A stretch of 64,000 nt of DNA, from assembly GCA_964491915.1 (NCBI GenBank), contig CAZBHS010000030.1, forward strand, positions 653 to 64,652, in the 5' to 3' direction. The notes beneath the pieces were generated by a model that made no database searches, was not told the origin of the DNA, and worked only from the letters and a program-made list of their open reading frames with translations. The stretch's first letter is position 1; every line of letters begins with the position of its first letter. A program made the position numbers and the translations under genes. This document shows, piece by piece, positions 1 to 64,000 of the stretch. The DNA comes from an uncultured Clostridia bacterium. GTDB taxonomy: Bacteria > Acidobacteriota > Aminicenantia > UBA2199.

Positions 1-38
1 GAGTTTTCGCAATACGATGAAAATATAACCGGGCTAAC

Positions 39-1832
39 TTATCCTTCCAGTTCCAGGGCTGCCAGGAAGGCTGCTTGCGGGATATCCACTTTGCCGACCC
101 GCTTCATGCGCTTTTTCCCCTTTTTTTGTTTTTCGAGGAGCTTCATTTTTCTGGTGATATCGCCGCCGTAACACTTGGCGAGAACATTCTTACGCAACGC
201 TTTGACGACGGTTTTGGCGATCACACGTTTATTGATGGCCGCCTGGATGACGACTTCAAAAAGCTGGCGTGGAATGAGAGCCTTCATCCTCGATGTCAAT
301 TGACTTCCGATAGTGTATGCCTTGTCTTTATGAACAATCAACGCCAGCGCGTCAACCGCTTGCTGATTAATGAGAATATCCATCTTGATGAGAGAGGATT
401 CTCTGAAATCCTTGAATTCGTAATCAAATGAGGCGTATCCCTGCGAAATGGACTTAAGCTTGTTGAAAAAGTCGTAGAGAACTTCAGCCAAAGGTATTTC
501 GTAGGTGAGATAAATCATCTGGGAGCTGATGTAATCCATTTTTTTATGGATTCCCCGGCGGTTTTGCAATAGCTTGAGAATGTTTCCCAGATAGGCTTCT
601 GGAGTTAGAATAATTGCCTCGATAAAGGGTTCTTCGATCATTTTGATGTGTTGGGGTTGGGGCAATTGAGCTGGCGATTCTATTTCAAATATCTCGCCGG
701 TTGTATTGGTTACACGATAACGGACCGACGGCGCGGTGGTTACAATGGATAGGTCGTATTCCCGCTCCAATCTCTCCTGGATGATCTCTTTGTGAAGAAG
801 TCCCAGGAAGCCGCAGCGAAATCCAATACCGAGGGCAGGGGAGGTCTCCGGCTCGAATGTCAGGGAAGAATCATTGAGCGTCAGCTTCTCGATGGAATCC
901 CGCAGTTCTTCATGACTTGTGCCTTCACCGGGATAAAATCCAGAAAATACCATGGGAGGCGGTTCTTTGAACCCGGGTAATGCTTCCCCGCTTGTTTCTT
1001 TACTTAAGGTGATTGTATCCCCGATTTTGACTTCGGAAATATTCTTGATGCTGCCGATAATATATCCCACTTCGCCTGCGGATAATTCTTTCAGGGGCAA
1101 TGGTTTCGGCGTATGCACGCCAAGTTCGTTAACTTCATACTCAGCGCCGTTACTGAGAAATTTTACTTTTTCACCTTTTTTAAGCTTTCCGTCAATGATT
1201 CTAACAAGTATGATCACCCCTCGATAAGAGTCGAACCAGGAATCGAAAATTAGCCCCTTCAGCGGTTTCGCTGGATCGCCGACAGGTGGTGGAATCCGGT
1301 CGATAATGGCAGGAATGATTTTATCGACACCCTGGCCGGTCTTGGCGCTGACCGCCAGCGCCTCGTCTCTTGAAATCCCGATAACCGTCTCCATTTCCTG
1401 AAGGCTTTTCTCTAATTCATTGTTCGGCAAATCGATTTTATTCATGACCGGTATAAGAACCAAATCGTTTTCCACTGCCAGGTATGTGTTGGCGACGGTT
1501 TGCGCTTCGACACCCTGGGTCGAATCAATCACCAGCAATGTGCCTTCGCACGCTGCGAGAGATCTGGACACCTCATAATTAAAATCTATATGCCCCGGAG
1601 TGTCGATAAGATTCAGTATATATTCATCTCCCTGAGGGGTTGTGTGTTTCAGGCAGACAAAATGGGATTTTATCGTAATGCCACGTTCTCTCTCCAATTC
1701 CATCGAGTCTAGCACTTGCTCCTGCATATCTCTTTTGGATACAGCGTGGGTAATTTCGAGCAAACGGTCCGAGAGTGTGGTTTTACCATGATCAATATGG
1801 GCTATGATTGAAAAATTTCTAATATGTTTCAT
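39..1832 (-). CDS. lepA: Translation elongation factor 4 (LepA/EF4)
   Basis: 597-aa ORF with translational GTPase motifs AHIDHGKTT (G1), DTPGH (G3) and NKID (G4). Full-length LepA-like layout with a basic C-terminal tail. Confidence 0.97.
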
Positions 1833-1908
1833 TATTAAATCACCTGGATTTTTCAGTTTTTTTATTCAATCTATATTATATCACACTACTGTGCTTCCCC
1901 AATGGCTA

Positions 1909-2982
1909 CTACCGCTTGATTCCTTTGGCGGCATATACTGGGGACGAAAAGATGATTTTGTTCAATTTATCGACGTTTGTATTGAATGTTCTGGCGAATC
2001 CTTCTTCCGGTGGAAGCTCTTCCAGCTTTTCCTCAGGAAGCTCTTCGGGATATATAATTTCAACTTCGGAAAAACCGCAACTTTCCATTAAATATCTCAT
2101 GTATTCCGGGTGCAAGGGTTTTTGATGAGTCACGTCCAGATAGTAGATGTTACTCAAGGCGAACAGCGAGAGCGGATTGACCGTTTCCAGGAGAATCGGT
2201 CCCCCTTCTCGAAGAACCCTGTAGGATTCCATGATTACGCGCCTCAGATAATCAGGATCGAAATGTTCGATAACCTGAGCTGAAAAAATACCGCCAATAG
2301 AATTACTGTCTTTTGCCAACAGGTGTTTGAGCGCTTCTTGCTTGACGCAAGGCAAACCTCGCTCCTGAGCGATTTTCAGCATAGAATCGGAAATGTCAAC
2401 TCCTTCGGCATGTTGGCCTGTCTCGTTTAACATGGCGACGAATTCTCCTCTTCCGCAACCGATATCGATAATTGGCTCTAGATTGGCGAATATCGGGAGG
2501 TATTTTTTAAGTTTTTCAATAACTGCTTGCTCGCTACCTCTGAAACGCTGCTCAAAATCTGAATACTGATAAACTGAAAGCCGATTTTTTATCTCTTCCA
2601 GTTTCTGAATTTTGGCTTGATCGATTTTTGAATCAATTGAATCGATAATATTCTCAAGGGATTTTTCCAATTCGGAAAAATTCATCAACAATGTTTTTAC
2701 ATGGGAATATTCGGCTTGCAATTTATCGATTTTCCAGTGCAATGATTTGTGGATCATTGTGTTATGGTTGTTGGACATGGCGTCCCATTCTTTATCTTGA
2801 ACGGTAATCAATTCGCAGATATCCTGATGAAGATCGGTTAGCGTCCGTTTTATTTCTTTTGAGCGATTGTGAAATATACTTCTCTTCTCGATCAACGCCC
2901 CCAACCGGTGGATCGAATCTTTAAGCCTTTGTTGTTTTTTTTTTCTTTGGGCGATTAATTCTTCAATTATCCTTCTCATCAT
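1909..2982 (-). CDS. Class I SAM-dependent methyltransferase with N-terminal coiled-coil region
   Basis: 357 aa. The C-terminal half carries SAM-binding motif [12 protein letters not shown], and a type-11/12 methyltransferase-like layout. The N-terminal ~150 aa are heptad-rich and charged. Confidence 0.8.
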
Positions 2983-3148
2983 CTATTTTTGATTCGCCGT
3001 TGTCTTTATCTTTTGAGAGAGAGTTTTTGAAGTTTTTTATACCTTCGCCCAGTCCTTTTCCGAGGTCCGGCAATTTTTTCCCCCCGAATAGAAGGGCTAC
3101 AATCAACAAAATTAACAATATTTCCCAAATACCTAAACTACCAAACAT
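2963..3148 (-). CDS. tatA: Twin-arginine translocase subunit TatA/E
   Basis: 61 aa. Sequence [41 protein letters not shown] gives the canonical TatA TM helix, hinge and amphipathic helix. It overlaps the downstream methyltransferase start by 20 nt. Confidence 0.88.
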
Positions 3149-3258
3149 TTGAACTCCTAATAAACGAATTTTATAGTTTTACGCCCATTCTGTCAAGTAT
3201 TGGCCATTGGCGCATGAGGCTTTAATTCCGGGGCCTCTAAAATTCGATTTCATTCGTT

Positions 3259-3277
3259 GTGTAAAGAATCTTTACAC
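3259..3277. promoter_or_regulatory. Palindromic protein-binding site candidate (site 1 of 3)
   Basis: Perfect 8+8 inverted repeat GTGTAAAG-aat-CTTTACAC in the 506-nt divergent intergenic region between tatA and the ORF at 3655. Confidence 0.5.
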
Positions 3278-3329
3278 TGTGGTTATCTTAAGATGCTTTA
3301 CCTATAGAGCTTTTTGGAAAAAGCGTATA

Positions 3330-3348
3330 GTGTAAAGTATCTTTACAT
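3330..3348. promoter_or_regulatory. Palindromic protein-binding site candidate (site 2 of 3)
   Basis: GTGTAAAG-tat-CTTTACAt, matching 15 of 16 arm positions with the same arms and 3-nt spacer as site 1. Confidence 0.45.
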
Positions 3349-3412
3349 AGATCTATACTTGTATGTAAATTGTGGTATATAAACCGTTTACGGTTTACAT
3401 CGAAATAGCATG

Positions 3413-3431
3413 GTGTAAAGAACTTTTACAA
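3413..3431. promoter_or_regulatory. Palindromic protein-binding site candidate (site 3 of 3)
   Basis: GTGTAAAG-aac-tTTTACAa, matching 14 of 16 arm positions with the same geometry. It lies about 95 nt upstream of the sigma54-like element. Confidence 0.4.
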
Positions 3432-3513
3432 ATTTTTTACGAAAATGTATTGTTGTGTTTAGCAAAGAGCTTGAGAGTATTTGATATCAGCGCTTTAGAT
3501 AAAACCAACCGAT

Positions 3514-3529
3514 TGGCACAAAAAATGCT
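3514..3529 (+). promoter_or_regulatory. Sigma54 (-24/-12) promoter candidate
   Basis: TGGCACaaaaaaTGCT. The -24 TGGCAC is perfect, the GG-N10-GC spacing is correct, and the -12 element is aTGCt against TTGCW. It lies ~125 nt upstream of the ATG at 3655. Confidence 0.45.
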
Positions 3530-3654
3530 CTATTTAAAAGTTAGCTTTGTTGTTTCCCCGCTGGCATAATTCATGATTTTTAGAATTTTTTTCTTTAGGT
3601 GTAGTACTGGGCCGGATATAAATGGTGGTAGTGTACATTTTATGAGGTGAAAGA

Positions 3655-4080
3655 ATGATGTTCGAGGTTCGCGATGCGTGGAATTTTCAGATTTGGAGTA
3701 AAAGTCTGGAAGTTACGAAACGCATCTATGATATGACCACGAAAGAGCGTTTCCAGAAAGTTAATTTACTCAGACGCCACTCGCGAAAAACTGTAATTCT
3801 CCTAAATGTTGCCTTGATGGAGGCCTTCGATAAAAAAAATATCCAAAGAACGGAATTGTATTTAAGGAAGACAATCCTATTGTGTGACAAAATAAAAAAA
3901 AGTTTGAATTGCGCATTGTTTCTCGGTTATGTCGAAGATTATGAATTAGCAGAGATATTAGTCAATCTTGAATGGATAACAGGTGAAATTAGCCGTTTTC
4001 TTGAATCCCAGGAAAGCGCAGGAAGGAAAATGGCGATATATTTTGAAAATTACGAGATACCCGCCTGCCAGTATGTGTGA
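3655..4080 (+). CDS. Four-helix-bundle protein (divergent 23S rRNA intervening-sequence protein family-like)
   Basis: 141 aa, all-helical. The pattern W..S..v.k.IY..T....f.......LRR....V.L.NVALMEA......EL..YL..........L.....LGYV resembles the TIGR02436-type four-helix-bundle family. Assigned by eye only. Confidence 0.45.
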   Translation: MMFEVRDAWNFQIWSKSLEVTKRIYDMTTKERFQKVNLLRRHSRKTVILLNVALMEAFDKKNIQRTELYLRKTILLCDKIKKSLNCALFLGYVEDYELAEILVNLEWITGEISRFLESQESAGRKMAIYFENYEIPACQYV

Positions 4081-4124
4081 GTGTGAGATGAAGCGCGCCC
4101 AAATATTCTGAGGGATGAAATAAG

Positions 4125-6158
4125 ATGAGGAATTTTTGGGCTTTCCTGGCTGTTGAGTTTAGTCGGTTCTTTTCCAGAAAGAAGTTGATAATTTTGTTAT
4201 TGACATTTATGCTGTGCCTGTTTTTTGTAAATGAAGGTATTAGTGATTTTAAGAGTCTCGAAGGCAATGTCCTGGAATTTCAGGAAATTGAACGGATAAA
4301 AGTTACGAAGTATGTTGTAATGAATCAATACGGGAGTTTTGGTTTTAGGCTTCTATTTTGTCCCTCCCCATTGAGTGTGTTTTTTACAAATTCCGGTGTC
4401 GGATCTGAAATTACCTCCCAGATAGATTCCGGAGAAATCTTGAAAATCTACAATTCGTTCAAGGGGAAAAATCTTTTCCTGGAAAAGAGCGGACATCTTA
4501 AAGATTTCGCAGGTATCATACTACTTTTTGGCAGCCTTCTGGCATTGTACTTTGGATACAGCGCGTTCCGGCACAGGGATTTCATAAAAATGGTGGCGGG
4601 GTATTGTGGCTATAAGCCGGTTTTTCTCAATATTCTCATCGCCAGAGTTATACTGTTAGTTCTGTCGGTCATTGTATTGGTGGGTTCGGGTTTATTGTTA
4701 TTGGTTCTAAATTCCATCGCGTTAAGTTGGAAAGAGTTACAATATTTGCTGAATTTTTCGGCCGTAACTATATCAATGCTGGTTTTCTTCTTTTTATCGG
4801 GCACATTTATTAGCTCTCTTCGCTCTAAGTCCCTGGCCTTGATTTCGATGATAAGCCTCTGGTTCTTACTTGTTCTATTGATGCCCGGATTGATCGGGAA
4901 ATTAGTGGCAAAGAGGGCCGAGAATATCACCCTGAATTACCAGTTGGAGATGAAAAAACTTAGCATTTTGACGAATTTTGAAAAGCAAGCGCTGGAAAAA
5001 GAGGGAAAATTCAAAGTCCATAAGGGGGATAGCCCAAATGAAAAGGCGCTGGCGGATAGTTACTGGGAAAATGAATTCAGGGAAACTGAAATCCTGGAAA
5101 GGGGGATGATCGAGGAGATGAACGATAATGTGAGATTCTATCACTCGCTTTCTTCTCTTTTACCATCAACGTTTTACATCTCAATGAGCAATGAATTCAG
5201 CAGCAGGGGTTATAAAAATTTTATTGGATTCTACCGTTATGTTCATGCTCTCAAGAGGGAATTTGTCCGTTTTTTCCTTAATCGGGCTTTTTCTGATGAA
5301 TTCGATAAAGTAGAAAATTTTATAAAAAATGATGAAAACATCTATCGCTCAGCCAGTCATTTACCCTATTTTGTTCGTAGAGGGACGTTCTTGACTATCT
5401 CGTTTATTTTTCTGCTATTCATTTTTTCTTATATAGGGTTCAAGAGGGCGTTGTTCCGGGGCGTCAGTCCAAAGCCCGGCGAATTGCCCCGCCACTTAAG
5501 CAAACTAGAAACATTCAAGCTTCAAATAAAGAAAGGGGAATCCTATACTCTTCTGTCTGGTGATGATCTCATTAAAGAGCAATTGTACGTGATCTTCTCC
5601 GGCGTTTTATCGGGAATGCCGGAATGGGAAAAGTTGATAGAGAAAGTGAGTTTGATCGAGGGTTCCGATACCACTGCCTCAGGGGTTGCATTTGTGTGCA
5701 AATTGGATGAGTGGCCGGCTGATATAAAAGTGGGTGATTTCCTTATGTTGTTAAAGCGATTAGCCGGGAACAAGTCTTCCAGCGCCGAGGAAATTTCGAT
5801 TCTAATGGGAATTGATACGATTAAGAGGAAATATTTCGGAACCATAGATGAAAGTGAGAAAAGAAAAGTTGTTTTTGCCGGCGCTAGACTTAAAGAGAGT
5901 GATTTCTATATTTTCGATGACTTTGCGCGGGGAATGCCGCTAGAGTTTCTGATCGAATTTAGAAAGAATTTAAGACGTTTGAAAGAGAATGGAGATCGGA
6001 TCCTGTATTTGAGTAACGACGTATTATTGGCGCCTGAAATCGGCGATCGCATTGGAATTATGAAAAATGGGCGGCTATTGTTTTTTGTGAAAGATTCCGA
6101 TCTCAGACAGATGAATTTAAATGAAATGTTTTTTCAGTATTTTGCTGATAAAAAATAG
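4125..6158 (+). CDS. Multi-pass membrane protein (ABC-2 permease-like) fused to a degenerate ABC ATPase-like domain
   Basis: 677 aa. The N-terminal ~450 aa contain several hydrophobic helices. The C-terminal ~220 aa follow ABC nucleotide-binding domain order. Walker A is replaced (LLSGDDLIKEQ), the signature is replaced (IDESEKRKVVFAGARL versus LSGGQ), and Walker B is FYIFDDFARGM. Confidence 0.6.
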   Translation: MRNFWAFLAVEFSRFFSRKKLIILLLTFMLCLFFVNEGISDFKSLEGNVLEFQEIERIKVTKYVVMNQYGSFGFRLLFCPSPLSVFFTNSGVGSEITSQIDSGEILKIYNSFKGKNLFLEKSGHLKDFAGIILLFGSLLALYFGYSAFRHRDFIKMVAGYCGYKPVFLNILIARVILLVLSVIVLVGSGLLLLVLNSIALSWKELQYLLNFSAVTISMLVFFFLSGTFISSLRSKSLALISMISLWFLLVLLMPGLIGKLVAKRAENITLNYQLEMKKLSILTNFEKQALEKEGKFKVHKGDSPNEKALADSYWENEFRETEILERGMIEEMNDNVRFYHSLSSLLPSTFYISMSNEFSSRGYKNFIGFYRYVHALKREFVRFFLNRAFSDEFDKVENFIKNDENIYRSASHLPYFVRRGTFLTISFIFLLFIFSYIGFKRALFRGVSPKPGELPRHLSKLETFKLQIKKGESYTLLSGDDLIKEQLYVIFSGVLSGMPEWEKLIEKVSLIEGSDTTASGVAFVCKLDEWPADIKVGDFLMLLKRLAGNKSSSAEEISILMGIDTIKRKYFGTIDESEKRKVVFAGARLKESDFYIFDDFARGMPLEFLIEFRKNLRRLKENGDRILYLSNDVLLAPEIGDRIGIMKNGRLLFFVKDSDLRQMNLNEMFFQYFADKK

Positions 6159-6435
6159 AACTTTTTCTACAGTTTTTAGTATAAATATAGTGCTTCGTTT
6201 TATCTTTACTCAATGTTATTTAGTCTTTTAATGATTTTTCGCAGTTAGTTATTATTTTTAACCTGCTATTCAGTGGGGGATGTTTTATTTTTTTTTCTGT
6301 TAAAATCATCTATTCATAATTCTTAACGCCGGAAGTCCGTTAGGTTTTTTCTTCAATTAAGATGGAGCGCTCCGGATAAAGAATGATTAAAAATAAATAA
6401 ATTTAGCGGGAGATATTGTTTTTTTTTTCAATTTC

Positions 6436-6451
6436 TGGAAAAATGGTAGCA
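6436..6451 (+). promoter_or_regulatory. Weak sigma54-like element
   Basis: TGGAAAaatggTAGCA has correct GG-N10-GC spacing but only partial matches to the -24 and -12 consensus. It lies ~65 nt upstream of the ATG at 6515. Confidence 0.2.
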
Positions 6452-6514
6452 TGGGTCCACTTAAATACTATTTGGTAATAAATGTGTTTAGGAAATTTAT
6501 AATGGAGGAGTCCT

Positions 6515-7177
6515 ATGAATAAATTAAGAAATCGTTCTAGGTTTAAAGCGTTACTAATACCTCTAGTGCTGATGATGGTCTGTACAAGTGGTTTTGGTAG
6601 AATTGTATCCAACTATTCCCCGCCTGCTTTTGCGGTTCTGACAAGCTCTCTTAGCAATATCAACAGCTATGTCATCCAGGGTGGGGGGGCATTTTTAAAG
6701 TCTCACTCAAATGTTTCAAATTTTTTGAATTTTGTGGAGATTTCAGAAATTTACATCGCAGATTATGTCGAGTTAAAGTCATTGATCGATAGCGCCATTC
6801 AGAACATGATTCAGGCGGAATATTACTATACGCAGCTCAATCTTTTGGCTCAAATCACTCCCTATAATCCTGCAGTAATCGACAAGCTCCAGACGTTTCA
6901 TTATAAGCGGTTTCAAATCACCAACAACCTTAATCCAGATATTTTCTGGGAAGTGAGAAGGTTTTTGAAGAATGGAGACGTCCGTGGGATTTACCAAAAA
7001 ATGCTCGCGGATGCCGGGCGGATCAAGGGTATCCTCGAAACAATGCAGTTGCCTTTAAACAATGGTACAATGCCTGGAAATTCAATTTTGTGGAAAATAA
7101 ACCAGGAATTCTTTACTTGCCTTATGTTTGATCAGTATACAGCAATGGTTTTCTATGAAATTCTTATGGTTGAGTAA
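6515..7177 (+). CDS. Secreted helical protein of unknown function (paralog A)
   Basis: 220 aa with an N-terminal signal-like segment (KALLIPLVLMMVCTSGFG), RBS GGAGGAG 6 nt upstream. Roughly 40% identical by eye to the ORF at 7447. Confidence 0.75.
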   Translation: MNKLRNRSRFKALLIPLVLMMVCTSGFGRIVSNYSPPAFAVLTSSLSNINSYVIQGGGAFLKSHSNVSNFLNFVEISEIYIADYVELKSLIDSAIQNMIQAEYYYTQLNLLAQITPYNPAVIDKLQTFHYKRFQITNNLNPDIFWEVRRFLKNGDVRGIYQKMLADAGRIKGILETMQLPLNNGTMPGNSILWKINQEFFTCLMFDQYTAMVFYEILMVE

Positions 7178-7446
7178 CGCCATGAGCGCTCATTTATTTT
7201 CGATTTTCGTCTATAAGAACTGTTAGTTCTTTTTAAATTGTTTTTAATGTATTATATTTTTTGGGTCGCATAACCGGCAAGCTTGCCTAAGTGAAACTCG
7301 TAAACCTCCCTCCGGTCCATTGATTTATATCGGAAATGGCGACTGTTTCGAGTTTTTTCTGGAGCGATTGCCGGCTATTATTGTGTAAAATATAAATGTC
7401 GCGGTAGTGTAGTAAGTGATAAAATTGAAAACTGGAGGATCTTTAT

Positions 7447-8103
7447 ATGAAGCAGCAGCAAAAAATAAGAGTACCGCTACACGTTCTTCTTGTCTTAATT
7501 TTTCTTTTGGGAATTTCATCTTTAGGATTTGGCCGCATCAAAGTGAATTGGTCGCCTATCGCCTTTGTCAATGTAATGCTGACGGGCAGCTCGATGAATC
7601 AGTTTGTTGTGGAGGGAGCCAGTTATTTTTTTAAGTCCCATTCTTCTTATCTTGAATTGCTTCAAAAAATTGAGGTTTCTGAAATAGAACTTGTTCCACC
7701 TGGCATTCTTGACGAAACTGCGAATACTGCGATAAAGTTGATGGAGGATACGGTCATCGCTTATGATAAATTGAAGTTGTGGGCGGATGCAACCCCATAT
7801 GACGAAGCGGTAATCGCTCGTTTGAAAAAATTCAATTACAAAAAATTTCAGCGAGAGAATTCGTTGAACCAGACTCTATTTTGGAAGGTAAGGGAATACC
7901 TGATGAAAGGAGACGTCTGCGGTATATACGATAAAATGCTTTTGGATTCGAAGACTATATTGAATCTGCTTCGTGAAATCGAGTCGGAATTAGCCGCAGG
8001 TAATATTCCCGACAATCATCGCTGGTGGAATTTAAATCAAGTGTATCTTGAATCTTTGATTTTTGACCAATATGTGGCAATGGTTTTTTATGCGATAAAG
8101 TAG
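7447..8103 (+). CDS. Secreted helical protein of unknown function (paralog B)
   Basis: 218 aa with signal-like N-terminus. It shares blocks with paralog A: GFGRI..N.SP.AF, FKSHS, TPY...VI..L..F.YK.FQ, FW.VR..L..GDV.GIY.KML, FDQY.AMVFY. Confidence 0.75.
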   Translation: MKQQQKIRVPLHVLLVLIFLLGISSLGFGRIKVNWSPIAFVNVMLTGSSMNQFVVEGASYFFKSHSSYLELLQKIEVSEIELVPPGILDETANTAIKLMEDTVIAYDKLKLWADATPYDEAVIARLKKFNYKKFQRENSLNQTLFWKVREYLMKGDVCGIYDKMLLDSKTILNLLREIESELAAGNIPDNHRWWNLNQVYLESLIFDQYVAMVFYAIK

Positions 8104-8398
8104 CGGGCTTTTTTTTCTTCTGGAAGAATCTATTTGTGGGGGCTGAGCCCCTCAAATAGTAGCATTATCCCGTAGCATTAAAACAAAAAGTAAACTTTTG
8201 CAAAAAAAAGTGGGATTTTTTTATAAAAAAATAGTATTTTTTTTTGGAGTTTGTTATAATTCGTTTGGAGCTAATCAATGCCCAGTTTAGCAACATGTCA
8301 AATGCAAGTTTCTTGTAGATTTTTAAGGAGCACCATGATACAGGATAAATATATCATCGCCTTTCGAAGCTAAATGTATGAAACAAGGAGATAAAAAA

Positions 8399-8569
8399 AT
8401 GAAGCAAAACAAACTCAACAAAAAACTCACTTTGGCAAAAAAAACCATCATGAACATGTCCACCCAGGACATGAAACAGATTTACGGAGGAATCGATACT
8501 CTTCTTCTAACGTTGTGTGATTGCCCCGAAAACACAGATTTGATTTTTACCCGTAGATCTTGTGATTGA
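8399..8569 (+). CDS. Small peptide with double-glycine-type leader (RiPP/bacteriocin precursor candidate P1)
   Basis: The start was moved to the ATG 8 nt after AGGAG. The 56-aa peptide is MKQNKLNKKLTLAKKTIMNMSTQDMKQIYGG followed by IDTLLLTLCDCPENTDLIFTRRSCD. The leader matches the KKLSL.K.TI..L......I.GG pattern of GG-type natural-product precursors, and the core has 3 Cys. Confidence 0.6.
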   Translation: MKQNKLNKKLTLAKKTIMNMSTQDMKQIYGGIDTLLLTLCDCPENTDLIFTRRSCD

Positions 8570-8916
8570 TGAGCGCTTGTCTGGATTTTTTTTGTAATTA
8601 CAATCATTACTCCCACTCAATGATTGCAATTAATGGACTACAATTTTATACCACCCCAAAGGTAAAAAAATTGAATTTTTCCGCTTTTCTTTGGTTTATC
8701 TCCCCGGCTATAATTGGCGAATTTTTATGAATAATGCGCAAAAAGGACAAAAAAGAATGTGTGAATTTTCTGTTCTACCTGCCCCAAACCAAGGAAAGTG
8801 TTCACTAAATCAGACGAGTTTCCGATTTATCGGATTTAAAGAAATGTAGAAGACTGGAACGGCGCTGCGACATTAGTCCAGCGCCTCCGGTCTTTAATTT
8901 CCCCCAAAATAAAATC

Positions 8917-10743
<1,827 letters not shown>

Positions 10744-10760
10744 ATCTCCCTCCTCAGGTT

Positions 10761-12140
10761 TTATTTAAAATGAGATAACTGGGTTTTCCCTAATGGATAC
10801 ACATTGAAGCCCATGTGATACAAATCATGGTGGTTTAAAATATTCCTTCCATCAAAAATAAACGCCGGCTTCTTCATTGATGCAAAAATTTTTTGGTAAT
10901 CAAGCGACCGATATTCATCCCATTCCGTGATGATGGCAATCGCGTCGGCGCCTTCGGCGGCTTTGTATGGATCCGGTTCATACGTCACCAATTGATCGAT
11001 TCCTTCAAGATCAATTCTGGCATTGTCCAAAGCCTTGGGATCGCTGATGATTACCTGCGCATGTTCCTCCAAAAGTTTCCTGGTGATATCGATGGCGGGC
11101 GATTCCCGGGTGTCTCCGGTGTTTGCTTTAAACGCAAATCCGAATAGCGCGATTTTTTTATTCGCCACAGTGCTGAACATCTCTTTGACAATCTGCCGTA
11201 CAAAACGGTCTTTCTGAAAATCATTCATTTTGATGACCTGATGCCAATAATCCGCCACTTCGTCAAGGTGATAGCTCCGGGCGATGTAGACAAGGTTTAG
11301 GATGTCCTTTTTGAAACATGAACCGCCGAATCCCACACTGGGATTCAAGAATTTATTTCCAATCCGGGAATCGGCGCCAACTGCGTAGGAGATTTCAGCG
11401 ATATCGGCATCTGTCTTCTCGCACAACGCGCTGATGGAATTGATGGATGATATCCGCTGCGCCAGGAACGCGTTGGCTACCAATTTGGACAATTCGGACG
11501 ACCACAAATTGGCGGTGATGATCCGGTTTTCCGGCAACCAGTGTCTATAAATAGCCGCGATCTCTTCCGCCGCCGCCAGGCCTTTTTCAGTTTTATGGGA
11601 GCCGATGAGGACGCGGTCGCCTTCCAACAAATCGGAAATCGCTGTGCCTTCGGCTAAAAATTCAGGATTGGATACGACTTCGAAATGAAAATCCTTGTCA
11701 TTTGCTTTAAGAATCCGTTCCATCGCTTCGGCGGTCCGCACCGGGAGCGTGCTTTTTTCGACGATTGTCTTGTCGCCGTTCGCATGCTCGACAATCTGGT
11801 GGGCGGTTTTTTCCCAATATTGAAGGTCGGAAGCCATCCCCGCCCCTTCGCCGAATGTTTTGGTCGGTGTATTGACGGAAACAAAAATAATATCAGCTTC
11901 CCGGATACCTTCCTCCACGTTGGTGTCGAAAAAAAGGTTCCGACCGCGGCATTCCCGCACAACCTCATCGAGTCCCGGCTCGAAAATCGGCAGATTATCG
12001 GAGTTCCATTGTTTGATTTTTTCATGATTTATATCAACGACATTCACTTTGTATTCGGGGCACTTTAACGCGATTACAGCCATTGTGGGCCCTCCCACGT
12101 AACCCGCTCCTATACACAAGATATTTTTCTTAAATTCCAT
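10761..12140 (-). CDS. ugd: UDP-glucose 6-dehydrogenase
   Basis: 459 aa with Rossmann motif GAGYVGGPT and catalytic-Cys motif GFGGSCFKKD. It has the long (eukaryote-like) UGDH layout. Confidence 0.93.
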   Translation of the reverse strand: MEFKKNILCIGAGYVGGPTMAVIALKCPEYKVNVVDINHEKIKQWNSDNLPIFEPGLDEVVRECRGRNLFFDTNVEEGIREADIIFVSVNTPTKTFGEGAGMASDLQYWEKTAHQIVEHANGDKTIVEKSTLPVRTAEAMERILKANDKDFHFEVVSNPEFLAEGTAISDLLEGDRVLIGSHKTEKGLAAAEEIAAIYRHWLPENRIITANLWSSELSKLVANAFLAQRISSINSISALCEKTDADIAEISYAVGADSRIGNKFLNPSVGFGGSCFKKDILNLVYIARSYHLDEVADYWHQVIKMNDFQKDRFVRQIVKEMFSTVANKKIALFGFAFKANTGDTRESPAIDITRKLLEEHAQVIISDPKALDNARIDLEGIDQLVTYEPDPYKAAEGADAIAIITEWDEYRSLDYQKIFASMKKPAFIFDGRNILNHHDLYHMGFNVYPLGKTQLSHFK

Positions 12141-12151
12141 GATCTCTCCTT

Positions 12152-13255
12152 TCAGATCTGTATATTAAAATAATGTTTGTACCAATCGACAAAATGTGAA
12201 ACACCTTCCTCTATCGATGTCTCAGGTTTGAAGCCCACATAGTCGTACAATGCGTCTATGTCGGCGTATGTGGCGGGGACATCTCCCTTTTGCATCGGTA
12301 GATAATTGATATTGGCTTTTTTCCCGATTTTTTCCTCGATGATCTGGATAAATGTCTTTAGATTCACCGGTTTGTGATTGCCAATGTTAAAAATCCTGTA
12401 CGGCGCTTTCGATGTCGCCGGATCCGGGGCCATTCCGTTCCATTCGGTGTTTGGCACGGGTACTCTCAACATTACCCGGTACACGCCCTCGACAATATCG
12501 TCAATGTAGGTAAAGTCGCGCTTCATGTTGCCGTGATTGAATACATCGATAGGAACATCCTCGACTATTTTTTTTGTAAAAATAAAAGTCGCCATGTCTG
12601 GGCGTCCCCAGGGGCCGTAGACGGTAAAAAATCGAAGACCGGTGGTGGGAACACCAAATAGGTGGGAATAGGTGTGGGCCATCAATTCACTGGATTTTTT
12701 GGTGGCCGCGTACAACGAGATTGGATGGTCCACGTTGTGGTGAACCGAAAACGGCATTTTTTCATTCGAGCCGTAAACGGAGGAAGAGGAGGCGTAAGCC
12801 AGGTGTTTTACCGGGTGGTTGCGACAATTTTCGAGAATATTCAGAAATCCTGTAATATTGCTCTGAATGTAGGCGTGAGGATTCTCGAGGGAATAGCGAA
12901 CGCCGGCCTGAGCTGCTAAATGAACGACATAATCCGGTTTGGTTTCTTGAAAAATGTCATTGATCATCGCGGTATCCGTGAGCTCTGTTTTGTAGAATTT
13001 CAACAATGGTTGCGCGTCTGCGGTGATCGCGGAATTTTTTACTAAGGCGTTGACATCCTCCGGGGCGAAACCCAATGTCAACAACCGGTCCGTCTTGAGT
13101 GTCGGCGAGTAGTAATCGTTGAGGTTATCGATGCCAACGACATGAATACCTTGAGCGATTAATTTTTTTGTAAGGTGAAAGCCAATAAATCCTGCCATCC
13201 CGGTGAGAAGCACTTTTTTCTCACAATTCCGATTCGGTGTGTTTTTCTCTTGCAT
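12152..13255 (-). CDS. NAD-dependent epimerase/dehydratase, probable UDP-glucuronate 4-epimerase
   Basis: 367 aa extended SDR with GMAGFIGFHL (GxxGxxG) and YAATKKSSE (YxxxK). Its position immediately downstream of ugd supports a UDP-GlcA substrate. Confidence 0.8.
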   Translation of the reverse strand: MQEKNTPNRNCEKKVLLTGMAGFIGFHLTKKLIAQGIHVVGIDNLNDYYSPTLKTDRLLTLGFAPEDVNALVKNSAITADAQPLLKFYKTELTDTAMINDIFQETKPDYVVHLAAQAGVRYSLENPHAYIQSNITGFLNILENCRNHPVKHLAYASSSSVYGSNEKMPFSVHHNVDHPISLYAATKKSSELMAHTYSHLFGVPTTGLRFFTVYGPWGRPDMATFIFTKKIVEDVPIDVFNHGNMKRDFTYIDDIVEGVYRVMLRVPVPNTEWNGMAPDPATSKAPYRIFNIGNHKPVNLKTFIQIIEEKIGKKANINYLPMQKGDVPATYADIDALYDYVGFKPETSIEEGVSHFVDWYKHYFNIQI

Positions 13256-13385
13256 CTAATATTCCTGTTGGGTTATTTTATCTTCCATTTTGTATGAAAA
13301 ATTATAACACATCTTACACTAAAATAAAAAAGAATGAGTTAAGTTAATCCTGTTTTGCCGGGTTATTGGAATAAATTGACGAGGC

Positions 13386-13421
13386 GCAAACAAGGGGGCG
13401 AATGCTGAAATTCCGCCCCCT
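13386..13421 (-). terminator. Rho-independent terminator candidate after tonB-like gene
   Basis: On the minus strand, AGGGGGCG-(13-nt loop)-CGCCCCCT is followed by TGTTTG. Confidence 0.5.
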
Positions 13422-13454
13422 GTTTCCGGGATGTGATAGAGACGGTTGAGTCGC

Positions 13455-14189
13455 CTAACGCAGATTGAATGTAATCGTGACTGTGAACACCACGGGTTTT
13501 GGGACTCCGTTCACGATGTAAGGTTCGTAAATCCATTGGCGCACCGCCGCCACCGCCGCGTTTTTCAACAACGGGTGACCGGAGATGACCTTTGTTGTCT
13601 TGACATTCCCGTAGATATCGGTGACCGCTTCGATAATAACCACGCCTCTGACTCTGGCGATCATCGCTGTTTTGGGATATTGCGGTTCGATGCGGCGAAC
13701 CAGTTTCGGCGCCGTGACCTGGCTGACTCTCAAAACCGGAGCATCCGTCGCCTCGCCCATACCGCCCATCACGCCTTCCCAGGAACCGCCGACGATTCCT
13801 TCGTCGAATCCACCCACCACGCCGTCGGGATCTCCAAATTCAGGTAGCTCTTCTTCTTCGATGGTTGCCGGCGGCGCCAAAGGCGCCACAAATTGAGTGG
13901 TGGGGACAGGCTTGGGTTTCGCTGCCCGCGGCGCCTTTTTCTCGGTATTGGGGCGACGGCCTTTGCCTTTGCTTGCGGGCTTGCCTGCCGGAGGGGTCGG
14001 TAGGGGAGGAGTGGTCAATGTCACACTGGTGACTTTCAGTTCCGGTAGTTGAGTGGACGCGTCCATCAACGGGGCAACGATTAGGGTGACCGCGATCAAG
14101 GCGTGTAAGAGGGCGGAAAGCGGAAACAAGAGCCAGGTCTTGGTCTTTTGTTTTTCCACCATCACACTACTAAACAATTTCTTTTCCAT
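13455..14189 (-). CDS. tonB: Energy transducer TonB family protein
   Basis: It has an N-terminal TM anchor, a Pro/Lys-rich spacer (PPLPTPPAGKPASKGKGRRP..KPKPVP) and a C-terminal TonB domain (PQYPKTAMIARVRGVVIIEAVTDIYGNV...). The start was set at the ATG preceded by GAGGAGG (MEKKLF...), not the upstream ORF-track start at 14228. Confidence 0.85.
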   Translation of the reverse strand: MEKKLFSSVMVEKQKTKTWLLFPLSALLHALIAVTLIVAPLMDASTQLPELKVTSVTLTTPPLPTPPAGKPASKGKGRRPNTEKKAPRAAKPKPVPTTQFVAPLAPPATIEEEELPEFGDPDGVVGGFDEGIVGGSWEGVMGGMGEATDAPVLRVSQVTAPKLVRRIEPQYPKTAMIARVRGVVIIEAVTDIYGNVKTTKVISGHPLLKNAAVAAVRQWIYEPYIVNGVPKPVVFTVTITFNLR

Positions 14190-14199
14190 TGTAACCTCC

Positions 14200-14499
14200 T
14201 CATGGGTCCATGGCTTGTGTCCTTCCACCCATAAGATGTGCTAAATGGAAGATTTCTTCGTCCTGTTTCCTGTTTCCGGTCAGGTTGAAGAGAAAATTTT
14301 TGGAGGCTATCGCCTGGGACCCGGCAACGAAGATTGCAATCCTGGGTGACGAATAGGGTGATACCCCTGAAGCCTCCGATAATATAGCGTGGGCCTCTTC
14401 GTTCACCTCGAAAAGGTTCAGTTCGTTGATATCGAACACCAGATATTTGTCCAGACGCTTGAGTAGGTGTAGCTCTTTTGTTTGCAGTAAATCCGTCAT
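14200..14499 (-). CDS. Hypothetical 99-aa protein (N-terminus faintly PqqD/RRE-like)
   Basis: Open frame with plausible codon usage but a weak RBS. The segment YLVFDINELNLFEVNEEAHAIL resembles the strand-strand-helix start of peptide-recognition (PqqD-like) domains. No other support. Confidence 0.35.
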   Translation of the reverse strand: MTDLLQTKELHLLKRLDKYLVFDINELNLFEVNEEAHAILSEASGVSPYSSPRIAIFVAGSQAIASKNFLFNLTGNRKQDEEIFHLAHLMGGRTQAMDP

Positions 14500-14654
14500 A
14501 TCAGGTTCTCTTACTCCTTTTCATTTTCAGAAAAATCCCGAAATAAACCATCGTTATCCTCTCAAAATGAAGATAGGCAAGGCTAGTCTAGATTAATGCC
14601 GGGAAATAAGTATAAAGAAACAAAAGATAATTATCAATGTGGGCATTTACGACG

Positions 14655-14673
14655 ATCTCTTGGCTCGTGAATG
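14655..14673 (+). repeat. 19-nt motif ATCTCTTGGCTCGTGAATG, copy 1
   Basis: Exact copy of 18792-18810. It lies ~40 nt upstream of the -35 box of the methyltransferase promoter. Confidence 0.9.
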
Positions 14674-14711
14674 CCGTTCGACCGGGCGGGGAGAAGCGGC
14701 GGAGAATTGGA

Positions 14712-14739
14712 TTGACATTTCTTTTCATATTGTTATAAT
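14712..14739 (+). promoter_or_regulatory. Sigma70 promoter (near consensus) for the methyltransferase operon
   Basis: TTGACA-16 nt-TATAAT with an extended -10 (TGtTATAAT). The -10 ends 9 nt before the ATG at 14749 and no Shine-Dalgarno is visible, which implies a leaderless or nearly leaderless mRNA. Confidence 0.6.
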
Positions 14740-14748
14740 CAAGAGCAA

Positions 14749-17700
14749 ATGGATAATCTTGCATTATTATATAAAACGTTAGATTACCAAAATGGGAATC
14801 TCCTTCCGGCTACAGACGATCCTTCACATTGCGAAAATGAAACCGATTGGGTCGAAAAGGGAGAATGGTTATCCGCTGCAAAAAGAGCGGGCGCTGAAAA
14901 AGTTTTCTTCGTCGAAAACAATCCGGTTGTCATATTCGCAGAATGCGGCGCTCAATTACAAGAAAAAGTCAAGACTTTTAACCGGGTGTGGAGTTTGGCC
15001 CGCCCCAGAATTCTGTTTTTGGCGTCTCCTGGCGAGATAACGGTTTATGACCTGGCGCAAAAACCGGTGGATGAAAATAAAGAGAGGGAATGGAGCAAAC
15101 TCAAGCATCTCGATGTGTTCCGGCAGACACTCGACGTGACCAAACAGCTCCAGGCATATCATCGCGATCATCTGGAATCGGGACGCCTCTTTGCCGAAAA
15201 GCGGTTCGGCGATATTAAACATCGCGCAGACAAGTCGTTGATCCGGGACCTGAACACTGTTCGAACCGAGCTTGTAAACGCCGGCCTTTCGGGCGAAAAA
15301 GTCAAGTACGCCCATGCCCTCATCGGGCGCTCGATATTTATTCGCTACCTTGAAGACCGTAATATAGTGACTGAGGATTATTTTCTGGCTGTGGCGAAGA
15401 CACAAACCGGCTGGGCTGAATTGTTGGGGGAACCCGCTCCAAGAACAGGGATTGATTTCTCCCTCCAGAAAACATTCTATCCCCGGGTATTGTCGAGTAA
15501 AGAATTCACCTACGCGCTATTCAAAAAACTCGCCCGAGATTTCAACGGGGACATGTTTCCCAATGTGGATGAAGAGGAACCGGCGGTCACCCAGGAACAT
15601 CTCACGTTGATGCAGGATCTTCTCTATGGGGATATCGGCGTTCAAAAAAAATTGTTTTTCTATTCTTACCGGTTCAACATTGTTCCCCTTGATTTGATCA
15701 GTTCGATCTATGAAGCGTTTTATCATGAGACTCCCCTCAATACCTCCAAAACGAACCAGCGGCGCATGGACGGAGCTTTTTACACGCCGCCGGTTTTAGC
15801 GGAGTTTCTCCTTTCCCGCGTCCTGACACCGGAGGTATTGGAACGAAATCCGCGGGTTCTCGACCCAGCCTGCGGTTCCGGCATATTCCTGGTGGAGGCT
15901 TTCCGGCGGATTGTACGGCATAAATGGTGGGAAAAAGGGCAATTACTGACCTTCGAGACTCTCAAAAATATTCTAAAAGAACAGATCGCAGGAATCGAGG
16001 TAAACGAGGAGGCTGCGCGAATCACCGCCTTCAGCCTGTATCTCTCCATGCTCCATTATCTCGAAACACCGGCTATTGACCGGCAAATCCAATCGGGCAA
16101 CAAATTGCCCAACCTCCTGGCTTGTGATCGTCGGTCTGAGAATCATTTCCACTGCATTCTCGCGGAAAATGCATTCGATACGAAAACTATTGCCGGCTTT
16201 TCCCATTGGCAAGAGCGGTTCGGCTCTCAGAGCGTCGATGTGGTCATCGGCAATCCGCCATGGGGGGATCCAGGAACCAACGTTGATCAAAGAACCAGGG
16301 GTAGAAACGATGTTGTTGTAAATTGGTGCACATCTACGGGTAAAGCCATTGGGGATAAAGAGCCTTCGCAAGCTTTTCTCTGGCGCGCGCTCGATTTCCT
16401 GAAAACAGACGGTGTCGGCAGCATGTTAGTACCGGTAGGTGTTCTACTCAAACATCACCCCGCGTCGCAAGAGTTTCGAAAACAATGGCTACAATTTATC
16501 GAATTGACGGAAGTGTATAATTTTTCTCCTGTACGGAAAGCTTTTTTCAAGGGATCTATTTCGCCCTTTGTCGCCACGATTTTCAAAAAAAGTGTTCAAA
16601 ATCAGCGAGAGGTTCGTTATTGGTCCGTTATGCCGAGTGAGAGTATTGTAAAGAATCAAACTGTTCTGCTGTCGAGAAATAATTATAGAATCCTCATGAA
16701 TCTAGATTTGTCCGATCATCGAATCTGGAAAATTTTCTTGTGGGGCTCTAATAAAGATTATGATTTGTTATATTTTATCGAAAACTCCAGGAATACTACG
16801 ACATTAGCTGAACAAACTCTCTTGAAAGCTGTTGGATTTAAAAAAGGTAATCAGAAGCGAAAAACTCCTGCTTGGCTCTTAAAATATAAAAAAATAAAGG
16901 TAACCAATTCATTTTGTAATTATGGAAACTTACGTGATGATGCTTTTGAGAAAATGCCTCCAATGGTTGAACGTTGTGGTTCAGGTGAAGAGCTTTATCA
17001 TGGACGGCGATTGATTACTCTCGAGGCTCCCCGTCAGGCTGGAGGCGCGGATGGAAGACTCGTCGCCCGGTTTGTAACCGAGCCCTTCGCGTTTAACCAC
17101 TCGTTTCATGTGGTAAAGCTAAAAAAAGACGAGGATTGGATGTATCTTGTGCTCACCGGCGTACTCTGGTCTTCGCTGGCGCGCTATTTCCTATTTTTCA
17201 CCTCCCATTTCTGGGGAGTCTGGCGGGATAAAGTTCTGGTAAACGAGCGACAGCAACTACCAGTTATTTTTGCTAAAGAAAATCCCGCTACAGGAAAAAT
17301 CATCCGCCTCGTCGAAACGCTTCGCTCCTATCAACCTCGAGAACGGAACGCGCTTCATCCGGACGGCGTTCCGGCTGATGAGATCAAACGGCAACGAAAA
17401 CTGTGGGAAGATGAACTGGACGAAGCCGTATTCGAGCTCTATGATCTTAGCCAGGAACAAATCGATTTAATCCGCGATTTGTGCGATACAACGCTCCCAT
17501 TTTATTATAGACCGTTCAAGAGCGCCGCCCTGCAGTTGGTGGTCATCAACGATGATGTTTCCGCCATCGAATCCTACATCAAGACCTTCTGCCGCCGCTG
17601 GAACGCTTATCTGGGCGCCGATGAAGAGATGCGGGCGCAGATCCATTTAGGGGCGCACGGCAATATGGTGGCGGTGGAGTTTTTCCCCGCCGATAAGACT

Positions 17701-17958
17701 GATCCCTGGAACCTCGATGTCAGAGATCAAACCTGGAGTCATATCATCGAACAAATCGGCGAAGCATTGGCTCGACCGATGGGGACTTCGCAGGTGGTTC
17801 TGGATGGATTGCTGCACGTGATTACCGACTCGGCGATCTTTATTGTCAAACGCAACGAGAAACGATTGTGGACCCGCAGTCTTGCCCGTGAAGACGCGGA
17901 AGCAACCATTTGTAAGCGCATGGTGAACACCACGGCCAAAGGAGAAAATCACAACTGA
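14749..17958 (+). CDS. Large gamma-class N6-adenine DNA methyltransferase (Eco57I / type IIG / PglX-like architecture)
   Basis: 1069 aa. Motif X is AFYTPP, motif I is VLDPACGSGIFLVEAF, and motif IV is VVIGNPPWG. The helical domain upstream carries LIGRSIFIRYLEDR, comparable to FL.R.LF..FAED of MmeI-like enzymes. The C-terminal ~500 aa are TRD-like, with a tail ELDEAVFELYDLSQEQIDLI. Confidence 0.85.
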   Translation: MDNLALLYKTLDYQNGNLLPATDDPSHCENETDWVEKGEWLSAAKRAGAEKVFFVENNPVVIFAECGAQLQEKVKTFNRVWSLARPRILFLASPGEITVYDLAQKPVDENKEREWSKLKHLDVFRQTLDVTKQLQAYHRDHLESGRLFAEKRFGDIKHRADKSLIRDLNTVRTELVNAGLSGEKVKYAHALIGRSIFIRYLEDRNIVTEDYFLAVAKTQTGWAELLGEPAPRTGIDFSLQKTFYPRVLSSKEFTYALFKKLARDFNGDMFPNVDEEEPAVTQEHLTLMQDLLYGDIGVQKKLFFYSYRFNIVPLDLISSIYEAFYHETPLNTSKTNQRRMDGAFYTPPVLAEFLLSRVLTPEVLERNPRVLDPACGSGIFLVEAFRRIVRHKWWEKGQLLTFETLKNILKEQIAGIEVNEEAARITAFSLYLSMLHYLETPAIDRQIQSGNKLPNLLACDRRSENHFHCILAENAFDTKTIAGFSHWQERFGSQSVDVVIGNPPWGDPGTNVDQRTRGRNDVVVNWCTSTGKAIGDKEPSQAFLWRALDFLKTDGVGSMLVPVGVLLKHHPASQEFRKQWLQFIELTEVYNFSPVRKAFFKGSISPFVATIFKKSVQNQREVRYWSVMPSESIVKNQTVLLSRNNYRILMNLDLSDHRIWKIFLWGSNKDYDLLYFIENSRNTTTLAEQTLLKAVGFKKGNQKRKTPAWLLKYKKIKVTNSFCNYGNLRDDAFEKMPPMVERCGSGEELYHGRRLITLEAPRQAGGADGRLVARFVTEPFAFNHSFHVVKLKKDEDWMYLVLTGVLWSSLARYFLFFTSHFWGVWRDKVLVNERQQLPVIFAKENPATGKIIRLVETLRSYQPRERNALHPDGVPADEIKRQRKLWEDELDEAVFELYDLSQEQIDLIRDLCDTTLPFYYRPFKSAALQLVVINDDVSAIESYIKTFCRRWNAYLGADEEMRAQIHLGAHGNMVAVEFFPADKTDPWNLDVRDQTWSHIIEQIGEALARPMGTSQVVLDGLLHVITDSAIFIVKRNEKRLWTRSLAREDAEATICKRMVNTTAKGENHN

Positions 17959-18641
17959 TGCCCCGGCGCGAACTCCCTTCGTTTCGAGCAATGTGGAAAA
18001 CGCATGAAACCATATATCTGCAAATATTTTCCACCGCCCTCGAAGATCTGGTTGAGACTGATATCTCCGGTGATGAAGAAGACGCTATCTCCGAGAAGCT
18101 TACCCTCTCTCTCAAGCGGGCGTGTCTTGGACTTTCCCGCAGCCGGAACCAGGAGGTGGCGGTTCCTGTTTGGGAGGCTCCGATTCCGCCAATTGAAACC
18201 AGGGATTTGACCGGAGGAAAACGCGGAAAACGCCCTGATTTTACCTGCACCTGTCAAAATTTTCACGCCCAATCGCCTGAAGATTATGAAGTTTCCCTCC
18301 ATGTGGAATGCAAACGCCTGGGCAACCCCACCAGCCCCTCCTGGAATCTCAACGAAAATTATGTGAAAAATGGAATCAAGCGCTTTGACTGTTCCAGTCA
18401 TAAATACGGCAATCAAGCGCCCTCCGGCCTAATGATCGGATACATCACCGCAAAGGATCCCGGCGACATAGAGCGGGAGGTGAACGGATATCAAAAAAAA
18501 CACACGCCCCACTGTCCACCTATCAATTTTAATTCTTCAAGTGGAGTTATTCGAAAAACAACACAAGTGTTATGCCGAAAGAATGTCGAGCCCGGTCAAT
18601 TTAAATTATTTCATATGTGGGGCGACTTCAGAAGTCAATAA
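17958..18641 (+). CDS. PD-(D/E)xK-type nuclease candidate
   Basis: 227 aa. Its start overlaps the methyltransferase stop (TGATG). It has the motif KRPDFTC...(17 aa)...SLHVECKRL, i.e. PD ... E-x-K. Confidence 0.6.
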   Translation: MPRRELPSFRAMWKTHETIYLQIFSTALEDLVETDISGDEEDAISEKLTLSLKRACLGLSRSRNQEVAVPVWEAPIPPIETRDLTGGKRGKRPDFTCTCQNFHAQSPEDYEVSLHVECKRLGNPTSPSWNLNENYVKNGIKRFDCSSHKYGNQAPSGLMIGYITAKDPGDIEREVNGYQKKHTPHCPPINFNSSSGVIRKTTQVLCRKNVEPGQFKLFHMWGDFRSQ

Positions 18642-18791
18642 TTCCCAGATTTTGATTCTAGTATTTCTCTCGGTTGCAAACTTTAGTGCAGATCGGCTTC
18701 AGGTGATGCCCACCGTGTGACACCCCTACAAAAGGCCTAAACCCTCACACAGATTGGAATATCCGACTCATCTTGCCTGACTTTGATTGAT

Positions 18792-18810
18792 ATCTCTTGG
18801 CTCGTGAATG
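18792..18810 (+). repeat. 19-nt motif ATCTCTTGGCTCGTGAATG, copy 2
   Basis: Exact copy of 14655-14673. Here it overlaps the putative -35 (TTGGCT) of the CHAT-STAND gene promoter. Confidence 0.9.
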
Positions 18811-18826
18811 TTGTTTGCGTTATAAT
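18797..18826 (+). promoter_or_regulatory. Sigma70 promoter candidate for CHAT-STAND-TPR gene
   Basis: TTGGCT-18 nt-TATAAT. It is followed by a ~60-nt leader containing a small GC hairpin (GCCGGG-gagg-CCCGGC) and RBS AGGAGG before the ATG at 18888. Confidence 0.4.
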
Positions 18827-18887
18827 GGAGAAGATAGTCTGCAACCAAGGACCGGCCGGGGAGGCCCGGCTAAATTTAGGAGGAGCT

Positions 18888-21800
18888 ATGGCGGTGGAGT
18901 TTGACGTTCGGTTTGAATGGAGTAAGGCTGAGGAGAATCTCTGGATGGTGAGAGTGCTGGCGGATGGAAGCGAGGATCGGGGAGAGGTTGATAAAAAGCA
19001 GATCGAGGCGATTGAGGAGGAGTGCAAGCATCTGGATTGGCGGCGGTCTGTTGAGTTGGGACGGAGGATCGGCTCGATATTGTTTCGAGTGATCGATGGG
19101 GACAGGCACGTGTTGAGTGAGGCGTTGAAGGATGCCGGGAATAAGGGAGAGCGGCTGATGATAGGTGTGATGGCCGATGGTCCAGCCCGGCGATGGCCGT
19201 TTGAGTTGTTGTTTGACGATGGTTTTCTCGTTCCCTTTCGAGTGGATCTGGTGAGACGGGTAGAAGACGGGGATAACGATATAAGCATCCAAACGCAGGA
19301 CCGGCAATTGCGGATACTGTTCATGTCTTGCTCGCCTTTGGGCGTTGAGCCGGTGCTCGATTTTGAGCTGGAAGAGGACGCTCTTTACCGGTTTACAGAA
19401 AGCCTTCCGGTTCACATCGATGTGGAGGATACCGGGTCCCTCGTAGGGCTCGATGAACGGCTCGATGAAGAGTACGATATTATCCACCTGTCCGGGCATG
19501 CCGACATCGACCGCGACAATGATTCGCCTATTTTCTTGATGGAAGATGAACTCGGACAACCGGTGAAGGTAATGCCGGAAGAGCTTTCTCGAGTACTATC
19601 TAAAAATTCGCCCCGCTTGCTCTTTTTATCCGGTTGCCGAACCGGCCAGGCGCCGGACGATGCGGCGGCTTATTCCTTTTCCCGCCACATGGTGATGATG
19701 GGAATCCCGGCGGTGATTGGTTGGGGACTCCCGGTCTCAGACGCCGGAGCCATCCAGGCGGCCAGAAAGTTTTACCTGGAGCTTGGGCGAGGCGAAGATA
19801 TTCTCGCAGCCCTTCATCTAACCCGCAGATTCCTCTTCCGCGATAATATCAAAGACTGGTGCCTCCTACGGCTTGAGGCGAACAACCATCATCTAAGTAT
19901 TCCCCTGGTAAAAAAGGGACAGGCTCCTCCCACAAACCCACGACAAACTCTGCATTCCTCCCTCGAAGGCACACAAGTAAAGATACTCGAACGTGGCTTC
20001 ATCGGTCGCAGGCGGCAGATTCAATCGTCGCTCCGTGTACTCAAACATGACGACTCCAAAATCGGTCTCCTGATCCACGGAACCGGCGGCCTCGGCAAAA
20101 GTTGCTTAGCGGGAAAGCTCTGCGAACGCCTCTCGGAGCACCAACTCATCATCGTTCACGGCATCCTCGACTCGATCGCTCTACTCGAAGCCGTCAAAAG
20201 AGCCTTTCAAAAAGCCGGAGACGAAGAAGGGCTGCAAATTCTAGAACAAGCTCTCGAACTACCCGACAAGATGATGATGCTCTGCAACTCAGTGTTTAAA
20301 AAAAAGAGCTGTCTCTTCCTCCTCGACGATTTCGAGCAAAACCTCCCCAACGCCGATAAAGGAGATTTGACTCTCGCCCCCCTGGCGCAAGAAGTACTTC
20401 AAGCTCTACTAAATTCTCTCCCAACCACAAACAAGAAGACCCAGCTCATCATCACCTGCAGATATCAGTTTCCCATGATCACCAACCACTTGCAGCCAAT
20501 GTCGCCGGACAGTTTCCGAGGCCCCGACCTCCAGAAAAAAATCAAAACCCTTGACGCCATCAACCGCTTCTCCGACCCAGCCATCCGGCAGCTCCTCATC
20601 ACCGCCGGCCGAGGCAATCCCCGCCTCCTGGAAGCCCTCGATACCCTCATCAAAGAATCCCCCGATACAGACTTCGAATCCCTCCTCGAAAAAGTCTCGC
20701 ACCAGCAGGAAGAGTTCGTCCAACGCCTGACTCTCCAGCGAATCATCGCCTCCCAACCACCCGATTTCACCCAATTCCTCCGCCACGCCGCAGTTTTTTT
20801 CGCACCTGTCCCCAAACAAGGACTCGAAAACGTCTGCCGCCACATCCCCAACTGGGAATCCCACAATCAAAAAGCCGTCCAGCTCAGCCTAATGGAAGCA
20901 ACCATAGTCGCCAACAACCCCAAAGAGTTCTGGCTCACCCCCATGCTCCGCCAAGAATTATTCGCTCAACTGTCCTCCGAGGCCCAACTAAAATGCCACC
21001 AATCCGCCGTCCAGTATTATCTCCCCCTCATTGAAGAATTAGATGATGATAAACCGCATTCATCCATCCAACTCATCGATCACGCCCTCGAAGCCGACAT
21101 GCCCGACGAAGCCGTCCTCGCCGGCGGCCCGCTGTTGAAATTTTTAGGAGAACATTTGGCCATTCAGCCTGCGCTTTTTTACGGACATGCGATTGCCTCC
21201 GTCGTCTCAGAAGCAAAAAAGACCGAAAAGCTATCACTTTTTTGGACAGAGCTAGGCCTTATTCTCAATCAGACAGGTCATTCGGAAGAAGCCATAGATT
21301 GTTTTTCAAAGTCATTGTATATTGATAAACAAATTTATGAGGAGTATCATCCAGAGATTGCCACAGATCTCAACAATCTGGGTGCAGCATATTCAGAACT
21401 TGGAGATTTCCAAAAGGCAATCGAACTTCATGATCAAGCATTCGTCATCAGCAGACAGATCTACGGAGAGCGGCACCCGGATGTTGCTACCTGCCTGAAC
21501 AGCCTGGGGGCGACTTATAAATTATTCGGAAACTACAACAAAGCGATTGAATTCTTTGAAAAAAGCCTCGCCATCAAAAAGTTGGTTTATGGAGAGGGGC
21601 ATTCAGAGCTTGCCACAGATTTCAATAATCTGGGATCGGCTTATGAAGCGTTTGGTGACTTTCCTAAAGCAATCAACAATTATGAAAAAGCCCTCGCCAT
21701 TGTCCGGGATGTGCATGGAGAGGTACATCCGAATGTTGCCTCAACGCTTTCCAATCTGGGGACATCCTATTATTCTCTAGGCGTTGCTCCAAAGGCGATT

Positions 21801-22310
21801 ATCTTTTTTGAAAATGCCCTTGCAATAATTACTCAGATCTATGGAGAGCACCATCCGCTTGTTGCAACCTTTCTTAACAATCTTGGGGCTGGATACTATT
21901 CACTTGGCAATTTCCCTAAAGCGATTGAATTCTATGATAGAGCCCTTTCTATTGTTCAGGCATTGTATGGAGAAATACACCCACATGTTGCCAGTACGCT
22001 TAACAATTTGGGAGCGGTAAACAATTCTATTGGCGACTATCAAAAGGCCGTCGAATACAGTGCAAAGGCACTTGCTATCGGTAGGCAAATTTACGGAACA
22101 TTGAATCCGAATGTTATCGCTTTTCTAAGCAACCTGGCATCAGCGTATGAATCACTTGAGGAGTACAAAGTGGCGTTCGAATGTGTAAGCCAAATGTATA
22201 AAATTATTTCTGATTTCTTGGGTCCGGATCACCCGAACTCTCAGAACGTTCAAATGGATTTGCATAGGCTTAAGCAGCGGGTAGAGATGGGGGAGTTGTT
22301 GGAAAAATGA
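18888..22310 (+). CDS. CHAT (caspase-like) protease - STAND/NB-ARC-like P-loop NTPase - TPR repeat protein
   Basis: The start was set at the ATG after AGGAGG (MAVEFDV...). The CHAT His/Cys dyad context is IIHLSGHADID and LLFLSGCRTGQ. Walker A is LLIHGTGGLGKSCLAGKL and Walker B is CLFLLDDFEQNL. The C-terminus carries eight 42-aa TPR units. Confidence 0.87.
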   Translation: MAVEFDVRFEWSKAEENLWMVRVLADGSEDRGEVDKKQIEAIEEECKHLDWRRSVELGRRIGSILFRVIDGDRHVLSEALKDAGNKGERLMIGVMADGPARRWPFELLFDDGFLVPFRVDLVRRVEDGDNDISIQTQDRQLRILFMSCSPLGVEPVLDFELEEDALYRFTESLPVHIDVEDTGSLVGLDERLDEEYDIIHLSGHADIDRDNDSPIFLMEDELGQPVKVMPEELSRVLSKNSPRLLFLSGCRTGQAPDDAAAYSFSRHMVMMGIPAVIGWGLPVSDAGAIQAARKFYLELGRGEDILAALHLTRRFLFRDNIKDWCLLRLEANNHHLSIPLVKKGQAPPTNPRQTLHSSLEGTQVKILERGFIGRRRQIQSSLRVLKHDDSKIGLLIHGTGGLGKSCLAGKLCERLSEHQLIIVHGILDSIALLEAVKRAFQKAGDEEGLQILEQALELPDKMMMLCNSVFKKKSCLFLLDDFEQNLPNADKGDLTLAPLAQEVLQALLNSLPTTNKKTQLIITCRYQFPMITNHLQPMSPDSFRGPDLQKKIKTLDAINRFSDPAIRQLLITAGRGNPRLLEALDTLIKESPDTDFESLLEKVSHQQEEFVQRLTLQRIIASQPPDFTQFLRHAAVFFAPVPKQGLENVCRHIPNWESHNQKAVQLSLMEATIVANNPKEFWLTPMLRQELFAQLSSEAQLKCHQSAVQYYLPLIEELDDDKPHSSIQLIDHALEADMPDEAVLAGGPLLKFLGEHLAIQPALFYGHAIASVVSEAKKTEKLSLFWTELGLILNQTGHSEEAIDCFSKSLYIDKQIYEEYHPEIATDLNNLGAAYSELGDFQKAIELHDQAFVISRQIYGERHPDVATCLNSLGATYKLFGNYNKAIEFFEKSLAIKKLVYGEGHSELATDFNNLGSAYEAFGDFPKAINNYEKALAIVRDVHGEVHPNVASTLSNLGTSYYSLGVAPKAIIFFENALAIITQIYGEHHPLVATFLNNLGAGYYSLGNFPKAIEFYDRALSIVQALYGEIHPHVASTLNNLGAVNNSIGDYQKAVEYSAKALAIGRQIYGTLNPNVIAFLSNLASAYESLEEYKVAFECVSQMYKIISDFLGPDHPNSQNVQMDLHRLKQRVEMGELLEK
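21240..22247 (+). repeat. Eight tandem 126-nt (42-aa) TPR-coding units inside the CHAT-STAND gene
   Basis: The recurring unit is ..LNNLG..Y..LG.F.KAIE....AL.I....YGE.HP.VA.. (kinesin-light-chain/TPR_12-like), in phase from 21240 to 22247. Confidence 0.85.
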
Positions 22311-22490
22311 AGGTGGATGGGCAGTATTGGATAACCGGGGGGTTATATTTTATAACCAGAGGGTTGACCGGGAGAGGGGAGGATGATTGGGGGGATTGGG
22401 GAGAGGGTTGTTGGGCGGAGGTTTTGGAAGAGAGTGTGGTTGATTGGGGAGCTGGAAAGGAAATTGCACTGGGAATTTTAGGAGAACGAC

Positions 22491-23993
22491 ATGAAGCGTG
22501 CAATTTTAGTTTTTTTGATGGTTTGTTTGGCGGTTGTCGATGGCTTGAGTGGGCAAAGCGTCGAGGGGGCGGCGAATCTTTCTGCTGGAGGTGGGAGGGT
22601 TCGGAATGTTCATCCGCGGGTGTTGGTGATGAAGAGCGGGGATGTGATGGCGGTTTGGGAAAGCGGGAGTAGTAAAAGCGATAATGATATTGTTTATAGG
22701 ATTTGGAAGCAGGGGATAAATGTGTGGCATCCGCCGTTGGCGGTGGCGCCGTTTGTGGCTGTGACGGGGATTCGTAACGCGCAGTATCCGCAGTTGGTGG
22801 AAGATTTGGATGGGACTGTGCATATGAGCTTCATGGATGGGGACGCCAGTTATAACCGGGACGTTTATTATTGTTATTATAGAGACGGACGTTGGAGTCG
22901 GGCGGTGAATGTTTGTTCGACACCGGTGAATTCCGCCTGGCCGCGGATTGGTCTGGATGTGGAAGGGGGACGGCTGTATGTCTCGTGGCAACATGAGTGG
23001 AATAATAGGTTTGATGGGAAGGATATCGTTTATGTGACGAAAAAGATTGGAGAGAATGTTTGGAGCGGGATGAAGCGGTTGTCGAATACGCCGGAGCGTC
23101 AGAGCATTCATCAGGCGACGGTTTGTGTGGATGGGCGTCTGCTTGGCGTTTGGATGGACGGGTATTCGGAGCGGGATGTGTGGGGACTGCGGGCCGGCTG
23201 GGTGAAGGATAGTAATGGGAGTCGCGGCGAAGGTGTGCTGGCCGGGCCGGTGGCGGTGCATCAACCGCAATGGCCGGATGTGGCGGCGGACTCTGCGGGC
23301 GATATTTTGGGGATATTTTCGCGGCGGGACGCGCCCCTCGAATTTATATTCAAACCGGTGGATAGGGCGGATTGGCAGACCGGCTTCCTGGCGGATGGCG
23401 GGGGGATTACGTTTTTTGGCGTGACTGTGGCCCGCAATGATGTGGCTTATTGCATGTACCGGCGGAATGTGGGTGATGGCTTTTTGCCGGTGATGATCCG
23501 CTTTGACGGGGAGGTTGTGTCTGAGCCTGAACTCCTGGACCATCCGGCGATTCGACCGGCTGTTTGGCTGGGGCATATGGACGTCGATGTCTCGCTGGAA
23601 GGCAACGCTCATATGGCCTGGAGCTCGGGGCAACCGTCGCATGTGCCGACGGCGGTAGTGTATGCCCGGCAAGCGAGACACCCTGAGGCGCCGGAAGTCT
23701 CCATCGCGGTGACAAGCGGCGTGAACCGGCGATTTGAGCTGCGGGGGCAGCGGGTATCGGGGGATTCCGGGCTGCGTCATCAGTGCTGGTATGTGCCGGG
23801 GTTGGGACTCTGGACTGAAGGGGAGAGGTTGGAGTTGCAACTGCCGGACGATGGGGAGTACCGGGTCTATTATATGGTGGGGGATGGGAATCATTTGTAT
23901 GGATGCGCCGAGACAGCGCTGGGAGCGCGGGAATTTCCGGGGGTGGAGCGGCGTGATGAGGCCTTGCTTCCACAGCGCACGGATAGAGACTAG
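22491..23993 (+). CDS. Secreted repeat protein of unknown function (possibly beta-propeller/sialidase-like fold)
   Basis: 500 aa with signal peptide MKRAILVFLMVCLAVVDGLSG. It has recurring W/Y-rich strand motifs (..VW..G.., DIVY...). Preferred over the R/P/H-rich antisense ORF at 22506-24152. Confidence 0.6.
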   Translation: MKRAILVFLMVCLAVVDGLSGQSVEGAANLSAGGGRVRNVHPRVLVMKSGDVMAVWESGSSKSDNDIVYRIWKQGINVWHPPLAVAPFVAVTGIRNAQYPQLVEDLDGTVHMSFMDGDASYNRDVYYCYYRDGRWSRAVNVCSTPVNSAWPRIGLDVEGGRLYVSWQHEWNNRFDGKDIVYVTKKIGENVWSGMKRLSNTPERQSIHQATVCVDGRLLGVWMDGYSERDVWGLRAGWVKDSNGSRGEGVLAGPVAVHQPQWPDVAADSAGDILGIFSRRDAPLEFIFKPVDRADWQTGFLADGGGITFFGVTVARNDVAYCMYRRNVGDGFLPVMIRFDGEVVSEPELLDHPAIRPAVWLGHMDVDVSLEGNAHMAWSSGQPSHVPTAVVYARQARHPEAPEVSIAVTSGVNRRFELRGQRVSGDSGLRHQCWYVPGLGLWTEGERLELQLPDDGEYRVYYMVGDGNHLYGCAETALGAREFPGVERRDEALLPQRTDRD

Positions 23994-26755
23994 TCTGCGA
24001 AATCGGAGAACTTCTTGCGGTATTCCGATGGACTCATGCCGGTGAATTTCTTGAAGGCGGCGTTGAACACGGACTTTGAATTGAAGCCCACCTCGTAGGC
24101 GATCTTCAAGAGGACGAAGTCTTTCTCTTTGGGATCCAGGAGTTTTTTGCACGCCTCTTCCACCCGGTATTGGTTGAGAAAATTCTTGAAATTCTGCTCC
24201 CGTTCCTCGTTGATGATCTGCGACATCTGCTTGGTGGGAATGGAAAGTCGGGCCGCCAATTTGGCCAGCGTGATGTTGGGGTCGCGATAAGGTTTCTCCT
24301 GAGCCATAAAATCCATGACCCGTTGCAGGTAGACCTGGGATTTGCGGGGGGTGAGGGGCGAATCTTTGTATTTCTCTTTTTGAGGGGGTTCGAACTTTAA
24401 TTGGCGTTTTTTGTAGAATACCAAAAGGATGGCCAGGAAGAAGACGCAGAGAAGCAGCATTTTGAACCAGAAGTTTTGATAGAGGTAGGGGAGGATGGTA
24501 AACTCGACGCTGGAGCCCTTGTAATTCCAGACGCGGTCGTTATTGCAGGCGATGACCTTGAAGCGGAAATCGCCGTACTCCAGCCCGTCGTAGCGGATGC
24601 TCCGTCGCTCCGCTGTCTCGTGCCAGGTCTTGTCGTGACCGAACAGGCGGTAGCTGAATCTCACTTTTTCAGGTACCACTAGACTGGGGGCGGTGTAGTG
24701 GAACTCGATCCTGCCGGTGCCGGCGGGGAAGGTCATGTTATCGGAGACATCCACGGGCACGCCGTCCACCAGCATCTTCTCCAACAGAACATTGGGGCGC
24801 ACTTGATTGAGCTCGATGCCCTCGGGGTAGATGGAGGCTACGCCGTTGATGGTGGGGAAGTAAAGGATGCCCGCCGGACCCTTGAAGCCCGCCGGTTGGC
24901 CGCCGCCGGTGCACACAGCGCTCTTGATGCCGTCCCTTTGCTGAAAGTAGTTGCAGGTCACGGGCCTGGGGTTTTGCGCATCATAGGCCAGCAAGTCTTG
25001 TTTGGGTATATAAAAGATGCCGTTGTTGGAGGACATCCACAATTGGTTCTTGTTATCTTCCAGGATGCGGTAGATCACATTGTTGAAGAGCCCTTGCCCG
25101 GTTTTGAAGACCCGGAAGCGTCCCCGCATGAAACAATTCAAACCGCCGCCGTCGGTGGCGATCCAGACGGCGCCGGAGCTGTCGCAATGGATGTCGAGGA
25201 TGACATTGTCGCTGAGTCCGTGCTCGGTTGTATAGGAGGTGAATTTGCCGGCCCCATAGCTGTGCAATCCGCCGTTGGTGCCGATCCAATAGGTGCCAGC
25301 CGGGTCCTGGGTCACCACAGTGATGAAGTTATCGCGTAGGACGTTGAAGGTGGAGAAATTGCTGAACGAATGGCCGTTGTAAATATAGAGCCCCTGGCCC
25401 TGGGTGCCGATCCAGAGGTGTTTGTTATGATCCTGGTAGAGGCAGTTGATCGCCGGTTGCCGCCGGTAGGGGCGGTATTCCGGGAGGGGGATCTCGATCT
25501 TCTGTATTGTGTCGTTGTCGATGCGGGCCAATCCTTGCCGGGTGCCGATCCACACACCGGAGCCGCCATGGCCGTACACAGTGTAGACAAAATCGCTGGG
25601 CAAACCGTCTTCTTTCCGGAAGATGGCGATCTCGCCTTTGGCGTACCGGTTGAGGCCGCCGCCGTTGGTGGCGATCCACAAGGTGCCGTCCTGCTCTTTG
25701 TAGATGGATTTTATGGAATTGGACGAGATGCCCCGCTCTTTGTCCAACACTGAGAAGCGGCTCTTGTGGAGTTTGTTGAGGCCGTTGCCGGATGTGCCGA
25801 TCCACAGGTTGCCTTCCCGGTCTTCGAACAATTTCATGAGGGAATTGTCCGAGAGGCGGATCTCGTCTTTGACAGATTCCAGTCTTCCGTCCCGGTAGTG
25901 GTTCAAGCCCCCTTCGGTGGCGATCCAGACGAGGCCGTTTTTGTCCTGGATGACGGAGCGGACGAGGTTGTCCGCCAGGCCGTCTTCGATTGTATAGCGG
26001 GAGACGGCGCCGTTTGTATATTTGTTGAGGCCGTTGAGGGTGCCGATCCAGAGGTTATTTTCGTTGTCCTTGAATAGGGAGGTGATGGAATGGCCGGTGA
26101 GGTCGTCGGGGGAGAAGGCGCGGTCGATGGCGCCGTTCTCGAGGATGTCCAGGCCGTTGGCTGTGCCGATCCAGAGGGTTCCGTCTTTTGTGGGTAATAA
26201 TGAATAAACTGTGTCGTCCGACAGGCCGCCGGCGGTGGTGTAATGGTGGAAGCGGCCCCCTTTGAAATAGGCCAATCCGCCGCCGTTGGTGCCGGCCCAT
26301 ATGGTGTGGTCGCTGTCTTCGGCGATGGTCCAGATAAAATCGTTGGATAATCCGTCTTTGGCGCTGTAGTTTCTGAATGTGTGGGTTTTACCGTTGAATA
26401 CCGTGATGCCGCCGCCGAATGTGCCGATCCACAAGGCGCCCCGCCCGGAGATGTGGACGGAGGTGATGGCGTTGTTTTTTATTTCATCGGTGATGTACTT
26501 GTTGTAAATTTTGAAGTTTACACCGTCAAATCTGACCAGTCCGTTGGCGGTGGCGATCCATAGGAAGCCGTGATGGTCCTGGTTGATGTCGTAGATGGTG
26601 TTTTGCGGCAAGCCGTCTTTGTACGACCAGGTGCGATTGAAATATTCCGGCGGCCGGGGAGTGAGGGCGAAAAAAAGGTGGACATTGAGGATGATCGATA
26701 AAACAAGCAATGCCCCTTTTTTCCGGGACCTGTGAATGTCGGCTCTTAGTTTCAT
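23990..26755 (-). CDS. Membrane-bound one-component regulator: periplasmic two-component-regulator propeller + Y_Y_Y domain, TM helix, cytoplasmic AraC-type HTH
   Basis: 921 aa. It has an N-terminal anchor and many repeats of the ..LWIGT..GL..f type. A TM segment (FWFKMLLLCVFFLAILLVFY) precedes a C-terminal AraC HTH (IAYEVGFNSKSVFNAAFKKFTGMSPSEYRKKF). Confidence 0.85.
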   Translation of the reverse strand: MKLRADIHRSRKKGALLVLSIILNVHLFFALTPRPPEYFNRTWSYKDGLPQNTIYDINQDHHGFLWIATANGLVRFDGVNFKIYNKYITDEIKNNAITSVHISGRGALWIGTFGGGITVFNGKTHTFRNYSAKDGLSNDFIWTIAEDSDHTIWAGTNGGGLAYFKGGRFHHYTTAGGLSDDTVYSLLPTKDGTLWIGTANGLDILENGAIDRAFSPDDLTGHSITSLFKDNENNLWIGTLNGLNKYTNGAVSRYTIEDGLADNLVRSVIQDKNGLVWIATEGGLNHYRDGRLESVKDEIRLSDNSLMKLFEDREGNLWIGTSGNGLNKLHKSRFSVLDKERGISSNSIKSIYKEQDGTLWIATNGGGLNRYAKGEIAIFRKEDGLPSDFVYTVYGHGGSGVWIGTRQGLARIDNDTIQKIEIPLPEYRPYRRQPAINCLYQDHNKHLWIGTQGQGLYIYNGHSFSNFSTFNVLRDNFITVVTQDPAGTYWIGTNGGLHSYGAGKFTSYTTEHGLSDNVILDIHCDSSGAVWIATDGGGLNCFMRGRFRVFKTGQGLFNNVIYRILEDNKNQLWMSSNNGIFYIPKQDLLAYDAQNPRPVTCNYFQQRDGIKSAVCTGGGQPAGFKGPAGILYFPTINGVASIYPEGIELNQVRPNVLLEKMLVDGVPVDVSDNMTFPAGTGRIEFHYTAPSLVVPEKVRFSYRLFGHDKTWHETAERRSIRYDGLEYGDFRFKVIACNNDRVWNYKGSSVEFTILPYLYQNFWFKMLLLCVFFLAILLVFYKKRQLKFEPPQKEKYKDSPLTPRKSQVYLQRVMDFMAQEKPYRDPNITLAKLAARLSIPTKQMSQIINEEREQNFKNFLNQYRVEEACKKLLDPKEKDFVLLKIAYEVGFNSKSVFNAAFKKFTGMSPSEYRKKFSDFAD

Positions 26756-26896
26756 TCCTGATTATAAGGATTTATTATATAGTGCCCGTCTGATTTTTGC
26801 AATAGAAATAAATCGGGTGTATTGGCGGAAAAGGTTGACAAACGGATGCCCAGGTGTTAATTATTAATTTCATGACCTAACCAAGGAGGCTTTATA

Positions 26897-28357
26897 ATGA
26901 AAAGACATTTAGGCTGGATATGCATTTTTCTTGTCGTGATTTTTGTTTTCCCCCAATGCAACAAAGTACCGTCGGAGATGAGTGTAGAGGAAGTTCAGGG
27001 AATGTTGCAAAAAGTGAATGCCAATCCTTATGGCGTTAAATTCCAGGCGAAGGATCAGGATATATCGACCCGTCCCGCGGAGTTGGAGGACGATTGCGAA
27101 GGATTTGTGATTACTTTTAAAGAGCCGGGCATCACGTTTGATACCGCGGTGTTGAAAGAATTTTACCCGCAGATGAAAAAAACCGTGATTCCGGTAACCG
27201 CCAAAGAGATGGTGATGTCCTATGACTATAAAAAAGAGCAGTTGGTTCTTATGTCGTTCAGCGGCGTTGCCATAGATTTGAATCTTTTGGATTTAGTGGA
27301 GACGAATGCTGGTAAAGGCCAGGAAATGCCTGTCGAAGGCCCTGTTTTGGTGAAGTTTACGGCCAATAAAGTGGCGTTGAAGAATTACAACATCACCGCG
27401 TTGCTGAACTCTACGGAGAAAACGGCAAAAGAGGTTCTGCTCCAGTTCATGGCGGAAAACTACAATCTCCATTCCGTTGTGACGGATATGGAATTGAAGG
27501 CGTCCATGGATTTGGGACAGGAAAGGAAGACCAATATCGCTATCACATCAGAACGGGTCGAAGGGCACCAGAGAATGCGCTCCGATTTTTTCACCTCATG
27601 GTTAAAAGAGGAGATGACTGCTGAAAAGGCCGATCGCATGATGGCCGGCGGCTTACCGCTGTTTCATGTGTATGGTAAATCCTTGAACACCAACGTCAGT
27701 GTGGAGTCCATGGGCAAAGAGGTTGCGGTCGGTAATCTCTGGCAGGTGGATTTCGCTAATTTTCTCAAACCGGACGATAAAGGTAAATTTTTCCAATACG
27801 GCTTTTTCTACAATATTAAGCAATTGAGATCCTCGATCCCGGCGGCCGACGGTTTGGAGCAATTGCTCACCAATTTCAAAGAGCTGAATATTAATGTGAT
27901 TATCAATCATATCACTCCCGAGCTAGTGGCGGCTTATTTGCAGATGACGTCCATCAACTTTTCCGGCAAATACAAAGACGATCAAGCGCGGCAGCAGGCT
28001 TTGATGAAAGAAGGGATGGGGTTTGCCCAGAAAATGCTGGCATCGAAACCAATTCTCAACTTCACTATCATGCCCTTTAGAAATCATTTCGGAGAGATCA
28101 ATCTTAACAGCAGCTTTCAATTTGTCACCGCCGGATGGCCGCAAGGCAAGGCAACGGTTAAAGTGAAAGATATGTCCAAAATGGCAGCCAATATCGAGAA
28201 AGATGACTTTATTAATGGTGAAATCAAGAAAAAAATGATTTTGATTCTTAATGAATATTTCCTGCCGGACCCCAAGGATACAGGTGTTTTGACCTTTGAG
28301 GTGGAACCCGGACAGCCCGGACGTTTTATTCTTAATGGAAAACCCTTGAAAAAATAA
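26897..28357 (+). CDS. Secreted/lipoprotein-like protein of unknown function
   Basis: 486 aa with signal sequence MKRHLGWICIFLVVIFVFPQC and RBS AAGGAGG. No recognisable catalytic motif. Confidence 0.7.
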   Translation: MKRHLGWICIFLVVIFVFPQCNKVPSEMSVEEVQGMLQKVNANPYGVKFQAKDQDISTRPAELEDDCEGFVITFKEPGITFDTAVLKEFYPQMKKTVIPVTAKEMVMSYDYKKEQLVLMSFSGVAIDLNLLDLVETNAGKGQEMPVEGPVLVKFTANKVALKNYNITALLNSTEKTAKEVLLQFMAENYNLHSVVTDMELKASMDLGQERKTNIAITSERVEGHQRMRSDFFTSWLKEEMTAEKADRMMAGGLPLFHVYGKSLNTNVSVESMGKEVAVGNLWQVDFANFLKPDDKGKFFQYGFFYNIKQLRSSIPAADGLEQLLTNFKELNINVIINHITPELVAAYLQMTSINFSGKYKDDQARQQALMKEGMGFAQKMLASKPILNFTIMPFRNHFGEINLNSSFQFVTAGWPQGKATVKVKDMSKMAANIEKDDFINGEIKKKMILILNEYFLPDPKDTGVLTFEVEPGQPGRFILNGKPLKK

Positions 28358-28486
28358 TTTGAAGTATTTATAATGAATTTTCGGGCAAGCGGATCGACCG
28401 CTTGTCCGACTATGTGATGCAGTTTGAGATAGTTTATGGAAAAAAGACGTTGGAACATGCAGAATGAGAATTTAGGAGGAAGTATA

Positions 28487-28687
28487 ATGCGTACAAAAAA
28501 AACAAACAAAAAACTATCTTTGAAGAAGATGACCGTTAGCAGCCTATCCGAAGGAATGCTGCGCCGGGTCAATGGCGGAGAGCCGAAAGTGAGAGCTCTT
28601 AGAACCCGCTACACCGGTTGCAACTATGAATTCGCGGGAGACAATTTGCTTACCATCGAATTGTCCTTGTGCGACCAGTGCGGCTAA
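28487..28687 (+). CDS. Small peptide with double-glycine-type leader (precursor candidate P2)
   Basis: The start was set at the ATG 7 nt after AGGAGG. The 66-aa peptide is MRTKKTNKKLSLKKMTVSSLSEGMLRRVNGG followed by EPKVRALRTRYTGCNYEFAGDNLLTIELSLCDQCG. It is paralogous to P3. Confidence 0.65.
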   Translation: MRTKKTNKKLSLKKMTVSSLSEGMLRRVNGGEPKVRALRTRYTGCNYEFAGDNLLTIELSLCDQCG

Positions 28688-28847
28688 CGCGTTAATTAAT
28701 TGATTCTCGTGATTTTGTAGCCGTTTTTCTTTTCGACATTTTTTTTCAATTGTTATGTGTGTGGATTTTCCGCTCCGTTTTTTTATTTGTTACCCGGAGC
28801 TTAATTGTTTATGTGTGTGTGTGGTGTGTATGTAAAGGAGAAGATTT

Positions 28848-29045
28848 ATGCGAACAAAAAAAACGAACAAGACGTTGTCTTTAAAAAAGGTTACAGTTAG
28901 TTCTTTGTCTGATGGAACATTGAGTCGAATTAATGCCGGCGGCCTCGAAGGCGAGGCTCTCAGGACAAGGTACACAGCGTGCAACAATGGAGCGCGCAAT
29001 GTTGCGATAATCACTGGACTATCGAATGTGGGCGTTTGTGTTTAG
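28848..29045 (+). CDS. Small peptide with double-glycine-type leader (precursor candidate P3)
   Basis: The 65-aa peptide is MRTKKTNKTLSLKKVTVSSLSDGTLSRINAGG followed by LEGEALRTRYTACNNGARNVAIITGLSNVGVCV, with RBS AAGGAG. It shares its leader and the core block ALRTRYT(G/A)CN with P2. Confidence 0.65.
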   Translation: MRTKKTNKTLSLKKVTVSSLSDGTLSRINAGGLEGEALRTRYTACNNGARNVAIITGLSNVGVCV

Positions 29046-29279
29046 GCCGTTATCGGCTGCATTGAGGGTTAACGACTTTTTTATTTCTTTTTAAAGTACC
29101 TTTATCTGTGCACTGTACAGCTTTTTGCACAAAAAAGTGGTACTTTTTTTTAGGAACTGTATATAAGCAGGTTACCAGTGGCCGGTGTCCCGCCTGGGGG
29201 CGGGATGCCATGTTTTCTCCCTTATCTCTGTCGGATTCCTTCTTGTACGGGGGAGGGAAATGGTGTATAATCACAGATC

Positions 29280-29642
29280 ATGAGACCATATCTAATTTTA
29301 TTCATATCCTGGCTGTTCCCTGGAGCAGGGCATTTCATGCAAAAGAAATATGTGAAAGGCATTGTGTTCTTCGCGGGAATAGTACTTCTTTTGGTTCTCG
29401 GCTTGCTCATGCAGGGGAAATTTTATTCCACCAAACCGTTTCACCCGCTAATGGTGCTCGGTTTTTTGGGCGACCTCGGGAATGGGGTTTTTTATTTTAT
29501 CATTCAGTTATTGGGCCTGGGCAAAGGAAATATTGAGGCGGTCACCTTTCATTATGGTACCACCTATCTAGTGACCGCGGGCCTTGTCAATTATCTTGTG
29601 GCCTTGAACGCCTATGATATTGCCAGGGGGAAGAGAAAATGA
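29280..29642 (+). CDS. Small integral membrane protein (3-4 TM)
   Basis: 120 aa, with hydrophobic segments LILFISWLFPGAGHF, GIVFFAGIVLLLVLGLL, VLGFLGDLGNGVFYFII and YLVTAGLVNYLVAL. An extended -10 (TGgTGTATAAT) lies just upstream. Confidence 0.6.
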   Translation: MRPYLILFISWLFPGAGHFMQKKYVKGIVFFAGIVLLLVLGLLMQGKFYSTKPFHPLMVLGFLGDLGNGVFYFIIQLLGLGKGNIEAVTFHYGTTYLVTAGLVNYLVALNAYDIARGKRK

Positions 29643-29818
29643 TCGGTTTTTTTAGAAGCCATTTTATCTCAATGTTGGTGTATGCGCTTATCGTATCCGT
29701 AATTCTGGCTTTTATAAAATACGACGATAAAAAGGCTATTTTGCGCTATTGGGTTAAACTATTCCTTTACATGGTATTCGGAGTCGTGGCCTTTAGTTGG
29801 TTTATGTATCTCGTCTAA
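29639..29818 (+). CDS. 59-aa two-TM membrane peptide (below the ORF-track size cut-off)
   Basis: Its ATG overlaps the stop of the previous gene (ATGA). Sequence: MIGFFRSHFISMLVYALIVSVILAFIKYDDKKAILRYWVKLFLYMVFGVVAFSWFMYLV. This gives two clear hydrophobic helices. Confidence 0.45.
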   Translation: MIGFFRSHFISMLVYALIVSVILAFIKYDDKKAILRYWVKLFLYMVFGVVAFSWFMYLV

Positions 29819-29908
29819 GGGGAACGAATTGTTACGATTGTTCTCCACCAGGCCTTTTCGCGGGAAAGATTTCCTGGTGGATGAACTGTGGTTGATAAGA
29901 GATTCCGC

Positions 29909-30547
29909 TTAAAACGAAATCCCAAGGCCCCCCATCAGGGAAAAGCCGTTCAATTTTCTTTCTTCCAGATAGATAGATCCACTGTTATCGGTAATGATGT
30001 TTTCTTCGGGAACAATATTCAAGAAAATGTATTTACCTTTGATATCAACATATAAAGACCTGGTGAAGTAAAATTTCAGTCCGCCTTCCGCAAAGAAGCC
30101 GACTTCCTTGGTGTTGAACTCATTGGTTTCGTTGCCGATGGCAACCTCTTCCTTGACATTGTAATATCCGGCGCCGGCTCCCAGGTAAGGGATAAATTTC
30201 CCTGTGGCGAGAAAAATTCTCATTCCGGCTTCTATCGGCATGATTGTCAATTTAGCCTCTTCTCCGGTTAGAGTGGTGTTACCGTTGACAGTGAGATAAT
30301 CGGAATGGATAAACGCGACAGTGGTTTTGCCTATTCTGTAAGAGAGATCAAAACCGTAAACCAGATTGTTTTTTCCGAAAACTCTTTCATACATTTTTTC
30401 CGGGATGCTGCGGATTCCGGCGCTCACAGTGATCGAGAACTTGCCGATTTCCGGTTCGCCCTTCGCCCTGTCCTGGGCGTTCAAGACACCGGGGATTGCC
30501 AGAGCGATTACCAATAAGAACACCAACATGTATTCTGATTTTTTCAT
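29909..30547 (-). CDS. Outer-membrane beta-barrel protein (OmpW/OprF-N-like small porin family)
   Basis: The start was set at the ATG after AGGAGG (MKKSEYMLVFLLVIALAIPGVLNAQ signal peptide). It shows the alternating amphipathic strand pattern and a C-terminal ...GGLGISF with terminal Phe. Confidence 0.75.
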   Translation of the reverse strand: MKKSEYMLVFLLVIALAIPGVLNAQDRAKGEPEIGKFSITVSAGIRSIPEKMYERVFGKNNLVYGFDLSYRIGKTTVAFIHSDYLTVNGNTTLTGEEAKLTIMPIEAGMRIFLATGKFIPYLGAGAGYYNVKEEVAIGNETNEFNTKEVGFFAEGGLKFYFTRSLYVDIKGKYIFLNIVPEENIITDNSGSIYLEERKLNGFSLMGGLGISF

Positions 30548-30685
30548 CCTGCCTCCTAGTTTTGCTCGACTGATCTTGTGTTTGCAAAATCTGAAATCGT
30601 ATGATAGCATTTATAGAAATAAAATGCAATCATACATTCTGGCTGGCTTCAGAGATAGGACGATACATAATTTCATGGGATACTA

Positions 30686-32083
30686 TTGATGATAACTGAT
30701 TTGATTTTTCTTGCGATTGGTTTTTTTCTGGGACTGGCGGTCGCCTGGCTGTTTATATGGAGAAGCTGGCGGAACCAGGCGGAGCGAGCGAGATTGGAGT
30801 ATAGTACCGAGATAGCGTTGCAAAAAGAACGCATCGAGGAGCGCAACCGGGATATTTCCCACCTGCGGACCATAGAGCGTCAACTAAAGGATGATCTGGA
30901 AGCGAGGACCAACGAAGTGTTGTCGTTGCGGGAGCAATTGGCGGCGTTACATGAACAATTGCGAGGGCAGCGAAAATCTGAATCCGAGAAACTGGCGCTC
31001 CTGGAAGAAGCGAAGCAGCGGTTGGCGGAATCTTTTAAGGCCCTGTCCCTGGAGGCGTTGGAGAACAATAACCAGACTTTTATGGCGTTGGCCAATCAAA
31101 GGTTGGAAGGATTCCGCCAGAATACCAGGGAGGAAATTGAATTGCGCAAGCAAGCTGTGGAACGTCTGGTGAAGCCCATAAAAGATTCTCTCGACCAGGT
31201 GGACCGGCGCATCTATGAAGTGGAGAAAGAACGACATGTGGCCTATGCGGGATTGTTGGAACAGGTCAAATTAATGGCGGATTCGCACCGGCATCTTCAC
31301 GAAGAAACCTCCAAACTTGTGCGGGCGCTTCAGAGTCCGACGGTGCGGGGCCGTTGGGGAGAGGTGCAGTTGAAGCGGGTGGTGGAATTGGCGGGGATGA
31401 TCGAGTATTGCGATTTCATTCAGCAGGAGACCAGTCACGCGGAGGAGGGGACGATTCGCCCGGATATGATTGTGTGCTTGCCCAACGCGAAACAGATCGT
31501 GGTGGACGCCAAGGCTCCGCTCAAAGCGTTTTTGGATGCGATGGAAGCCAAAGACGAGCAGCGGCGTGCTCAATTGATTCGTAGTCATGCGGAACATATA
31601 CGCAAACATCTGGCTCAATTGAGCGGGAAGCGTTACTGGGCCCAATTCGAACAGGCCCCGGAATTTGTGGTGATGTTCCTTCCGGGGGAAAGTTTTTTTA
31701 GCGCCGCGTTGCAATCGGCTCCTGAATTGATCGAATATGGGGTGGAGCGGAGAGTGATATTGGCGACGCCGACGACATTGATTGCTTTGTTAAAGGCGAT
31801 CGCGTATGGCTGGAAACAGGAAAAAGTGGCGCAAAACGCTGAACAAATCAGCCGGTTGGGAAAAGAACTTTATGATCGCATCGCTACGTTGGTCACCCAT
31901 TTCAATGAGATGAAAGGCGGTTTGGAAAAAGCGGTAGCGTCTTATAATAAAGCGGTGGGATCGTTGGAAAGCCGGGTCCTGGTGTCGGCACGGAAGTTCG
32001 GGGAGCTGGGGATATCCGCCGCGAAAGAGAGTGAAACGGTTGCGGCTATAGATTCATCCTTGCGGGAGGTTAAAGAAATATAG
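30686..32083 (+). CDS. rmuC: DNA recombination protein RmuC
   Basis: 465 aa with an N-terminal TM, a long coiled coil, and a C-terminal RmuC nuclease-like domain ([22 protein letters not shown]; VVDAKAPL). Confidence 0.9.
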
Positions 32084-32173
32084 TGATTTCTGGGCAGGAG
32101 AAAATATTAAATTAATCAGGTCAATGTATTGCATTCGCCCTTAAAATTTTATATAACGAGTCTTGGAGGAATC

Positions 32174-33376
32174 ATGATAGATTACGAACAATTTTTTTCC
32201 AGTAGTGCAAAACGAATGAAAAAATCTGAAATCCGTGAGTTGCTCAAATTAACACGGCAACCAGGTATCATATCCTTCGCAGGCGGCTTGCCTGCTCCCG
32301 ATTTATTTCCAGTTGAGGAAATCAAAGAAATTTCCCAGCTCATTTTGGACCGTGAAGGAACTGTCGCTTTACAATACGGGCCCACCGAAGGCGACACTGT
32401 GTTGCGGGAAGAGCTTTTGAAACTCTCCAAAAAAAATGGTGTGGATATTTCACTCGATCAATTAGTGATCATTACTTCCTCCCAACAGGGATTGGATTTG
32501 GTAGGCAAGGTGTTTGTAGATCCCGGAGATATTGTCATGACCGGCAACCCTACTTACGTGGGCGGCATCCAGGCCTTTAACTCCTACGGAGCCAAAATGG
32601 TCGGTATCGACCTTGACGACCAGGGGATGAATGTCGAATTGCTGGAGGCAAAGATCAAGGCGTTGGCCGCTGACGGCAAAAAGCCGAGATTCATATATGT
32701 CGTGCCCGATTTTCAGAATCCTTCAGGTCTCACTATGGGGCTGGAGCGGCGGAAGCAACTCATCGATGTGGCGGAGCGTTACGATTTAATTATTATCGAG
32801 GACTCTCCGTATCGCCAGTTGCGCTTCGAGGGCGAAGCGGAACCCCCGCTGATAAGTCTGAATCCTGAGCGGGTATTGGCTCTTTATACCTTTAGTAAAA
32901 TATTGTTACCGGGATTTCGTCTTGGATGGATGGCCGGCCCCAAAACTTTGATCCAAAAGATGGTGGTGGCCAAGCAGGCGGTGGATCTTTGCTCGCCTCC
33001 GTTCAACCAGGCGATACTCGCCGAATATGTCAAGCGCGGAAGCCTTGAAAAGCAGATTGGCAAAATCATCGCCGCTTACCGCGACAAACGCGACTTCATG
33101 TTGGCTAAGTTGGAAGAGTATATGCCGAAAATGGACGGATTGAAATGGACGCGTCCCCAGGGCGGTCTCTTCTTATGGGTAACGGTACCCCCACATATTG
33201 ATACCACTGAAATTTTCCCCAAAGCGATCGAGAAGAAAGTGGCTTATGTGGTGGGGCGCGCGTTTTTTCCCAATGAAGGCGGGCAGCACGCCATGCGTAT
33301 CAATTTTTCTTACGCGTCAAAAGAGGACATCGACCAGGGCGTTCAACGTCTGGCTGAATTGATTAAAGAAGCCTAA
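32174..33376 (+). CDS. PLP-dependent aminotransferase (class I/II; 2-aminoadipate/aromatic transaminase-like)
   Basis: The start was set at the ATG after GGAGGA. It has the SEIRELLKL N-terminal motif and the PLP-lysine context FSKILLPGFRLGWMAGP. Confidence 0.85.
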   Translation: MIDYEQFFSSSAKRMKKSEIRELLKLTRQPGIISFAGGLPAPDLFPVEEIKEISQLILDREGTVALQYGPTEGDTVLREELLKLSKKNGVDISLDQLVIITSSQQGLDLVGKVFVDPGDIVMTGNPTYVGGIQAFNSYGAKMVGIDLDDQGMNVELLEAKIKALAADGKKPRFIYVVPDFQNPSGLTMGLERRKQLIDVAERYDLIIIEDSPYRQLRFEGEAEPPLISLNPERVLALYTFSKILLPGFRLGWMAGPKTLIQKMVVAKQAVDLCSPPFNQAILAEYVKRGSLEKQIGKIIAAYRDKRDFMLAKLEEYMPKMDGLKWTRPQGGLFLWVTVPPHIDTTEIFPKAIEKKVAYVVGRAFFPNEGGQHAMRINFSYASKEDIDQGVQRLAELIKEA

Positions 33377-33389
33377 AATATTAAAGCGT

Positions 33390-33427
33390 ACCGGTCGGGG
33401 ACTATGATGGCTCTGACCGGTTTTCTT
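33390..33427 (+). terminator. Terminator hairpin candidate after the aminotransferase gene
   Basis: ACCGGTC-(18-nt loop)-GACCGGT is followed by TTTTCTTT. The hairpin overlaps the 3' end of the convergent gene at 33402. Confidence 0.4.
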
Positions 33428-34226
33428 TCTTCTCCTGATCCTCTGTTTTTTTCTGTGGCGGGGTCTCTTGTTTAAAGTTCAATATAATGGATGAGGTGAC
33501 AGTCTGGCTTTGTTTACTGGATACCTGAAATTTTATTTCGATCTTGGCGCCGAGTTTTTTGATTTTTTCTTCATCCAATTCCCAGGATAATTCGCCGGTT
33601 TCCTGGTTCAGTTGAATCCCAACCTCTTTTGGAGAGAGCAATTCATATTTCATTGCATTTTCTTCAGACGCGATATTTTCTCCAATGGACGGATTGTATG
33701 CGTCGATTTTGTATTTAATGGTACCGGGAATTATCAGCTCCCCGATGGGTGTCACCTTGATAACCGGAGCAGCGCCTTTGACTCTGATAAATTTACTTTT
33801 AAACAGACCCGAGGTTTTGTTTCCTTTTTGGGCTGTTACCCAGCATTGAATCCAGTTGTTACATACAAAATAATCACTGCTGAGAGTGTTTTCTGTGGCA
33901 TCGGTGATTTCAACGCTATTGACGAACCAACGGTATTTGATCGCCGTATCCTCATCCTGTTCTTCCAGTTGAACTTCCACCAGTAAATCCTTTCCCGCCG
34001 TGGGGGCTTCCGGGAAGGCGACGTTTTTTATTTTGGGGGATTTCACTTCCTCTACAATTTCTTCTTCGTTGGCCTCTTCCGCTTCTTCCGATGAGACGTC
34101 GGATGTTTGTGTCTGGGTGTCCGGTATGACCTGGTTCGCCGTCGGGGTTTCTTTGTCGCCCCCTCCGCAGAAGTTGAGAGTTACTAGTATAATCAACAAA
34201 ATAACCGCTTTTAGTAGTGTATTCAT
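33402..34226 (-). CDS. Lipoprotein of unknown function (last gene of the pilin-like operon)
   Basis: 274 aa with lipobox-like LVTLNFCGG, an acidic low-complexity linker, and a beta-rich body. Confidence 0.6.
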   Translation of the reverse strand: MNTLLKAVILLIILVTLNFCGGGDKETPTANQVIPDTQTQTSDVSSEEAEEANEEEIVEEVKSPKIKNVAFPEAPTAGKDLLVEVQLEEQDEDTAIKYRWFVNSVEITDATENTLSSDYFVCNNWIQCWVTAQKGNKTSGLFKSKFIRVKGAAPVIKVTPIGELIIPGTIKYKIDAYNPSIGENIASEENAMKYELLSPKEVGIQLNQETGELSWELDEEKIKKLGAKIEIKFQVSSKQSQTVTSSIILNFKQETPPQKKTEDQEKKENRSEPS

Positions 34227-34256
34227 CTAACTATCCTCTTATTTTCCGAATAGGTA

Positions 34257-35402
34257 TTAATAAATGATGTTATAGTTCCGTATCTGAACTTCGTACGACA
34301 TATAGGAATAGTGATAACGACCCACCGAGATCCTGGCGGCCGGCTGGTCTCCCATACGGGGTTTATCATAAACCATCCCCGATCCCGCGTGCTTCTCCAC
34401 TTCCTCTTCAGTTCTAAACAGCGCGAAAACCCGGACCGCCGCGATATTACGGTTGCGGAATTGATCTATGAACGTACTACAATTCACATCGCCGGACGCT
34501 GCGCATGGATTGGCATAGGCTGTTCCGCCCGCGCCGTCTGTAACAGTGGAGGCCCAAAAGTTCGCTGGAACATCCCGGGTGATATATTCGTACTGTATGT
34601 CCAATATATTCGGTACAAACGGAACGCCTCTGGAGCTTGTCTCTTTTCCGGCTCCCAGCACATCAGGCTCTCCTTCGGTGTCCGTTGTGATGGTGAGTGT
34701 GCGAACTCCGTCTTCTTCACGTACTAGAAATATATTGAAGTAGGCGAGGCGGATGACTGGGGTTCCGGCGTAATAAATATAATCAAGGCCGGTTTTATTA
34801 CTATCCGCGGAGTTGTGCTCATCGGTTAGGTCATTATATTTCGCTGTATTCAACAAACCGGAGTAGTACACCGGGGTGGCTCTGATGGCCAGGGAATTGG
34901 CGGCTAAATTCGGCGTTTGCGTCACTTTGAAAACATAATAACCTTCAGCCCTAACCGCAATTCCGTAATCATTCAGTTGCCAGGCCGACGCGGTTCCGTC
35001 GAAAAGATCCGAGGTGACGACTGCGACGGTGGTGTCGGAGGAGGGGTCGAAATTGGCTGATAGTTGCGTTGTCGCCATTGGATCGCCTGAGGCCAGGATA
35101 ATCCCATCCGGGAAATTGACATTGTTCAGGGGATAGATTCCCGTGAATGGGACTGGCGATCCGATGAAGGCCGGAGTATGCAGCAATGATAACACAGATC
35201 CTGCGCTGCGAAGGCTGTCGTATAGCAATACCTCGAGTGCCCGGGCTGCCTGGTTCATGTCCAATCTCCGTCCTTCCGTCAGGTGGGTACGCTGTGTTCT
35301 GAGGATAAGGGCGTAAATGGAAGCGACGATAATCAACAGGATGCTCGATGCTACAATCATCTCTATGAGGGTAAAACCTTTGTTATTTTTTTTGTGTTCC
35401 AT
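34257..35402 (-). CDS. Prepilin-type N-terminal cleavage/methylation domain protein (PilW-like minor pilin/pseudopilin)
   Basis: 381 aa beginning MEHKKNNKGFTLIEMIVASSILLIIV, the class III signal G|FTLIE. Confidence 0.72.
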   Translation of the reverse strand: MEHKKNNKGFTLIEMIVASSILLIIVASIYALILRTQRTHLTEGRRLDMNQAARALEVLLYDSLRSAGSVLSLLHTPAFIGSPVPFTGIYPLNNVNFPDGIILASGDPMATTQLSANFDPSSDTTVAVVTSDLFDGTASAWQLNDYGIAVRAEGYYVFKVTQTPNLAANSLAIRATPVYYSGLLNTAKYNDLTDEHNSADSNKTGLDYIYYAGTPVIRLAYFNIFLVREEDGVRTLTITTDTEGEPDVLGAGKETSSRGVPFVPNILDIQYEYITRDVPANFWASTVTDGAGGTAYANPCAASGDVNCSTFIDQFRNRNIAAVRVFALFRTEEEVEKHAGSGMVYDKPRMGDQPAARISVGRYHYSYMSYEVQIRNYNIIY

Positions 35403-35404
35403 AA

Positions 35405-35803
35405 TTATTTGGTCCTTAATATCTGCATGGTCACAGGATTGGAGTTCACGCCCTGGGATTTCCAGCGTACTTCCACGCTTATTGTCACATTGTCTTCGTC
35501 TATATCGAAAACGTGGATTGTTCTTGTGAATTGAGCGTATTTAGGAATCGTGTCATAGGCTTCTACAATCGGGTTATCGATGAATGTGCGGACAGTGTCG
35601 AAATCAATACTCATCATTCGCTCGACACCCCCTTCCGCCAATTGCACGGCTTTTGTGTGATGTAGGGCGAAATTGTTTGTTTTGATATGGACGGTGGTCA
35701 TTGTCAAAACACCGACAATGACAAAGGCGAGAATGGTGATGGAAATCAAGACTTCGATAAATGAAAATCCTTTTTGTTTGGGGCTAGATGAATTTTTTTT
35801 CAA
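35405..35803 (-). CDS. Prepilin-type N-terminal cleavage/methylation domain protein (PilV-like minor pilin)
   Basis: It carries KQKGFSFIEVLISITILAFVIVGVL. The start is proposed at a TTG 8 nt after GGAGG, giving MKKNSSSPKQKG|FSFIE. The ORF-track start at 35848 is less likely. Confidence 0.68.
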   Translation of the reverse strand: MKKNSSSPKQKGFSFIEVLISITILAFVIVGVLTMTTVHIKTNNFALHHTKAVQLAEGGVERMMSIDFDTVRTFIDNPIVEAYDTIPKYAQFTRTIHVFDIDEDNVTISVEVRWKSQGVNSNPVTMQILRTK

Positions 35804-36272
35804 CTTTAATACCTCCATATGGGAATAGCTTGATATAAATGTAATCATATCCGGTCCCCCTGGGCGCTCTCAAGGTAACCGTCTGAGTCCCGCTCAATTG
35901 CATGTCGGCGGGCTTCAAGATCATGCCCCTGGAATTTACTGCAAAATCAGGCGGATTGAGTATGGCGATGTTTTCCGGTGTGGTTCCGGCTTTTACATCC
36001 CGGGTGGAGTAGTCTTGCCAGATTAAACCGTCATAGTATTCATATGTATACGAATCCGCAGTGAATTTCATGCGAATGATCATATTTTCCCGGGCGGATA
36101 TTTGTTTGATTTTAAAAATTTCACCGGTAATGGCTCTGGCTGTGGAGCTAAGATTCGCGCGGTCCTTGCCTTTTAAACTATAACTTAAGGTTACCGAAAT
36201 AAGAATACTGAAAAATAAAAGCACCACCAGTAATTCGATGATCGAAAAGCCTGCGAGTTTATTTCGCTTCAT
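35784..36272 (-). CDS. GspH/FimT-like pseudopilin
   Basis: 162 aa beginning MKRNKLAGFSIIELLVVLLFFSILI, the prepilin signal G|FSIIE. Confidence 0.75.
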   Translation of the reverse strand: MKRNKLAGFSIIELLVVLLFFSILISVTLSYSLKGKDRANLSSTARAITGEIFKIKQISARENMIIRMKFTADSYTYEYYDGLIWQDYSTRDVKAGTTPENIAILNPPDFAVNSRGMILKPADMQLSGTQTVTLRAPRGTGYDYIYIKLFPYGGIKVEKKFI

Positions 36273-36295
36273 AGATACCTCTCATCTATTTATAT

Positions 36296-36311
36296 TGCAT
36301 GTTCGATGCCG
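36296..36311 (-). promoter_or_regulatory. Sigma54-like promoter candidate for the pilin-like operon
   Basis: The minus strand reads cGGCATcgaacaTGCA with correct GG-N10-GC spacing, ~25 nt upstream of the ATG at 36272. RBS GAGAGG lies in between. Confidence 0.35.
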
Positions 36312-36518
36312 GAGGGTATTTATTTTTGAGTGTGGATGAGAGTATGATTAGTAAAGAATGTCCGCGGTTTTAGTAAATCATTCGCCTCGGCGGTAGTAAA
36401 TATTTCTGTGTACATCTTACACATCTGTTTAGCTCTTTACACAGAGCCAGGTTTTGCAAGAGCGCCTATATCCGGGACAAAGATTGCATTGTAATGGGGA
36501 AAAGGGTATAATTTCAGT

Positions 36519-37403
36519 ATGAATTTAAAAGGAATGTTTAAGTCCTCGTTGAAAACGAAGATCAATCTGGTCCTCAACGCCTCGAAAAACAAAGAGGAAA
36601 TATTTGAAGAGCTGGAAGAGTTGCTGATATTGGCGGACATTTCGATGGAATTGGTGGAACGTATCCTTTCCGGCGTGAAAAAGAAAATTAAGCTCACGTT
36701 TGATAAGGAGGATTTTTTTAACGCCTTAAAAGAAGAGTTGAACCAGCGATTCGCCGCGATTCCACAGAGCGGCGCTACACTCGATCACGGTAAGAATGTG
36801 ATTCTATTGGTGGGGATCAATGGCAGCGGTAAAACCACTACCGCTGCGAAGCTGGCGTATTATTATAGCAATAAAGGTAAAAAGGTATTGTTAGGGGCAG
36901 CCGATACTTTCCGGGCCGCGGGTAGTTCGCAATTGTCCCTATGGGGCGAGCGTCTGGGGATTGCGGTGATCGGAGGCCAAAAAGGCGCCGACCCCGGCTC
37001 TGTCGTTTACAATAGCCTCAACTCCCTTGGCAATAAGGATTTTGATTTGTTGATCGTCGATACCGCCGGTCGCGTGCAAACCAAAGACAACTTGATGAAG
37101 GAATTGGAAAAACTTACCAACATCGTGAAGAAATTTTATCCTGACCAACCGGCGGATACACTGTTGGTGGTTGACGGCACCATGGGGCAGAACACTCTGG
37201 ATCAAGCGAAACGGTTCAGGGAATTTTCAGGTATTACAGGGATCGTATTATCCAAAATAGACGGCACTGCTAAAGGCGGCACTGTCTTGAATATTTTGGA
37301 CGCGCTTAAAATTCCGGTAAAATTCGCAGGTGTCGGCGAGGGGGAAAAGGACTTACTGGAGTTTTCTTCCCGGCGGTTCATAGATTCTTTATTAATGGAT
37401 TGA
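36519..37403 (+). CDS. ftsY: Signal recognition particle receptor FtsY
   Basis: 294 aa with SRP GTPase motifs GINGSGKTTT, DTAGR and SKIDGTAKGG. Confidence 0.93.
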   Translation: MNLKGMFKSSLKTKINLVLNASKNKEEIFEELEELLILADISMELVERILSGVKKKIKLTFDKEDFFNALKEELNQRFAAIPQSGATLDHGKNVILLVGINGSGKTTTAAKLAYYYSNKGKKVLLGAADTFRAAGSSQLSLWGERLGIAVIGGQKGADPGSVVYNSLNSLGNKDFDLLIVDTAGRVQTKDNLMKELEKLTNIVKKFYPDQPADTLLVVDGTMGQNTLDQAKRFREFSGITGIVLSKIDGTAKGGTVLNILDALKIPVKFAGVGEGEKDLLEFSSRRFIDSLLMD

Positions 37404-38524
37404 CCGCGATGGATGTTACCGGTTTCCCTGCCAATGACGTAAAATTTATGAAGATGGCGATCCGTTTGGGCGGAAAAGGGACCGGGTATACCGAACCAAA
37501 TCCACTGGTGGGCGCTGTGGTGGCAAAAGACGGCAAAATTGTTTCCACTGGATATCACCGGATGTACGGAGGATTGCACGCGGAGCGCGAAGCGTTACAG
37601 CACGTCGATGCCGAAGGAGCCACTCTTTATGTTCCCCTCGAACCCTGCAGCCACCACGGAAAACAACCCCCTTGCGTGGATATTGTGATTGAAAAAAAAT
37701 TGGCGCGCGTCGTCATTGCTACTCAAGATCCATGTTCGTTGGTTAACGGGAAGGGTATACAGCGTCTGCGGCGAGCCGGAATTCAGGTGACCATTGGGTG
37801 TCTCGGCGATCTCTATAGATTTGAAAACCGCCATTATTTTAAGTTCATTCAGAATAATCGTCCGTATGTAACGTTGCGGGCCGGGGTTTCGGTGGACGGA
37901 AAGTTGACTGACAAGTACAGGAAATCCCAGTGGGTAACCGGAGACACACTACGCCGGATTTCGCGTAGCTTTCGAGGTGAATTCTCGGCCATTATGGCGG
38001 GCGCCGGTACAATTCTCGATGACGATCCACAATTGACGGTGCGCGGCGAGTGGCGGGGGAAGAAATTGTTCCGGGTCGTTCTTGATTCTCATAATAGAAT
38101 TCCAACCACATTGAAGGTGTTTCAAAACCAGGGCGATTTTCCTTTAATTATTTTCAGCTCGAAAAACGCGGGCAATAAAGATAAAAAATGCCGGCATCAC
38201 TATTTTGTCTCAACTGCCCGGGGTACGGACGACGCCCTCGACCTCGGAGAAGTACTCGACAATCTTGGAAAACTTGGGATAGCTTCTGTCCTGGTGGAAG
38301 GTGGAGGACGGTTGATTGATTCTTTTTTGCGCTTGAAATTGTTTGACGAGGTAATACTCTTTACGGCCGGCACATTGATCGGAGGCGTTGACTCGGTTCA
38401 ATTGATGCATTCCGGCGTCCCGTTGTCTGAGGCCGTCAAACTGGAAAACCTGGAAACGATTCCTTTTGAAAATGGATATATTGTACGGTCCGTCAGACTG
38501 GATGCTCCTGGAGGTTCGAAATAG
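37400..38524 (+). CDS. ribD: Bifunctional riboflavin biosynthesis protein RibD (deaminase/reductase)
   Basis: 374 aa with CMP/dCMP deaminase zinc motifs HAEREAL and PLEPCSHHGKQPPC, plus the C-terminal RibD reductase domain. Its start overlaps the ftsY stop (ATGA). Confidence 0.93.
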   Translation: MTAMDVTGFPANDVKFMKMAIRLGGKGTGYTEPNPLVGAVVAKDGKIVSTGYHRMYGGLHAEREALQHVDAEGATLYVPLEPCSHHGKQPPCVDIVIEKKLARVVIATQDPCSLVNGKGIQRLRRAGIQVTIGCLGDLYRFENRHYFKFIQNNRPYVTLRAGVSVDGKLTDKYRKSQWVTGDTLRRISRSFRGEFSAIMAGAGTILDDDPQLTVRGEWRGKKLFRVVLDSHNRIPTTLKVFQNQGDFPLIIFSSKNAGNKDKKCRHHYFVSTARGTDDALDLGEVLDNLGKLGIASVLVEGGGRLIDSFLRLKLFDEVILFTAGTLIGGVDSVQLMHSGVPLSEAVKLENLETIPFENGYIVRSVRLDAPGGSK

Positions 38525-38525
38525 T

Positions 38526-39104
38526 ATGTTTACCGGAATTGTGTTGACCCTTGGAACGTTGCAAGCATTGGAAAAAAAAGAATCCCCGGTATTGCGGATT
38601 TCCGCTCAATTGCCCGGGGAATTGAAAATAGGAGATTCTGTGGCGGTGAACGGCTCTTGCTTGACCATTATTGAAATGACCGGGACAGAATTCAGCTTTA
38701 ACTTGAGCCGGGAAACCTTGAAATTGTCGAATTTTCTGGATCTCTCCCGGGGAAGTCTCTTGAATCTCGAACTACCCCTCGCATTGCGAGATTTCCTGGG
38801 TGGCCATCTGGTGAGCGGCCATCTGGATGGTGTGGTGCGGGTGAAGTCGATCCAGAAGCGGGCGGGAAGCACGACGTTTTCGTTTATGTTCAACAAGTCC
38901 GACTGGAGAAAATTTCTCATCCCTAAAGGCTCGGTGACTTTGAACGGGGTCAGTCTGACTCTTTCGGAGGTGGCAAGCTCGTTTTTTTCCGTTGAGGTGA
39001 TTCCCCATACCCTCGATGCCACAAATCTCAAGTACTTCAAGGTTGGGGACCGGGTGAATCTCGAACTTGATTTAATCGGAAAATATTTATATAATTTCAA
39101 ATGA
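38526..39104 (+). CDS. ribE: Riboflavin synthase
   Basis: The start was set at MFTGIV..., the canonical N-terminus, 1 nt after the ribD stop. It has the two lumazine-binding repeats. Confidence 0.9.
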
Positions 39105-39129
39105 TAAAAGGAAGAATAAGAGAGAAGCT

Positions 39130-40344
39130 ATGAAAAATTCAAATATCATATCAGTACCAGAAGCAGTTGAATATTTAAGAAAAGGTCGTATGATTATCAT
39201 TGTTGACGATGAAGATCGAGAGAATGAAGGCGACCTGACGATCGTGTCTGAAATGGTCACTCCGGAAATCATTAACTTTATGGCCACTCACGCCCGCGGT
39301 TTAATTTGTGTGTCGCTTACGGAAGAGCGTAGCGCGGAGTTGAATCTTCCTCTGATGGTCAATGACAATACGTCGCAATTCGAGACGCCATTCACTGTTT
39401 CGGTGGATGCCAAAAAGAACACCACCACCGGGATATCCGCGTTTGACCGGGCCGAAACCATCAAGTGCTTGATCAATCCTGAAAGTAAACCTGAGGATCT
39501 GGCCAAACCCGGTCACATTTTCCCGTTGCGGGCAAAAAACGGTGGCGTATTGGTACGCGCCGGTCAAACCGAAGCCTCTCTTGATCTAGCTAGAATCGCA
39601 GGCTTGAATCCATCCGGCGTTATTTGCGAGATCATGAAGGACGACGGTACTATGGCCCGCATGCCGGACCTTGAGAAATTCTCCAAAAAACACGACATCC
39701 CCATCATCACGATTGAAGAGATCATCAAGTATCGAGTTCAGGAAGAGTTGCTGGTAGAACAGGTCTCCGAAGCAAACCTTCCGACAAAATACGGAGAGTT
39801 CATTATCAAAGGATTCATTGACTCGATTCAGAACGAAACCCACATCGCATTGGTTCAGGGGGAGGTGAACACCGATGAGCCGGTGCTGGTGCGCGTGCAT
39901 TCTCAATGCCTGACCGGCGATACATTCGGCTCGCTGAAGTGCGACTGCGGCACCCAATTGCAGAAAGCGCTGGAGATCATCAATGACGAAGGCCGCGGCG
40001 TGGTGCTGTATCTCACCAACCAGGAAGGACGGGGAATCGGGCTATTGGAGAAGATCAAGGCTTACAAACTCCAGGAGCATGGCATGGATACAGTGGAAGC
40101 CAATCTGAAACTTGGATTTCAGGCTGACCAGAGGGATTATGGTATCGGCGCCCAGATCTTGAGACGATTGGGGATCAAAAAAATGAGGCTGATGACCAAT
40201 AATCCGGCGAAGTATATTGCCCTGTCCGGCTATGGGCTGGAAATCACCGAACGCATGCCTGTGGAAGTGGAACCCAACAAAATTAATGTCGCGTACATGC
40301 GCACAAAAAAAGAGAAGATGGGCCACATTCTTAAAAAGCTCTAA
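39130..40344 (+). CDS. ribBA: Bifunctional 3,4-dihydroxy-2-butanone-4-phosphate synthase / GTP cyclohydrolase II
   Basis: 404 aa. The DHBP synthase motif is [12 protein letters not shown], and the GCH-II zinc motif is [15 protein letters not shown]. Confidence 0.95.
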
Positions 40345-41084
40345 TGAAACAGGATATGGATTCTTTTTTGGGCCTGAGCGCTTCAGGTCAGATCAAGTAT
40401 CTAAAGCACGGTGATTTTACGGAGTTGCCGGCTTTAGAGCGGATAGATTTCCTCAAGAGGATTTTAATCGTTGAATTGTCGTCCAAAACCATTGCCTCGG
40501 GATTGAAGATTTTACGGGAATTGAAGTGCCGGGACCGGTCGTTTTATACAAAGTTCCTCTACCATTCCGACAGTTCAGTGGCCAATGCCGCCCGTAAAGC
40601 GGTTGGGGAAAGCTCGGGAAACAAGGATTCCGGCGCAGTGCGATTGGTGGACTTGGTGAAAAACGAGGACGCCGGAGAACGGCTGGATATGGTCAGATCG
40701 GTGCTTGAGAAGAAAGAGACCGTGAGCGTGTCTATTCTTGTTTCATTGTTGTCCATTGACGATTTCGCACTCCGGGATTTTATAGTCGAGCACATCGGCC
40801 CGGAGCACCAACTCGACGAAACGGCCTTGTCTGAGTCGATCAAGCATTCAGTCTGGTATGTCCGGGCATCGCTAATAGAAATTTTAGGGAAACTGAAAAG
40901 CGAGCACATCTACAATATAGCCGAAGTTCTTCTTAACGACAAGAATGTTGAAGTAAAGCTTAAATTCATCCAGGCCCTGGCCGGACTTGACCGGGACCGA
41001 TCGCGCCCCTTTTTATTGAAATTGAAAGACGATCCCAACCATCAGGTGAAAAAAGAGGCGGATAGAACATTGGCAACTATATGA
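40344..41084 (+). CDS. HEAT/PBS-lyase-like repeat protein
   Basis: 246 aa, all-helical, with repeats such as VWYVRASLIEILGKL and NVEVKLKFIQALAGL. Its start overlaps the ribBA stop (TAATG). Confidence 0.55.
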   Translation: MKQDMDSFLGLSASGQIKYLKHGDFTELPALERIDFLKRILIVELSSKTIASGLKILRELKCRDRSFYTKFLYHSDSSVANAARKAVGESSGNKDSGAVRLVDLVKNEDAGERLDMVRSVLEKKETVSVSILVSLLSIDDFALRDFIVEHIGPEHQLDETALSESIKHSVWYVRASLIEILGKLKSEHIYNIAEVLLNDKNVEVKLKFIQALAGLDRDRSRPFLLKLKDDPNHQVKKEADRTLATI

Positions 41085-41166
41085 GCTGATGCGCCGGAGC
41101 CTAATAGAAGGCCCGGCGTCGGTTTTTTTAAATAAAACAACACCTGAGCCGTGGTTGCAGGAGGCT

Positions 41167-41838
41167 ATGATGAGTAGCGGTGAAACTCACGAAAATCAAG
41201 ACTTTTCCTGGATGTTGAGGGGTGTCAGTCATTGTTGTCAATCGACTGTCAGGATTGAGCGGGAGCGCGTTATCTATGTCGATCCCTTCCGGATTGACGG
41301 CAATCCCGCAGACGCGGACATTATCTTTTGCACCCATGAACATTTTGACCATTTGTCGGAGAAAGATATCGAACGGATCATGAAAGAGGATACCATTCTG
41401 GTGGTTCCCAAAAAGGCGGCGAAAAAATTCAAAAAATTTCCGCTGGCAAAAGTGATCGGTGTTTCCCCCTTTGAAGAATACAATCTAGAGGGCATTTCTT
41501 TTAAGACAGTTCCAGCCTACAATATCAAGAAATGGTTCCATCCCAAACGGAAAAAATGGGTCGGTTACATTATCCAACTGGATGGCGCCGGTTACTATTT
41601 TGCCGGCGATACCGACCATATCCCTGAAATGGCGGATATCGAAGCCGATGTCGCGTTCCTTCCGGTTGGCGGAAAATACACGATGGACGCGTTGGAGGCG
41701 GCCGAAGCCGCCAACATGATGCGCCCTAAAGTGGCGATCCCTATCCATTTCGCCGATGTGGTGGGCACCCCGGAGGATGCCCAAACCTTCGTTCAAAATT
41801 TGAACGCCCCCATCGAGGGCGTCATTCTCAAGAGTTGA
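41167..41838 (+). CDS. MBL-fold metallo-hydrolase
   Basis: It has the HxHxDH motif (CTHEHFDH) and downstream His/Asp ligands (FAGDTDH, IPIHF). The start is uncertain: ATGs at 41167/41170 follow AGGAGG, while the ORF-track start is 41089. Confidence 0.72.
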   Translation: MMSSGETHENQDFSWMLRGVSHCCQSTVRIERERVIYVDPFRIDGNPADADIIFCTHEHFDHLSEKDIERIMKEDTILVVPKKAAKKFKKFPLAKVIGVSPFEEYNLEGISFKTVPAYNIKKWFHPKRKKWVGYIIQLDGAGYYFAGDTDHIPEMADIEADVAFLPVGGKYTMDALEAAEAANMMRPKVAIPIHFADVVGTPEDAQTFVQNLNAPIEGVILKS

Positions 41839-41873
41839 GTTATAATGTTGACCATTGGATTAGACATTAGAAT

Positions 41874-42800
41874 TTGGATTATCAAAATATTGTTTTGTTT
41901 TTGAATCGCCGCTGCACGGTGGGGTGTCCGTCATGCAATGTACTGGCTGAGGCGGACCGGTCGCTGGAATTGTCTTCCGACTGGTTGGCAGATTTTTTCG
42001 GGAGGGTGGGGGACCTGGATTTTGCCGGGTATGTCACCTGGACCGGCGGCGAACCGTTTCTTTCGTTTGACAGTTTGAAGAGTGGGCTGTTGGAAGCCTG
42101 CGATAAGGGCTTCCGGTCTGAAATATTGACCAGTGGAATCTGGTTCCGGGATGAGCCGGGGCTTTTGGAGGAGATTGCCGGCATCGAGGGAGTGTCGCTT
42201 CGTGTCAGTGTGGACGCTGAGCATCAGCGGAGCGTCGCTGTGGGGGAGTTGATCCGGTTGATCGCGAGGGCGGATGAGCTGAATCTCGAAGTCAACCTCA
42301 CTTTGAGGGAGATACCTGAAGATCCCCTGGCGGTGAAGCGGACGATGGCGGCGATTGAAGACGCGCTGCCTGAGTTTGTGGAAAAAAATCGCGGCCAATC
42401 AAGATTTTGTCATCGCATTCCCCATATGCCGGTGCGAGATCCCCGCCTTCCATCACCACCTTCCCCGGGGGAAACATCAACTGGAAAGAAGTGGAAGAAA
42501 CCCTGCACTCTGGCGTTCCGTGATTTGGTGATCGGCGAGGACGGAATCGTGTATCCCTGTTGCGGAGTGATCGGTCTCGAGGCGCGATCGCGTTTTGCCC
42601 TTGGCGATCCGTTGCGATTATCCTGGAAGGAGTTGCTGCGCCTCAGGGACGAGCATCCACTCCTCAAAGATCTGCGGCGGGAGGGGCCTTTTCAGATAGC
42701 GATCGACAATGGTCTCGAACCGCAACAATGGCATCTCCCGTTCAAAACTCCATGCCACCTGTGCCTTGTTTTGTTTACCTATTTTCCTGATATAATTTGA
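41874..42800 (+). CDS. Radical SAM protein with C-terminal SPASM/twitch-like cysteine motifs
   Basis: 308 aa from a TTG start. The CX3CX2C motif is CTVGCPSC and the SAM-binding motif is WTGGEPF. The C-terminus has CTLAFRDLVIGEDGIVYPCC (Cx12Gx4C pattern) and CHLC. Confidence 0.7.
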   Translation: MDYQNIVLFLNRRCTVGCPSCNVLAEADRSLELSSDWLADFFGRVGDLDFAGYVTWTGGEPFLSFDSLKSGLLEACDKGFRSEILTSGIWFRDEPGLLEEIAGIEGVSLRVSVDAEHQRSVAVGELIRLIARADELNLEVNLTLREIPEDPLAVKRTMAAIEDALPEFVEKNRGQSRFCHRIPHMPVRDPRLPSPPSPGETSTGKKWKKPCTLAFRDLVIGEDGIVYPCCGVIGLEARSRFALGDPLRLSWKELLRLRDEHPLLKDLRREGPFQIAIDNGLEPQQWHLPFKTPCHLCLVLFTYFPDII

Positions 42801-42813
42801 AGTGGAGGATGTG

Positions 42814-43596
42814 ATGATGAAGAATGTTTGCTCGATTGTGTTTGCCATACTGATGATGATGTCGTGCCGGCCCGCCGAAGCCGGTTCGCTTGTAATACTC
42901 AATGGCGGAAGCGTCGAATCGCGCTTCGTTGTGCCCGAAGGATTTGTGCGGGTCGCGGCGAAGGAAGATTCGTTCGCCGCCTACTTGCGCCGACTGCCTC
43001 TCGAGGCCGACGGCGCGCCGGTTCTGTATTATGACGGTAGAATCAAGCCCAGGGACGTGCACGCCGCGGTTATCGCCATGGACACCGGCACACGGGACTT
43101 GCAACAATGCGCCGACGCGGTGATGCGGTTGCGGGGCGAATTTTTGTTCGGTCAAAAACACTTCGCCGATATTCACTTCAATTTTGTCGGCGACGGAAAA
43201 CCGCGCTATTACAAAGACCACGCCGATTCCACCCATTCCTACAAAAGCTTCCGCAAATACATGAATTATATCTTCGCCTACGCCAATACCGCTTCCCTGA
43301 AAGCCGAACTGAAGCCGGTGGACTTCGACCACATGAAAATCGGCGACGTGTTCATCCAATCGGGCAATCCCTACGGCCACGCAGTCATCGTCGTTGACAT
43401 GGCCCGCAACCCCGGCACCGGCGCCTTCATATTCCTCCTGGCCCAAAGCTACATGCCTGCCCAAAAGATCCACATCTTACAAAACCCCAACCATCACCGC
43501 CTCACCCCCTGGTACATCTCCACCTTCACAGGCCCCCTCGACACCCCCGAATGGACCTTCCAAAAGACCGACCTCCGCCGCTTCCCTGAAGAATGA
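42814..43596 (+). CDS. Secreted protein of unknown function (DUF4846-like by recollection)
   Basis: ~260 aa with signal peptide MMKNVCSIVFAILMMMSCRPAEA and RBS GGAGGA. The conserved-looking block is GDVFIQSGNPYGHAVIVVDMA. The family name was not verified. Confidence 0.5.
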   Translation: MMKNVCSIVFAILMMMSCRPAEAGSLVILNGGSVESRFVVPEGFVRVAAKEDSFAAYLRRLPLEADGAPVLYYDGRIKPRDVHAAVIAMDTGTRDLQQCADAVMRLRGEFLFGQKHFADIHFNFVGDGKPRYYKDHADSTHSYKSFRKYMNYIFAYANTASLKAELKPVDFDHMKIGDVFIQSGNPYGHAVIVVDMARNPGTGAFIFLLAQSYMPAQKIHILQNPNHHRLTPWYISTFTGPLDTPEWTFQKTDLRRFPEE

Positions 43597-44423
43597 TCGA
43601 AGCTGAATTCGTTTGGCGGCTGGTGGTGTCTGTGTTGGTGGGGGGAGGTGTGATTGCGGCGCAATCGGTGGCGGCTGAGAGATATCCTGAATTCGGCGGT
43701 TTTATCGTCTCCATCCCCACCACATTACCCATGGGACTCTTCTTTATCGGTTGGACCCAGGGAACCGCAGCCGCCATCGAGTCGGCGTCGGTGGTCCCCA
43801 TCTCCCTGGCCAACTGCCTGCTCTTCGCCGCTCTATTCATCTCCGCCGCCCAATGGTCCGGGAGCCGCAAGATGAGAATGATCGCCCCCAACGTATTATC
43901 ACTGGCTGTTTGGTTTATCTTCTCCATCGCCATCATCCGCTTTGCAATAACAGCCCCGATTCCCGGCATCATCGCCTACATCATGGCATTCGTCATCGCC
44001 CACTACGTTCTCTCAAAAAGGGGCAGGCGCCAAAAATTCTCCAATCAAGAGACATCCCATCGTGGAAGCAACCACTCTTCCAATTGGAAACTGATACTCA
44101 TCCGGGCCTGCGCCGGCGGAACAGTCATCGGTACGGCGGTCTTGTTGGCCAAAATCCTGAATCCCCTGTGGGGAGGAATTTTCTCCGTTTTCCCCGCCTC
44201 CTTCATCTCCATCTTCAACATCATCCTCCTGACCCGCGGCCCCCGACTCCTCATCCCCATCGGCGCCACTCTCCCGCAAGGCTCCATCTTCTTCATCCTC
44301 TACATCCTCCTGGCCCACGCCCTCTTCCCCCTCGGCATCCTCCCCGGAACCCTCCTCTCCGAAGCCCTCATCCTATTCTTCATCTATCTAACCATTCTTC
44401 GGAAGAAAAAAAAACACCATTAA
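43593..44423 (+). CDS. Integral membrane protein with internal duplication (two DUF3147-like halves)
   Basis: 276 aa, ~8 TM. The two halves align: RLVVSVLVGGGVIAAQSVAAERYPEFGGFIVSIPTT against LILIRACAGGTVIGTAVLLAKILNPLWGGIFSVFPAS. Its start overlaps the upstream stop (ATGA). Confidence 0.65.
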   Translation: MIEAEFVWRLVVSVLVGGGVIAAQSVAAERYPEFGGFIVSIPTTLPMGLFFIGWTQGTAAAIESASVVPISLANCLLFAALFISAAQWSGSRKMRMIAPNVLSLAVWFIFSIAIIRFAITAPIPGIIAYIMAFVIAHYVLSKRGRRQKFSNQETSHRGSNHSSNWKLILIRACAGGTVIGTAVLLAKILNPLWGGIFSVFPASFISIFNIILLTRGPRLLIPIGATLPQGSIFFILYILLAHALFPLGILPGTLLSEALILFFIYLTILRKKKKHH

Positions 44424-44444
44424 GAAAATTTGAGCGGATTTCTT

Positions 44445-44473
44445 TTGAAAAGTTTTCTCTGAGGGATTATAAT
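44445..44473 (+). promoter_or_regulatory. Sigma70 promoter (near consensus) for the HD/KaiC-like operon
   Basis: TTGAAA-17 nt-TATAAT, followed by RBS GAGGTGA and the ATG at 44499. Confidence 0.6.
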
Positions 44474-44498
44474 TGATATTGTAGATTCGAGGTGAATC

Positions 44499-47186
44499 AT
44501 GATACAAGTTCTCGAGGGAAAACTTCTCGACAAATTAAAGTCCAACGACGATCACGAAGCAAAGAAACTGTATGACAGTCTGATAACCGTTTGCAAGGTG
44601 GTGGAACCGTATATTGATGCGCTTCCCCACTCAAAAGGAAGTCTGACCGGGATCAATCATACCCGGGGCGTCCTACACGAGGTGGAAAATCTGATTTCCG
44701 GCAGCGATTATCTAAACTTGAGCGCGGCTGAGATTTATATCCTTTTGGTTGCGATTTTGATCCATGACATCGGCAAACTGGATGAAGAGGATACTAAAGA
44801 TGAAGAGAAGAATCTTAAAAATAAGCTGAATGAAAAATTTAAGAATTATAAAGAGTTCGTGAGCGAGGCATTGGGGGGGGAATTCTCAACGGCGCAGGTA
44901 GAAAAATTGAGAGTGAAGCCTCATCCCTTGATAAGCGCTTTTAGATTGTTGGATAATCCGCCAAAGTATGGGCTCTTCGACAAAGAGCTTGCCCGTCTAG
45001 TGGCGATTATCGCTCTTAGCCATTGTGACGGCTTTAAATCAAAAGATGCGGAAGAATGTGTCGGCCAATTGACCGAAGACAAGTATCTCGCCCACTATGG
45101 AAAGATTCGGGCTGGCTGGTTATGTGCATTGTTGGTTATTGGAGATGAACTGGATACATCCTATCATAGGGCTCTTCCGGATGATTATGCTTCACGTGGA
45201 TCAGGTGAGGATACAAACGCCAATCTTTCCAAGGGAGAGTTGCGTTCAAATATCGGAGGCTGCAAAACAGATTTTGTCGGACGTTGCATTCGTTTCTACC
45301 CAATCGGGAATCTGAAACGTTTTTCTGTGGAGTCTGATTTAAAAGACGGTTTGTATCAAAAAATTGCTGGCGATGTGAACGGAAAAAATGGCCTATTGAA
45401 AAGTTGGCAAACCGAATTGAAACAAATGCAAATTGATATCCAGGCTTGCCTGATGGAAGTTGAAGGACATTTATTTAAGGTGGTCAAACGAAAGAGCGGG
45501 GATGAAGGGGATCTTAATTCTTCTGGGGCGAGTGTAAATTCGGGTAGCCACGAAGGCTTATATTCTTATTATCCAGCGATGGAACCGATTGTCAAGAAAT
45601 TTAAAGTGAGACGTGTGGTTGAGGCTATGTTCAAACTCAAATATGGTGTTTTTAAAAAGAGTTATTTTTCCTGGGAAATGCTTCAGAGCGAGAGCGGATT
45701 TGAAAACCAGGAGGAGTTGAAGCTGATTGTACATAGAATTAGTCGATTGGCCAGGTTGTTTTCAGAACCACAGAAGCATGAGTTTATATGCCCGGATAAA
45801 AACATTCTGGACTCAATAAAAGTCCCCTTCCGACTTACTATCCAGGCGTTAGATACGGAGTGGACGATTGAAGCTGGAGTAAACCCAAAACGCCTGGACG
45901 ATTCGTTCGATTATTCCGCGATCAGTTCATGGTTTCTATTTTTCATAGAATTCATTGATAGGGAATGGGGTTTAAATGCTTTTTGGACAAAAACTGGAGA
46001 AATCGCGGAAAAATGGGCGGGAGAATTAGGCCCTTCCCTGGTTGAACATAAAGCTGAGACTGCCGGCATAACGGTTGAGAAATTTTTTATACATCCAGGG
46101 AACGAACAGCTTAGCTATTTATTGGATGAAGTCACTCCATGCGGCGGGATCACGCCGCGTGGGATCGAATTTCCAAAATTGGATTCTTTCTATATAAATT
46201 TGAAAGATGAAAAAAATCCCGAAAGTGAGGTTGTCTTCTATCCGCGATTACTAGGAATGAACCTTGTCATCGCAGGGCCTCCGGGGATCGGGAAATCAAC
46301 GTTGGCTCTTGATATTATTTCCAACCTTTCTATGCGAGGCTGCGAAGGAGTGTGTGGAATGAATGCCGGCAGTAATTCCAAAATTGAGACGTGCAAGCGG
46401 GTGATTGCCAATACAGGCGCCGTGGCATATTTTAGCCTTGAACAGCCGATATTTACCATCAAGAATTTGGCGTTACAATTAGGGTATACTGATTCTGCTT
46501 CAAGTAATTCTTTAGAGAAGAAATACCAAATAACGAATGCAGGTTCGCCCCATCCCGAGTATTTCGAAGATTCAATTTCCAATGAGAGTTTCAAGTCCAT
46601 TGTCCAGATATTGGAGTCTAAATCACTCCGTTCTGACGAGGCTAATGGGGATAACCGAGATGACGATGGCGAGGGGGAATACGAATCTCTATTTCGGGAA
46701 AATGATGATTGCAGATTATTGCTGCTGCCTCGGTTGTCCCCCCGCTTTGTGGGCGAGCAGACGGCGGTCAACGAGCGGAAGCTTTTTTGGCAACGGTTCA
46801 AGCAGATTTCCCGGTTGATTGAGTCCTCTGTCTCTGTGACAAAAGGCGATCCTTTTAATAAAAAACGCCTCCATGCGGTGGTGATCGATAACATCAATTC
46901 TTTTTTGAACGAACCGATGGCTCGTGAGTATATATTTAAACTCTTCCGGCTCATTTCATCCAGCGGGCTCCTGGGTATTTATATTCTGGAAGATCCGGGG
47001 GAAATACGAGGTGAGAAAAACAAAGAGGTGGAAGAGGTTCAGTTCCTTTCGGATATCTGGATTGAATTGGGTTGGGCTGAGAAGATGGATTACAAAATGA
47101 AGATGTTTGAGGTAAAAAAGTCTCGGTACCAACGGCATGTATTTGGCTCACACCCCTTTAAAATTAGGTTTCAGGAGAATATATAA
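44499..47186 (+). CDS. HD-domain protein fused to a C-terminal KaiC/RecA-like P-loop ATPase domain
   Basis: 895 aa. The HD-superfamily signature is H54 (INHTRG), H89-D90 (LIHDIGKL), H175 (LSHCDG) and D216 (IGDELD). Walker A is GPPGIGKST (aa 593-601). The Walker B-like motif is LHAVVIDNINSF. The KaiC-family terminal motif is FEVKKSRYQRHVFGSHPFKI. Confidence 0.8.
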   Translation: MIQVLEGKLLDKLKSNDDHEAKKLYDSLITVCKVVEPYIDALPHSKGSLTGINHTRGVLHEVENLISGSDYLNLSAAEIYILLVAILIHDIGKLDEEDTKDEEKNLKNKLNEKFKNYKEFVSEALGGEFSTAQVEKLRVKPHPLISAFRLLDNPPKYGLFDKELARLVAIIALSHCDGFKSKDAEECVGQLTEDKYLAHYGKIRAGWLCALLVIGDELDTSYHRALPDDYASRGSGEDTNANLSKGELRSNIGGCKTDFVGRCIRFYPIGNLKRFSVESDLKDGLYQKIAGDVNGKNGLLKSWQTELKQMQIDIQACLMEVEGHLFKVVKRKSGDEGDLNSSGASVNSGSHEGLYSYYPAMEPIVKKFKVRRVVEAMFKLKYGVFKKSYFSWEMLQSESGFENQEELKLIVHRISRLARLFSEPQKHEFICPDKNILDSIKVPFRLTIQALDTEWTIEAGVNPKRLDDSFDYSAISSWFLFFIEFIDREWGLNAFWTKTGEIAEKWAGELGPSLVEHKAETAGITVEKFFIHPGNEQLSYLLDEVTPCGGITPRGIEFPKLDSFYINLKDEKNPESEVVFYPRLLGMNLVIAGPPGIGKSTLALDIISNLSMRGCEGVCGMNAGSNSKIETCKRVIANTGAVAYFSLEQPIFTIKNLALQLGYTDSASSNSLEKKYQITNAGSPHPEYFEDSISNESFKSIVQILESKSLRSDEANGDNRDDDGEGEYESLFRENDDCRLLLLPRLSPRFVGEQTAVNERKLFWQRFKQISRLIESSVSVTKGDPFNKKRLHAVVIDNINSFLNEPMAREYIFKLFRLISSSGLLGIYILEDPGEIRGEKNKEVEEVQFLSDIWIELGWAEKMDYKMKMFEVKKSRYQRHVFGSHPFKIRFQENI

Positions 47187-48433
47187 TGAAATCCGCCATA
47201 AAAATATTTCTTTCGCTCCATACCCAGATTAGCAAGGCAGAAAAACTGATGCGCCGGGAAAAGACGAAACGAAAAAATTTAAATTCAAAAAAAAACAAAA
47301 CAGGATATTTGGAAGCATTCGGTTTTAAAGAATTAGATAAAGATCTAATCGGGGGGCCGGAATCTCTACCAGCAGATGCCTGTATTTTGCTCAAAGGCGA
47401 AAGGGGAACGCACAAACTCGCGTTTGCGACAAACTATCTTTTTCAGGGGCTCCGAAAAGGGGAAAATGTAGTCTTGTTCAACATGGGGGCTCCAGTTAGA
47501 ATCGACAAGATTCCCCAATTTAAAGATGAGCCTTGCAAAATAAAAGATTCGAACGGATCCTGCAGTGGCGGAAGAATTGAATTCAATGAAAATTTATCCT
47601 ATCAAAAGCTTTTGAAAAAAAATCCCAATGGGTTGAAAAAAACTGATGCCGAGCAAAATCAAGAAAAAAACTTGGCCTACTATCCCTATAAGCTTAGTAA
47701 TAAGGATAATTCCCAAACGAGGGAAAGTCCTCCGGTAGGAAAATACAAACTGCATTGGTGGGTTTCGAATAAGGATTTCTCTAAGAATTCGAAAAAAGAG
47801 GAGGGAGTGAGCGCTCTGCTTAAGAATCACGGAAATCTTTTTATTCTTGATTTTGACGCAGGTTACTTGTTCCCGGAAGAATTTATTTCGACGCTAACAG
47901 AATTCTGGGGCTGGATTGATAGGCTGGCTCCCCGTAATTCAAAAGGGAAACGGAACTTTTTCCCATTTACGCGGGTCCTTTTGAATTCCACCGCCCAGAT
48001 CAACACTCAATTTCCTATTTTAGCGGAGGAACAATTTTTGATTCCGTCGTTTATCCGCCTTGCCAAATGTTATGGGATCAGTTCTATGATAATTGATGTC
48101 CTACCGCCAGGGGGGGAGCAATCAAAAAATTCATTAAATTTCGACGCTCTTTCGGATTTAATCATTACCATTAAACACAATTTTGATAAAAAGTATTCTG
48201 CTAAAGGTGCATTATCAGAAGGTGTGAAGGAAGATGCCATGAAAATTATGACGGCCGACAATATAACTGGCAAGGTATATAGCAAAAATTGGCTCGGCTT
48301 TTGGATCAGTAAAAACGACCTGATCAGCATTTTTAATTTCGTTGATGCTGAAAAAAGCAAAGATATTGAAAAGCTTCAGCCAAAACGGAAATTACTCTCT
48401 AGACGCGGGTCAAAATCTATTATTCGGCGTTGA
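47186..48433 (+). CDS. KaiC/RecA-like domain protein with degenerate nucleotide-binding motifs (probable pseudo-ATPase partner)
   Basis: 415 aa. Its start overlaps the upstream stop (TAATG). The N-terminal part follows the KaiC domain start ([54 protein letters not shown]). However, Walker A reads GERGTHKL and the Walker B position reads RVLLNS. A Lys/Asn-rich insert is also present. Confidence 0.6.
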
Positions 48434-49700
48434 GAAGGTAGTAGTTTTTTTTGCCTTTTTGGATGAGGATGAATTTGTCGTTCAGGAGGTGGGAGGCGTC
48501 GATGACGGCTTCGGCGGAGGTGACTTTGGATTTGTTGACGCTGAGGCCGTTGTTTTGGATCATGCGGCGGGCTTCGCCTTTGGAGGCGAATACGTCGGTT
48601 TTTTCAGCCAGGAGTTCGAGAACGTCGATACCGTTTTGTAGTTCAGCGCGGGATACTGTTGGTTGAGGGACGCCTTCGAAGATGGCCAGGAGGTCTACCT
48701 CCGAGAGTGTCTTCAATGATTCGGTGGTCCCTTTGCCGAAGAGAATCTGCGACGTGTCCACAGCCGCCTGGTGCTCTTCTTCCGAATGAACCATGACGGT
48801 GAGCTCGCGGCCCAGGGTTTTTTGCAATAACCGTGCGTGCGGGGCTTCGCGGTGTTGGGCGATGAGGTCGTCGATCTCTTGTTTGCCCAGCATGGTGAAG
48901 ATCTTGATGTAGCGTTCGGCGTCTTCGTCGCTGACATTGAGCCAGAACTGGTAGAACTGGTAGGGAGAGGTGTAGCGGGGGTCGAGCCAGACATTGCCCT
49001 TTTCGGTCTTGCCGAATTTTCCGCCGTCCGCTTTGGTGATCAAGGGACAGGTGAGAGCATAGGCTTCGCCGCCCTCTTTTCTGCGGATCAATTCAGAACC
49101 GGATGTGATGTTGCCCCACTGGTCCGAACCGCCCATCTGCAACTTGCAATTTTTATGTTTATACAGGTAATAGAAATCATAAGCCTGAACCAATTGATAG
49201 GAGAATTCCGTAAAGGAGAGGCCGGTCTCCAGACGCTTTTTCACTGAATCTTTGGCCATCATGTAGTTGACGGTCATATGTTTGCCGATGTCGCGGATAA
49301 AGGCCAGGAAATCGTACCCTTTCATCCAGTCGTAATTGTTGACCAATTCAGCGCCGTTCGGACGTTCGGAATCAAAGTCCAACAATTTTTCCAATTGTCT
49401 TTTCAATGCGTCCTGGTTTTTGCGCAGCGCCTCTTCCGGCAGGAGATTGCGCTCTTCCGATTTGCCCGATGGGTCGCCGATCATACCGGTGGCTCCGCCT
49501 AATAAAGCGATGGGTTTATGCCCCGCCCGCTGGAAGTGCTTGAGTAACATGACGGACACCAGGTGACCGATGTGAAGGGAGTCTGCCGTTGGGTCAATTC
49601 CGACATAGGCGCTCACCATCTCTTTCTTCAATAATTCATCTGTTCCCGGCATGATGTCGTGTATCATGCCGCGCCATTCTAATTCGCTTATAAAATCCAT
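48420..49700 (-). CDS. tyrS: Tyrosine--tRNA ligase
   Basis: 426 aa with HIGH motif (HIGHLV), KMSKS-type motif (KFGKT) and a C-terminal S4-like domain. Confidence 0.96.
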
Positions 49701-49760
49701 TGTTCCTACTCTTTCGCTTTTTTTTGAGAATTTACCCCGGGGCTCGATGGTGTGTTAGCC

Positions 49761-49796
49761 AAAAAAAAGGCCGGTAAATCTTACGATCTACCGGCC
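49761..49796 (-). terminator. Rho-independent terminator after the oxidoreductase operon
   Basis: On the minus strand, GGCCGGTA-(12-nt loop)-TACCGGCC is followed by TTTTTTTT. Confidence 0.75.
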
Positions 49797-49833
49797 GGTG
49801 ATAAAATTTCGAGTCCGTTCGGGCTTCTTTATT

Positions 49834-50379
49834 TTATACTAATTGTTGGCCCAATTCAATGGCTTTCATGTTCAGGTCAACATAATCCTTAGGCGCCCAG
49901 TGTTTGATGTGCTCCACCATGTTGTCGTAGCTGATGATACCGGTGAGTTTCTGGGTCATTGAAAGTGTGACGACTGAGGTGAGGACAACGTTTCCCAACT
50001 GCCGTTTGGTTTCATAGATGATGGGAACCTGGTGCAATTTCCAGTTGGAGGTGTCGCCGAGATTCTTGACCAGATGGGAGTCTACCACGACAATGGCATC
50101 GTCTTTCAGACGTTCTTTATAAAGGTCGTAAGGTTTTTGGAATGTGCAAATGAAACAATCGATGGCCATGGCCTGTGGGAATAGAATCTGACGGTTGGAA
50201 ACAATCACATCCACTTTGGTTGGGCCGCCCCTGACGGTGGCGGTGTATGTGGGGCTTTCCAGAGCGTATTTTTTTTCTTTTTCGACCGCGATATCCACCA
50301 GAAGGGCGCCGGCTGTAATAATACCCTGTCCGCCGACAGCCGCGTACCTGATTTCGTATCTATCGTTTAGACATTTCAT
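49834..50379 (-). CDS. korC: 2-oxoacid:ferredoxin oxidoreductase gamma subunit
   Basis: 181 aa with a Pyr/2-oxoglutarate:Fd oxidoreductase gamma-like start (IRYAAVGGQGIITAGALL). It is the last gene of a D-A-B-C ordered operon. The symbol rests on gene order only (Kor/Oor-like); substrate is unproven. Confidence 0.82.
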   Translation of the reverse strand: MKCLNDRYEIRYAAVGGQGIITAGALLVDIAVEKEKKYALESPTYTATVRGGPTKVDVIVSNRQILFPQAMAIDCFICTFQKPYDLYKERLKDDAIVVVDSHLVKNLGDTSNWKLHQVPIIYETKRQLGNVVLTSVVTLSMTQKLTGIISYDNMVEHIKHWAPKDYVDLNMKAIELGQQLV

Positions 50380-51242
50380 CGTGCCCCCTTGTTTGAATCC
50401 ACTGCGGCTTTTTTGCCTTTCTCGGCAGCAGCCTGGGCAGTGGGAACAATGTGTTTATAATAGAGTTCTGAGTATTCCAATCTTTCAGTATCTTCAGTCA
50501 AAATGCCGACCGGATACTTGTGATTGCGTTCTTCCGGTGTCATTTTTTCGAACTGCGCTTTGGTAACGGTTTTAGAGTCGATCCATTTGGTCATGGTGAT
50601 CGGGCTCTTCATCTTGTTTTTCCGTCCCAGATTAATATGGCAATTGCTGATGACTTCAACCACTGAGAAGCCTTTGTGCTGAAAAGATTTTTTGATGACA
50701 TTTTTTAGCGGCAACATGCGGTTGACGGTTTCACGGGCCACAAATGTGGCTTTGGCCGCTGTGACCAACTCAGCCAGGTCGAATTTCGGTTCGATGTTTC
50801 CGTAAGGCGTGGTTTCGGTGATGAATTTCTGCGGAGTCAAGGGGGACACCTGGCCTCCGGTCATACCGTAGATACCGTTGTTGATCAGGATCATCTTGAT
50901 GCCGATGTTGCGGCGCGCCGTGTGGATCAGGTGGTTGCCGCCGATGGCTGAGGCATCGCCGTCACCGGAGATGACTACTACCAGCTTGTCCGGGCGGGCC
51001 AGTTTGATACCGGTGGCGAATGTCAACGCGCGACCGTGGGTGGTGTGCAATGTATTGGTGTTGAAGAACGTCGGCATCCGGCCGGAGCAACCGATACCGG
51101 ATACAACGACGATATCGTTAGGATCGACTTCCAGCTCTGAGAATGCCATGGCAATGGATTTCAGTACAATTCCGTCGCCGCAACCGGGACACCATGGGGT
51201 TGGAAATGTTCTGTATCTTATATATCTCTCATAATCTCTCAT
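50376..51242 (-). CDS. korB: 2-oxoacid:ferredoxin oxidoreductase beta subunit (TPP-binding)
   Basis: 288 aa with WCPGCGDG at the N-terminus and TPP motif SGDGDASAIGGNH. Confidence 0.9.
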   Translation of the reverse strand: MRDYERYIRYRTFPTPWCPGCGDGIVLKSIAMAFSELEVDPNDIVVVSGIGCSGRMPTFFNTNTLHTTHGRALTFATGIKLARPDKLVVVISGDGDASAIGGNHLIHTARRNIGIKMILINNGIYGMTGGQVSPLTPQKFITETTPYGNIEPKFDLAELVTAAKATFVARETVNRMLPLKNVIKKSFQHKGFSVVEVISNCHINLGRKNKMKSPITMTKWIDSKTVTKAQFEKMTPEERNHKYPVGILTEDTERLEYSELYYKHIVPTAQAAAEKGKKAAVDSNKGAR

Positions 51243-52375
51243 TTCTGAAACTCCTTAATCGCTTCCAGGATTTCAAACGGCGTGAAGGGGATGCCGTTGG
51301 CTCTCAGGAGAGCTCTGTCATCAACATCGTCGGTGGCGGCGCGTTCGACTTCATAGCGGGCCTGCCCCATGTTGAGCTCGACGGTCAAGATTTTTTTGAT
51401 TCGTTTGAAGCGTTCTCTCAAAACCAATTTTGGGAAGGGCCAGATAGTCAATGCCTGGAATAAACCGGCTTTGATACCCTGTTCCCGCGCCATTTCAACG
51501 GCTGCGAGGGCGCCGCGGGCGCTGACACCGAAGCTGAAGATCATAATTTCGGCGTCGTCCATATAGTATTCCTTGTAATGGATGATTTCGTCTAAATAAT
51601 GATAAATCTTCTGCATACGCAGGGTTTGCATCTTCTGGACCACTTTGGAGTCGGAGGTGGGCCATCCATGTTTGTCGTGCTCGAGGCCGTCGATATGAAT
51701 CGGATATCCTTTGAAGAAGTCAACTCTTGGTGGGTTTTCACCAATTTCGCGGTCGTAAATGTTCAGCTCATCGTCGATTTTGTGAGGTTTGCTATTATAA
51801 ATAGACAATTTGTCTTTCGAGGGAATTTCAATGTCCTCGTGGGCTTTGCCCAATACTTCATCCAATAGGATGATGACAGGATTCCAGAACTTTTCGGACA
51901 GGTTGAACGCCCGGATGGTTTCTGAATACAATTCATCGGCGAACGCGGGGCATAACGCGATAATCGGGTGGTCGCCGTGTGTTCCCCATCGAGCCTGCAT
52001 GATGTCGGCCTGGGCCGGTTTGGTAGGCAATCCGGTGGAGGGTCCCCCTCTCATGACATTGACGATTACCAGGGGGATCTCGGCCATTACCGCCATACCC
52101 AGGTGTTCTTGCATCAGGGAAAAGCCGGGGCCGCTGGTGGCGGTCAACACTTTCCGTCCCGAAAGGGAGGCTCCGATACATGCTCCAAGAGACGCGATTT
52201 CATCTTCCATCTGGATAAAATCTTTACCCAGCTTGGGAAGTTCGCGGGAAAGGTAATGGGCAATTTCCGAAGAAGGGGTGATGGGGTAGCCGGCAAAGAA
52301 GTCGCAACCGGCGTCTACCGCGGCTTTTGCCACGATGATGTTTCCCTGGTAGACTTTACGTTCTGCGTTGCTCAT
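51239..52375 (-). CDS. korA: 2-oxoacid:ferredoxin oxidoreductase alpha subunit
   Basis: 378 aa with GYPITPSSEI and the TATSGPGFSLM motifs typical of the alpha subunit. Confidence 0.9.
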   Translation of the reverse strand: MSNAERKVYQGNIIVAKAAVDAGCDFFAGYPITPSSEIAHYLSRELPKLGKDFIQMEDEIASLGACIGASLSGRKVLTATSGPGFSLMQEHLGMAVMAEIPLVIVNVMRGGPSTGLPTKPAQADIMQARWGTHGDHPIIALCPAFADELYSETIRAFNLSEKFWNPVIILLDEVLGKAHEDIEIPSKDKLSIYNSKPHKIDDELNIYDREIGENPPRVDFFKGYPIHIDGLEHDKHGWPTSDSKVVQKMQTLRMQKIYHYLDEIIHYKEYYMDDAEIMIFSFGVSARGALAAVEMAREQGIKAGLFQALTIWPFPKLVLRERFKRIKKILTVELNMGQARYEVERAATDDVDDRALLRANGIPFTPFEILEAIKEFQK

Positions 52376-52668
52376 TTTTGTTCCCCTTTTTCATCGTAAT
52401 TTACAAAGATCGCAAAGTCCGGGCATCTCATTTCGCACATTTTGCAGCCGATGCAATAATCTGGAGCATCGACTTTGATGGATACGCCGAATTTGCTTAA
52501 GTGGTTGTCTTCCAATTGCAACGTACCGGTGGGACAAACATCGACACACAGTCCGCACCCTTTGCAATAGGCGGCTACCACGGTGAGTTGATTTTCCTTA
52601 GGAGAAGGTTTGCGTTTAGCTCGCCGGGCTAAAGCCTCCTCGTTAAGTTGAAGTTCGTCTTTTTCCAT
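52372..52668 (-). CDS. korD: 2-oxoacid:ferredoxin oxidoreductase delta subunit (2x[4Fe-4S] ferredoxin)
   Basis: 98 aa with two CxxCxxCxxxCP motifs, CKGCGLCVDVCP and CIGCKMCEMRCP. Confidence 0.85.
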   Translation of the reverse strand: MEKDELQLNEEALARRAKRKPSPKENQLTVVAAYCKGCGLCVDVCPTGTLQLEDNHLSKFGVSIKVDAPDYCIGCKMCEMRCPDFAIFVNYDEKGEQK

Positions 52669-53417
52669 AAGTCACCTCGATAGTGGATCACATAGTTACG
52701 TTTTTTATTTTGGATTGAAGAATGGACATCTTCTTAAACGACTTTTGATTGAAATTGGAAGGAATTTCTGAATGTCTCAGTTTGATGCGAGGCCAAAAAA
52801 AACCGCGCCTTTAAACGTCGAATCCTCACATTTAGATGTGAATCAAGCTCCCCGTCTGAGGGAACTTCGTTAGGGCAAGTCATTGTATCCTCCAAGGGGG
52901 GGATTTTATCACAATCACTTTAATAATAAAACAGCTATCAGCCACTTTTTTTATTTTTTTCCCATCTTCACAGCCCCCCTCTAGTGAAATATCAGATAGT
53001 AGGGATATAGATTCCCAAAAGTGTCTCCGGTATTGATTTAAATGTTGAATTCTTAGTGTGGGTGTTGTATTATTAAATAGTAATAATAGAATAATTTCTC
53101 AATTGTAGGACGGTTATGATGTCGAAGAAAGACGAGGTAAATATTTCAGAAATTAAAAAGATAATTGACGCAGCCATAAAAGAATTCCAATCTCCTGAGA
53201 ATATTAGGAAAATTCAGGAAATGGAACGGCGATTGCACAATTTATCGCCCCAGGACCTTTTGACCAAAATGACTATCTAGTCATTTCTTGCCAACCACCT
53301 TATTATACTAATTTTTCTATCCTGTTTTATCAATTTATGTATTCTGTTGATAGGACTGGTGCGCTAAAATAATTGACATTTGGGGGGTTCTCAAATAATA
53401 TTGATAGTGTGAGTGGA

Positions 53418-54929
53418 ATGATGAGACTGAGAAAATTTTTGGTGTTTTGTCTGGTGTTTGGTTTGGTGGGCGGATGGTTGGTTGCCGAGAAGACGCGGGG
53501 GTATTTGAAGACCGGGAATTGGTATCCGGCGGAGAAGGAGAGACTGCTGGGGGATTTGGACAAGTATTTTGAAGGAGTTGTCGATTCCCGTCTCGAGGGG
53601 CGGATACGTGGGTTGGTGGTGCCGCACGCGGGACTGGCCTACTCCGGGTATTGCGCGGCCCAGGCGTTTGGGCAATTGCAGGATGTGGAGAGCGTCGAGA
53701 GGGTGATTCTTCTTGGAGTGTCGCATCGCGGCGGATTTTACGGGGCCTGCGTGTCGGACTTTGATGTCAATACGACGCCATTGGGCGCTCTGGCGGTGGA
53801 CCGGGACATTACCGCGACACTGGGGAAAGAGAAACTGTTTAGGGTGGATAACCGGGTGATGGAGAATGAGCATTCGCTCGAGAATCAATTGCCGTTTTTG
53901 CAGAAAGCCTTCGGCGAGAGGAAGGCGAAAATCGTTCCTATTTTGTTTGGGCGGTTGAACAAAAAGGATTTTGAGGCGATGGCGGCTTCTATCGGCCAAT
54001 TCGTAAACGACAAGACGCTGGTGGTGGCCAGTAGCGATTTGACGCATTATGGCCGCAACTTCGGCTATGTTCCGTTTAAGGATAATCTGAAAGACAATCT
54101 CTCGCGCCTCGACATGGGGCTGATTCAGACCATCGAGAGTTTGGATTTTTCCAGTTATTATAAATTCAAAGAGGATACCGGCATCACCATGTGCGGGTTT
54201 GCGCCGGTGGGGGTGATGATTCAATTGTTCAGCCCCAAGAGATTTTACGGTAAGCTGTTGTCTTATTATAAATCCGGTGATTTTAACAATGATTATTCGC
54301 TGAGTGTGAGCTACGCCTCTGTGGCGATTGTCGAAGGTTCGGTGGAGTTGACATTGACGGATAAAGAGAAAGAGAATTTGATGCGGTTGGCGCGGAAAAC
54401 ATTGGAAGCGCATTTCGACGGCGAGGCGATGCCGGATGATTCCGGTCTTCAAAAGGCCTACGCCATTGGCGGTAACCTGAAACGGACCGCCGGGGTGTTT
54501 GTGACATTGAAGAAGAAGGGACAATTGCGAGGCTGCATCGGCACCATCGTCGGCTCAGAGCCGATCTATAAGGGGGTCATGCAAAATGTCCTGAAGTCCG
54601 CGCTGCAGGATCCACGGTTTTCGGCGGTTAAAAAGAGTGAACTTGAGGATATCGAGATCGAGATTTCAGTGATGACGCCGCTACGTTTGATCGATGATTA
54701 TAAATCTATTCGTTTGGGGACGGACGGGGTGATTATCCGCAAAGGCGATAGGCAAGCGGTGTATTTGCCGCAGGTGGCCGCCGAGACCGGCTGGAGTTTG
54801 GATATGTTTCTCGGTAGCCTTTGCCGCAAAGCGGGCCTGCCCAGGACCGCCTACCGTGAAAAAGGAATGGATTTTTATATTTTTCAAGCCCTGGTGTTTC
54901 ACGAAAGCGAGGTCATCCATGACCGTTGA
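53418..54929 (+). CDS. Fusion of AmmeMemoRadiSam system protein B (MEMO1-like) and protein A (AMMECR1 domain), with N-terminal signal/anchor
   Basis: The N-terminus is MMRLRKFLVFCLVFGLVGGWLVA. The Memo-like part carries VVPHAGLAYSGYCAAQAF and DLTHYG. The AMMECR1 hallmark is GVFVTLKKKGQLRGCIGT. Confidence 0.85.
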   Translation: MMRLRKFLVFCLVFGLVGGWLVAEKTRGYLKTGNWYPAEKERLLGDLDKYFEGVVDSRLEGRIRGLVVPHAGLAYSGYCAAQAFGQLQDVESVERVILLGVSHRGGFYGACVSDFDVNTTPLGALAVDRDITATLGKEKLFRVDNRVMENEHSLENQLPFLQKAFGERKAKIVPILFGRLNKKDFEAMAASIGQFVNDKTLVVASSDLTHYGRNFGYVPFKDNLKDNLSRLDMGLIQTIESLDFSSYYKFKEDTGITMCGFAPVGVMIQLFSPKRFYGKLLSYYKSGDFNNDYSLSVSYASVAIVEGSVELTLTDKEKENLMRLARKTLEAHFDGEAMPDDSGLQKAYAIGGNLKRTAGVFVTLKKKGQLRGCIGTIVGSEPIYKGVMQNVLKSALQDPRFSAVKKSELEDIEIEISVMTPLRLIDDYKSIRLGTDGVIIRKGDRQAVYLPQVAAETGWSLDMFLGSLCRKAGLPRTAYREKGMDFYIFQALVFHESEVIHDR

Positions 54930-55893
54930 CCGGCGGGTGTTCGCCAAAAGTTTACTGGCCGCCGGCGCGGGCCTGGCGTTTCCGGCGCTGATGGAAGCGG
55001 GGGAAACGCCGCCCAACACAGTGGCGATGGCGCGGTCGCCGCGGCTCGAACGGGTCAACCATGATGTGGATCGTCAGGCGGCGGTTTTTTATTTGAATGG
55101 GGCGATGCTGAAACTGACGGGAATGAAAACTCCGAAGCAAGCCTGGAGCGCGTTATTCGAACCCCATCATAAAGTGGCGATAAAATTGAGTTGCCTTCCG
55201 GGCAAGTATCTCTCCTCCAGTCGCGGATTGGTGCTGGCCATTGTGGACGGCTTGCGGCTTGCCGGGTTGCCGGAGGAGAATATCTGGATATGGGAACGGA
55301 CCGGCCGGGAATTGGAGAAAGCGGGATTTCCGTTTTCCGATAAAGGCGTGCGGGTGCTGGGCACCGACCATCTTCCCGAAGGCGGGTATTCGAAACACTT
55401 TGCCTTCTCCGGTAGCGTGGGGACCCTGTTTAGCGAAATCGTCGAGGAGGCGGATGTGTTGATCAATGTCCCGGTACTGAAAGATCATGATATCGCCGGC
55501 ATCTCCTGCGCCATGAAAAATTTTTACGGCGCCATTTACAACCCCAACAAATTCCACGGGAACAATTGCGATCCTTTTGTCGCGGACCTATACAACCATC
55601 CGACGCTCAAAAACAAATGCCGCCTTCATGTCTGCGACGCCAGCCGTATTCAAGTGCACAATGGTCCGGCTTTCTACCCCAAATACGTAAAAGAGTATGG
55701 AGGGATTATGGTGAGCATGAACGCGGTGGCCATCGATTATACCGGTTGGCGATTGATCGAGCGCGAGAGACAGGCGATGGGACTACCCTCGCTAAAAGAC
55801 GAGGGCCGCGCCCCCGCCTATATTTTTACCGCCGCCAGGTTGGGGCTGGGCAAAGCGGAAGAGAAGAGCGTTGAACGTCTGAATATAATTTGA
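54919..55893 (+). CDS. DUF362-like protein with twin-arginine signal
   Basis: The start was set at MTVDRRVFAKSLLAAGAGLAFPALMEA (Tat motif RRxFxK). The block VPVLKDHDIAGISCAMKNFYGAI resembles DUF362 family proteins. It overlaps the upstream gene by 11 nt. Confidence 0.6.
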   Translation: MTVDRRVFAKSLLAAGAGLAFPALMEAGETPPNTVAMARSPRLERVNHDVDRQAAVFYLNGAMLKLTGMKTPKQAWSALFEPHHKVAIKLSCLPGKYLSSSRGLVLAIVDGLRLAGLPEENIWIWERTGRELEKAGFPFSDKGVRVLGTDHLPEGGYSKHFAFSGSVGTLFSEIVEEADVLINVPVLKDHDIAGISCAMKNFYGAIYNPNKFHGNNCDPFVADLYNHPTLKNKCRLHVCDASRIQVHNGPAFYPKYVKEYGGIMVSMNAVAIDYTGWRLIERERQAMGLPSLKDEGRAPAYIFTAARLGLGKAEEKSVERLNII

Positions 55894-55908
55894 AACGGGA
55901 ACTGAACG

Positions 55909-57027
55909 ATGACAATGATAAACCGGCGTGATTTTTTGAAGAGTGTAGCGGGAGCGGGATGTGTCTGTGGAGCCGGATTGTTGATGTCCGGGGCGGCAAG
56001 CGGCGCTCCTTCCGGCGCCGAAGGCGTTGTCGAGGCCAAATACTATGAGAAATTGGGGGAAAAGAAGATCCAGTGCAAATTGTGCCCCCACGAGTGCAGG
56101 GTGGCGGATCTGGAGCGGGGGACCTGCGGCGTCCGGGAAAATCGCGACGGCACATATTACACATTGGTGTACGGCAATCCCTGCGCCGCCAATATCGATC
56201 CCATCGAGAAGAAACCCCTCTTTCACTATTACCCCACCACCGACGCCTTCTCGATAGCCACAGCCGGCTGCAATTTTGTGTGCCGCTTTTGCCAGAATTG
56301 GGAAATCTCCCAAAAGCGGCCGGAACAGATTAAATCCTTTGATTTGAGCCCGGAGAGCGTTGTTAAAACGGCTCGCAAGAATCATTGCAAAACCATTGCC
56401 CACACCTATACGGAGCCGGTGGTCTTTTTTGAGTACATGCTGGATTGCGCCATTCAAGGCAAAAAAGCCGGCATCCCCAATGTCATGATCTCCAACGGCT
56501 ATATCCAGGAGCGGCCGATGCGCGAGCTTTGCCGTCATCTAGGGGCCGTAAAAATAGATCTCAAGGCTTTTACCGAAACGTTTTACAAAGAACAATGCTC
56601 CGGGACGTTGAAGCCGGTGCTCCGCACCCTGGAAATCCTCAAAGAGGAGGGAGTCTGGCTGGAGATTGTGGTGCTGCTGATTCCCACCCTCAACGATAGC
56701 AGCGAAGAGATCAAGAGGATGTCGAGTTGGATCGCCAAAGAGTTGGGGGACGATGTGCCGTTGCATTTCTCCCGCTATTACCCCACCTTCATGCTCAAGA
56801 ACATCCCCCCCACGCCGCCGGCGGTTCTGGACCGCGCCTACAAAATATCACGGGAGAGCGGCCTCAACTATGTCTACGTCGGCAATATCCTCTCCGACGC
56901 CGCCAATACCTATTGCCACTCCTGCGGCAAACCGCTCATCCAGAGGGTGCGTTTCTCCACCGTTATCACCGGCCTTAAAGGAAACCATTGCAAATACTGC
57001 GGCGCCACCATCCCCGGTGTATTTTAA
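55909..57027 (+). CDS. AmmeMemoRadiSam system radical SAM enzyme, with twin-arginine-type N-terminus
   Basis: 372 aa. The N-terminus is MTMINRRDFLKSVAGAG.. (NRRDFLK Tat consensus). An auxiliary Cys cluster CKLCPHEC..GTCGVREN is present, and the radical SAM motif is CNFVCRFCQNW. Confidence 0.85.
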   Translation: MTMINRRDFLKSVAGAGCVCGAGLLMSGAASGAPSGAEGVVEAKYYEKLGEKKIQCKLCPHECRVADLERGTCGVRENRDGTYYTLVYGNPCAANIDPIEKKPLFHYYPTTDAFSIATAGCNFVCRFCQNWEISQKRPEQIKSFDLSPESVVKTARKNHCKTIAHTYTEPVVFFEYMLDCAIQGKKAGIPNVMISNGYIQERPMRELCRHLGAVKIDLKAFTETFYKEQCSGTLKPVLRTLEILKEEGVWLEIVVLLIPTLNDSSEEIKRMSSWIAKELGDDVPLHFSRYYPTFMLKNIPPTPPAVLDRAYKISRESGLNYVYVGNILSDAANTYCHSCGKPLIQRVRFSTVITGLKGNHCKYCGATIPGVF

Positions 57028-57034
57028 ATTCCCG

Positions 57035-57913
57035 TCAGTGTGTGTCTCCGGCCCGCTTTAGCAATGACTCCGCCGTGTCGTCCGCTTGCCCCATGGCGAT
57101 TCCGAAAGAGACGGAAATTCTCGCGTCCTTATCGATGGGGGCGAGGTCTGTCTCCTGCAGCAATGTTCGGAAAACACCCGCCGATTCACCCAGCTTCTCC
57201 TGCGTGGTATTCTGGATAATGGCTACAAAATGAACCCGGTCTTCTTCTTCGGCGGGATCTATCCAGCGGCCAATCCAATCGAAGGGGGTGATGTTGCTGA
57301 TCAATGTTTGGGCAAACAGCTTGATGGCCCCTCCGTAACAATCCTTGCCGTTGTTCTTGAGTCCCTCGATGCAGTCGATTCTGATGGCGATAATCCCAAA
57401 TTGCCAACCATAGTGTTGCAACTCCCACAAGCGGGTGGCAATCTTCTTCTCCAGGAAACTCCGGTTCGGAATCCCCGCCACCGGATCCAAAAGCGACTGG
57501 TCCTCCAACGCCGCGACTCTCTCCAAAAAATGGCCGCGGGCCGATGTCTCGCTGAATATCTCCACCGCCCCAATCACCTCGCCGTTATTGTCTGTGATAG
57601 GGTTGACTTGCACGAATACCGGGATGCGGTGGCCGTCTTTGTGATGCAAGTAGATGGAGGATTCGCACGGTTCTCCGCTCTCGATGGATTGGGCCAGGGG
57701 ACAGGTCCCTTTGCATAGATTGTTCCCCGCGGCGTCGATATGAACGAGAATATTGTCTCCGCAGGATTTCCCCAAAATATCCGCCTTGCTGAAGCCGGTA
57801 ATCCTCTCGGCCGCCTCGTTCCAATAGGTCACCTGCCGTTTGGTGTTGACAAAATATACCCCGTCTTTGAGGGCGTCCAGCAATCTCCAATAAAATTTAT
57901 TTTCTTCGATCAT
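57035..57913 (-). CDS. PAS domain - degenerate GGDEF domain protein
   Basis: 292 aa. The PAS domain is LLDALKDGVYFVNTKRQVTYWNEAAERITGF. The GGDEF fold begins at DPVAGIPNRSFL, but the GG(D/E)EF position reads IGRWIDPAEEEDRVHFVAI. Confidence 0.75.
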   Translation of the reverse strand: MIEENKFYWRLLDALKDGVYFVNTKRQVTYWNEAAERITGFSKADILGKSCGDNILVHIDAAGNNLCKGTCPLAQSIESGEPCESSIYLHHKDGHRIPVFVQVNPITDNNGEVIGAVEIFSETSARGHFLERVAALEDQSLLDPVAGIPNRSFLEKKIATRLWELQHYGWQFGIIAIRIDCIEGLKNNGKDCYGGAIKLFAQTLISNITPFDWIGRWIDPAEEEDRVHFVAIIQNTTQEKLGESAGVFRTLLQETDLAPIDKDARISVSFGIAMGQADDTAESLLKRAGDTH

Positions 57914-57917
57914 CGTA

Positions 57918-59303
57918 TTATCCTTCCTTTAATGCCCGGACCATATCGGCGACCATTTTTTTCGCATCCCCGAACAACATCATGGTCTTCTGTTCATAAA
58001 ACAATTCATTGTCCTCGCCGGCGAATCCCGGACTCAGACTCCGTTTGACAATCATGACTGTGCGCGCCTTGTCCACATCCAGTATCGGCATTCCGTACAG
58101 AGGGCTGCCTTTTTTATGGCGGGCCGCCGGATTGACCACATCATTGGCTCCAATCACCAGCGCCACATCCGTTTGCTGGAAATCATCGTTGATCCTCTCC
58201 ATCTCGAAGAGTTGATCGTATGATACATTGGCCTCCGCCAGCAACACGTTCATATGGCCGGGCATTCGTCCCGCCACCGGATGAATGGCGTAACGGACCT
58301 CCAGTCCTTTTTTCACCAGCAATTCCTCCAATTCGTGAAGCGCGTGCTGGGCTTGCGCCACCGCCAAACCATACCCCGGTACGATAATGACCGATTGGGC
58401 GGTCTCCAACACCGGAACCGCGTCCTCCGCCGCGTACCCGGTCACCTGTTTTCGCTCACCCGCTTCCGCCGCAGAGCCGCCGCTATCCTGTCCCACCGCG
58501 GCAAACAGCACATTGGCCAACGACCGGTTCATGGCGCGGCACATGATATTGGTGAGAATAATGCCTGAAGCCCCCACCAGAGAGCCGGCGATGATCAACA
58601 TGTTACTGGCCAGCACAAATCCCGTGGCAGCCGCCGCCAATCCCGACAGAGAATTGAGCAGCGAAATCACCACCGGCATGTCCGCGCCGCCGATGGGAAT
58701 GACAGCCAATATCCCCAAAAGACCGGCCAAAACCAATACCGCCAACATGTACACACTCATCGACGGATTCATAACCGATAAAACGCCCAAACCCAGGATC
58801 GCCAGCCCGATCAAGCCATTGAAGGGCTTCTGCCCCTTGAACACCAGCGGCGCCCCTTTCATGATGCCCTGGAGCTTGGCAAAAGCGATCACACTGCCGA
58901 AAAACGTGATGTTACCGATCAGAATACTGATAAAAATAGTGGTCACCAACACCGCGTCCGCCGAATCGGGAATCCTGAAATATTGGCCCAATGCCACCAA
59001 CGCCGACGCGCCGCCGCCGAACGCGTTAAAGAGCGCCACCATCTGCGGCATGGCCGTCATTTGCACTTTCTTCGCCGCAATAACTCCAATCAACGATCCG
59101 ATCACCACTCCGGCGATAATAAAGGTGAAGTCCAAAATCTGCCGGTCAAGCAGCGTCACCACCACCGCAAGGAGCATGCCCATCATTGCCAGTCCATTGC
59201 CGTTGCGCGCCGTCTTGGGGGAACCCAGCTTTTTGATGCCGAAGATAAACAGCGCCGCCGCCGCCAAATAAGCGGCGTCTGTCAGAAGGCCCAGTAGGGT
59301 CAT
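57918..59303 (-). CDS. pntB: NAD(P) transhydrogenase subunit beta
   Basis: 461 aa with a multi-TM N-terminal part and a C-terminal dIII NADP(H)-binding domain (VPGYGLAVAQAQH; GANDVVNP). Confidence 0.95.
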   Translation of the reverse strand: MTLLGLLTDAAYLAAAALFIFGIKKLGSPKTARNGNGLAMMGMLLAVVVTLLDRQILDFTFIIAGVVIGSLIGVIAAKKVQMTAMPQMVALFNAFGGGASALVALGQYFRIPDSADAVLVTTIFISILIGNITFFGSVIAFAKLQGIMKGAPLVFKGQKPFNGLIGLAILGLGVLSVMNPSMSVYMLAVLVLAGLLGILAVIPIGGADMPVVISLLNSLSGLAAAATGFVLASNMLIIAGSLVGASGIILTNIMCRAMNRSLANVLFAAVGQDSGGSAAEAGERKQVTGYAAEDAVPVLETAQSVIIVPGYGLAVAQAQHALHELEELLVKKGLEVRYAIHPVAGRMPGHMNVLLAEANVSYDQLFEMERINDDFQQTDVALVIGANDVVNPAARHKKGSPLYGMPILDVDKARTVMIVKRSLSPGFAGEDNELFYEQKTMMLFGDAKKMVADMVRALKEG

Positions 59304-59620
59304 GGTTTTTTCTCCTGTTGGTCTTTTTTGTCCCGTTTGAACATCTCCAACATCCGGTCCGTCACCATAAAGCCCCCCACCACATTAATAGTGGCGAACA
59401 CCAATGCCACGAAGCCCAAAATCTTGCTCAAGAGCGCATGCTCCCCGGCTGTGGCGATCCCCGCCACCAACAGGGCGCCGACAATCGTGATGCCGGAGAT
59501 GGCGTTCGACCCCGACATCAGAGGTGTATGCAAGAGCGGCGGGACTTTGGCGATGATCTCGAAGCCGATAAATATCGCCAGTACGAACACATAGATAAAT
59601 GCCATCAATGATGCCATCAT
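59300..59620 (-). CDS. pntAB: NAD(P) transhydrogenase alpha subunit, membrane part 2
   Basis: 106 aa, 3 TM, with the PLMSGSNAISGI motif. It overlaps pntB by 4 nt. Confidence 0.85.
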   Translation of the reverse strand: MMASLMAFIYVFVLAIFIGFEIIAKVPPLLHTPLMSGSNAISGITIVGALLVAGIATAGEHALLSKILGFVALVFATINVVGGFMVTDRMLEMFKRDKKDQQEKKP

Positions 59621-59630
59621 GCCGTCCTCC

Positions 59631-60782
59631 TTATTCGATCCCGAAGCGTTGCTTCAAAAACTCGTTCACCACAGCGCCGCCGCGGGTGATGCACGCCCCT
59701 TTGGTGATATCGTCCTCAAAATCCGGTTGACCGCTCTCGGCGCCGAACAAGAGGCTCAATAAATTGAAGGTATTTTTACCGAACAATTGACTGGCGTGAA
59801 CCGGTAACAGGGCCGGCAAGTTCACGGCGCCCACAACCTTGACTCCGTGTTTTTCAACGGTCTTGCCCGCTTCCGTGATTTCGCAATTCCCCCCTTGCTC
59901 GGCGGCGATGTCGATGACCACCGAACCGGGCTTCATTTTTTTCAGCATCTCTTCGGTAATGAGTAATGGTGATTGCTTGCCGAAAATTTGCGCTGTGGTG
60001 ATGATCACGTCGGTCTTGGGCAATCGCGCGCCGATGGTCTCCTGCTCCCGCAGCAAAAAATCATCCGATTGCTCTTTGGCGTAACCGCCTTTGGTCTCCA
60101 CATCTTCCAATTGCTCCATCGCCACGAAATGAGCCCCCAGACTCATCACCTGCTCCTTGACCGCGACGCGGGGATCGAACGCCTCAACCCGGGCGCCCAA
60201 CCGTTTGGCGGTGGCAATGGCTTGAAGCCCCGCCACACCCGCCCCTAAAATCAACGCCGTTGCCGGCGGCACCGTTCCCGCCGCCGTCATCAGCATAGGA
60301 AACATTTTCGGCAACATGCTTGCCGCCATTAACACCGCCTTGTAACCGGCGATAGTGGCCATGGAGCTCAAAGCGTCCATGCTCTGGGCCCGGGTGATGC
60401 GGGGGATGAAATCCATAGCAAAGGAGGTGATGTTTTTCCGCTTGAATTGTTCCAGGAAGCCCCGCTCGCCAAAAAGGGATAAAAATCCCACATATATGCA
60501 GCCGTCCGTCAACAGGTCCGCCTCATGCTTGCCCGACACAGGGTGCGTCGCCGGCGGCGCCACCTTGACAACCACCTCCGCCTTAGAATAGATCTTCGCC
60601 GGATCGCGAACAATCGTCGCGCCGGCATCGCTGTATTGCCGGTCATCGAACAAAGCTTCGAGTCCCGCCTCAGATTCCACCAGAACGACGTGCCCCTGCG
60701 CGATTAAATCCTTCACATTCGCCGGGATCAAGGCAACGCGAGTTTCCCCCGCTTGTATCTCCTTAGGCACTCCAATGATCAC
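59631..60782 (-). CDS. pntAA: NAD(P) transhydrogenase alpha subunit part 1 (dI)
   Basis: It has the alanine dehydrogenase/PNT fold and Rossmann motif ILGAGVAGLQAIATAKRLGA. The start is proposed at the GTG after AGGAGG (VIIGVPKEI...). The ORF-track TTG at 60818 is possible. Confidence 0.9.
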   Translation of the reverse strand: MIIGVPKEIQAGETRVALIPANVKDLIAQGHVVLVESEAGLEALFDDRQYSDAGATIVRDPAKIYSKAEVVVKVAPPATHPVSGKHEADLLTDGCIYVGFLSLFGERGFLEQFKRKNITSFAMDFIPRITRAQSMDALSSMATIAGYKAVLMAASMLPKMFPMLMTAAGTVPPATALILGAGVAGLQAIATAKRLGARVEAFDPRVAVKEQVMSLGAHFVAMEQLEDVETKGGYAKEQSDDFLLREQETIGARLPKTDVIITTAQIFGKQSPLLITEEMLKKMKPGSVVIDIAAEQGGNCEITEAGKTVEKHGVKVVGAVNLPALLPVHASQLFGKNTFNLLSLLFGAESGQPDFEDDITKGACITRGGAVVNEFLKQRFGIE

Positions 60783-60920
60783 CTTTCCCTCCTTTTCTCT
60801 CTCCAACGTTGTTCCCAAATGGTTTACCCTGTCAATCCTATATTACGTTAAAAAATTATTTTTTCAACTGTTTTGTCGAACGCCCGAATTATTCGGTTTT
60901 TTAACCGGAAGGCATTGTAG

Positions 60921-62300
60921 TTAGCGCAATGTATCGATATGTTCGTCCATCCAGGCGGCCCTCTGCCGGAGCCATTCCTTGAGATTGGCGATCTCTTCTT
61001 CGTAGGTTTGAGGGTAGGGGGCGGGATTGGGCCACACATATTGGCCCAGCACCGGCCAACGCTGGAAGTTTCGCTGTTGCGCCTCTTCCAACTGGAACAC
61101 AGCGTCGTCAATGACGTCGAAGATATGATCGGTGGAGAGTGTGGTTTGCCGCAAGGCGCGCCAGCGTTCGACCAATGCTTCGCGAAAAGCTGGATCCCTC
61201 AGTAACCGTTGCCACCAAAACGTTCCCGGATGGGTGGTCCTGCGATCCAGTTGCCAACCGTCGGTTCGCCCTTTGTAGCCGTACATGCAATTGCCCATCG
61301 AGAGGTTGAAATCCCACACCGGTCCCATGCACAATGTGCCGTCGCGTTTTTTGTGCAAAAATGTACTCAGGATGTAGGTGTCGTCGTCCCGGAAAAACTC
61401 CCTCAACAGCATATAATCGATCCACGAGCCGGTGTCGATATAGCGCCGGTATCCAATGACAGGATGGGTGTAATAACTCGAAAAAAGCGCCGCTTCCACC
61501 CGTTGAATATAATCCTTGATCCAGATCGTCTGCTCCGGTGTGATAAATTTTTTTTGCGGATAATCGATCAAAAAGGACACTCTCCGCTCAGTTTTGAAGC
61601 CAATCTCGTCATCCCTACGGTCGATTTTCAGGATATAGCCGCCGCTGATTTCAGGCTCGCTATTATGGCAAGGATCCAGGCGGGCAATATCAACTCTGTG
61701 ATCCCCCCGCTTGATCTTCTCCATCAATAAATAGACTCCCTTGTAGACGTGCTCGTCGCCCTCTTTGAACAATAGCTCGACAAACACCGTCCGCGACGCG
61801 TAGCGGCCGGTCTCCCGGGTAAGCGCGCAGGCCAGGTAATTGCGCAACAATGTTTTGTCCGAATAGGGGCCGTAGAGGACCCAATCGCTCTCCGCCGGCA
61901 ATCCCAGCAACGATACATCCAGGTCTTCGCAGTATTGGTCCTGTATTTCAATCGCGTAGGATTTTTTAGGAAACCCTAACGAGGTAGAGCCGCGGAACTC
62001 AATGGCGATGCGTTCTTCGCAGGCGGGCGTGTCGCTGGTATAATTGCGGTCGTTTTGCCGGTCGAATGTTTGCAGCAGCGCGGGAATTTTCGGTTCGTCC
62101 ACGATAGCGGCGCCATTCGTGTCGATCACCACCAGCGGCAGGTTGGAGTTGAATCCGCTGCGCTCTTCATCCGGCTCCTCTTCCGGCGGGATTTCGTTGT
62201 GATCGTTTCCCGGAACCGGCATCATGCATGCGCCCGCCATGAGTATTACCGCCAGCAGCGCCAGGCATATCAGTACTCTATTCCGCTTTATCTCTATCAT
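60921..62300 (-). CDS. CotH kinase family protein (secreted/anchored)
   Basis: 459 aa with an N-terminal anchor. CotH-like blocks are present: LPLVVIDTNG, YKGVYLLMEKIKR, LREFFRDDD, FWWQRLL. Confidence 0.78.
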   Translation of the reverse strand: MIEIKRNRVLICLALLAVILMAGACMMPVPGNDHNEIPPEEEPDEERSGFNSNLPLVVIDTNGAAIVDEPKIPALLQTFDRQNDRNYTSDTPACEERIAIEFRGSTSLGFPKKSYAIEIQDQYCEDLDVSLLGLPAESDWVLYGPYSDKTLLRNYLACALTRETGRYASRTVFVELLFKEGDEHVYKGVYLLMEKIKRGDHRVDIARLDPCHNSEPEISGGYILKIDRRDDEIGFKTERRVSFLIDYPQKKFITPEQTIWIKDYIQRVEAALFSSYYTHPVIGYRRYIDTGSWIDYMLLREFFRDDDTYILSTFLHKKRDGTLCMGPVWDFNLSMGNCMYGYKGRTDGWQLDRRTTHPGTFWWQRLLRDPAFREALVERWRALRQTTLSTDHIFDVIDDAVFQLEEAQQRNFQRWPVLGQYVWPNPAPYPQTYEEEIANLKEWLRQRAAWMDEHIDTLR

Positions 62301-62317
62301 CGGATTCTCCTCCCCGA

Positions 62318-62980
62318 CTACAAATTATATTCCAGAGTGAAGCCGAAGATGTGGATGCTCTCCCGCTCGAACAAATCCTGTATTATCTGGAAGTGGTAGA
62401 ATAGTTTGAGCGAGGTCTTCTTCTTGAGCTTCCAATCGGCGCCCACTGTCAGCCGTGACTTTTCGCGGGAATTGATCGTGTCGTCTGAAATGAAGAACAG
62501 TTCGCCGCCGGCAAAGGGTCTGATTGTCCGCTTCCCCGCGAGAGAAATTCGCAAACGGGCGCGAACGGTAGTGTCCGCTGTTTGGCCCGCCGTTGATTCC
62601 CGTTCTCCTTGCAAGCGGATATTGAACCGTATTGGATTCAGCGTCCATTTAAACTTCACCCATGTTCCGATTCTGTGGCGAATGTCCGTCGCCCGGTTGG
62701 TGAGGCGGTAATGAGCGCCCATGTCCAACCATTTTGCCATCCGGTACTCGAAGCCGATCTGGGAGATGTTGCTTTTTAGTTCCGATATATTTTTATGATA
62801 CCTGAGCTCGCCGGAGAAGTAACACTCCAGTTTCTTTGACGCGTTCACCGAAATTGTGAGCCCCTCCCATAATTGCGTATCTTCAGATTTTTCGAGCTGC
62901 TGCTGGCCCAGAGAATAGACGGTTGTCGCCATAATCGCCGAACAAATAGTAAATGCGATGAGTGTTGCCGGTTTCATCAT
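62318..62980 (-). CDS. Outer-membrane beta-barrel-like protein (DUF2490-like)
   Basis: 220 aa with a signal peptide, alternating strand pattern and aromatic C-terminus (FGFTLEYNL). The family name is from recollection. Confidence 0.55.
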   Translation of the reverse strand: MMKPATLIAFTICSAIMATTVYSLGQQQLEKSEDTQLWEGLTISVNASKKLECYFSGELRYHKNISELKSNISQIGFEYRMAKWLDMGAHYRLTNRATDIRHRIGTWVKFKWTLNPIRFNIRLQGERESTAGQTADTTVRARLRISLAGKRTIRPFAGGELFFISDDTINSREKSRLTVGADWKLKKKTSLKLFYHFQIIQDLFERESIHIFGFTLEYNL

Positions 62981-62986
62981 CCCCTC

Positions 62987-63583
62987 CTATCCCCGCTCTT
63001 CATCCGCGGCGGCATTGTAAAATACAGTCAGCAACGCGGTGTCCCGCAGGAAATTGATTTTTTCGATCTGCACCCGGTAGATGTCGAGGCCGGTCCGGTT
63101 TCGCAAATCCTCCAGAAGGGCTTCTGAGTTTCCCGGACGGATCAATTCTATTTTTTCGTATTCGACGGCCTTTGATTGCTCCGGCGACAATAACCGGCTG
63201 CCGTCCATGATTATTGTACCGGCGATGATGACGATATTGCAAAAGATCAATTCCAGGTGCCATCCGTTGATGGTGGCCAGGCCATTGATGGCTCCCAAAG
63301 TGATGACCAGGAATTGGTAGGTCATTTCCCTGATTGGAATTGTTTCGGTCCGGTAGCGCAGGATGGAGAAGATGGCGAAAAGCCCGAACGCGAACCCCAC
63401 ATCGATCATGATATTCCGCAGGAACGAACACACAAAGAATATCAGGATGTTGAATATAAAAAAAGTGAATAAAAAATCGCGCCGTCTCGATTGTTTGAAG
63501 TAACCGTAGCGGACGACGACAAATAATGCAACGAGATTGTAGCCGAACCGGAGAAAAAATCCTAATGTGTCAATTGAGTTCAT
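62987..63583 (-). CDS. Membrane protein, DUF4956-like
   Basis: 198 aa with 4-5 TM helices plus a soluble C-terminal tail. It shows the typical gene-neighbourhood partnership with VTC-domain and CotH proteins. Confidence 0.6.
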   Translation of the reverse strand: MNSIDTLGFFLRFGYNLVALFVVVRYGYFKQSRRRDFLFTFFIFNILIFFVCSFLRNIMIDVGFAFGLFAIFSILRYRTETIPIREMTYQFLVITLGAINGLATINGWHLELIFCNIVIIAGTIIMDGSRLLSPEQSKAVEYEKIELIRPGNSEALLEDLRNRTGLDIYRVQIEKINFLRDTALLTVFYNAAADEERG

Positions 63584-63587
63584 CAGA

Positions 63588-64000
63588 CTAAAGTCCTCCT
63601 TGTTGTAGTTTTTGCAGGAAAAGATGCCTTGGTTTGAAGCGGTTATGCTTTAGCGACGGGTAATGGCGGCACACCCCGAAACAATATTTGCTGAAACGGG
63701 TGGGGCGCAGATGGAAGGGGCGAATCAACCGTGAAAAACAGGAATCCACCGATGGCGTCGGTTGCTTGAGCTCGATAACGGATATGCCGGGCAATGTGAT
63801 GATATCGTTGTCTTTTTGAAAGCGCAGGTCCACATCAATGGTCACCCGTTCGTTTTTGCTCCGGTGTACGAGCGCCAACCGCCGGTACGATACTGTGAGC
63901 CGCGGCAGCAGATTGTCAAGATCAAAATCCAGGAATTGCCCCACAAACCGCCGGTCCTCGCCGCTCAGGCTCCGGCGAAAGAATGTCGAATCACCCGCCT
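63588..64000 (-). CDS. VTC (polyphosphate polymerase / CYTH-like tunnel) domain protein, 5'-truncated by window edge
   Basis: The frame stays open to the window end. The C-terminal part, RLTVSYRRLALVHRSKNERVTIDVDLRF ... VIELK, is typical of bacterial VTC-domain proteins. Confidence 0.65.
   Translation of the reverse strand, partial: AGDSTFFRRSLSGEDRRFVGQFLDFDLDNLLPRLTVSYRRLALVHRSKNERVTIDVDLRFQKDNDIITLPGISVIELKQPTPSVDSCFSRLIRPFHLRPTRFSKYCFGVCRHYPSLKHNRFKPRHLFLQKLQQGGL

Follow-up and report, generated by a model that had tools for sequence, protein, structure and literature searches.

A CHAT protease, a STAND NTPase and a TPR array encoded by one gene of an uncultured Aminicenantia bacterium: a candidate NLR-like switch

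We confirmed that one gene in the window (the 64,000-nucleotide stretch of DNA analysed here) encodes a three-part protein in which a caspase-like protease, an ATP-driven switch and a repeat sensor are joined. The protein is a typical member of a large known class and not a new kind of system, since bacteria and archaea have long been known to possess relatives of animal and plant immune receptors that are built in this way. On balance we lean towards a self-contained, single-gene NLR-like switch that serves an abortive-infection-type conflict response, a reading that is reasonable but unproven.

Three domains in one intact reading frame

The coding sequence (18888..22310; all features described here are on the + strand) runs in an intact frame from an ATG at 18888 to a stop codon ending at 22310, with a ribosome-binding site, AGGAGGAG, at 18878-18885. 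This start is supported because homologues and paralogues share the N-terminus MAVEF(D/N)V. The earlier note had described a single three-part protein of 1141 aa; there is indeed one intact gene with three parts, of 1140 residues, the figure of 1141 being reached only when the stop codon is counted. Each motif quoted there could be located (HLSGHAD at aa 200, LSGCRTG at aa 247, GTGGLGKS at aa 398 and LLDDFE at aa 478), and domain, motif and fold results bear out the layout of effector, NTPase and repeat sensor that had been proposed. The AF2 models have a mean pLDDT of 87 (full length) and 85 (aa 1-760).

The N-terminal part (aa 1-345; 18888..19922) is a CHAT protease domain of the caspase-haemoglobinase fold. 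Pfam CHAT (PF12770) matches aa 150-321 with an E-value of 4e-16 and 59.7 bits, above the 24-bit cut-off, and the predicted catalytic residues, His204 (codon 19497-19499) and Cys250 (codon 19635-19637), are invariant in alignments of 31-39 homologues, so that the intact His/Cys dyad claimed previously holds. In the AF2 model the two residues sit at the ends of consecutive core beta-strands, His204 after strand 198-202 and Cys250 after strand 244-248, and a flexible loop with pLDDT below 50 (aa 252-261) lies directly behind Cys250. Foldseek places this part with Csx29 of Craspase (8eex_B, 2.1e-7; 7zoq_A, rmsd 4.5 over 362 columns) and with SAVED-CHAT (8tl0, 3.5e-7); the sequence profile searched against the PDB gave a marginal match to 8tl0 (E 0.048).

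A STAND NTPase module comprising nucleotide-binding, helical and winged-helix domains follows at aa ~370-735 (19995..21092), as judged from invariant columns, Pfam and Foldseek. It opens with a pre-P-loop motif of the hhGR type, GFIGRRRQIQ, at aa 370, and carries a Walker A motif GTGGLGKS (aa 398-405; nt 20079-20102) and a Walker B motif LFLLDDFE (aa 476-483; nt 20313-20336); G398, G401, G403 and K404 of the former and D480 of the latter are invariant among the 34-39 family members aligned. By their position, IITCR at aa 521 and GRGNPRL at aa 574 probably serve as sensor-1 and GxP-like motifs, and conserved His704 and His732 are candidates for the MHD-type histidine. Sequence profiles place the module only loosely: in the window protein itself Pfam AAA_16 scores 2.9e-6 and 28.3 bits, under its 32.6 cut-off, and NACHT 0.016, while eight listed homologues have precomputed matches to NB-ARC (PF00931); profile matches to the PDB were weak (ADR2, 0.094; Apaf-1, 0.55). 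Foldseek matches included the STAND-TPR protein PH0952 (6mfv_A, 3.6e-9), CED-4 (4m9s, 9e-9), NRC2 (8xuq) and the NRC1 NB-ARC (8bv0, TMt 0.59), with the first NACHT match, NLRP3, at rank 43. The previous description of an NB-ARC/NACHT-like P-loop module thus stands as regards STAND, the modelled fold appearing to resemble PH0952, CED-4 and plant NB-ARC proteins more than NACHT.

The C-terminal part consists of eight kinesin-light-chain-type TPR units (aa 780-1115) and a capping helix (aa 1116-1139), together spanning 21225..22307. The high regularity noted earlier is exact: units start at aa 780, 822, 864 and so on to 1074 with a period of exactly 42 aa, Pfam TPR_12 matches in 8 stretches (2.8e-105) and TPR_10 at 2.1e-60, and the helix pairs are present in the AF2 model. 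Mean pairwise identity among the eight units is 39%, with no tandem repeat across them at the DNA level. Foldseek matched this part to KLC1/2, LGN and the TPR of PH0952; its best NCBIfam match was the FxSxx-COOH system TPR protein (3.6e-46, below that model's cut-off). The array, presumably the ligand sensor, diverges more than any other part of the protein, at 30-45% identity to the closest relatives versus 52-68% for CHAT and NTPase, and the number of TPR units differs widely between homologues, whose lengths range from ~820 to 1611 aa.

An independent promoter beside a probably inserted R-M module

The gene has a promoter of its own, a sigma-70-like TTGGCT-18-TATAAT (18797..18826) with 10/12 consensus matches, followed by a conserved 5' leader (18827..18887) that contains AACCAA, a CCGG-N10-CCGG hairpin (18852-18869) and the ribosome-binding site. 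The leader emerged when the region upstream of the window copy was aligned with those of four others in the genome (contigs C78 and C138 with one each, C21 with two) and of two genes from L083, a related contig; a TTTGCGTTATAAT box is kept upstream of all paralogues and of the two L083 genes. The leader has no Rfam match, its short hairpin is weak, and any function for it is a candidate that we infer only.

Upstream lies a restriction-modification (R-M) module (14749..18641) made up of a type IIG-like methyltransferase of 1069 aa and a 227-aa ORF, the former matching PADLOC REase_MTase_IIG (2e-47) and Pfam N6_Mtase, Eco57I and MmeI_Mtase. The upstream motif that the earlier note saw as shared by this module and the CHAT gene is not a regulatory one; it is a 19-nt direct repeat, ATCTCTTGGCTCGTGAATG, that brackets the module. 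Its right copy (18792..18810) overlaps the -35 box of the CHAT gene; behind its left copy (14655..14673) comes a degenerate version of the leader hairpin region (GACCGGGCGGGGAG), without a -10 box. The whole 5.5-Mb genome holds only these two copies, flanking the 4.1-kb module, and the methyltransferase has a separate promoter at 14712-14739 with 12/12 consensus matches. Because this two-copy repeat brackets it and its consensus promoter is its own, the module gives the impression of a secondary insertion and not of one co-regulated with the CHAT gene. The 246-nt spacer between the module and the CHAT gene holds only promoter and leader.

An insertion immediately upstream of the promoter, together with truncated relics of the same family on C21, might suggest that the window copy is itself a decaying or inactive member. 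We consider this scarcely probable: the frame of 1140 codons is intact, all invariant catalytic and nucleotide-binding residues are retained, the promoter, ribosome-binding site and conserved leader are in place, and the model is confident (pLDDT 87).

Besides the R-M module, the nearest genes encode TonB, sugar-nucleotide enzymes, a secreted propeller-like protein and an AraC-type regulator, none with a PADLOC match, which leaves the previously suggested defence island weak. Genes for GG-leader peptides occur in the window 6 kb downstream of the CHAT gene.

A patchy, multi-copy family in varied genomic settings

At E<=1e-30 the family comprises 1,661 clusters (50% identity), with members in Aminicenantes, ANME-1 and other archaea, Nitrospirota, Desulfobacteria and cyanobacteria; large genomes often carry several. 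The clade of the window gene is found for the most part in anaerobic sediment lineages that are uncultured (Aminicenantes, ANME-1, Theionarchaea and Nitrospirota). Archaeal and bacterial members are ~45-49% identical over ~1100 aa. The window gene's own genome, probably that of an Aminicenantes member from marine sediment, has at least 2 more full paralogues besides the C21 relics. Together with 4 of its 40 relatives it makes up the carriers of the family among the genomes searched (5/41 genomes, 3/29 genera), and the larger genomes (5.2-8.1 Mb) hold the bulk of the copies, 6-8 in three cases. No homologues were found in 2.9 million viral contigs, a point against the immune reading. The sequences thus point to a large, patchy, horizontally spread accessory family.

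A genome with several divergent paralogues, their sensors more variable than their other domains, is also what one would expect of a kin- or allorecognition determinant, in which polymorphic TPR sensors might detect non-kin proteins after contact or cytoplasmic exchange and trigger protease-mediated death. The architecture is common to fungal heterokaryon-incompatibility NLRs (bioRxiv 10.1101/2020.01.06.895854), and the same idea has been raised for bacterial STAND systems (PMC10907252). We regard it as quite improbable here, since these uncultured sediment organisms give no sign of cytoplasmic mixing, the TPR units are not highly alike at the DNA level, unlike those of repeat-shuffling fungal NLRs, and no linked polymorphic partner locus was seen.

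Gene neighbourhoods offer mixed evidence on an immune role. Some homologues lie in the company of conflict genes: PIN-VapB pairs (L083, L089), a trypsin-STAND gene with caspase C14, PDDEXK and ParE (L088), and DUF4365-TPR, Dcm and prophage-like genes (L087); immediate neighbours of homologues include Avs2 (2e-130), a type I R-M system and type IV DinG. Yet in a PADLOC tally of 149 immediate homologue neighbours no family occurred in more than 5, generic ATPase and MTase models being the commonest; on this raw tally defence genes are a small minority, which counts against the immune reading, and some copies stand among housekeeping genes, namely those for ribosomal proteins L11/L1/L10 (L085) and translation factors (L090). 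The close family yielded no conserved neighbour, partner or substrate gene.

CHAT protease HetF acts in cyanobacterial cell division and heterocyst differentiation. By analogy, the window protein could be a non-immune switch for regulated proteolysis, its STAND-TPR part sensing an endogenous state (stress, development or envelope) and its CHAT domain processing specific proteins. The homologues in ribosomal and translation-factor regions fit this account, as do a neighbouring CHAT gene in L083 that weakly matches NCBIfam HetF (6e-10), the lack of any match to validated defence models and the regulatory, non-defence nature of many STAND clades (PMC13581612). A patchy, multi-copy distribution with relics that show rapid gain and loss is harder to reconcile with it; a housekeeping regulator would not typically be spread across archaea and bacteria or have a sensor that diverges fast, and no conserved target or regulated operon adjoins. 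Such a switch strikes us as rather unlikely.

AP-ATPase-TPR proteins are coupled to FxSxx/rSAM peptide systems, and by analogy with them the protein could be a peptide or envelope sensor of the Aminicenantes lineage that couples an endogenous or competitor signal to proteolysis. Its TPR groove would then bind an rSAM-modified or GG-leader peptide, or a product tied to secreted DUF5128 beta-propellers. Genes of the DUF5128 propeller type, which make up ~0.4% of genes in the window gene's own genome, adjoin paralogues and close relatives on C78 (five propeller genes), C138 (a remnant), C21, L083 (three) and L028; rSAM/SPASM maturases stand beside the C21 relics, and L084 has two maturases and a 43-aa ORF. 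The GG-leader genes in the window and the FxSxx-COOH match would fit as well, and Kaur et al. describe AP-ATPase-TPR proteins coupled to peptide-processing systems (PMC7159879). Across the family, however, radical SAM is not enriched (1.2% of neighbour ORFs versus 1.3% genome background) and no neighbour is conserved; the DUF5128 linkage is limited to one lineage and stems partly from duplicated or orthologous loci, the window copy adjoins neither a DUF5128 nor an rSAM gene, and the FxSxx match spans generic TPR repeats only. We judge a peptide sensor of this kind improbable.

Relation to known systems and a proposed mechanism

With the prokaryotic NLR-like CHAT proteins the window protein shares the three-part layout, the predicted logic of effector, NTP switch and repeat sensor, the patchy spread and the expansion in large genomes; it differs in that its clade occurs mostly in sediment anaerobes and less in the classic cyanobacteria and actinomycetes, and in that the gene stands solo, with no adaptor or partner. 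To our knowledge, no member of this class with a CHAT effector and a TPR sensor has been characterised experimentally. The architecture was already described in the early 2000s; literature citing Koonin & Aravind 2002 credits that paper with the CHAT/AP-ATPase-NB-ARC/TPR arrangement, and Dyrka et al. 2020 (bioRxiv 10.1101/2020.01.06.895854) and Kaur et al. 2020 (PMC7159879) are further references for the class.

A closer assignment, to the Avs/bNACHT type, is not sustained: PADLOC returned two TPR models and a weak SAVED_CHAT (1.6e-4) for the window protein, and no Avs or NLR-like model at E<=0.01. Avs1-5, Avs7 and bNACHT do share an N-terminal effector, a STAND NTPase and a C-terminal TPR-like sensor with it. 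Avs proteins oligomerise upon binding a conserved phage protein, and a comparable mechanism may apply to the window protein. Its effector, however, is a protease, whereas the characterised Avs effectors known to us are nucleases or NADases only; its sensor is a short, regular 8-unit KLC-type TPR array in contrast to the large bilobed Avs sensors, and its NTPase is nearer to NB-ARC, CED-4 and PH0952 folds than to NACHT.

The coupling of an NB-ARC-type NOD with a protease of caspase fold is shared with Apaf-1/CED-4-type systems, and CED-4 is among the best structural matches. Here a TPR array takes the place of the WD40 propeller as sensor, and the protease, from the CHAT branch and not from caspases or metacaspases, is fused instead of CARD-recruited, which suggests direct proximity activation. 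PH0952 of Pyrococcus horikoshii (PDB 6mfv) is the top structural match of the full-length and N-terminal models; its NOD-TPR arrangement suggests, on the basis of these models, that the TPR array may impose a similar autoinhibition, although the match is limited to NTPase and TPR with no CHAT counterpart, at a sequence identity of 15-17%. We know of no established biological role for PH0952.

The protease itself is best matched structurally by Csx29 (TPR-CHAT, type III-E Craspase) and SAVED-CHAT (type III CRISPR/CBASS-like), in which the CHAT protease is likewise inactive until a sensor switches it on. These are triggered by Cas7-11/target RNA or by a cyclic nucleotide via SAVED, not by a fused STAND NTPase; the TPR of Csx29 is N-terminal, and their substrates, Csx30 and PCaspase, are encoded nearby, while, as the earlier note had observed, no protease substrate gene lies beside the window gene. 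A type III-E Craspase was rejected, as PADLOC and Pfam found no cas match, of Cas7-11/gRAMP type or other, in the eight flanking genes; the 25 most frequent families of the 149 homologue neighbours likewise include no cas family except one type IV DinG. A gasdermin-protease system was also rejected, with no gasdermin-like match among the window neighbours or those 25 families.

In the two-gene EACC1-caspase System 4 of Kaur et al. 2020 (PMC7159879), a gene for a small single-TM EACC1 protein stands directly 5' of the caspase-domain gene. Its peptidase of the caspase superfamily is N-terminal, as in the window protein, and in both cases the C-terminal modules behind it vary, STAND NTPases and repeats among them. 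Upstream of distant members of the family (L046, L064, L070 and L074-L082; cyanobacterial and other clades) lies a conserved gene for a protein of 107-131 aa with a single hydrophobic helix at its centre, a candidate counterpart of EACC1. For the window gene a two-gene EACC1 system was set aside, the 246-nt spacer containing no small ORF and the close relatives no conserved one.

A STAND fold alone does not imply immunity, because defence and non-defence STAND clades are interspersed (PMC13581612). Several points favour the NLR-like switch. Foldseek relates the CHAT part to Csx29 and SAVED-CHAT, both of them proteases from defence systems that have been characterised, and the NTPase part to PH0952, the CED-4 apoptosome and plant NRC NB-ARC; the sensor evolves fast, and the family is accessory, patchy and multi-copy. 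Among bacterial NB-ARC/TPR NLRs, CHAT often forms the N-terminal domain (bioRxiv 10.1101/2020.01.06.895854), and caspase-STAND fusions have been treated both under conflict systems (PMC7159879) and under Apaf-1-like defence STANDs (PMC13581612). In the mechanism that we propose, the resting STAND module, which is NB-ARC-like, would be ADP-bound and locked by the TPR array. The groove of the eight-unit KLC-type solenoid would bind a ligand, which is most likely a protein or peptide and could be of foreign origin (a virus or mobile element, for instance) or a danger signal; this would unlock the module, allowing nucleotide exchange and oligomerisation. The oligomer would gather the N-terminal CHAT domains for proximity activation, much as Apaf-1 and CED-4 do with caspases, and the active protease may then cut cellular proteins in trans, itself at the flexible loop after Cys250, or both, with growth arrest or cell death as the probable outcome.

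Domains and fold of the CHAT gene product

The CHAT gene (window 18888-22310, + strand) is one uninterrupted frame of 1140 codons and a stop, with a strong ribosome-binding site, AGGAGGAG, at 18878-18885, 5' of its ATG. A longer frame that opens with TTG at 18783 does not correspond to the gene; paralogues and homologues start MAVEF(D/N)V, and between 18783 and 18888 lie a promoter-like site and the conserved leader. The motifs quoted in the earlier note are all present, at aa 200, 247, 398 and 478, as are the eight 42-aa TPR units it described, which begin at 42-residue intervals between aa 780 and aa 1074. Pfam identified a CHAT domain at aa 150-321 (4e-16, 59.7 bits against a 24-bit cut-off) and TPR_12 over eight stretches (2.8e-105), together with a sub-threshold AAA_16 match (2.9e-6) and a weak NACHT match (0.016). 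The TPR units share a mean pairwise identity of 39%, and Tandem Repeats Finder found no DNA-level repeats encoding them, which sets the product apart from repeat-shuffling NLRs of high internal conservation.

His204 and Cys250 are invariant in family alignments of 31-39 members, as are F371 and R374/R375 before the P-loop, G398/G401/G403/K404 of Walker A and D480 of Walker B, and R525 (IITxR), N577 (GxGNP) and H732; sensor-1, GxP and MHD are putative labels that we assigned from motif position. AlphaFold2 models built from family alignments reached a pLDDT of 87 at full length, and a pLDDT of 85 with a pTM of 0.75 for aa 1-760. In the model a core beta-strand precedes each of His204 and Cys250, as in caspase-fold enzymes, and the sole disordered stretch, aa 252-261, immediately follows the catalytic cysteine.

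PDB sequence searches, with the single sequence and with CHAT and NTPase profiles, returned nothing significant (the best sub-significant matches were the ClpC P-loop, 0.005; 8tl0, 0.048; and ADR2, 0.09), so the family is remote from all solved structures and its classification rests on Foldseek. The nearest PDB fold to the NTPase-TPR part was the archaeal STAND-TPR protein PH0952 (6mfv), followed by CED-4 and then plant NRC NB-ARC domains (8bv0, TMt 0.59); the NLRP3 NACHT ranked no higher than 43. The N-terminal 350 residues resemble Csx29 of Craspase (7zoq_A, rmsd 4.5 over 362 columns) and also match SAVED-CHAT (8tl0), while the C-terminus resembles the TPR domains of kinesin light chain and LGN. 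The N-terminal 114 aa, considered as a separate adaptor domain because they match two extra loci, were rejected as such, since those loci are truncated relics of the CHAT gene family and the region is part of the CHAT fold that aligns with Csx29.

The product thus carries CHAT, STAND and TPR_12 signatures. Membership of the Avs/bNACHT-type proteins, whose logic the earlier note saw in it, did not hold in an HMM test, and it could be assigned neither to EACC1-caspase systems, for which the partner is absent, nor to Craspase or gasdermin systems.

Family distribution and a proposed switch mechanism

By word-indexed search, more than 742 relatives share this architecture, the best of them 65% identical. 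A profile run exhaustively against 1.84 billion representatives gave 1,661 clusters (50% identity) at E<=1e-30, rising to 11,457 at E<=1e-10. In one-genome-per-species data, relatives are encoded in 184 stretches from both bacteria (Aminicenantes, Marinimicrobia, Desulfobacteria, Nitrospirota, cyanobacteria and myxobacteria) and archaea (ANME-1/Methanophagales, Halobacteriota and Theionarchaea), and a single 'Magnetobacterium' MAG holds at least 10 copies. Bacterial and archaeal members are 45-49% identical across ~1100 residues, which points to horizontal spread of the family between the two domains. Among the source genome and its 40 closest relatives, the family is present in 5 of 41 genomes and 3 of 29 genera, with copies concentrated in the larger genomes of 5.2-8.1 Mb, three of which carry 6-8; none was found in the 2-3.5 Mb relatives. 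The viral contigs scanned held no relatives, and plasmids held only six distant matches, four of them cyanobacterial. The window sequence itself is present in marine-sediment metagenome runs. Its LepA shares 81-85% identity with entries annotated as Aminicenantes or Acidobacteriota, which served to infer the taxonomy; neither the CHAT gene product nor any of three housekeeping proteins had an exact match in the cluster collection. In the TPR part, identity to the closest relatives is 30-45%, whereas CHAT and NTPase reach 52-68%, and repeat number varies widely among homologues.

The best-supported reading is that the product is a self-contained NLR-like switch: binding of a ligand to the TPR array would release the NB-ARC-like module, the released protein would oligomerise, and proximity would then activate the fused CHAT domains, which would cut either other proteins of the cell or their own chain. 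Four features argue for such a switch: catalytic and nucleotide-binding residues are intact, the structure is akin to apoptosome and resistosome NODs and to CHAT proteases of defence systems, the sensor evolves fast, and the family is accessory, expanded and horizontally mobile in its distribution. We infer an immune role for the protein, the rivals being a non-immune switch for regulated proteolysis, a receptor for peptide or envelope signals peculiar to this lineage, and a determinant of allorecognition; only 198 of 589 prokaryotic STAND clades are defence-associated, and these are interspersed with non-defence clades (PMC13581612).

Promoter, leader and duplicated 5' ends

A promoter and 5' leader are conserved upstream of all paralogues in the source genome (window 18813-18887; L002:1968-2060, on contig C78; L003:623-715, at another paralogue; and L001:5376-5468, - strand, on contig C21), and recur on the related contig L083 upstream of two genes (4993+75 and 10001); the 65%-identical homologue, L084, lacks this promoter and leader. 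In order, it comprises TTTGCGTTATAAT ... TCAAaCCAaCTGAAACCAAAC, a short CCGG-N10-CCGG hairpin and CAGGAGGAAAC-ATG. Rfam had no match in window 14400-22600, so the leader belongs to no known RNA family. At the CHAT gene itself the promoter-like site reads TTGGCT-18-TATAAT.

Upstream of the CHAT gene lies an R-M module (window 14749-18641, + strand) consisting of a 1069-aa type IIG-like methyltransferase (PADLOC 2e-47) and a 227-aa ORF without a family match in PADLOC or Pfam. This 4.1-kb module is bracketed by a 19-nt exact direct repeat (window 14655-14673 and 18792-18810), of which the 5.5-Mb genome holds no further copy even with two mismatches allowed. The repeat's right copy and the -35 hexamer of the CHAT promoter-like site overlap. 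After the left copy comes a degenerate version of the leader hairpin region (window 14674-14705 compared with 18850-18869) without a -10 box, and 40 nt further on the methyltransferase has its own promoter, matching 12/12 consensus positions. From this arrangement the module looks to have been inserted into the region upstream of the CHAT gene, which was duplicated in the process, and the shared upstream motif of the earlier note reads as an insertion-linked duplication, not as a common operator. Source-study contigs of low depth (~5x), from four marine-sediment runs and compared over window 13800-19600, span the junction between the R-M module and the CHAT gene; they gave no joints and no empty-site form without the module.

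The 5.5-Mb MAG contains ten CHAT-domain matches. The C78 paralogue is full length and ~60% identical to the CHAT gene product; that on contig C138 is cut by the contig end, and the TPR tail of a further copy lies before it. C21 carries two truncated relics (L001 4926-5375 and 10582-10926, both - strand), identical in promoter, leader and their first ~80 codons, one being an in-frame fusion of ~85 N-terminal residues to the last TPR unit (149 aa). They bracket a cassette encoding a 373-aa DUF5128-like secreted protein and two radical SAM/SPASM enzymes (496 and 504 aa). Two different cassettes in this genome, the R-M module and the DUF5128-rSAM-rSAM unit, are bracketed by duplicated 5' pieces of CHAT-family genes; on a reading of low probability, the 5' end of such a gene may be a recurrent integration site.

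Genomic neighbours and implications

The C78 paralogue sits inside an array of five genes for 337-aa secreted DUF5128-type beta-propeller proteins (L002 220-1233, 5585-6598, 6927-7940, 8004-9017 and 9285-10298), two of which encode identical proteins. L083 has the same DUF5128 arrangement together with a PIN/antitoxin pair and a third, HetF-like CHAT gene, and another Aminicenantes MAG has a DUF5128-type copy directly upstream of its family gene (L028:8755-9618). In Aminicenantes-type genomes, family genes repeatedly adjoin secreted DUF5128-type propeller genes and sometimes rSAM/SPASM maturases.

The protein of the Aminicenantes lineage could be a receptor for peptide or envelope signals rather than a virus sensor, a reading that we regard as improbable. 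The ligand in its kinesin-light-chain-type TPR groove would be a peptide, either radical-SAM-modified or of GG-leader type, or else a fragment linked to the DUF5128 propellers, and RiPP-like peptide signalling would be coupled to a caspase-fold protease. GG-leader peptides are encoded locally, at window 28436-29045. The secreted propeller genes that repeatedly flank paralogues favour it, whereas radical SAM genes are not enriched family-wide (12 of ~1000 neighbour ORFs vs 56 of 4241 in the genome), and we rejected such an enrichment.

In the window, the CHAT gene is directly followed by a gene for a 500-aa secreted-type protein (22491-23993, + strand) with a signal-peptide-like N-terminus and a weak, sub-threshold match to BNR_4, a sialidase-type propeller; NCBIfam and PADLOC gave no match. 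The other neighbours are TonB, a UDP-glucose dehydrogenase, an epimerase, a Reg_prop/Y_Y_Y/AraC regulator and a 486-aa protein with a hydrophobic N-terminus. The case for the defence island proposed earlier is weak: none of the neighbours outside the R-M module has a PADLOC match.

All-against-all ORF clustering of 82 loci revealed no conserved neighbour in the close family. Among 149 immediate neighbours (~45 genomes), each PADLOC family is found in 5 at most; single strong matches include a type I R-M system, a type IV DinG and Avs2 (2e-130), and the commonest Pfam families, Fer4, Radical_SAM, AAA_22 and PIN, number 3-5 proteins each. Nine Pfam-annotated contexts of relatives were mixed: conflict-type genes in L088 (trypsin-STAND, caspase C14, PDDEXK and ParE), prophage-like genes with DUF4365-TPR and Dcm in L087, PIN-VapB toxin-antitoxin pairs in L083 and L089, a DUF433/DUF5615 pair in L091, radical-SAM peptide maturases in L084, and plainly housekeeping ribosomal proteins and translation factors in L085/L086 and L090. 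By raw tally, defence or mobile genes are in a minority of contexts, without a fixed partner. In L087, the DUF4365-TPR_12 protein (11703-13082, - strand) joins a TPR array of this kind to an N-terminal part that resembles a nuclease; a Dcm methylase and a series of small genes of prophage-like type adjoin it. The closest homologue, at 65% identity, has three divergent genes upstream of it in L084 (955-4135, - strand), which look like a RiPP-like cluster: a 43-aa ORF, a gene for a PapB/SCIFF-type radical SAM maturase and one for a 527-aa protein that has a SPASM domain and a region resembling signal peptidase I.

Only distant clades (cyanobacteria, Opitutaceae, Nitrospirales and Anaerolineales) share a conserved gene directly upstream, whose product of 107-131 aa has a single hydrophobic helix at its centre, for example LATIATIVGIVGG (L046:9498-9893, L064:9241-9633, L070:1933-2256, L074:2228-2563 and L075-L082, at about 9492-9824). 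It recalls the EACC1-caspase pair (PMC7159879) and is possibly the EACC1 partner of 'System 4' caspase systems; in contrast, the CHAT gene of the window clade has no such upstream partner.

Prokaryotic counterparts of the apoptosome are caspase-fold proteases fused to Apaf-1/NLR-like switches, fusions that are central to ideas on the origin of eukaryotic cell-death and innate-immune machinery; we know of no CHAT-STAND-TPR protein with a known trigger or substrate. CHAT has been recorded as an N-terminal domain of bacterial NB-ARC/TPR NLRs (bioRxiv 10.1101/2020.01.06.895854), for which Koonin & Aravind 2002 is cited as the source, caspase-STAND fusions have been treated as conflict systems (PMC7159879, PMC10907252), and Apaf-1-like bacterial STANDs with caspase-like N-termini have been described (PMC13581612). 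The CHAT-STAND-TPR architecture is already textbook in the field, and the CHAT gene alone leaves that picture unchanged. What it adds is a well-defined clade with intact catalytic residues and no partner gene, large (~1,700 clusters at 50% identity) and common to archaea and bacteria of anoxic sediments. Since only one gene is involved, heterologous testing could be convenient, and the main interest of the gene is as a clean, solo candidate for experiment.

Follow-up and report, generated by a model that had tools for sequence, protein, structure and literature searches.

A two-gene HD and KaiC-like ATPase module next to tyrS, a candidate rare conflict system

What is the function of two overlapping genes lying between a membrane gene and tyrS in a 64,000-nt stretch of bacterial DNA (the window)? 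A sequence-only reading had described them as a self-contained pair, an HD domain fused to a KaiC-like ATPase plus an inactivated KaiC-like partner, and proposed a conflict (defence) or signalling system. Our ORF scan recovered both predicted genes as two overlapping plus-strand ORFs of 895 and 415 aa, accompanied by the following expression signals:

44445..44473, plus strand: putative sigma-70-type promoter, by consensus match (TTGAAA at 44445-44450, 17-nt spacer, TATAAT at 44468-44473)
44489..44494, plus strand: ribosome-binding site of gene 1, GAGGTG, 5 nt ahead of the ATG, read from the sequence
44499..47186, plus strand: gene 1, 895 aa, HD-CE, middle region and KaiC-type ATPase (ORF, Pfam, homologues, alignment)
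47173-47177, plus strand: ribosome-binding site of gene 2, AGGAG, within the end of gene 1, read from the sequence
47186..48433, plus strand: gene 2, 415 aa, predicted KaiC-fold pseudo-ATPase partner (ORF, homologues, AlphaFold, Foldseek)

Both genes have homologues at 45-63% identity in which the motifs are kept, so we consider them real genes and not chance ORFs. The start of gene 2 sits in the stop codon of gene 1 (TAATG, 47184-47188) and this overlap, together with the AGGAG inside gene 1, indicates that gene 2 is translationally coupled to gene 1. At the other end, gene 2 and tyrS (48420..49700, minus strand) are convergent and their 3' ends overlap by 14 nt. The ORFs and the two overlaps thus lie exactly where they had been described. 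Regarding the claim that the pair has its own promoter, the sequence is as reported: with 11 of 12 consensus matches, it is the top-scoring site in 43500-49900. However, this AT-rich region is enriched in promoter-like sites (18 observed, against 8.9 +/- 3.5 in shuffles), and the promoter is therefore plausible, not proven.

Within gene 1, we distinguished three regions and the motifs of the ATPase domain:

44499..45203, plus strand: HD-CE phosphohydrolase domain, residues 1-235 (Pfam match 49-233)
45204..46178, plus strand: middle region (MID), residues 236-560, about 325 aa, family-specific, mixed alpha/beta
46179..47183, plus strand: KaiC/RecA-type ATPase domain, residues 561-895 (Pfam KaiC, invariant motifs)
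46275..46301, plus strand: Walker A GPPGIGKST, G593-T601 with K599, invariant in both gene 1 family alignments
46440..46442, plus strand: E648 in FSLEQP, putative RecA/KaiC catalytic-Glu position after strand beta-2, invariant
46869..46892, plus strand: Walker B LHAVVIDN, with D797, invariant in the alignments

Pfam supported the proposed domains at both ends of the protein, with 63.1 bits for HD-CE (PF24391, cut-off 27) and 42.1 bits for KaiC (PF06745, cut-off 26.6, residues 788-890), while the P-loop region gave weak matches to many Pfam families. We retrieved eight full-length homologues of gene 1 at 47-63% identity and one truncated relative (P0009). In the family alignment the HD metal-ligand motifs H54, H89-D90 (LIHDIGKL), H142, H175 and D216 are all invariant, as is the C-terminal motif KKSRYQRH..HPFKI. 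H142 is an HD-motif residue that the sequence-only reading had not listed. E648 would occupy the position of the catalytic glutamate, judging by the order of motifs in KaiC and RecA. The HD ligands, Walker A, the catalytic-Glu position and Walker B remain invariant down to about 31% identity and, by these motifs, both the HD-CE domain and the ATPase of gene 1 appear catalytically intact. Beyond its own family, the HD-CE domain matched, weakly, only nuclease-type HD domains, those of Cas3 and Cas10, and the top Foldseek matches of the HD part, all non-significant (E>0.06), were cyclic-nucleotide phosphodiesterases. The ATPase domain, poorly modelled by AlphaFold, carries a variable acidic insert of about 90 aa (about residues 650-740).

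The middle region had been presented as some 330 aa with no recognised motif. Indeed, its approximately 325 residues matched nothing in Pfam, even at E≤10, and no PDB sequence. It nevertheless holds the most conserved non-catalytic motif of the protein (YFSWEMLQSE.GFE...LK.IVHR.SRLA), and its AlphaFold pLDDT is about 65-85 across most of its length. In the relatives, MID always accompanies the HD domain.

The features of gene 2 are these:

47186..47254, plus strand: conserved N-terminal helix, matching the inter-domain linker FPSLHTQVSR.EK of single-chain relatives
47396..47416, plus strand: degenerate P-loop G71-E-R-G-T-H-K77, invariant in the gene 2 alignments
47480..47482, plus strand: N99 in VLFNMG, at the KaiC catalytic-Glu position, invariant, aligned to the KaiC CII segment
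47519..47725, plus strand: Lys/Asn-rich insert, about residues 112-180
47984..47986, plus strand: N267 in LLNST, at the Walker B aspartate position, nearly invariant

We found nine homologues of gene 2, each of them directly downstream of a gene 1 homologue. Its P-loop has His in place of the second Walker A glycine, and Leu or Phe follows the Lys instead of Ser/Thr; across the superfamily, all pseudo-ATPase domains with a readable motif have H, F, Y or C at the position of that glycine. The Lys/Asn-rich insert is real and poorly conserved, with a length and sequence that vary among homologues and a lower pLDDT. By sequence profile alone the assignment stays below threshold (19 bits against Pfam KaiC, cut-off 26.6), and hhalign of gene 2 against the ATPase domain of gene 1 was not significant. 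The AlphaFold model (pLDDT 76, pTM 0.80), in contrast, gave KaiC, PH0284 and DnaB as top Foldseek matches with a probability of 1.00 (KaiC E about 1e-6). Because of this structural match and the invariant catalytic substitutions, we agree that gene 2 encodes an inactivated KaiC-like partner: a predicted KaiC fold in which the residues for nucleotide hydrolysis are replaced, and hence a predicted catalytically dead protein.

The relatives show how the two proteins belong together. Single-chain forms of 1100-1330 aa exist in which the HD domain, MID, the ATPase (ATP) and the gene 2 domain (G2) follow one another, which bears out the suggestion that the pair is a double-domain KaiC arrangement split over two polypeptides. 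Other relatives are split between adjacent genes at other points: HD-MID and ATP-G2 (L097), HD and ATP-G2-X (L102), or HD, ATP and G2 (L103). Besides, in the four other intact loci of the split form (L001, L003, L005 and L006) the partner gene follows immediately and overlaps by 1 or 4 nt. Since relatives carry these four parts in one chain or divide them elsewhere, the window genes constitute one functional unit, whose HD, MID, ATPase and pseudo-ATPase parts work together, presumably in equal amounts. There is also a larger sister family composed of ATP-G2 and a 500-aa C-terminal domain (X), in which no effector-like domain was recognised.

One could imagine that such a unit works in defence as a motor instead of a switch, with a RecA-type ring translocase or helicase (RadA/Sms- or DnaB-like) feeding invader nucleic acid to the HD nuclease. 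RecA-superfamily hexameric helicases are sister groups of KaiC, and Cas3 itself combines an HD domain with an ATP-driven motor. The DnaB structures among the gene 2 Foldseek matches, the weak DnaB_C and RadA matches of gene 1 and the weak similarity of the HD domain to Cas3-HD are in line with this mechanism. However, the best profile of gene 1 is KaiC (E 8e-11, against 0.025 for DnaB and 0.059 for RadA), one of the two tandem domains is an obligate pseudo-ATPase, an uncommon design for a ring motor, and Pfam searches, including MID at E≤10, recognised no DNA-binding domain in the module. We thus regard a motor as unlikely.

How widespread and how mobile is the module? The family amounts to 9 and 15 clusters among 5.8 billion proteins. 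It was not found in plasmids, phages or viral contigs, and no member was confirmed in 185,579 species-representative genomes, a scan probably saturated by its generic P-loop pattern. In agreement with the earlier statement that no named defence system matches, PADLOC v2 has no model for the family and yielded only weak mad8 and Cas3-HD similarities, and our literature search turned up no description of it. As had been noticed, the pair is richer in AT than the genes on either side: GC is 0.435 in gene 1 and 0.395 in gene 2, compared with 0.556 in the membrane gene and 0.518 in tyrS, and GC3 is 0.46 and 0.41 compared with 0.57-0.73 in the flanks. For all nine loci in which it was determined, module GC3 was below the value of the flanking housekeeping genes. 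The two genes are also the fastest-evolving pair of their neighbourhood (66% and 61% identity, where tyrS and POR reach 89-97%), and one lineage has a decayed copy with neither the HD motifs nor Walker A, and with gene 2 broken. On the other hand, the module occupies the same site beside tyrS in genomes whose tyrS genes are only 74-89% identical, with the same branching order, and no flanking repeats were found around it, so it is long-resident here. Of the proposal of an inserted cassette, the foreign composition holds and a recent insertion does not: the module is compositionally foreign yet long-resident next to tyrS in the window lineage.

These data also bear on a role as an accessory of DNA repair or recombination, in which a RadA/Rad55-like ATPase pair and an HD nuclease would process DNA ends or stalled forks. 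Homologues are named 'KaiC/GvpD/RAD55 family RecA-like ATPase' by JGI, and Rad55-Rad57 offers a precedent for an active and an inactive RecA-like protein paired in recombination. But a family as rare and patchy as this does not fit a repair function, and one lineage carries a decayed copy; moreover, the RadA/Sms model scores 12 bits against a cut-off of 403, and the module shows no Zn ribbon, Lon domain or linkage to repair genes. We consider this role very improbable.

Regarding the neighbourhoods, the partner gene was always adjoining, and the about 15 distinct contexts have otherwise no conserved neighbour, which makes the module self-contained. By raw count, 5 of the about 15 independent contexts have defence or mobile-element genes within 5 kb. 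A complete Septu pair adjoins the module in L005 (PtuA 7e-117, PtuB 2e-64); an island with MqsA, PLD, Mrr and a SEFIR/TIR protein (bSEFIR 5e-41) accompanies it in L100/L104; DruA, IS66 and group II intron reverse transcriptases lie nearby in L011; and L008 has a Prok-E2/E1/JAB cluster with a GC3 as low as that of the module. In L105, a type III CRISPR locus, the fused gene is located between cas6 and an 8-repeat CRISPR array with cas2-RT-AEP-cas1, co-directional with the cas genes, and a CARF-HD-CE protein is encoded beside it. On whether homologues sit in housekeeping operons, the answer is divided: the immediate neighbours are housekeeping genes in the window, L006 and L007, but across loci there is neither a conserved neighbour nor repair-gene linkage.

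The L105 locus could suggest an ancillary effector of type III CRISPR under cyclic-oligoadenylate signalling, of which the window copy would be an orphan whose CRISPR partner was lost. Yet this link is a single case among about 15 loci, and that copy's nearest relative, at 63% identity, has no CRISPR link. The window contains no CRISPR array or cas genes, Pfam detected no CARF or SAVED domain in the module, and neither of two recent surveys of CRISPR-linked genes mentions a gene of this kind. Hence, this is the least probable of the explanations that we weighed.

The stably inherited copies of the window, L006 and L007 among housekeeping genes would agree with a function outside defence, namely a signalling or stress switch in which the KaiC-like ATPase and the pseudo-ATPase regulate an HD phosphodiesterase acting on a nucleotide second messenger. 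The identity of the Foldseek matches of the HD part, non-significant as they are, and a GGDEF protein 2.7 kb from the module in L102 fit such a switch, as does the much larger ATP-G2-X sister family, for which a signalling role is just as conceivable. The switch also agrees with the signalling-hub role for archaeal KaiC-like ATPases that Makarova, Galperin and Koonin (2017, mBio) reportedly proposed. Nevertheless, no conserved signalling partner adjoins the module in any locus examined, be it a kinase, response regulator, KaiB or cyclase. Its rarity, patchiness, odd composition, fast evolution, decay and defence-island or CRISPR contexts are unusual for a core regulator. We see a signalling switch, like the motor, as unlikely.

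We therefore return to the conflict module. Parts that are fused or split in various ways and that are frequently adjacent to anti-virus genes, once in a CRISPR locus, suggest a probable defence module, rare and undescribed. The neighbourhoods, composition, fast evolution and one-lineage decay lend circumstantial support to the earlier proposal of a conflict or defence candidate. In its favour we counted the single functional unit, the intact motifs of gene 1, the dead motifs of gene 2, the KaiC fold, the self-containment, the defence neighbours, the accessory-gene behaviour and the similarity to Cas3/Cas10-HD. Against it we counted the persistence beside tyrS over substantial divergence, which is less turnover than in typical defence islands, and also the housekeeping neighbours in the window, L006 and L007, the lack of plasmid, phage or viral copies and the lone CRISPR case. 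On balance, the likeliest reading, to which we give an even chance, is that the two genes are one self-contained, rare anti-mobile-element or anti-phage module whose HD effector is gated by a KaiC-like assembly driven by ATP. In such a module, the active and dead KaiC-type domains would assemble into a hetero-oligomer, by analogy with KaiC, whose tandem RecA-like domains form stacked hexameric rings. An infection cue may be sensed via the middle region or the pseudo-ATPase and trigger ATP binding or hydrolysis in the active domain, which would license the otherwise silent HD domain. The latter would then degrade nucleic acid or the nucleotide pool, and the invader or the infected cell would be stopped. 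How the domains oligomerise, how the HD domain is gated and what it acts on are all proposed by analogy.

To contextualize the module, we compared it with the closest known systems. The KaiC clock protein (tandem CI/CII, double-ring hexamer) belongs to the fold family of both ATPase-like domains (PF06745; Foldseek), and its tandem arrangement is that of the single-chain relatives, which the window form splits over two polypeptides. Unlike KaiC, the module has a second domain that is predicted dead wherever the motif is readable, lacks KaiA and KaiB, and adds the N-terminal HD domain, the 325-aa MID and the 90-aa acidic ATPase insert; it scores 16 bits against the clock KaiC cut-off of 408. The archaeal single-domain KaiC-like ATPases (PH0284, ArlH/FlaH) share fold and family with it. 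The closest structural matches of gene 2 include PH0284 (2dr3, TM about 0.55-0.60), and FlaH and KaiC_arch are the best NCBIfam matches of gene 2, yet far below cut-off (24 bits against 249). In contrast to them, the module has bacterial hosts, a fused HD effector and an obligate pseudo-ATPase partner.

Cas3 and the HD domain of Cas10 have in common with the module the coupling of an HD phosphohydrolase to an NTPase, along with the H / HD / H / H / D pattern of five motifs. The similarity to Cas3-HD is weak (PADLOC, E 7e-4 to 3e-6; 17.9 against a cut-off of 43.45 for TIGR01596), and the motor of the module is of the RecA/KaiC type, not an SF2 helicase, with no Cascade or crRNA components. The CARF-HD-CE proteins of type III CRISPR (Cas_APE2256 plus PF24391) share the HD-CE family, and the presence of one in the same locus as the fused homologue (L105) suggests that HD-CE serves as a regulated immune effector. 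Their regulator is a CARF sensor, whereas in the module it would be the KaiC-type ATPase pair, and the two HD-CE domains are distant (BLASTP E 0.056; no match to the family-specific HD profile).

The only PADLOC model matching the ATPase domain of the module was mad8 of MADS (E 1e-7, 29.9 bits, residues 587-837), a defence system shown experimentally (bioRxiv 10.1101/2023.03.30.534895). This similarity is weak and does not extend beyond the P-loop ATPase. The MADS operon comprises eight genes, including one for a methyltransferase; none of mad1-7 adjoins the window module, and PADLOC gave no match for gene 2. Septu PtuAB, the module's neighbour in L005, Gabija and PARIS show the same effector-plus-NTPase logic, compact self-contained operon and sporadic distribution. 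They combine an ABC/AAA_15-21 ATPase with an HNH or TOPRIM nuclease, where the module combines KaiC/RecA with HD, and their PADLOC profiles did not match it. Finally, Rad55-Rad57 and the Rad51-paralogue heterodimers, eukaryotic recombination mediators with no effector domain, join a competent RecA-fold subunit to a degenerate paralogue, a pairing principle that recalls the active and degenerate partners of the module.

Both ORFs that the sequence-only reading had assigned to a candidate defence or signalling module are present exactly where it had placed them, and they run towards a tyrS gene on the opposite strand. The locus is laid out as follows:

44445-44473, forward strand: promoter-like element TTGAAA-17-TATAAT, 11 of 12 positions matched, top site in the region
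44499-47186, forward strand: gene 1, ORF of 895 aa
47186-48433, forward strand: gene 2, ORF of 415 aa
48420-49700, reverse strand: tyrS, convergent, overlapping the last 14 nt of gene 2

The two genes meet at a TAATG, in which the TAA of gene 1 and the ATG of gene 2 have an A in common, and an AGGAG lies 8 nt upstream of the gene 2 start. The promoter-like element, with a GAGGTG ribosome-binding site downstream of it, had been read as a near-consensus promoter. It is indeed the best match in the region, but it is only plausible as a promoter, not proven, since such sites occur there at twice their frequency in shuffled sequence. Regarding base composition, the GC content is 0.435 in gene 1 and 0.395 in gene 2, compared to 0.556 in the upstream membrane gene and 0.518 in tyrS, and GC3 values are 0.46 and 0.41, respectively, whereas GC3 averages 0.589 (sd 0.082) across 40 other window ORFs. 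Hence, the gene pair is compositionally distinct. Between the DUF4846 gene and gene 1 sits an ORF for a 276-aa multi-pass membrane protein (43593-44423; GC3 0.72, no Pfam match). This ORF, which is outside the module, is missing from L006: there, in an otherwise syntenic locus, the gene 1 homologue comes right after DUF4846. A second low-GC3 stretch (0.43-0.46) lies at 1909-8103 and encodes a SAM methyltransferase, an ABC-2-type membrane protein and two ORFs of ~220 aa without a family; it may be another acquired segment.

The HD and KaiC-like assignments proposed for gene 1 both scored above threshold in profile searches. Pfam HD-CE (PF24391) matched residues 49-233 with 63.1 bits (E 4e-17; threshold 27 bits), and a precomputed HD-CE match is likewise found on all gene 1 homologues, while the generic HD model PF01966 gave only an E of 0.04. 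The metal ligands H54, H89-D90, H142, H175 and D216 are invariant in alignments of 9 and 20 sequences that reach down to ~31% identity and, with the H...HD...D ligands thus conserved, gene 1 is a predicted metal-dependent phosphohydrolase of the HD superfamily. At the C-terminus, KaiC (PF06745) matched residues 788-890 with 42.1 bits (cut-off 26.6 bits), covering profile positions 117-220 only; a variable, acidic insert of ~90 aa parts the Walker A segment from the remainder of the domain, and this segment therefore matches nothing but generic P-loop models. Walker A itself (GPPGIGKST, with K599), E648 at the catalytic-Glu position and the Walker B residue D797 are invariant among 9 close and 20 more distant relatives. 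By its profile matches gene 1 is a member of both the KaiC family and Pfam HD-CE and, given the invariance of the motifs, both of its enzymatic domains look competent. The region between them (MID, residues 236-560), in which no motif had been recognised by eye, likewise has no Pfam match up to an E of 10 and no match among PDB sequences. AlphaFold gave a mediocre model for gene 1 (pLDDT 61), with a poor ATPase domain and C-terminus, and Foldseek with this whole model gave no significant match.

Gene 2 was proposed to be an inactivated KaiC-like partner, a claim borne out mainly by its predicted fold. By sequence, gene 2 resembles KaiC only marginally: PF06745 reached 19.2 bits over residues 46-97 only, under its 26.6-bit cut-off, NCBIfam KaiC_arch_3 gave 24 bits against a cut-off of 249, and comparisons with PDB KaiC entries gave E values of 0.017-0.11, with the gene 2 profile at 0.11. 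The AlphaFold model, built from a 25-sequence alignment, has a pLDDT of 76 and a pTM of 0.80, and Foldseek returned the KaiC CI and CII domains, the archaeal KaiC-like protein PH0284 and DnaB with a probability of 1.00; the top 50 matches are nearly all KaiC (E 1e-6 to 4e-5, TM ~0.6 against single-domain targets). The model therefore places gene 2 in the predicted KaiC/RecA fold. Paralogy with the ATPase domain of gene 1 did not emerge from sequence, as the hhalign comparison was non-significant, and the fold alone supports it. The P-loop reads G-E-R-G-T-H-K-[L/F], with N99 at the catalytic-Glu position and N267 at the Walker B position, so that gene 2 has no canonical GxxxxGK[ST], catalytic Glu or Walker B Asp of an active P-loop NTPase. 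The P-loop glycines, H76, K77 and N99 are invariant in the gene 2 family and its fused relatives, and N267 is nearly so. In every readable P-loop of this domain (G2) across the superfamily, a bulky residue replaces the second Walker A glycine (18 domains were unreadable by pattern search): His in the classes linked to HD, and Phe or Tyr in the ATP-G2-X sister family (class D). Such consistent replacement argues that the pseudo-ATPase state is ancient and under selection.

Class D (P0060-P0166, e.g. P0078 and P0103) is a larger sister family. In its proteins, of ~1100-1500 aa, an active KaiC-like domain is joined to a pseudo-KaiC one (P-loop G..G.[F/Y]K) and to a conserved region of ~500 aa at the C-terminus, which carries the motif CWYSQLR...LPG.GF[RK]GDW.LGI..GSVS...YKRF. 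This last region has no Pfam or PDB match, and searches of Pfam and PDB sequences gave no backing to its interpretation as a solute-binding-protein domain. Considering terminal extensions of at least 200 aa beyond our four sub-profiles, 55 of 62 cluster together. At locus L102, the class D protein comes after an HD-domain gene.

Members of the gene 1 family are very rare. They make up 9 clusters in a set of 5.8 billion proteins and come from metagenome bins of Aminicenantes or Acidobacteria type. In the four other intact loci of the two-gene form, a gene 2 homologue follows directly after the gene 1 homologue with an overlap of 1 or 4 nt. When 1.84 billion representative proteins were searched exhaustively by profile, 694 relatives came up, including 41 with E<=1e-30. 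The architectures of these relatives were read by mapping our own sub-profiles for HD, MID, the ATPase domain (ATP) and G2 onto them. Among 174 proteins, 31 have HD-MID-ATP-G2 in a single chain of 1000-1330 aa, 25 have HD-MID alone and 38 have ATP-G2. The linker of the single-chain form, FPSLHTQVSR.EK, is the conserved N-terminal helix of gene 2; the gene border in the window thus falls exactly on a domain border. Metagenome loci add fused genes (L098-L101) and splits between adjacent genes, namely HD-MID / ATP-G2 (L097), HD / ATP-G2-X (L102) and HD / ATP / G2 (L103). This series of fusions and fissions is strong evidence that the HD, MID, ATP and G2 parts work together. Altogether, we show a module that joins an intact HD domain, an intact KaiC-type ATPase and a dead KaiC-fold domain through obligate co-occurrence and translational coupling.

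The pair had also been regarded as an inserted cassette. Its low GC3 agrees with that view, and GC3 was under that of the housekeeping flanks in all 9 loci measured (for instance, 0.39-0.46 against 0.71-0.81 in L001, and 0.47 against 0.61-0.66 in L007). However, in the window as in the genomes of L006 and L001, the module adjoins tyrS and POR genes, and the branching order is the same for tyrS, gene 1 and gene 2, so the module must have long been resident beside tyrS in this lineage rather than freshly inserted. A search for marks of an insertion found neither repeats at the flanks, direct or inverted, nor any tRNA gene or Rfam element. Long residence in place of fresh insertion is the single correction needed to an observation that is otherwise confirmed and an interpretation that is supported. 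Across the same three genomes, identities are 89% and 74% for tyrS, but 66% and 55% for gene 1 and 61% and 54% for gene 2: the module evolves much faster than its neighbours. Adjacency to tyrS is lineage-specific, given that the module is absent from all of 80 tyrS loci in Bacteroidota.

The source organism has no close representative genome. Among species-representative genomes, the tyrS of the window is nearest to Bacteroidota (66-72% identity), and the homologues of the module are labelled Aminicenantes or Acidobacteria. We also considered tyrS as an anchor for finding the empty site and discarded it, as the species-representative genomes, 66-72% identical and from Bacteroidota, are too distant for synteny.

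A decayed copy is found in one Aminicenantes lineage, between two giant NRPS genes (L093, 10001-12931, and L094; MAG GCA_050049735.1). What is left of gene 1 (598 aa) has neither HD motifs I-II nor the Walker A segment, and gene 2 is reduced to two separate ORFs, one of 60 aa and the other of 302-316 aa; three independent assemblies agree on this structure. Regarding the wider distribution, 185,579 species-representative genomes gave 600 pattern matches and no confirmed one, in a scan that was probably saturated by the generic P-loop pattern. The same pattern saturated full-alignment scans of metagenome and viral collections, in which the single viral match (L095) spans the P-loop only. None of these full-alignment scans counts as a negative result, and those of the metagenome and viral collections were repeated with a P-loop-free sub-alignment. 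The repeated scan retrieved the metagenome loci and no family member on viral contigs; by tblastn, the plasmid and phage collections had no gene 1 match.

No neighbour gene is conserved across ~15 independent contexts, and the module is therefore self-contained. In 5 of these ~15 (a raw count), defence or mobile-element genes lie within 5 kb:

L005: complete Septu 3.7 kb upstream (PtuA 7e-117, PtuB 2e-64)
L100/L104: island with MqsA antitoxin, PLD and Mrr, and a SEFIR/TIR-methyltransferase protein directly upstream (bSEFIR 5e-41)
L011: DruA, IS66 transposase and group II intron reverse transcriptases
L008: Prok-E2/E1/JAB and metallophosphatase cluster of equally low GC3
L105: fused gene with cas6 on one side and an eight-repeat CRISPR array on the other; cas2, reverse transcriptase, AEP-TOTE primase and cas1 come after the array, and the fused gene is co-directional with them

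Three further contexts contain toxin-antitoxin genes (HicB, ParE, PemK). Matches to PD-T4-6, mad6 and mad2 among the neighbours are generic kinase or methyltransferase domain matches and were left uncounted. The counterweight is four contexts (those of the window copy, L006, L007 and L106) that consist in essence of housekeeping or metabolic genes. Clocks and signalling are the known fields of KaiC-type ATPases. A signalling switch with no part in defence is a reading that we consider unlikely.

Several of these neighbourhoods have features of their own. In L008 (3334-13402), GC3 is 0.31-0.36 for the Prok-E2_A/ThiF/Prok-JAB protein, the metallophosphatase and the fused module, compared to 0.45-0.59 for the other genes of the locus, which suggests that the three form one acquired island. 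In L106 (4521-5809), an HU-like DNA-binding protein and an ADP-ribosylglycohydrolase overlap directly upstream of the fused homologue P0029; this pair could be conflict-related. The window itself has a probable defence island at 14749-22310, ~22-30 kb upstream of the module, with a 1069-aa Eco57I/MmeI-like N6-adenine methylase resembling type IIG restriction-modification, an overlapping 227-aa ORF (17958-18641) and a 1175-aa protein with CHAT (caspase-like), AAA_16 STAND and TPR domains (18783-22310). A Reg_prop/Y_Y_Y/AraC hybrid regulator is encoded at 23990-26755.

The most telling of the five contexts is L105, whose first gene encodes a CARF (Cas_APE2256) protein fused to HD-CE. The presence of HD-CE on a CARF sensor there suggests that the domain is an effector under regulation, with the potential to be toxic. 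A role as an ancillary effector that depends strictly on CRISPR would account for the position of the L105 copy; yet the closest relative of this copy has no CRISPR link, and we regard such dependence as hardly credible. The CRISPR locus (1-14459; JGI Ga0104751_1005981) is unusual in other respects: it also encodes a 551-aa RAMP protein, and its adaptation block has a stand-alone reverse transcriptase and a 781-aa AEP-TOTE primase with a Mu-Gam-like domain.

We class the module as a candidate NTPase-regulated nuclease or phosphodiesterase conflict module, with an ATPase fold that the searchable literature does not tie to immunity. Contexts, composition, evolutionary rate and decay are what connects it to the anti-phage class, all of them circumstantial. 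By analogy with the stacked rings of the KaiC tandem domains, the active and dead KaiC-type domains would assemble with each other into a hetero-oligomer and gate the HD effector through its ATP cycle, and MID, the pseudo-P-loop pocket or both would be the likely sensor. For a conflict or defence module with this switch-type gating, we put the chances at about even. A bolder proposal, which we hold tentatively and find somewhat less probable, is that of a first KaiC-fold immune system, in which a timer- or threshold-like ATP-driven oligomer senses infection and unleashes the HD-CE nuclease or phosphodiesterase. Such a system would span a fusion/fission series across several bacterial phyla, would have become a CRISPR-associated gene at least once, and would be part of a more extensive superfamily, wholly uncharacterised, of double KaiC-like proteins that share the conserved pseudo-P-loop G..G.[H/F/Y]K.

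If the module is immune, the Pfam HD-CE domain, here also fused to CARF in a CRISPR locus, gains a role, the conserved pseudo-ATPase domain is explained, and a superfamily of several hundred uncharacterised double-KaiC proteins is opened up. Even as a signalling device, an HD enzyme gated by ATP and obligately paired with a dead paralogue would be a tidy model for how pseudo-enzymes regulate active partners. The fusion/fission series provides single-chain, two-gene and three-gene constructs ready-made for testing.

To place the module among known systems, we compared it with those that share its domains. Membership in a kai clock or radA context would have spoken for a housekeeping role. The module differs from clock KaiC and kaiABC in equivalog score (16.4 and 13.6 bits versus 408 for NF006799) and in its neighbours, as a KaiA- or KaiB-like gene is absent from all ~15 neighbourhoods. 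RadA/Sms scored 12.1 bits against 403 (TIGR00416), and Pfam found neither a Zn ribbon nor a Lon-like C-terminal domain; a function in repair is, in our view, very improbable. The Cas3'' HD model reached 17.9 bits against 43.45 (TIGR01596), and the window contains no cas genes or CRISPR array. Defence by a Cas3- or RadA-like motor-nuclease would also pair an ATPase with an HD enzyme; we consider it unlikely, to the same degree as a signalling role. In PADLOC-DB v2.0.0, gene 2 had no match and gene 1 weak matches only. Likewise, representatives of all four architecture classes matched no system in PADLOC v2 (Cas3-HD at 18-25 bits), in keeping with the initial impression that no named defence system fits: PADLOC v2 has no model for the module. 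A whole-word literature search for "HD-CE" returned unrelated medical papers only; as a curated Pfam family exists, the domain has at least been noticed by curators. The searchable literature does not describe this module. KaiC-type ATPases are nowhere presented there as part of anti-phage defence or as CRISPR accessory genes, and neither that literature nor PADLOC v2 has an experimentally characterised KaiC-based defence system. MADS gave a weak mad8 match only, in the P-loop domain (29.9 bits), and is an eight-gene mad1-mad8 operon that includes a methyltransferase, whereas the module is flanked by DUF4846, a membrane protein and tyrS. The NTPase regulators known from defence systems are of the STAND, ABC, AAA+ and SF2 types and, if the module is immune, its KaiC-type ATPase would stand beside them as a new one.
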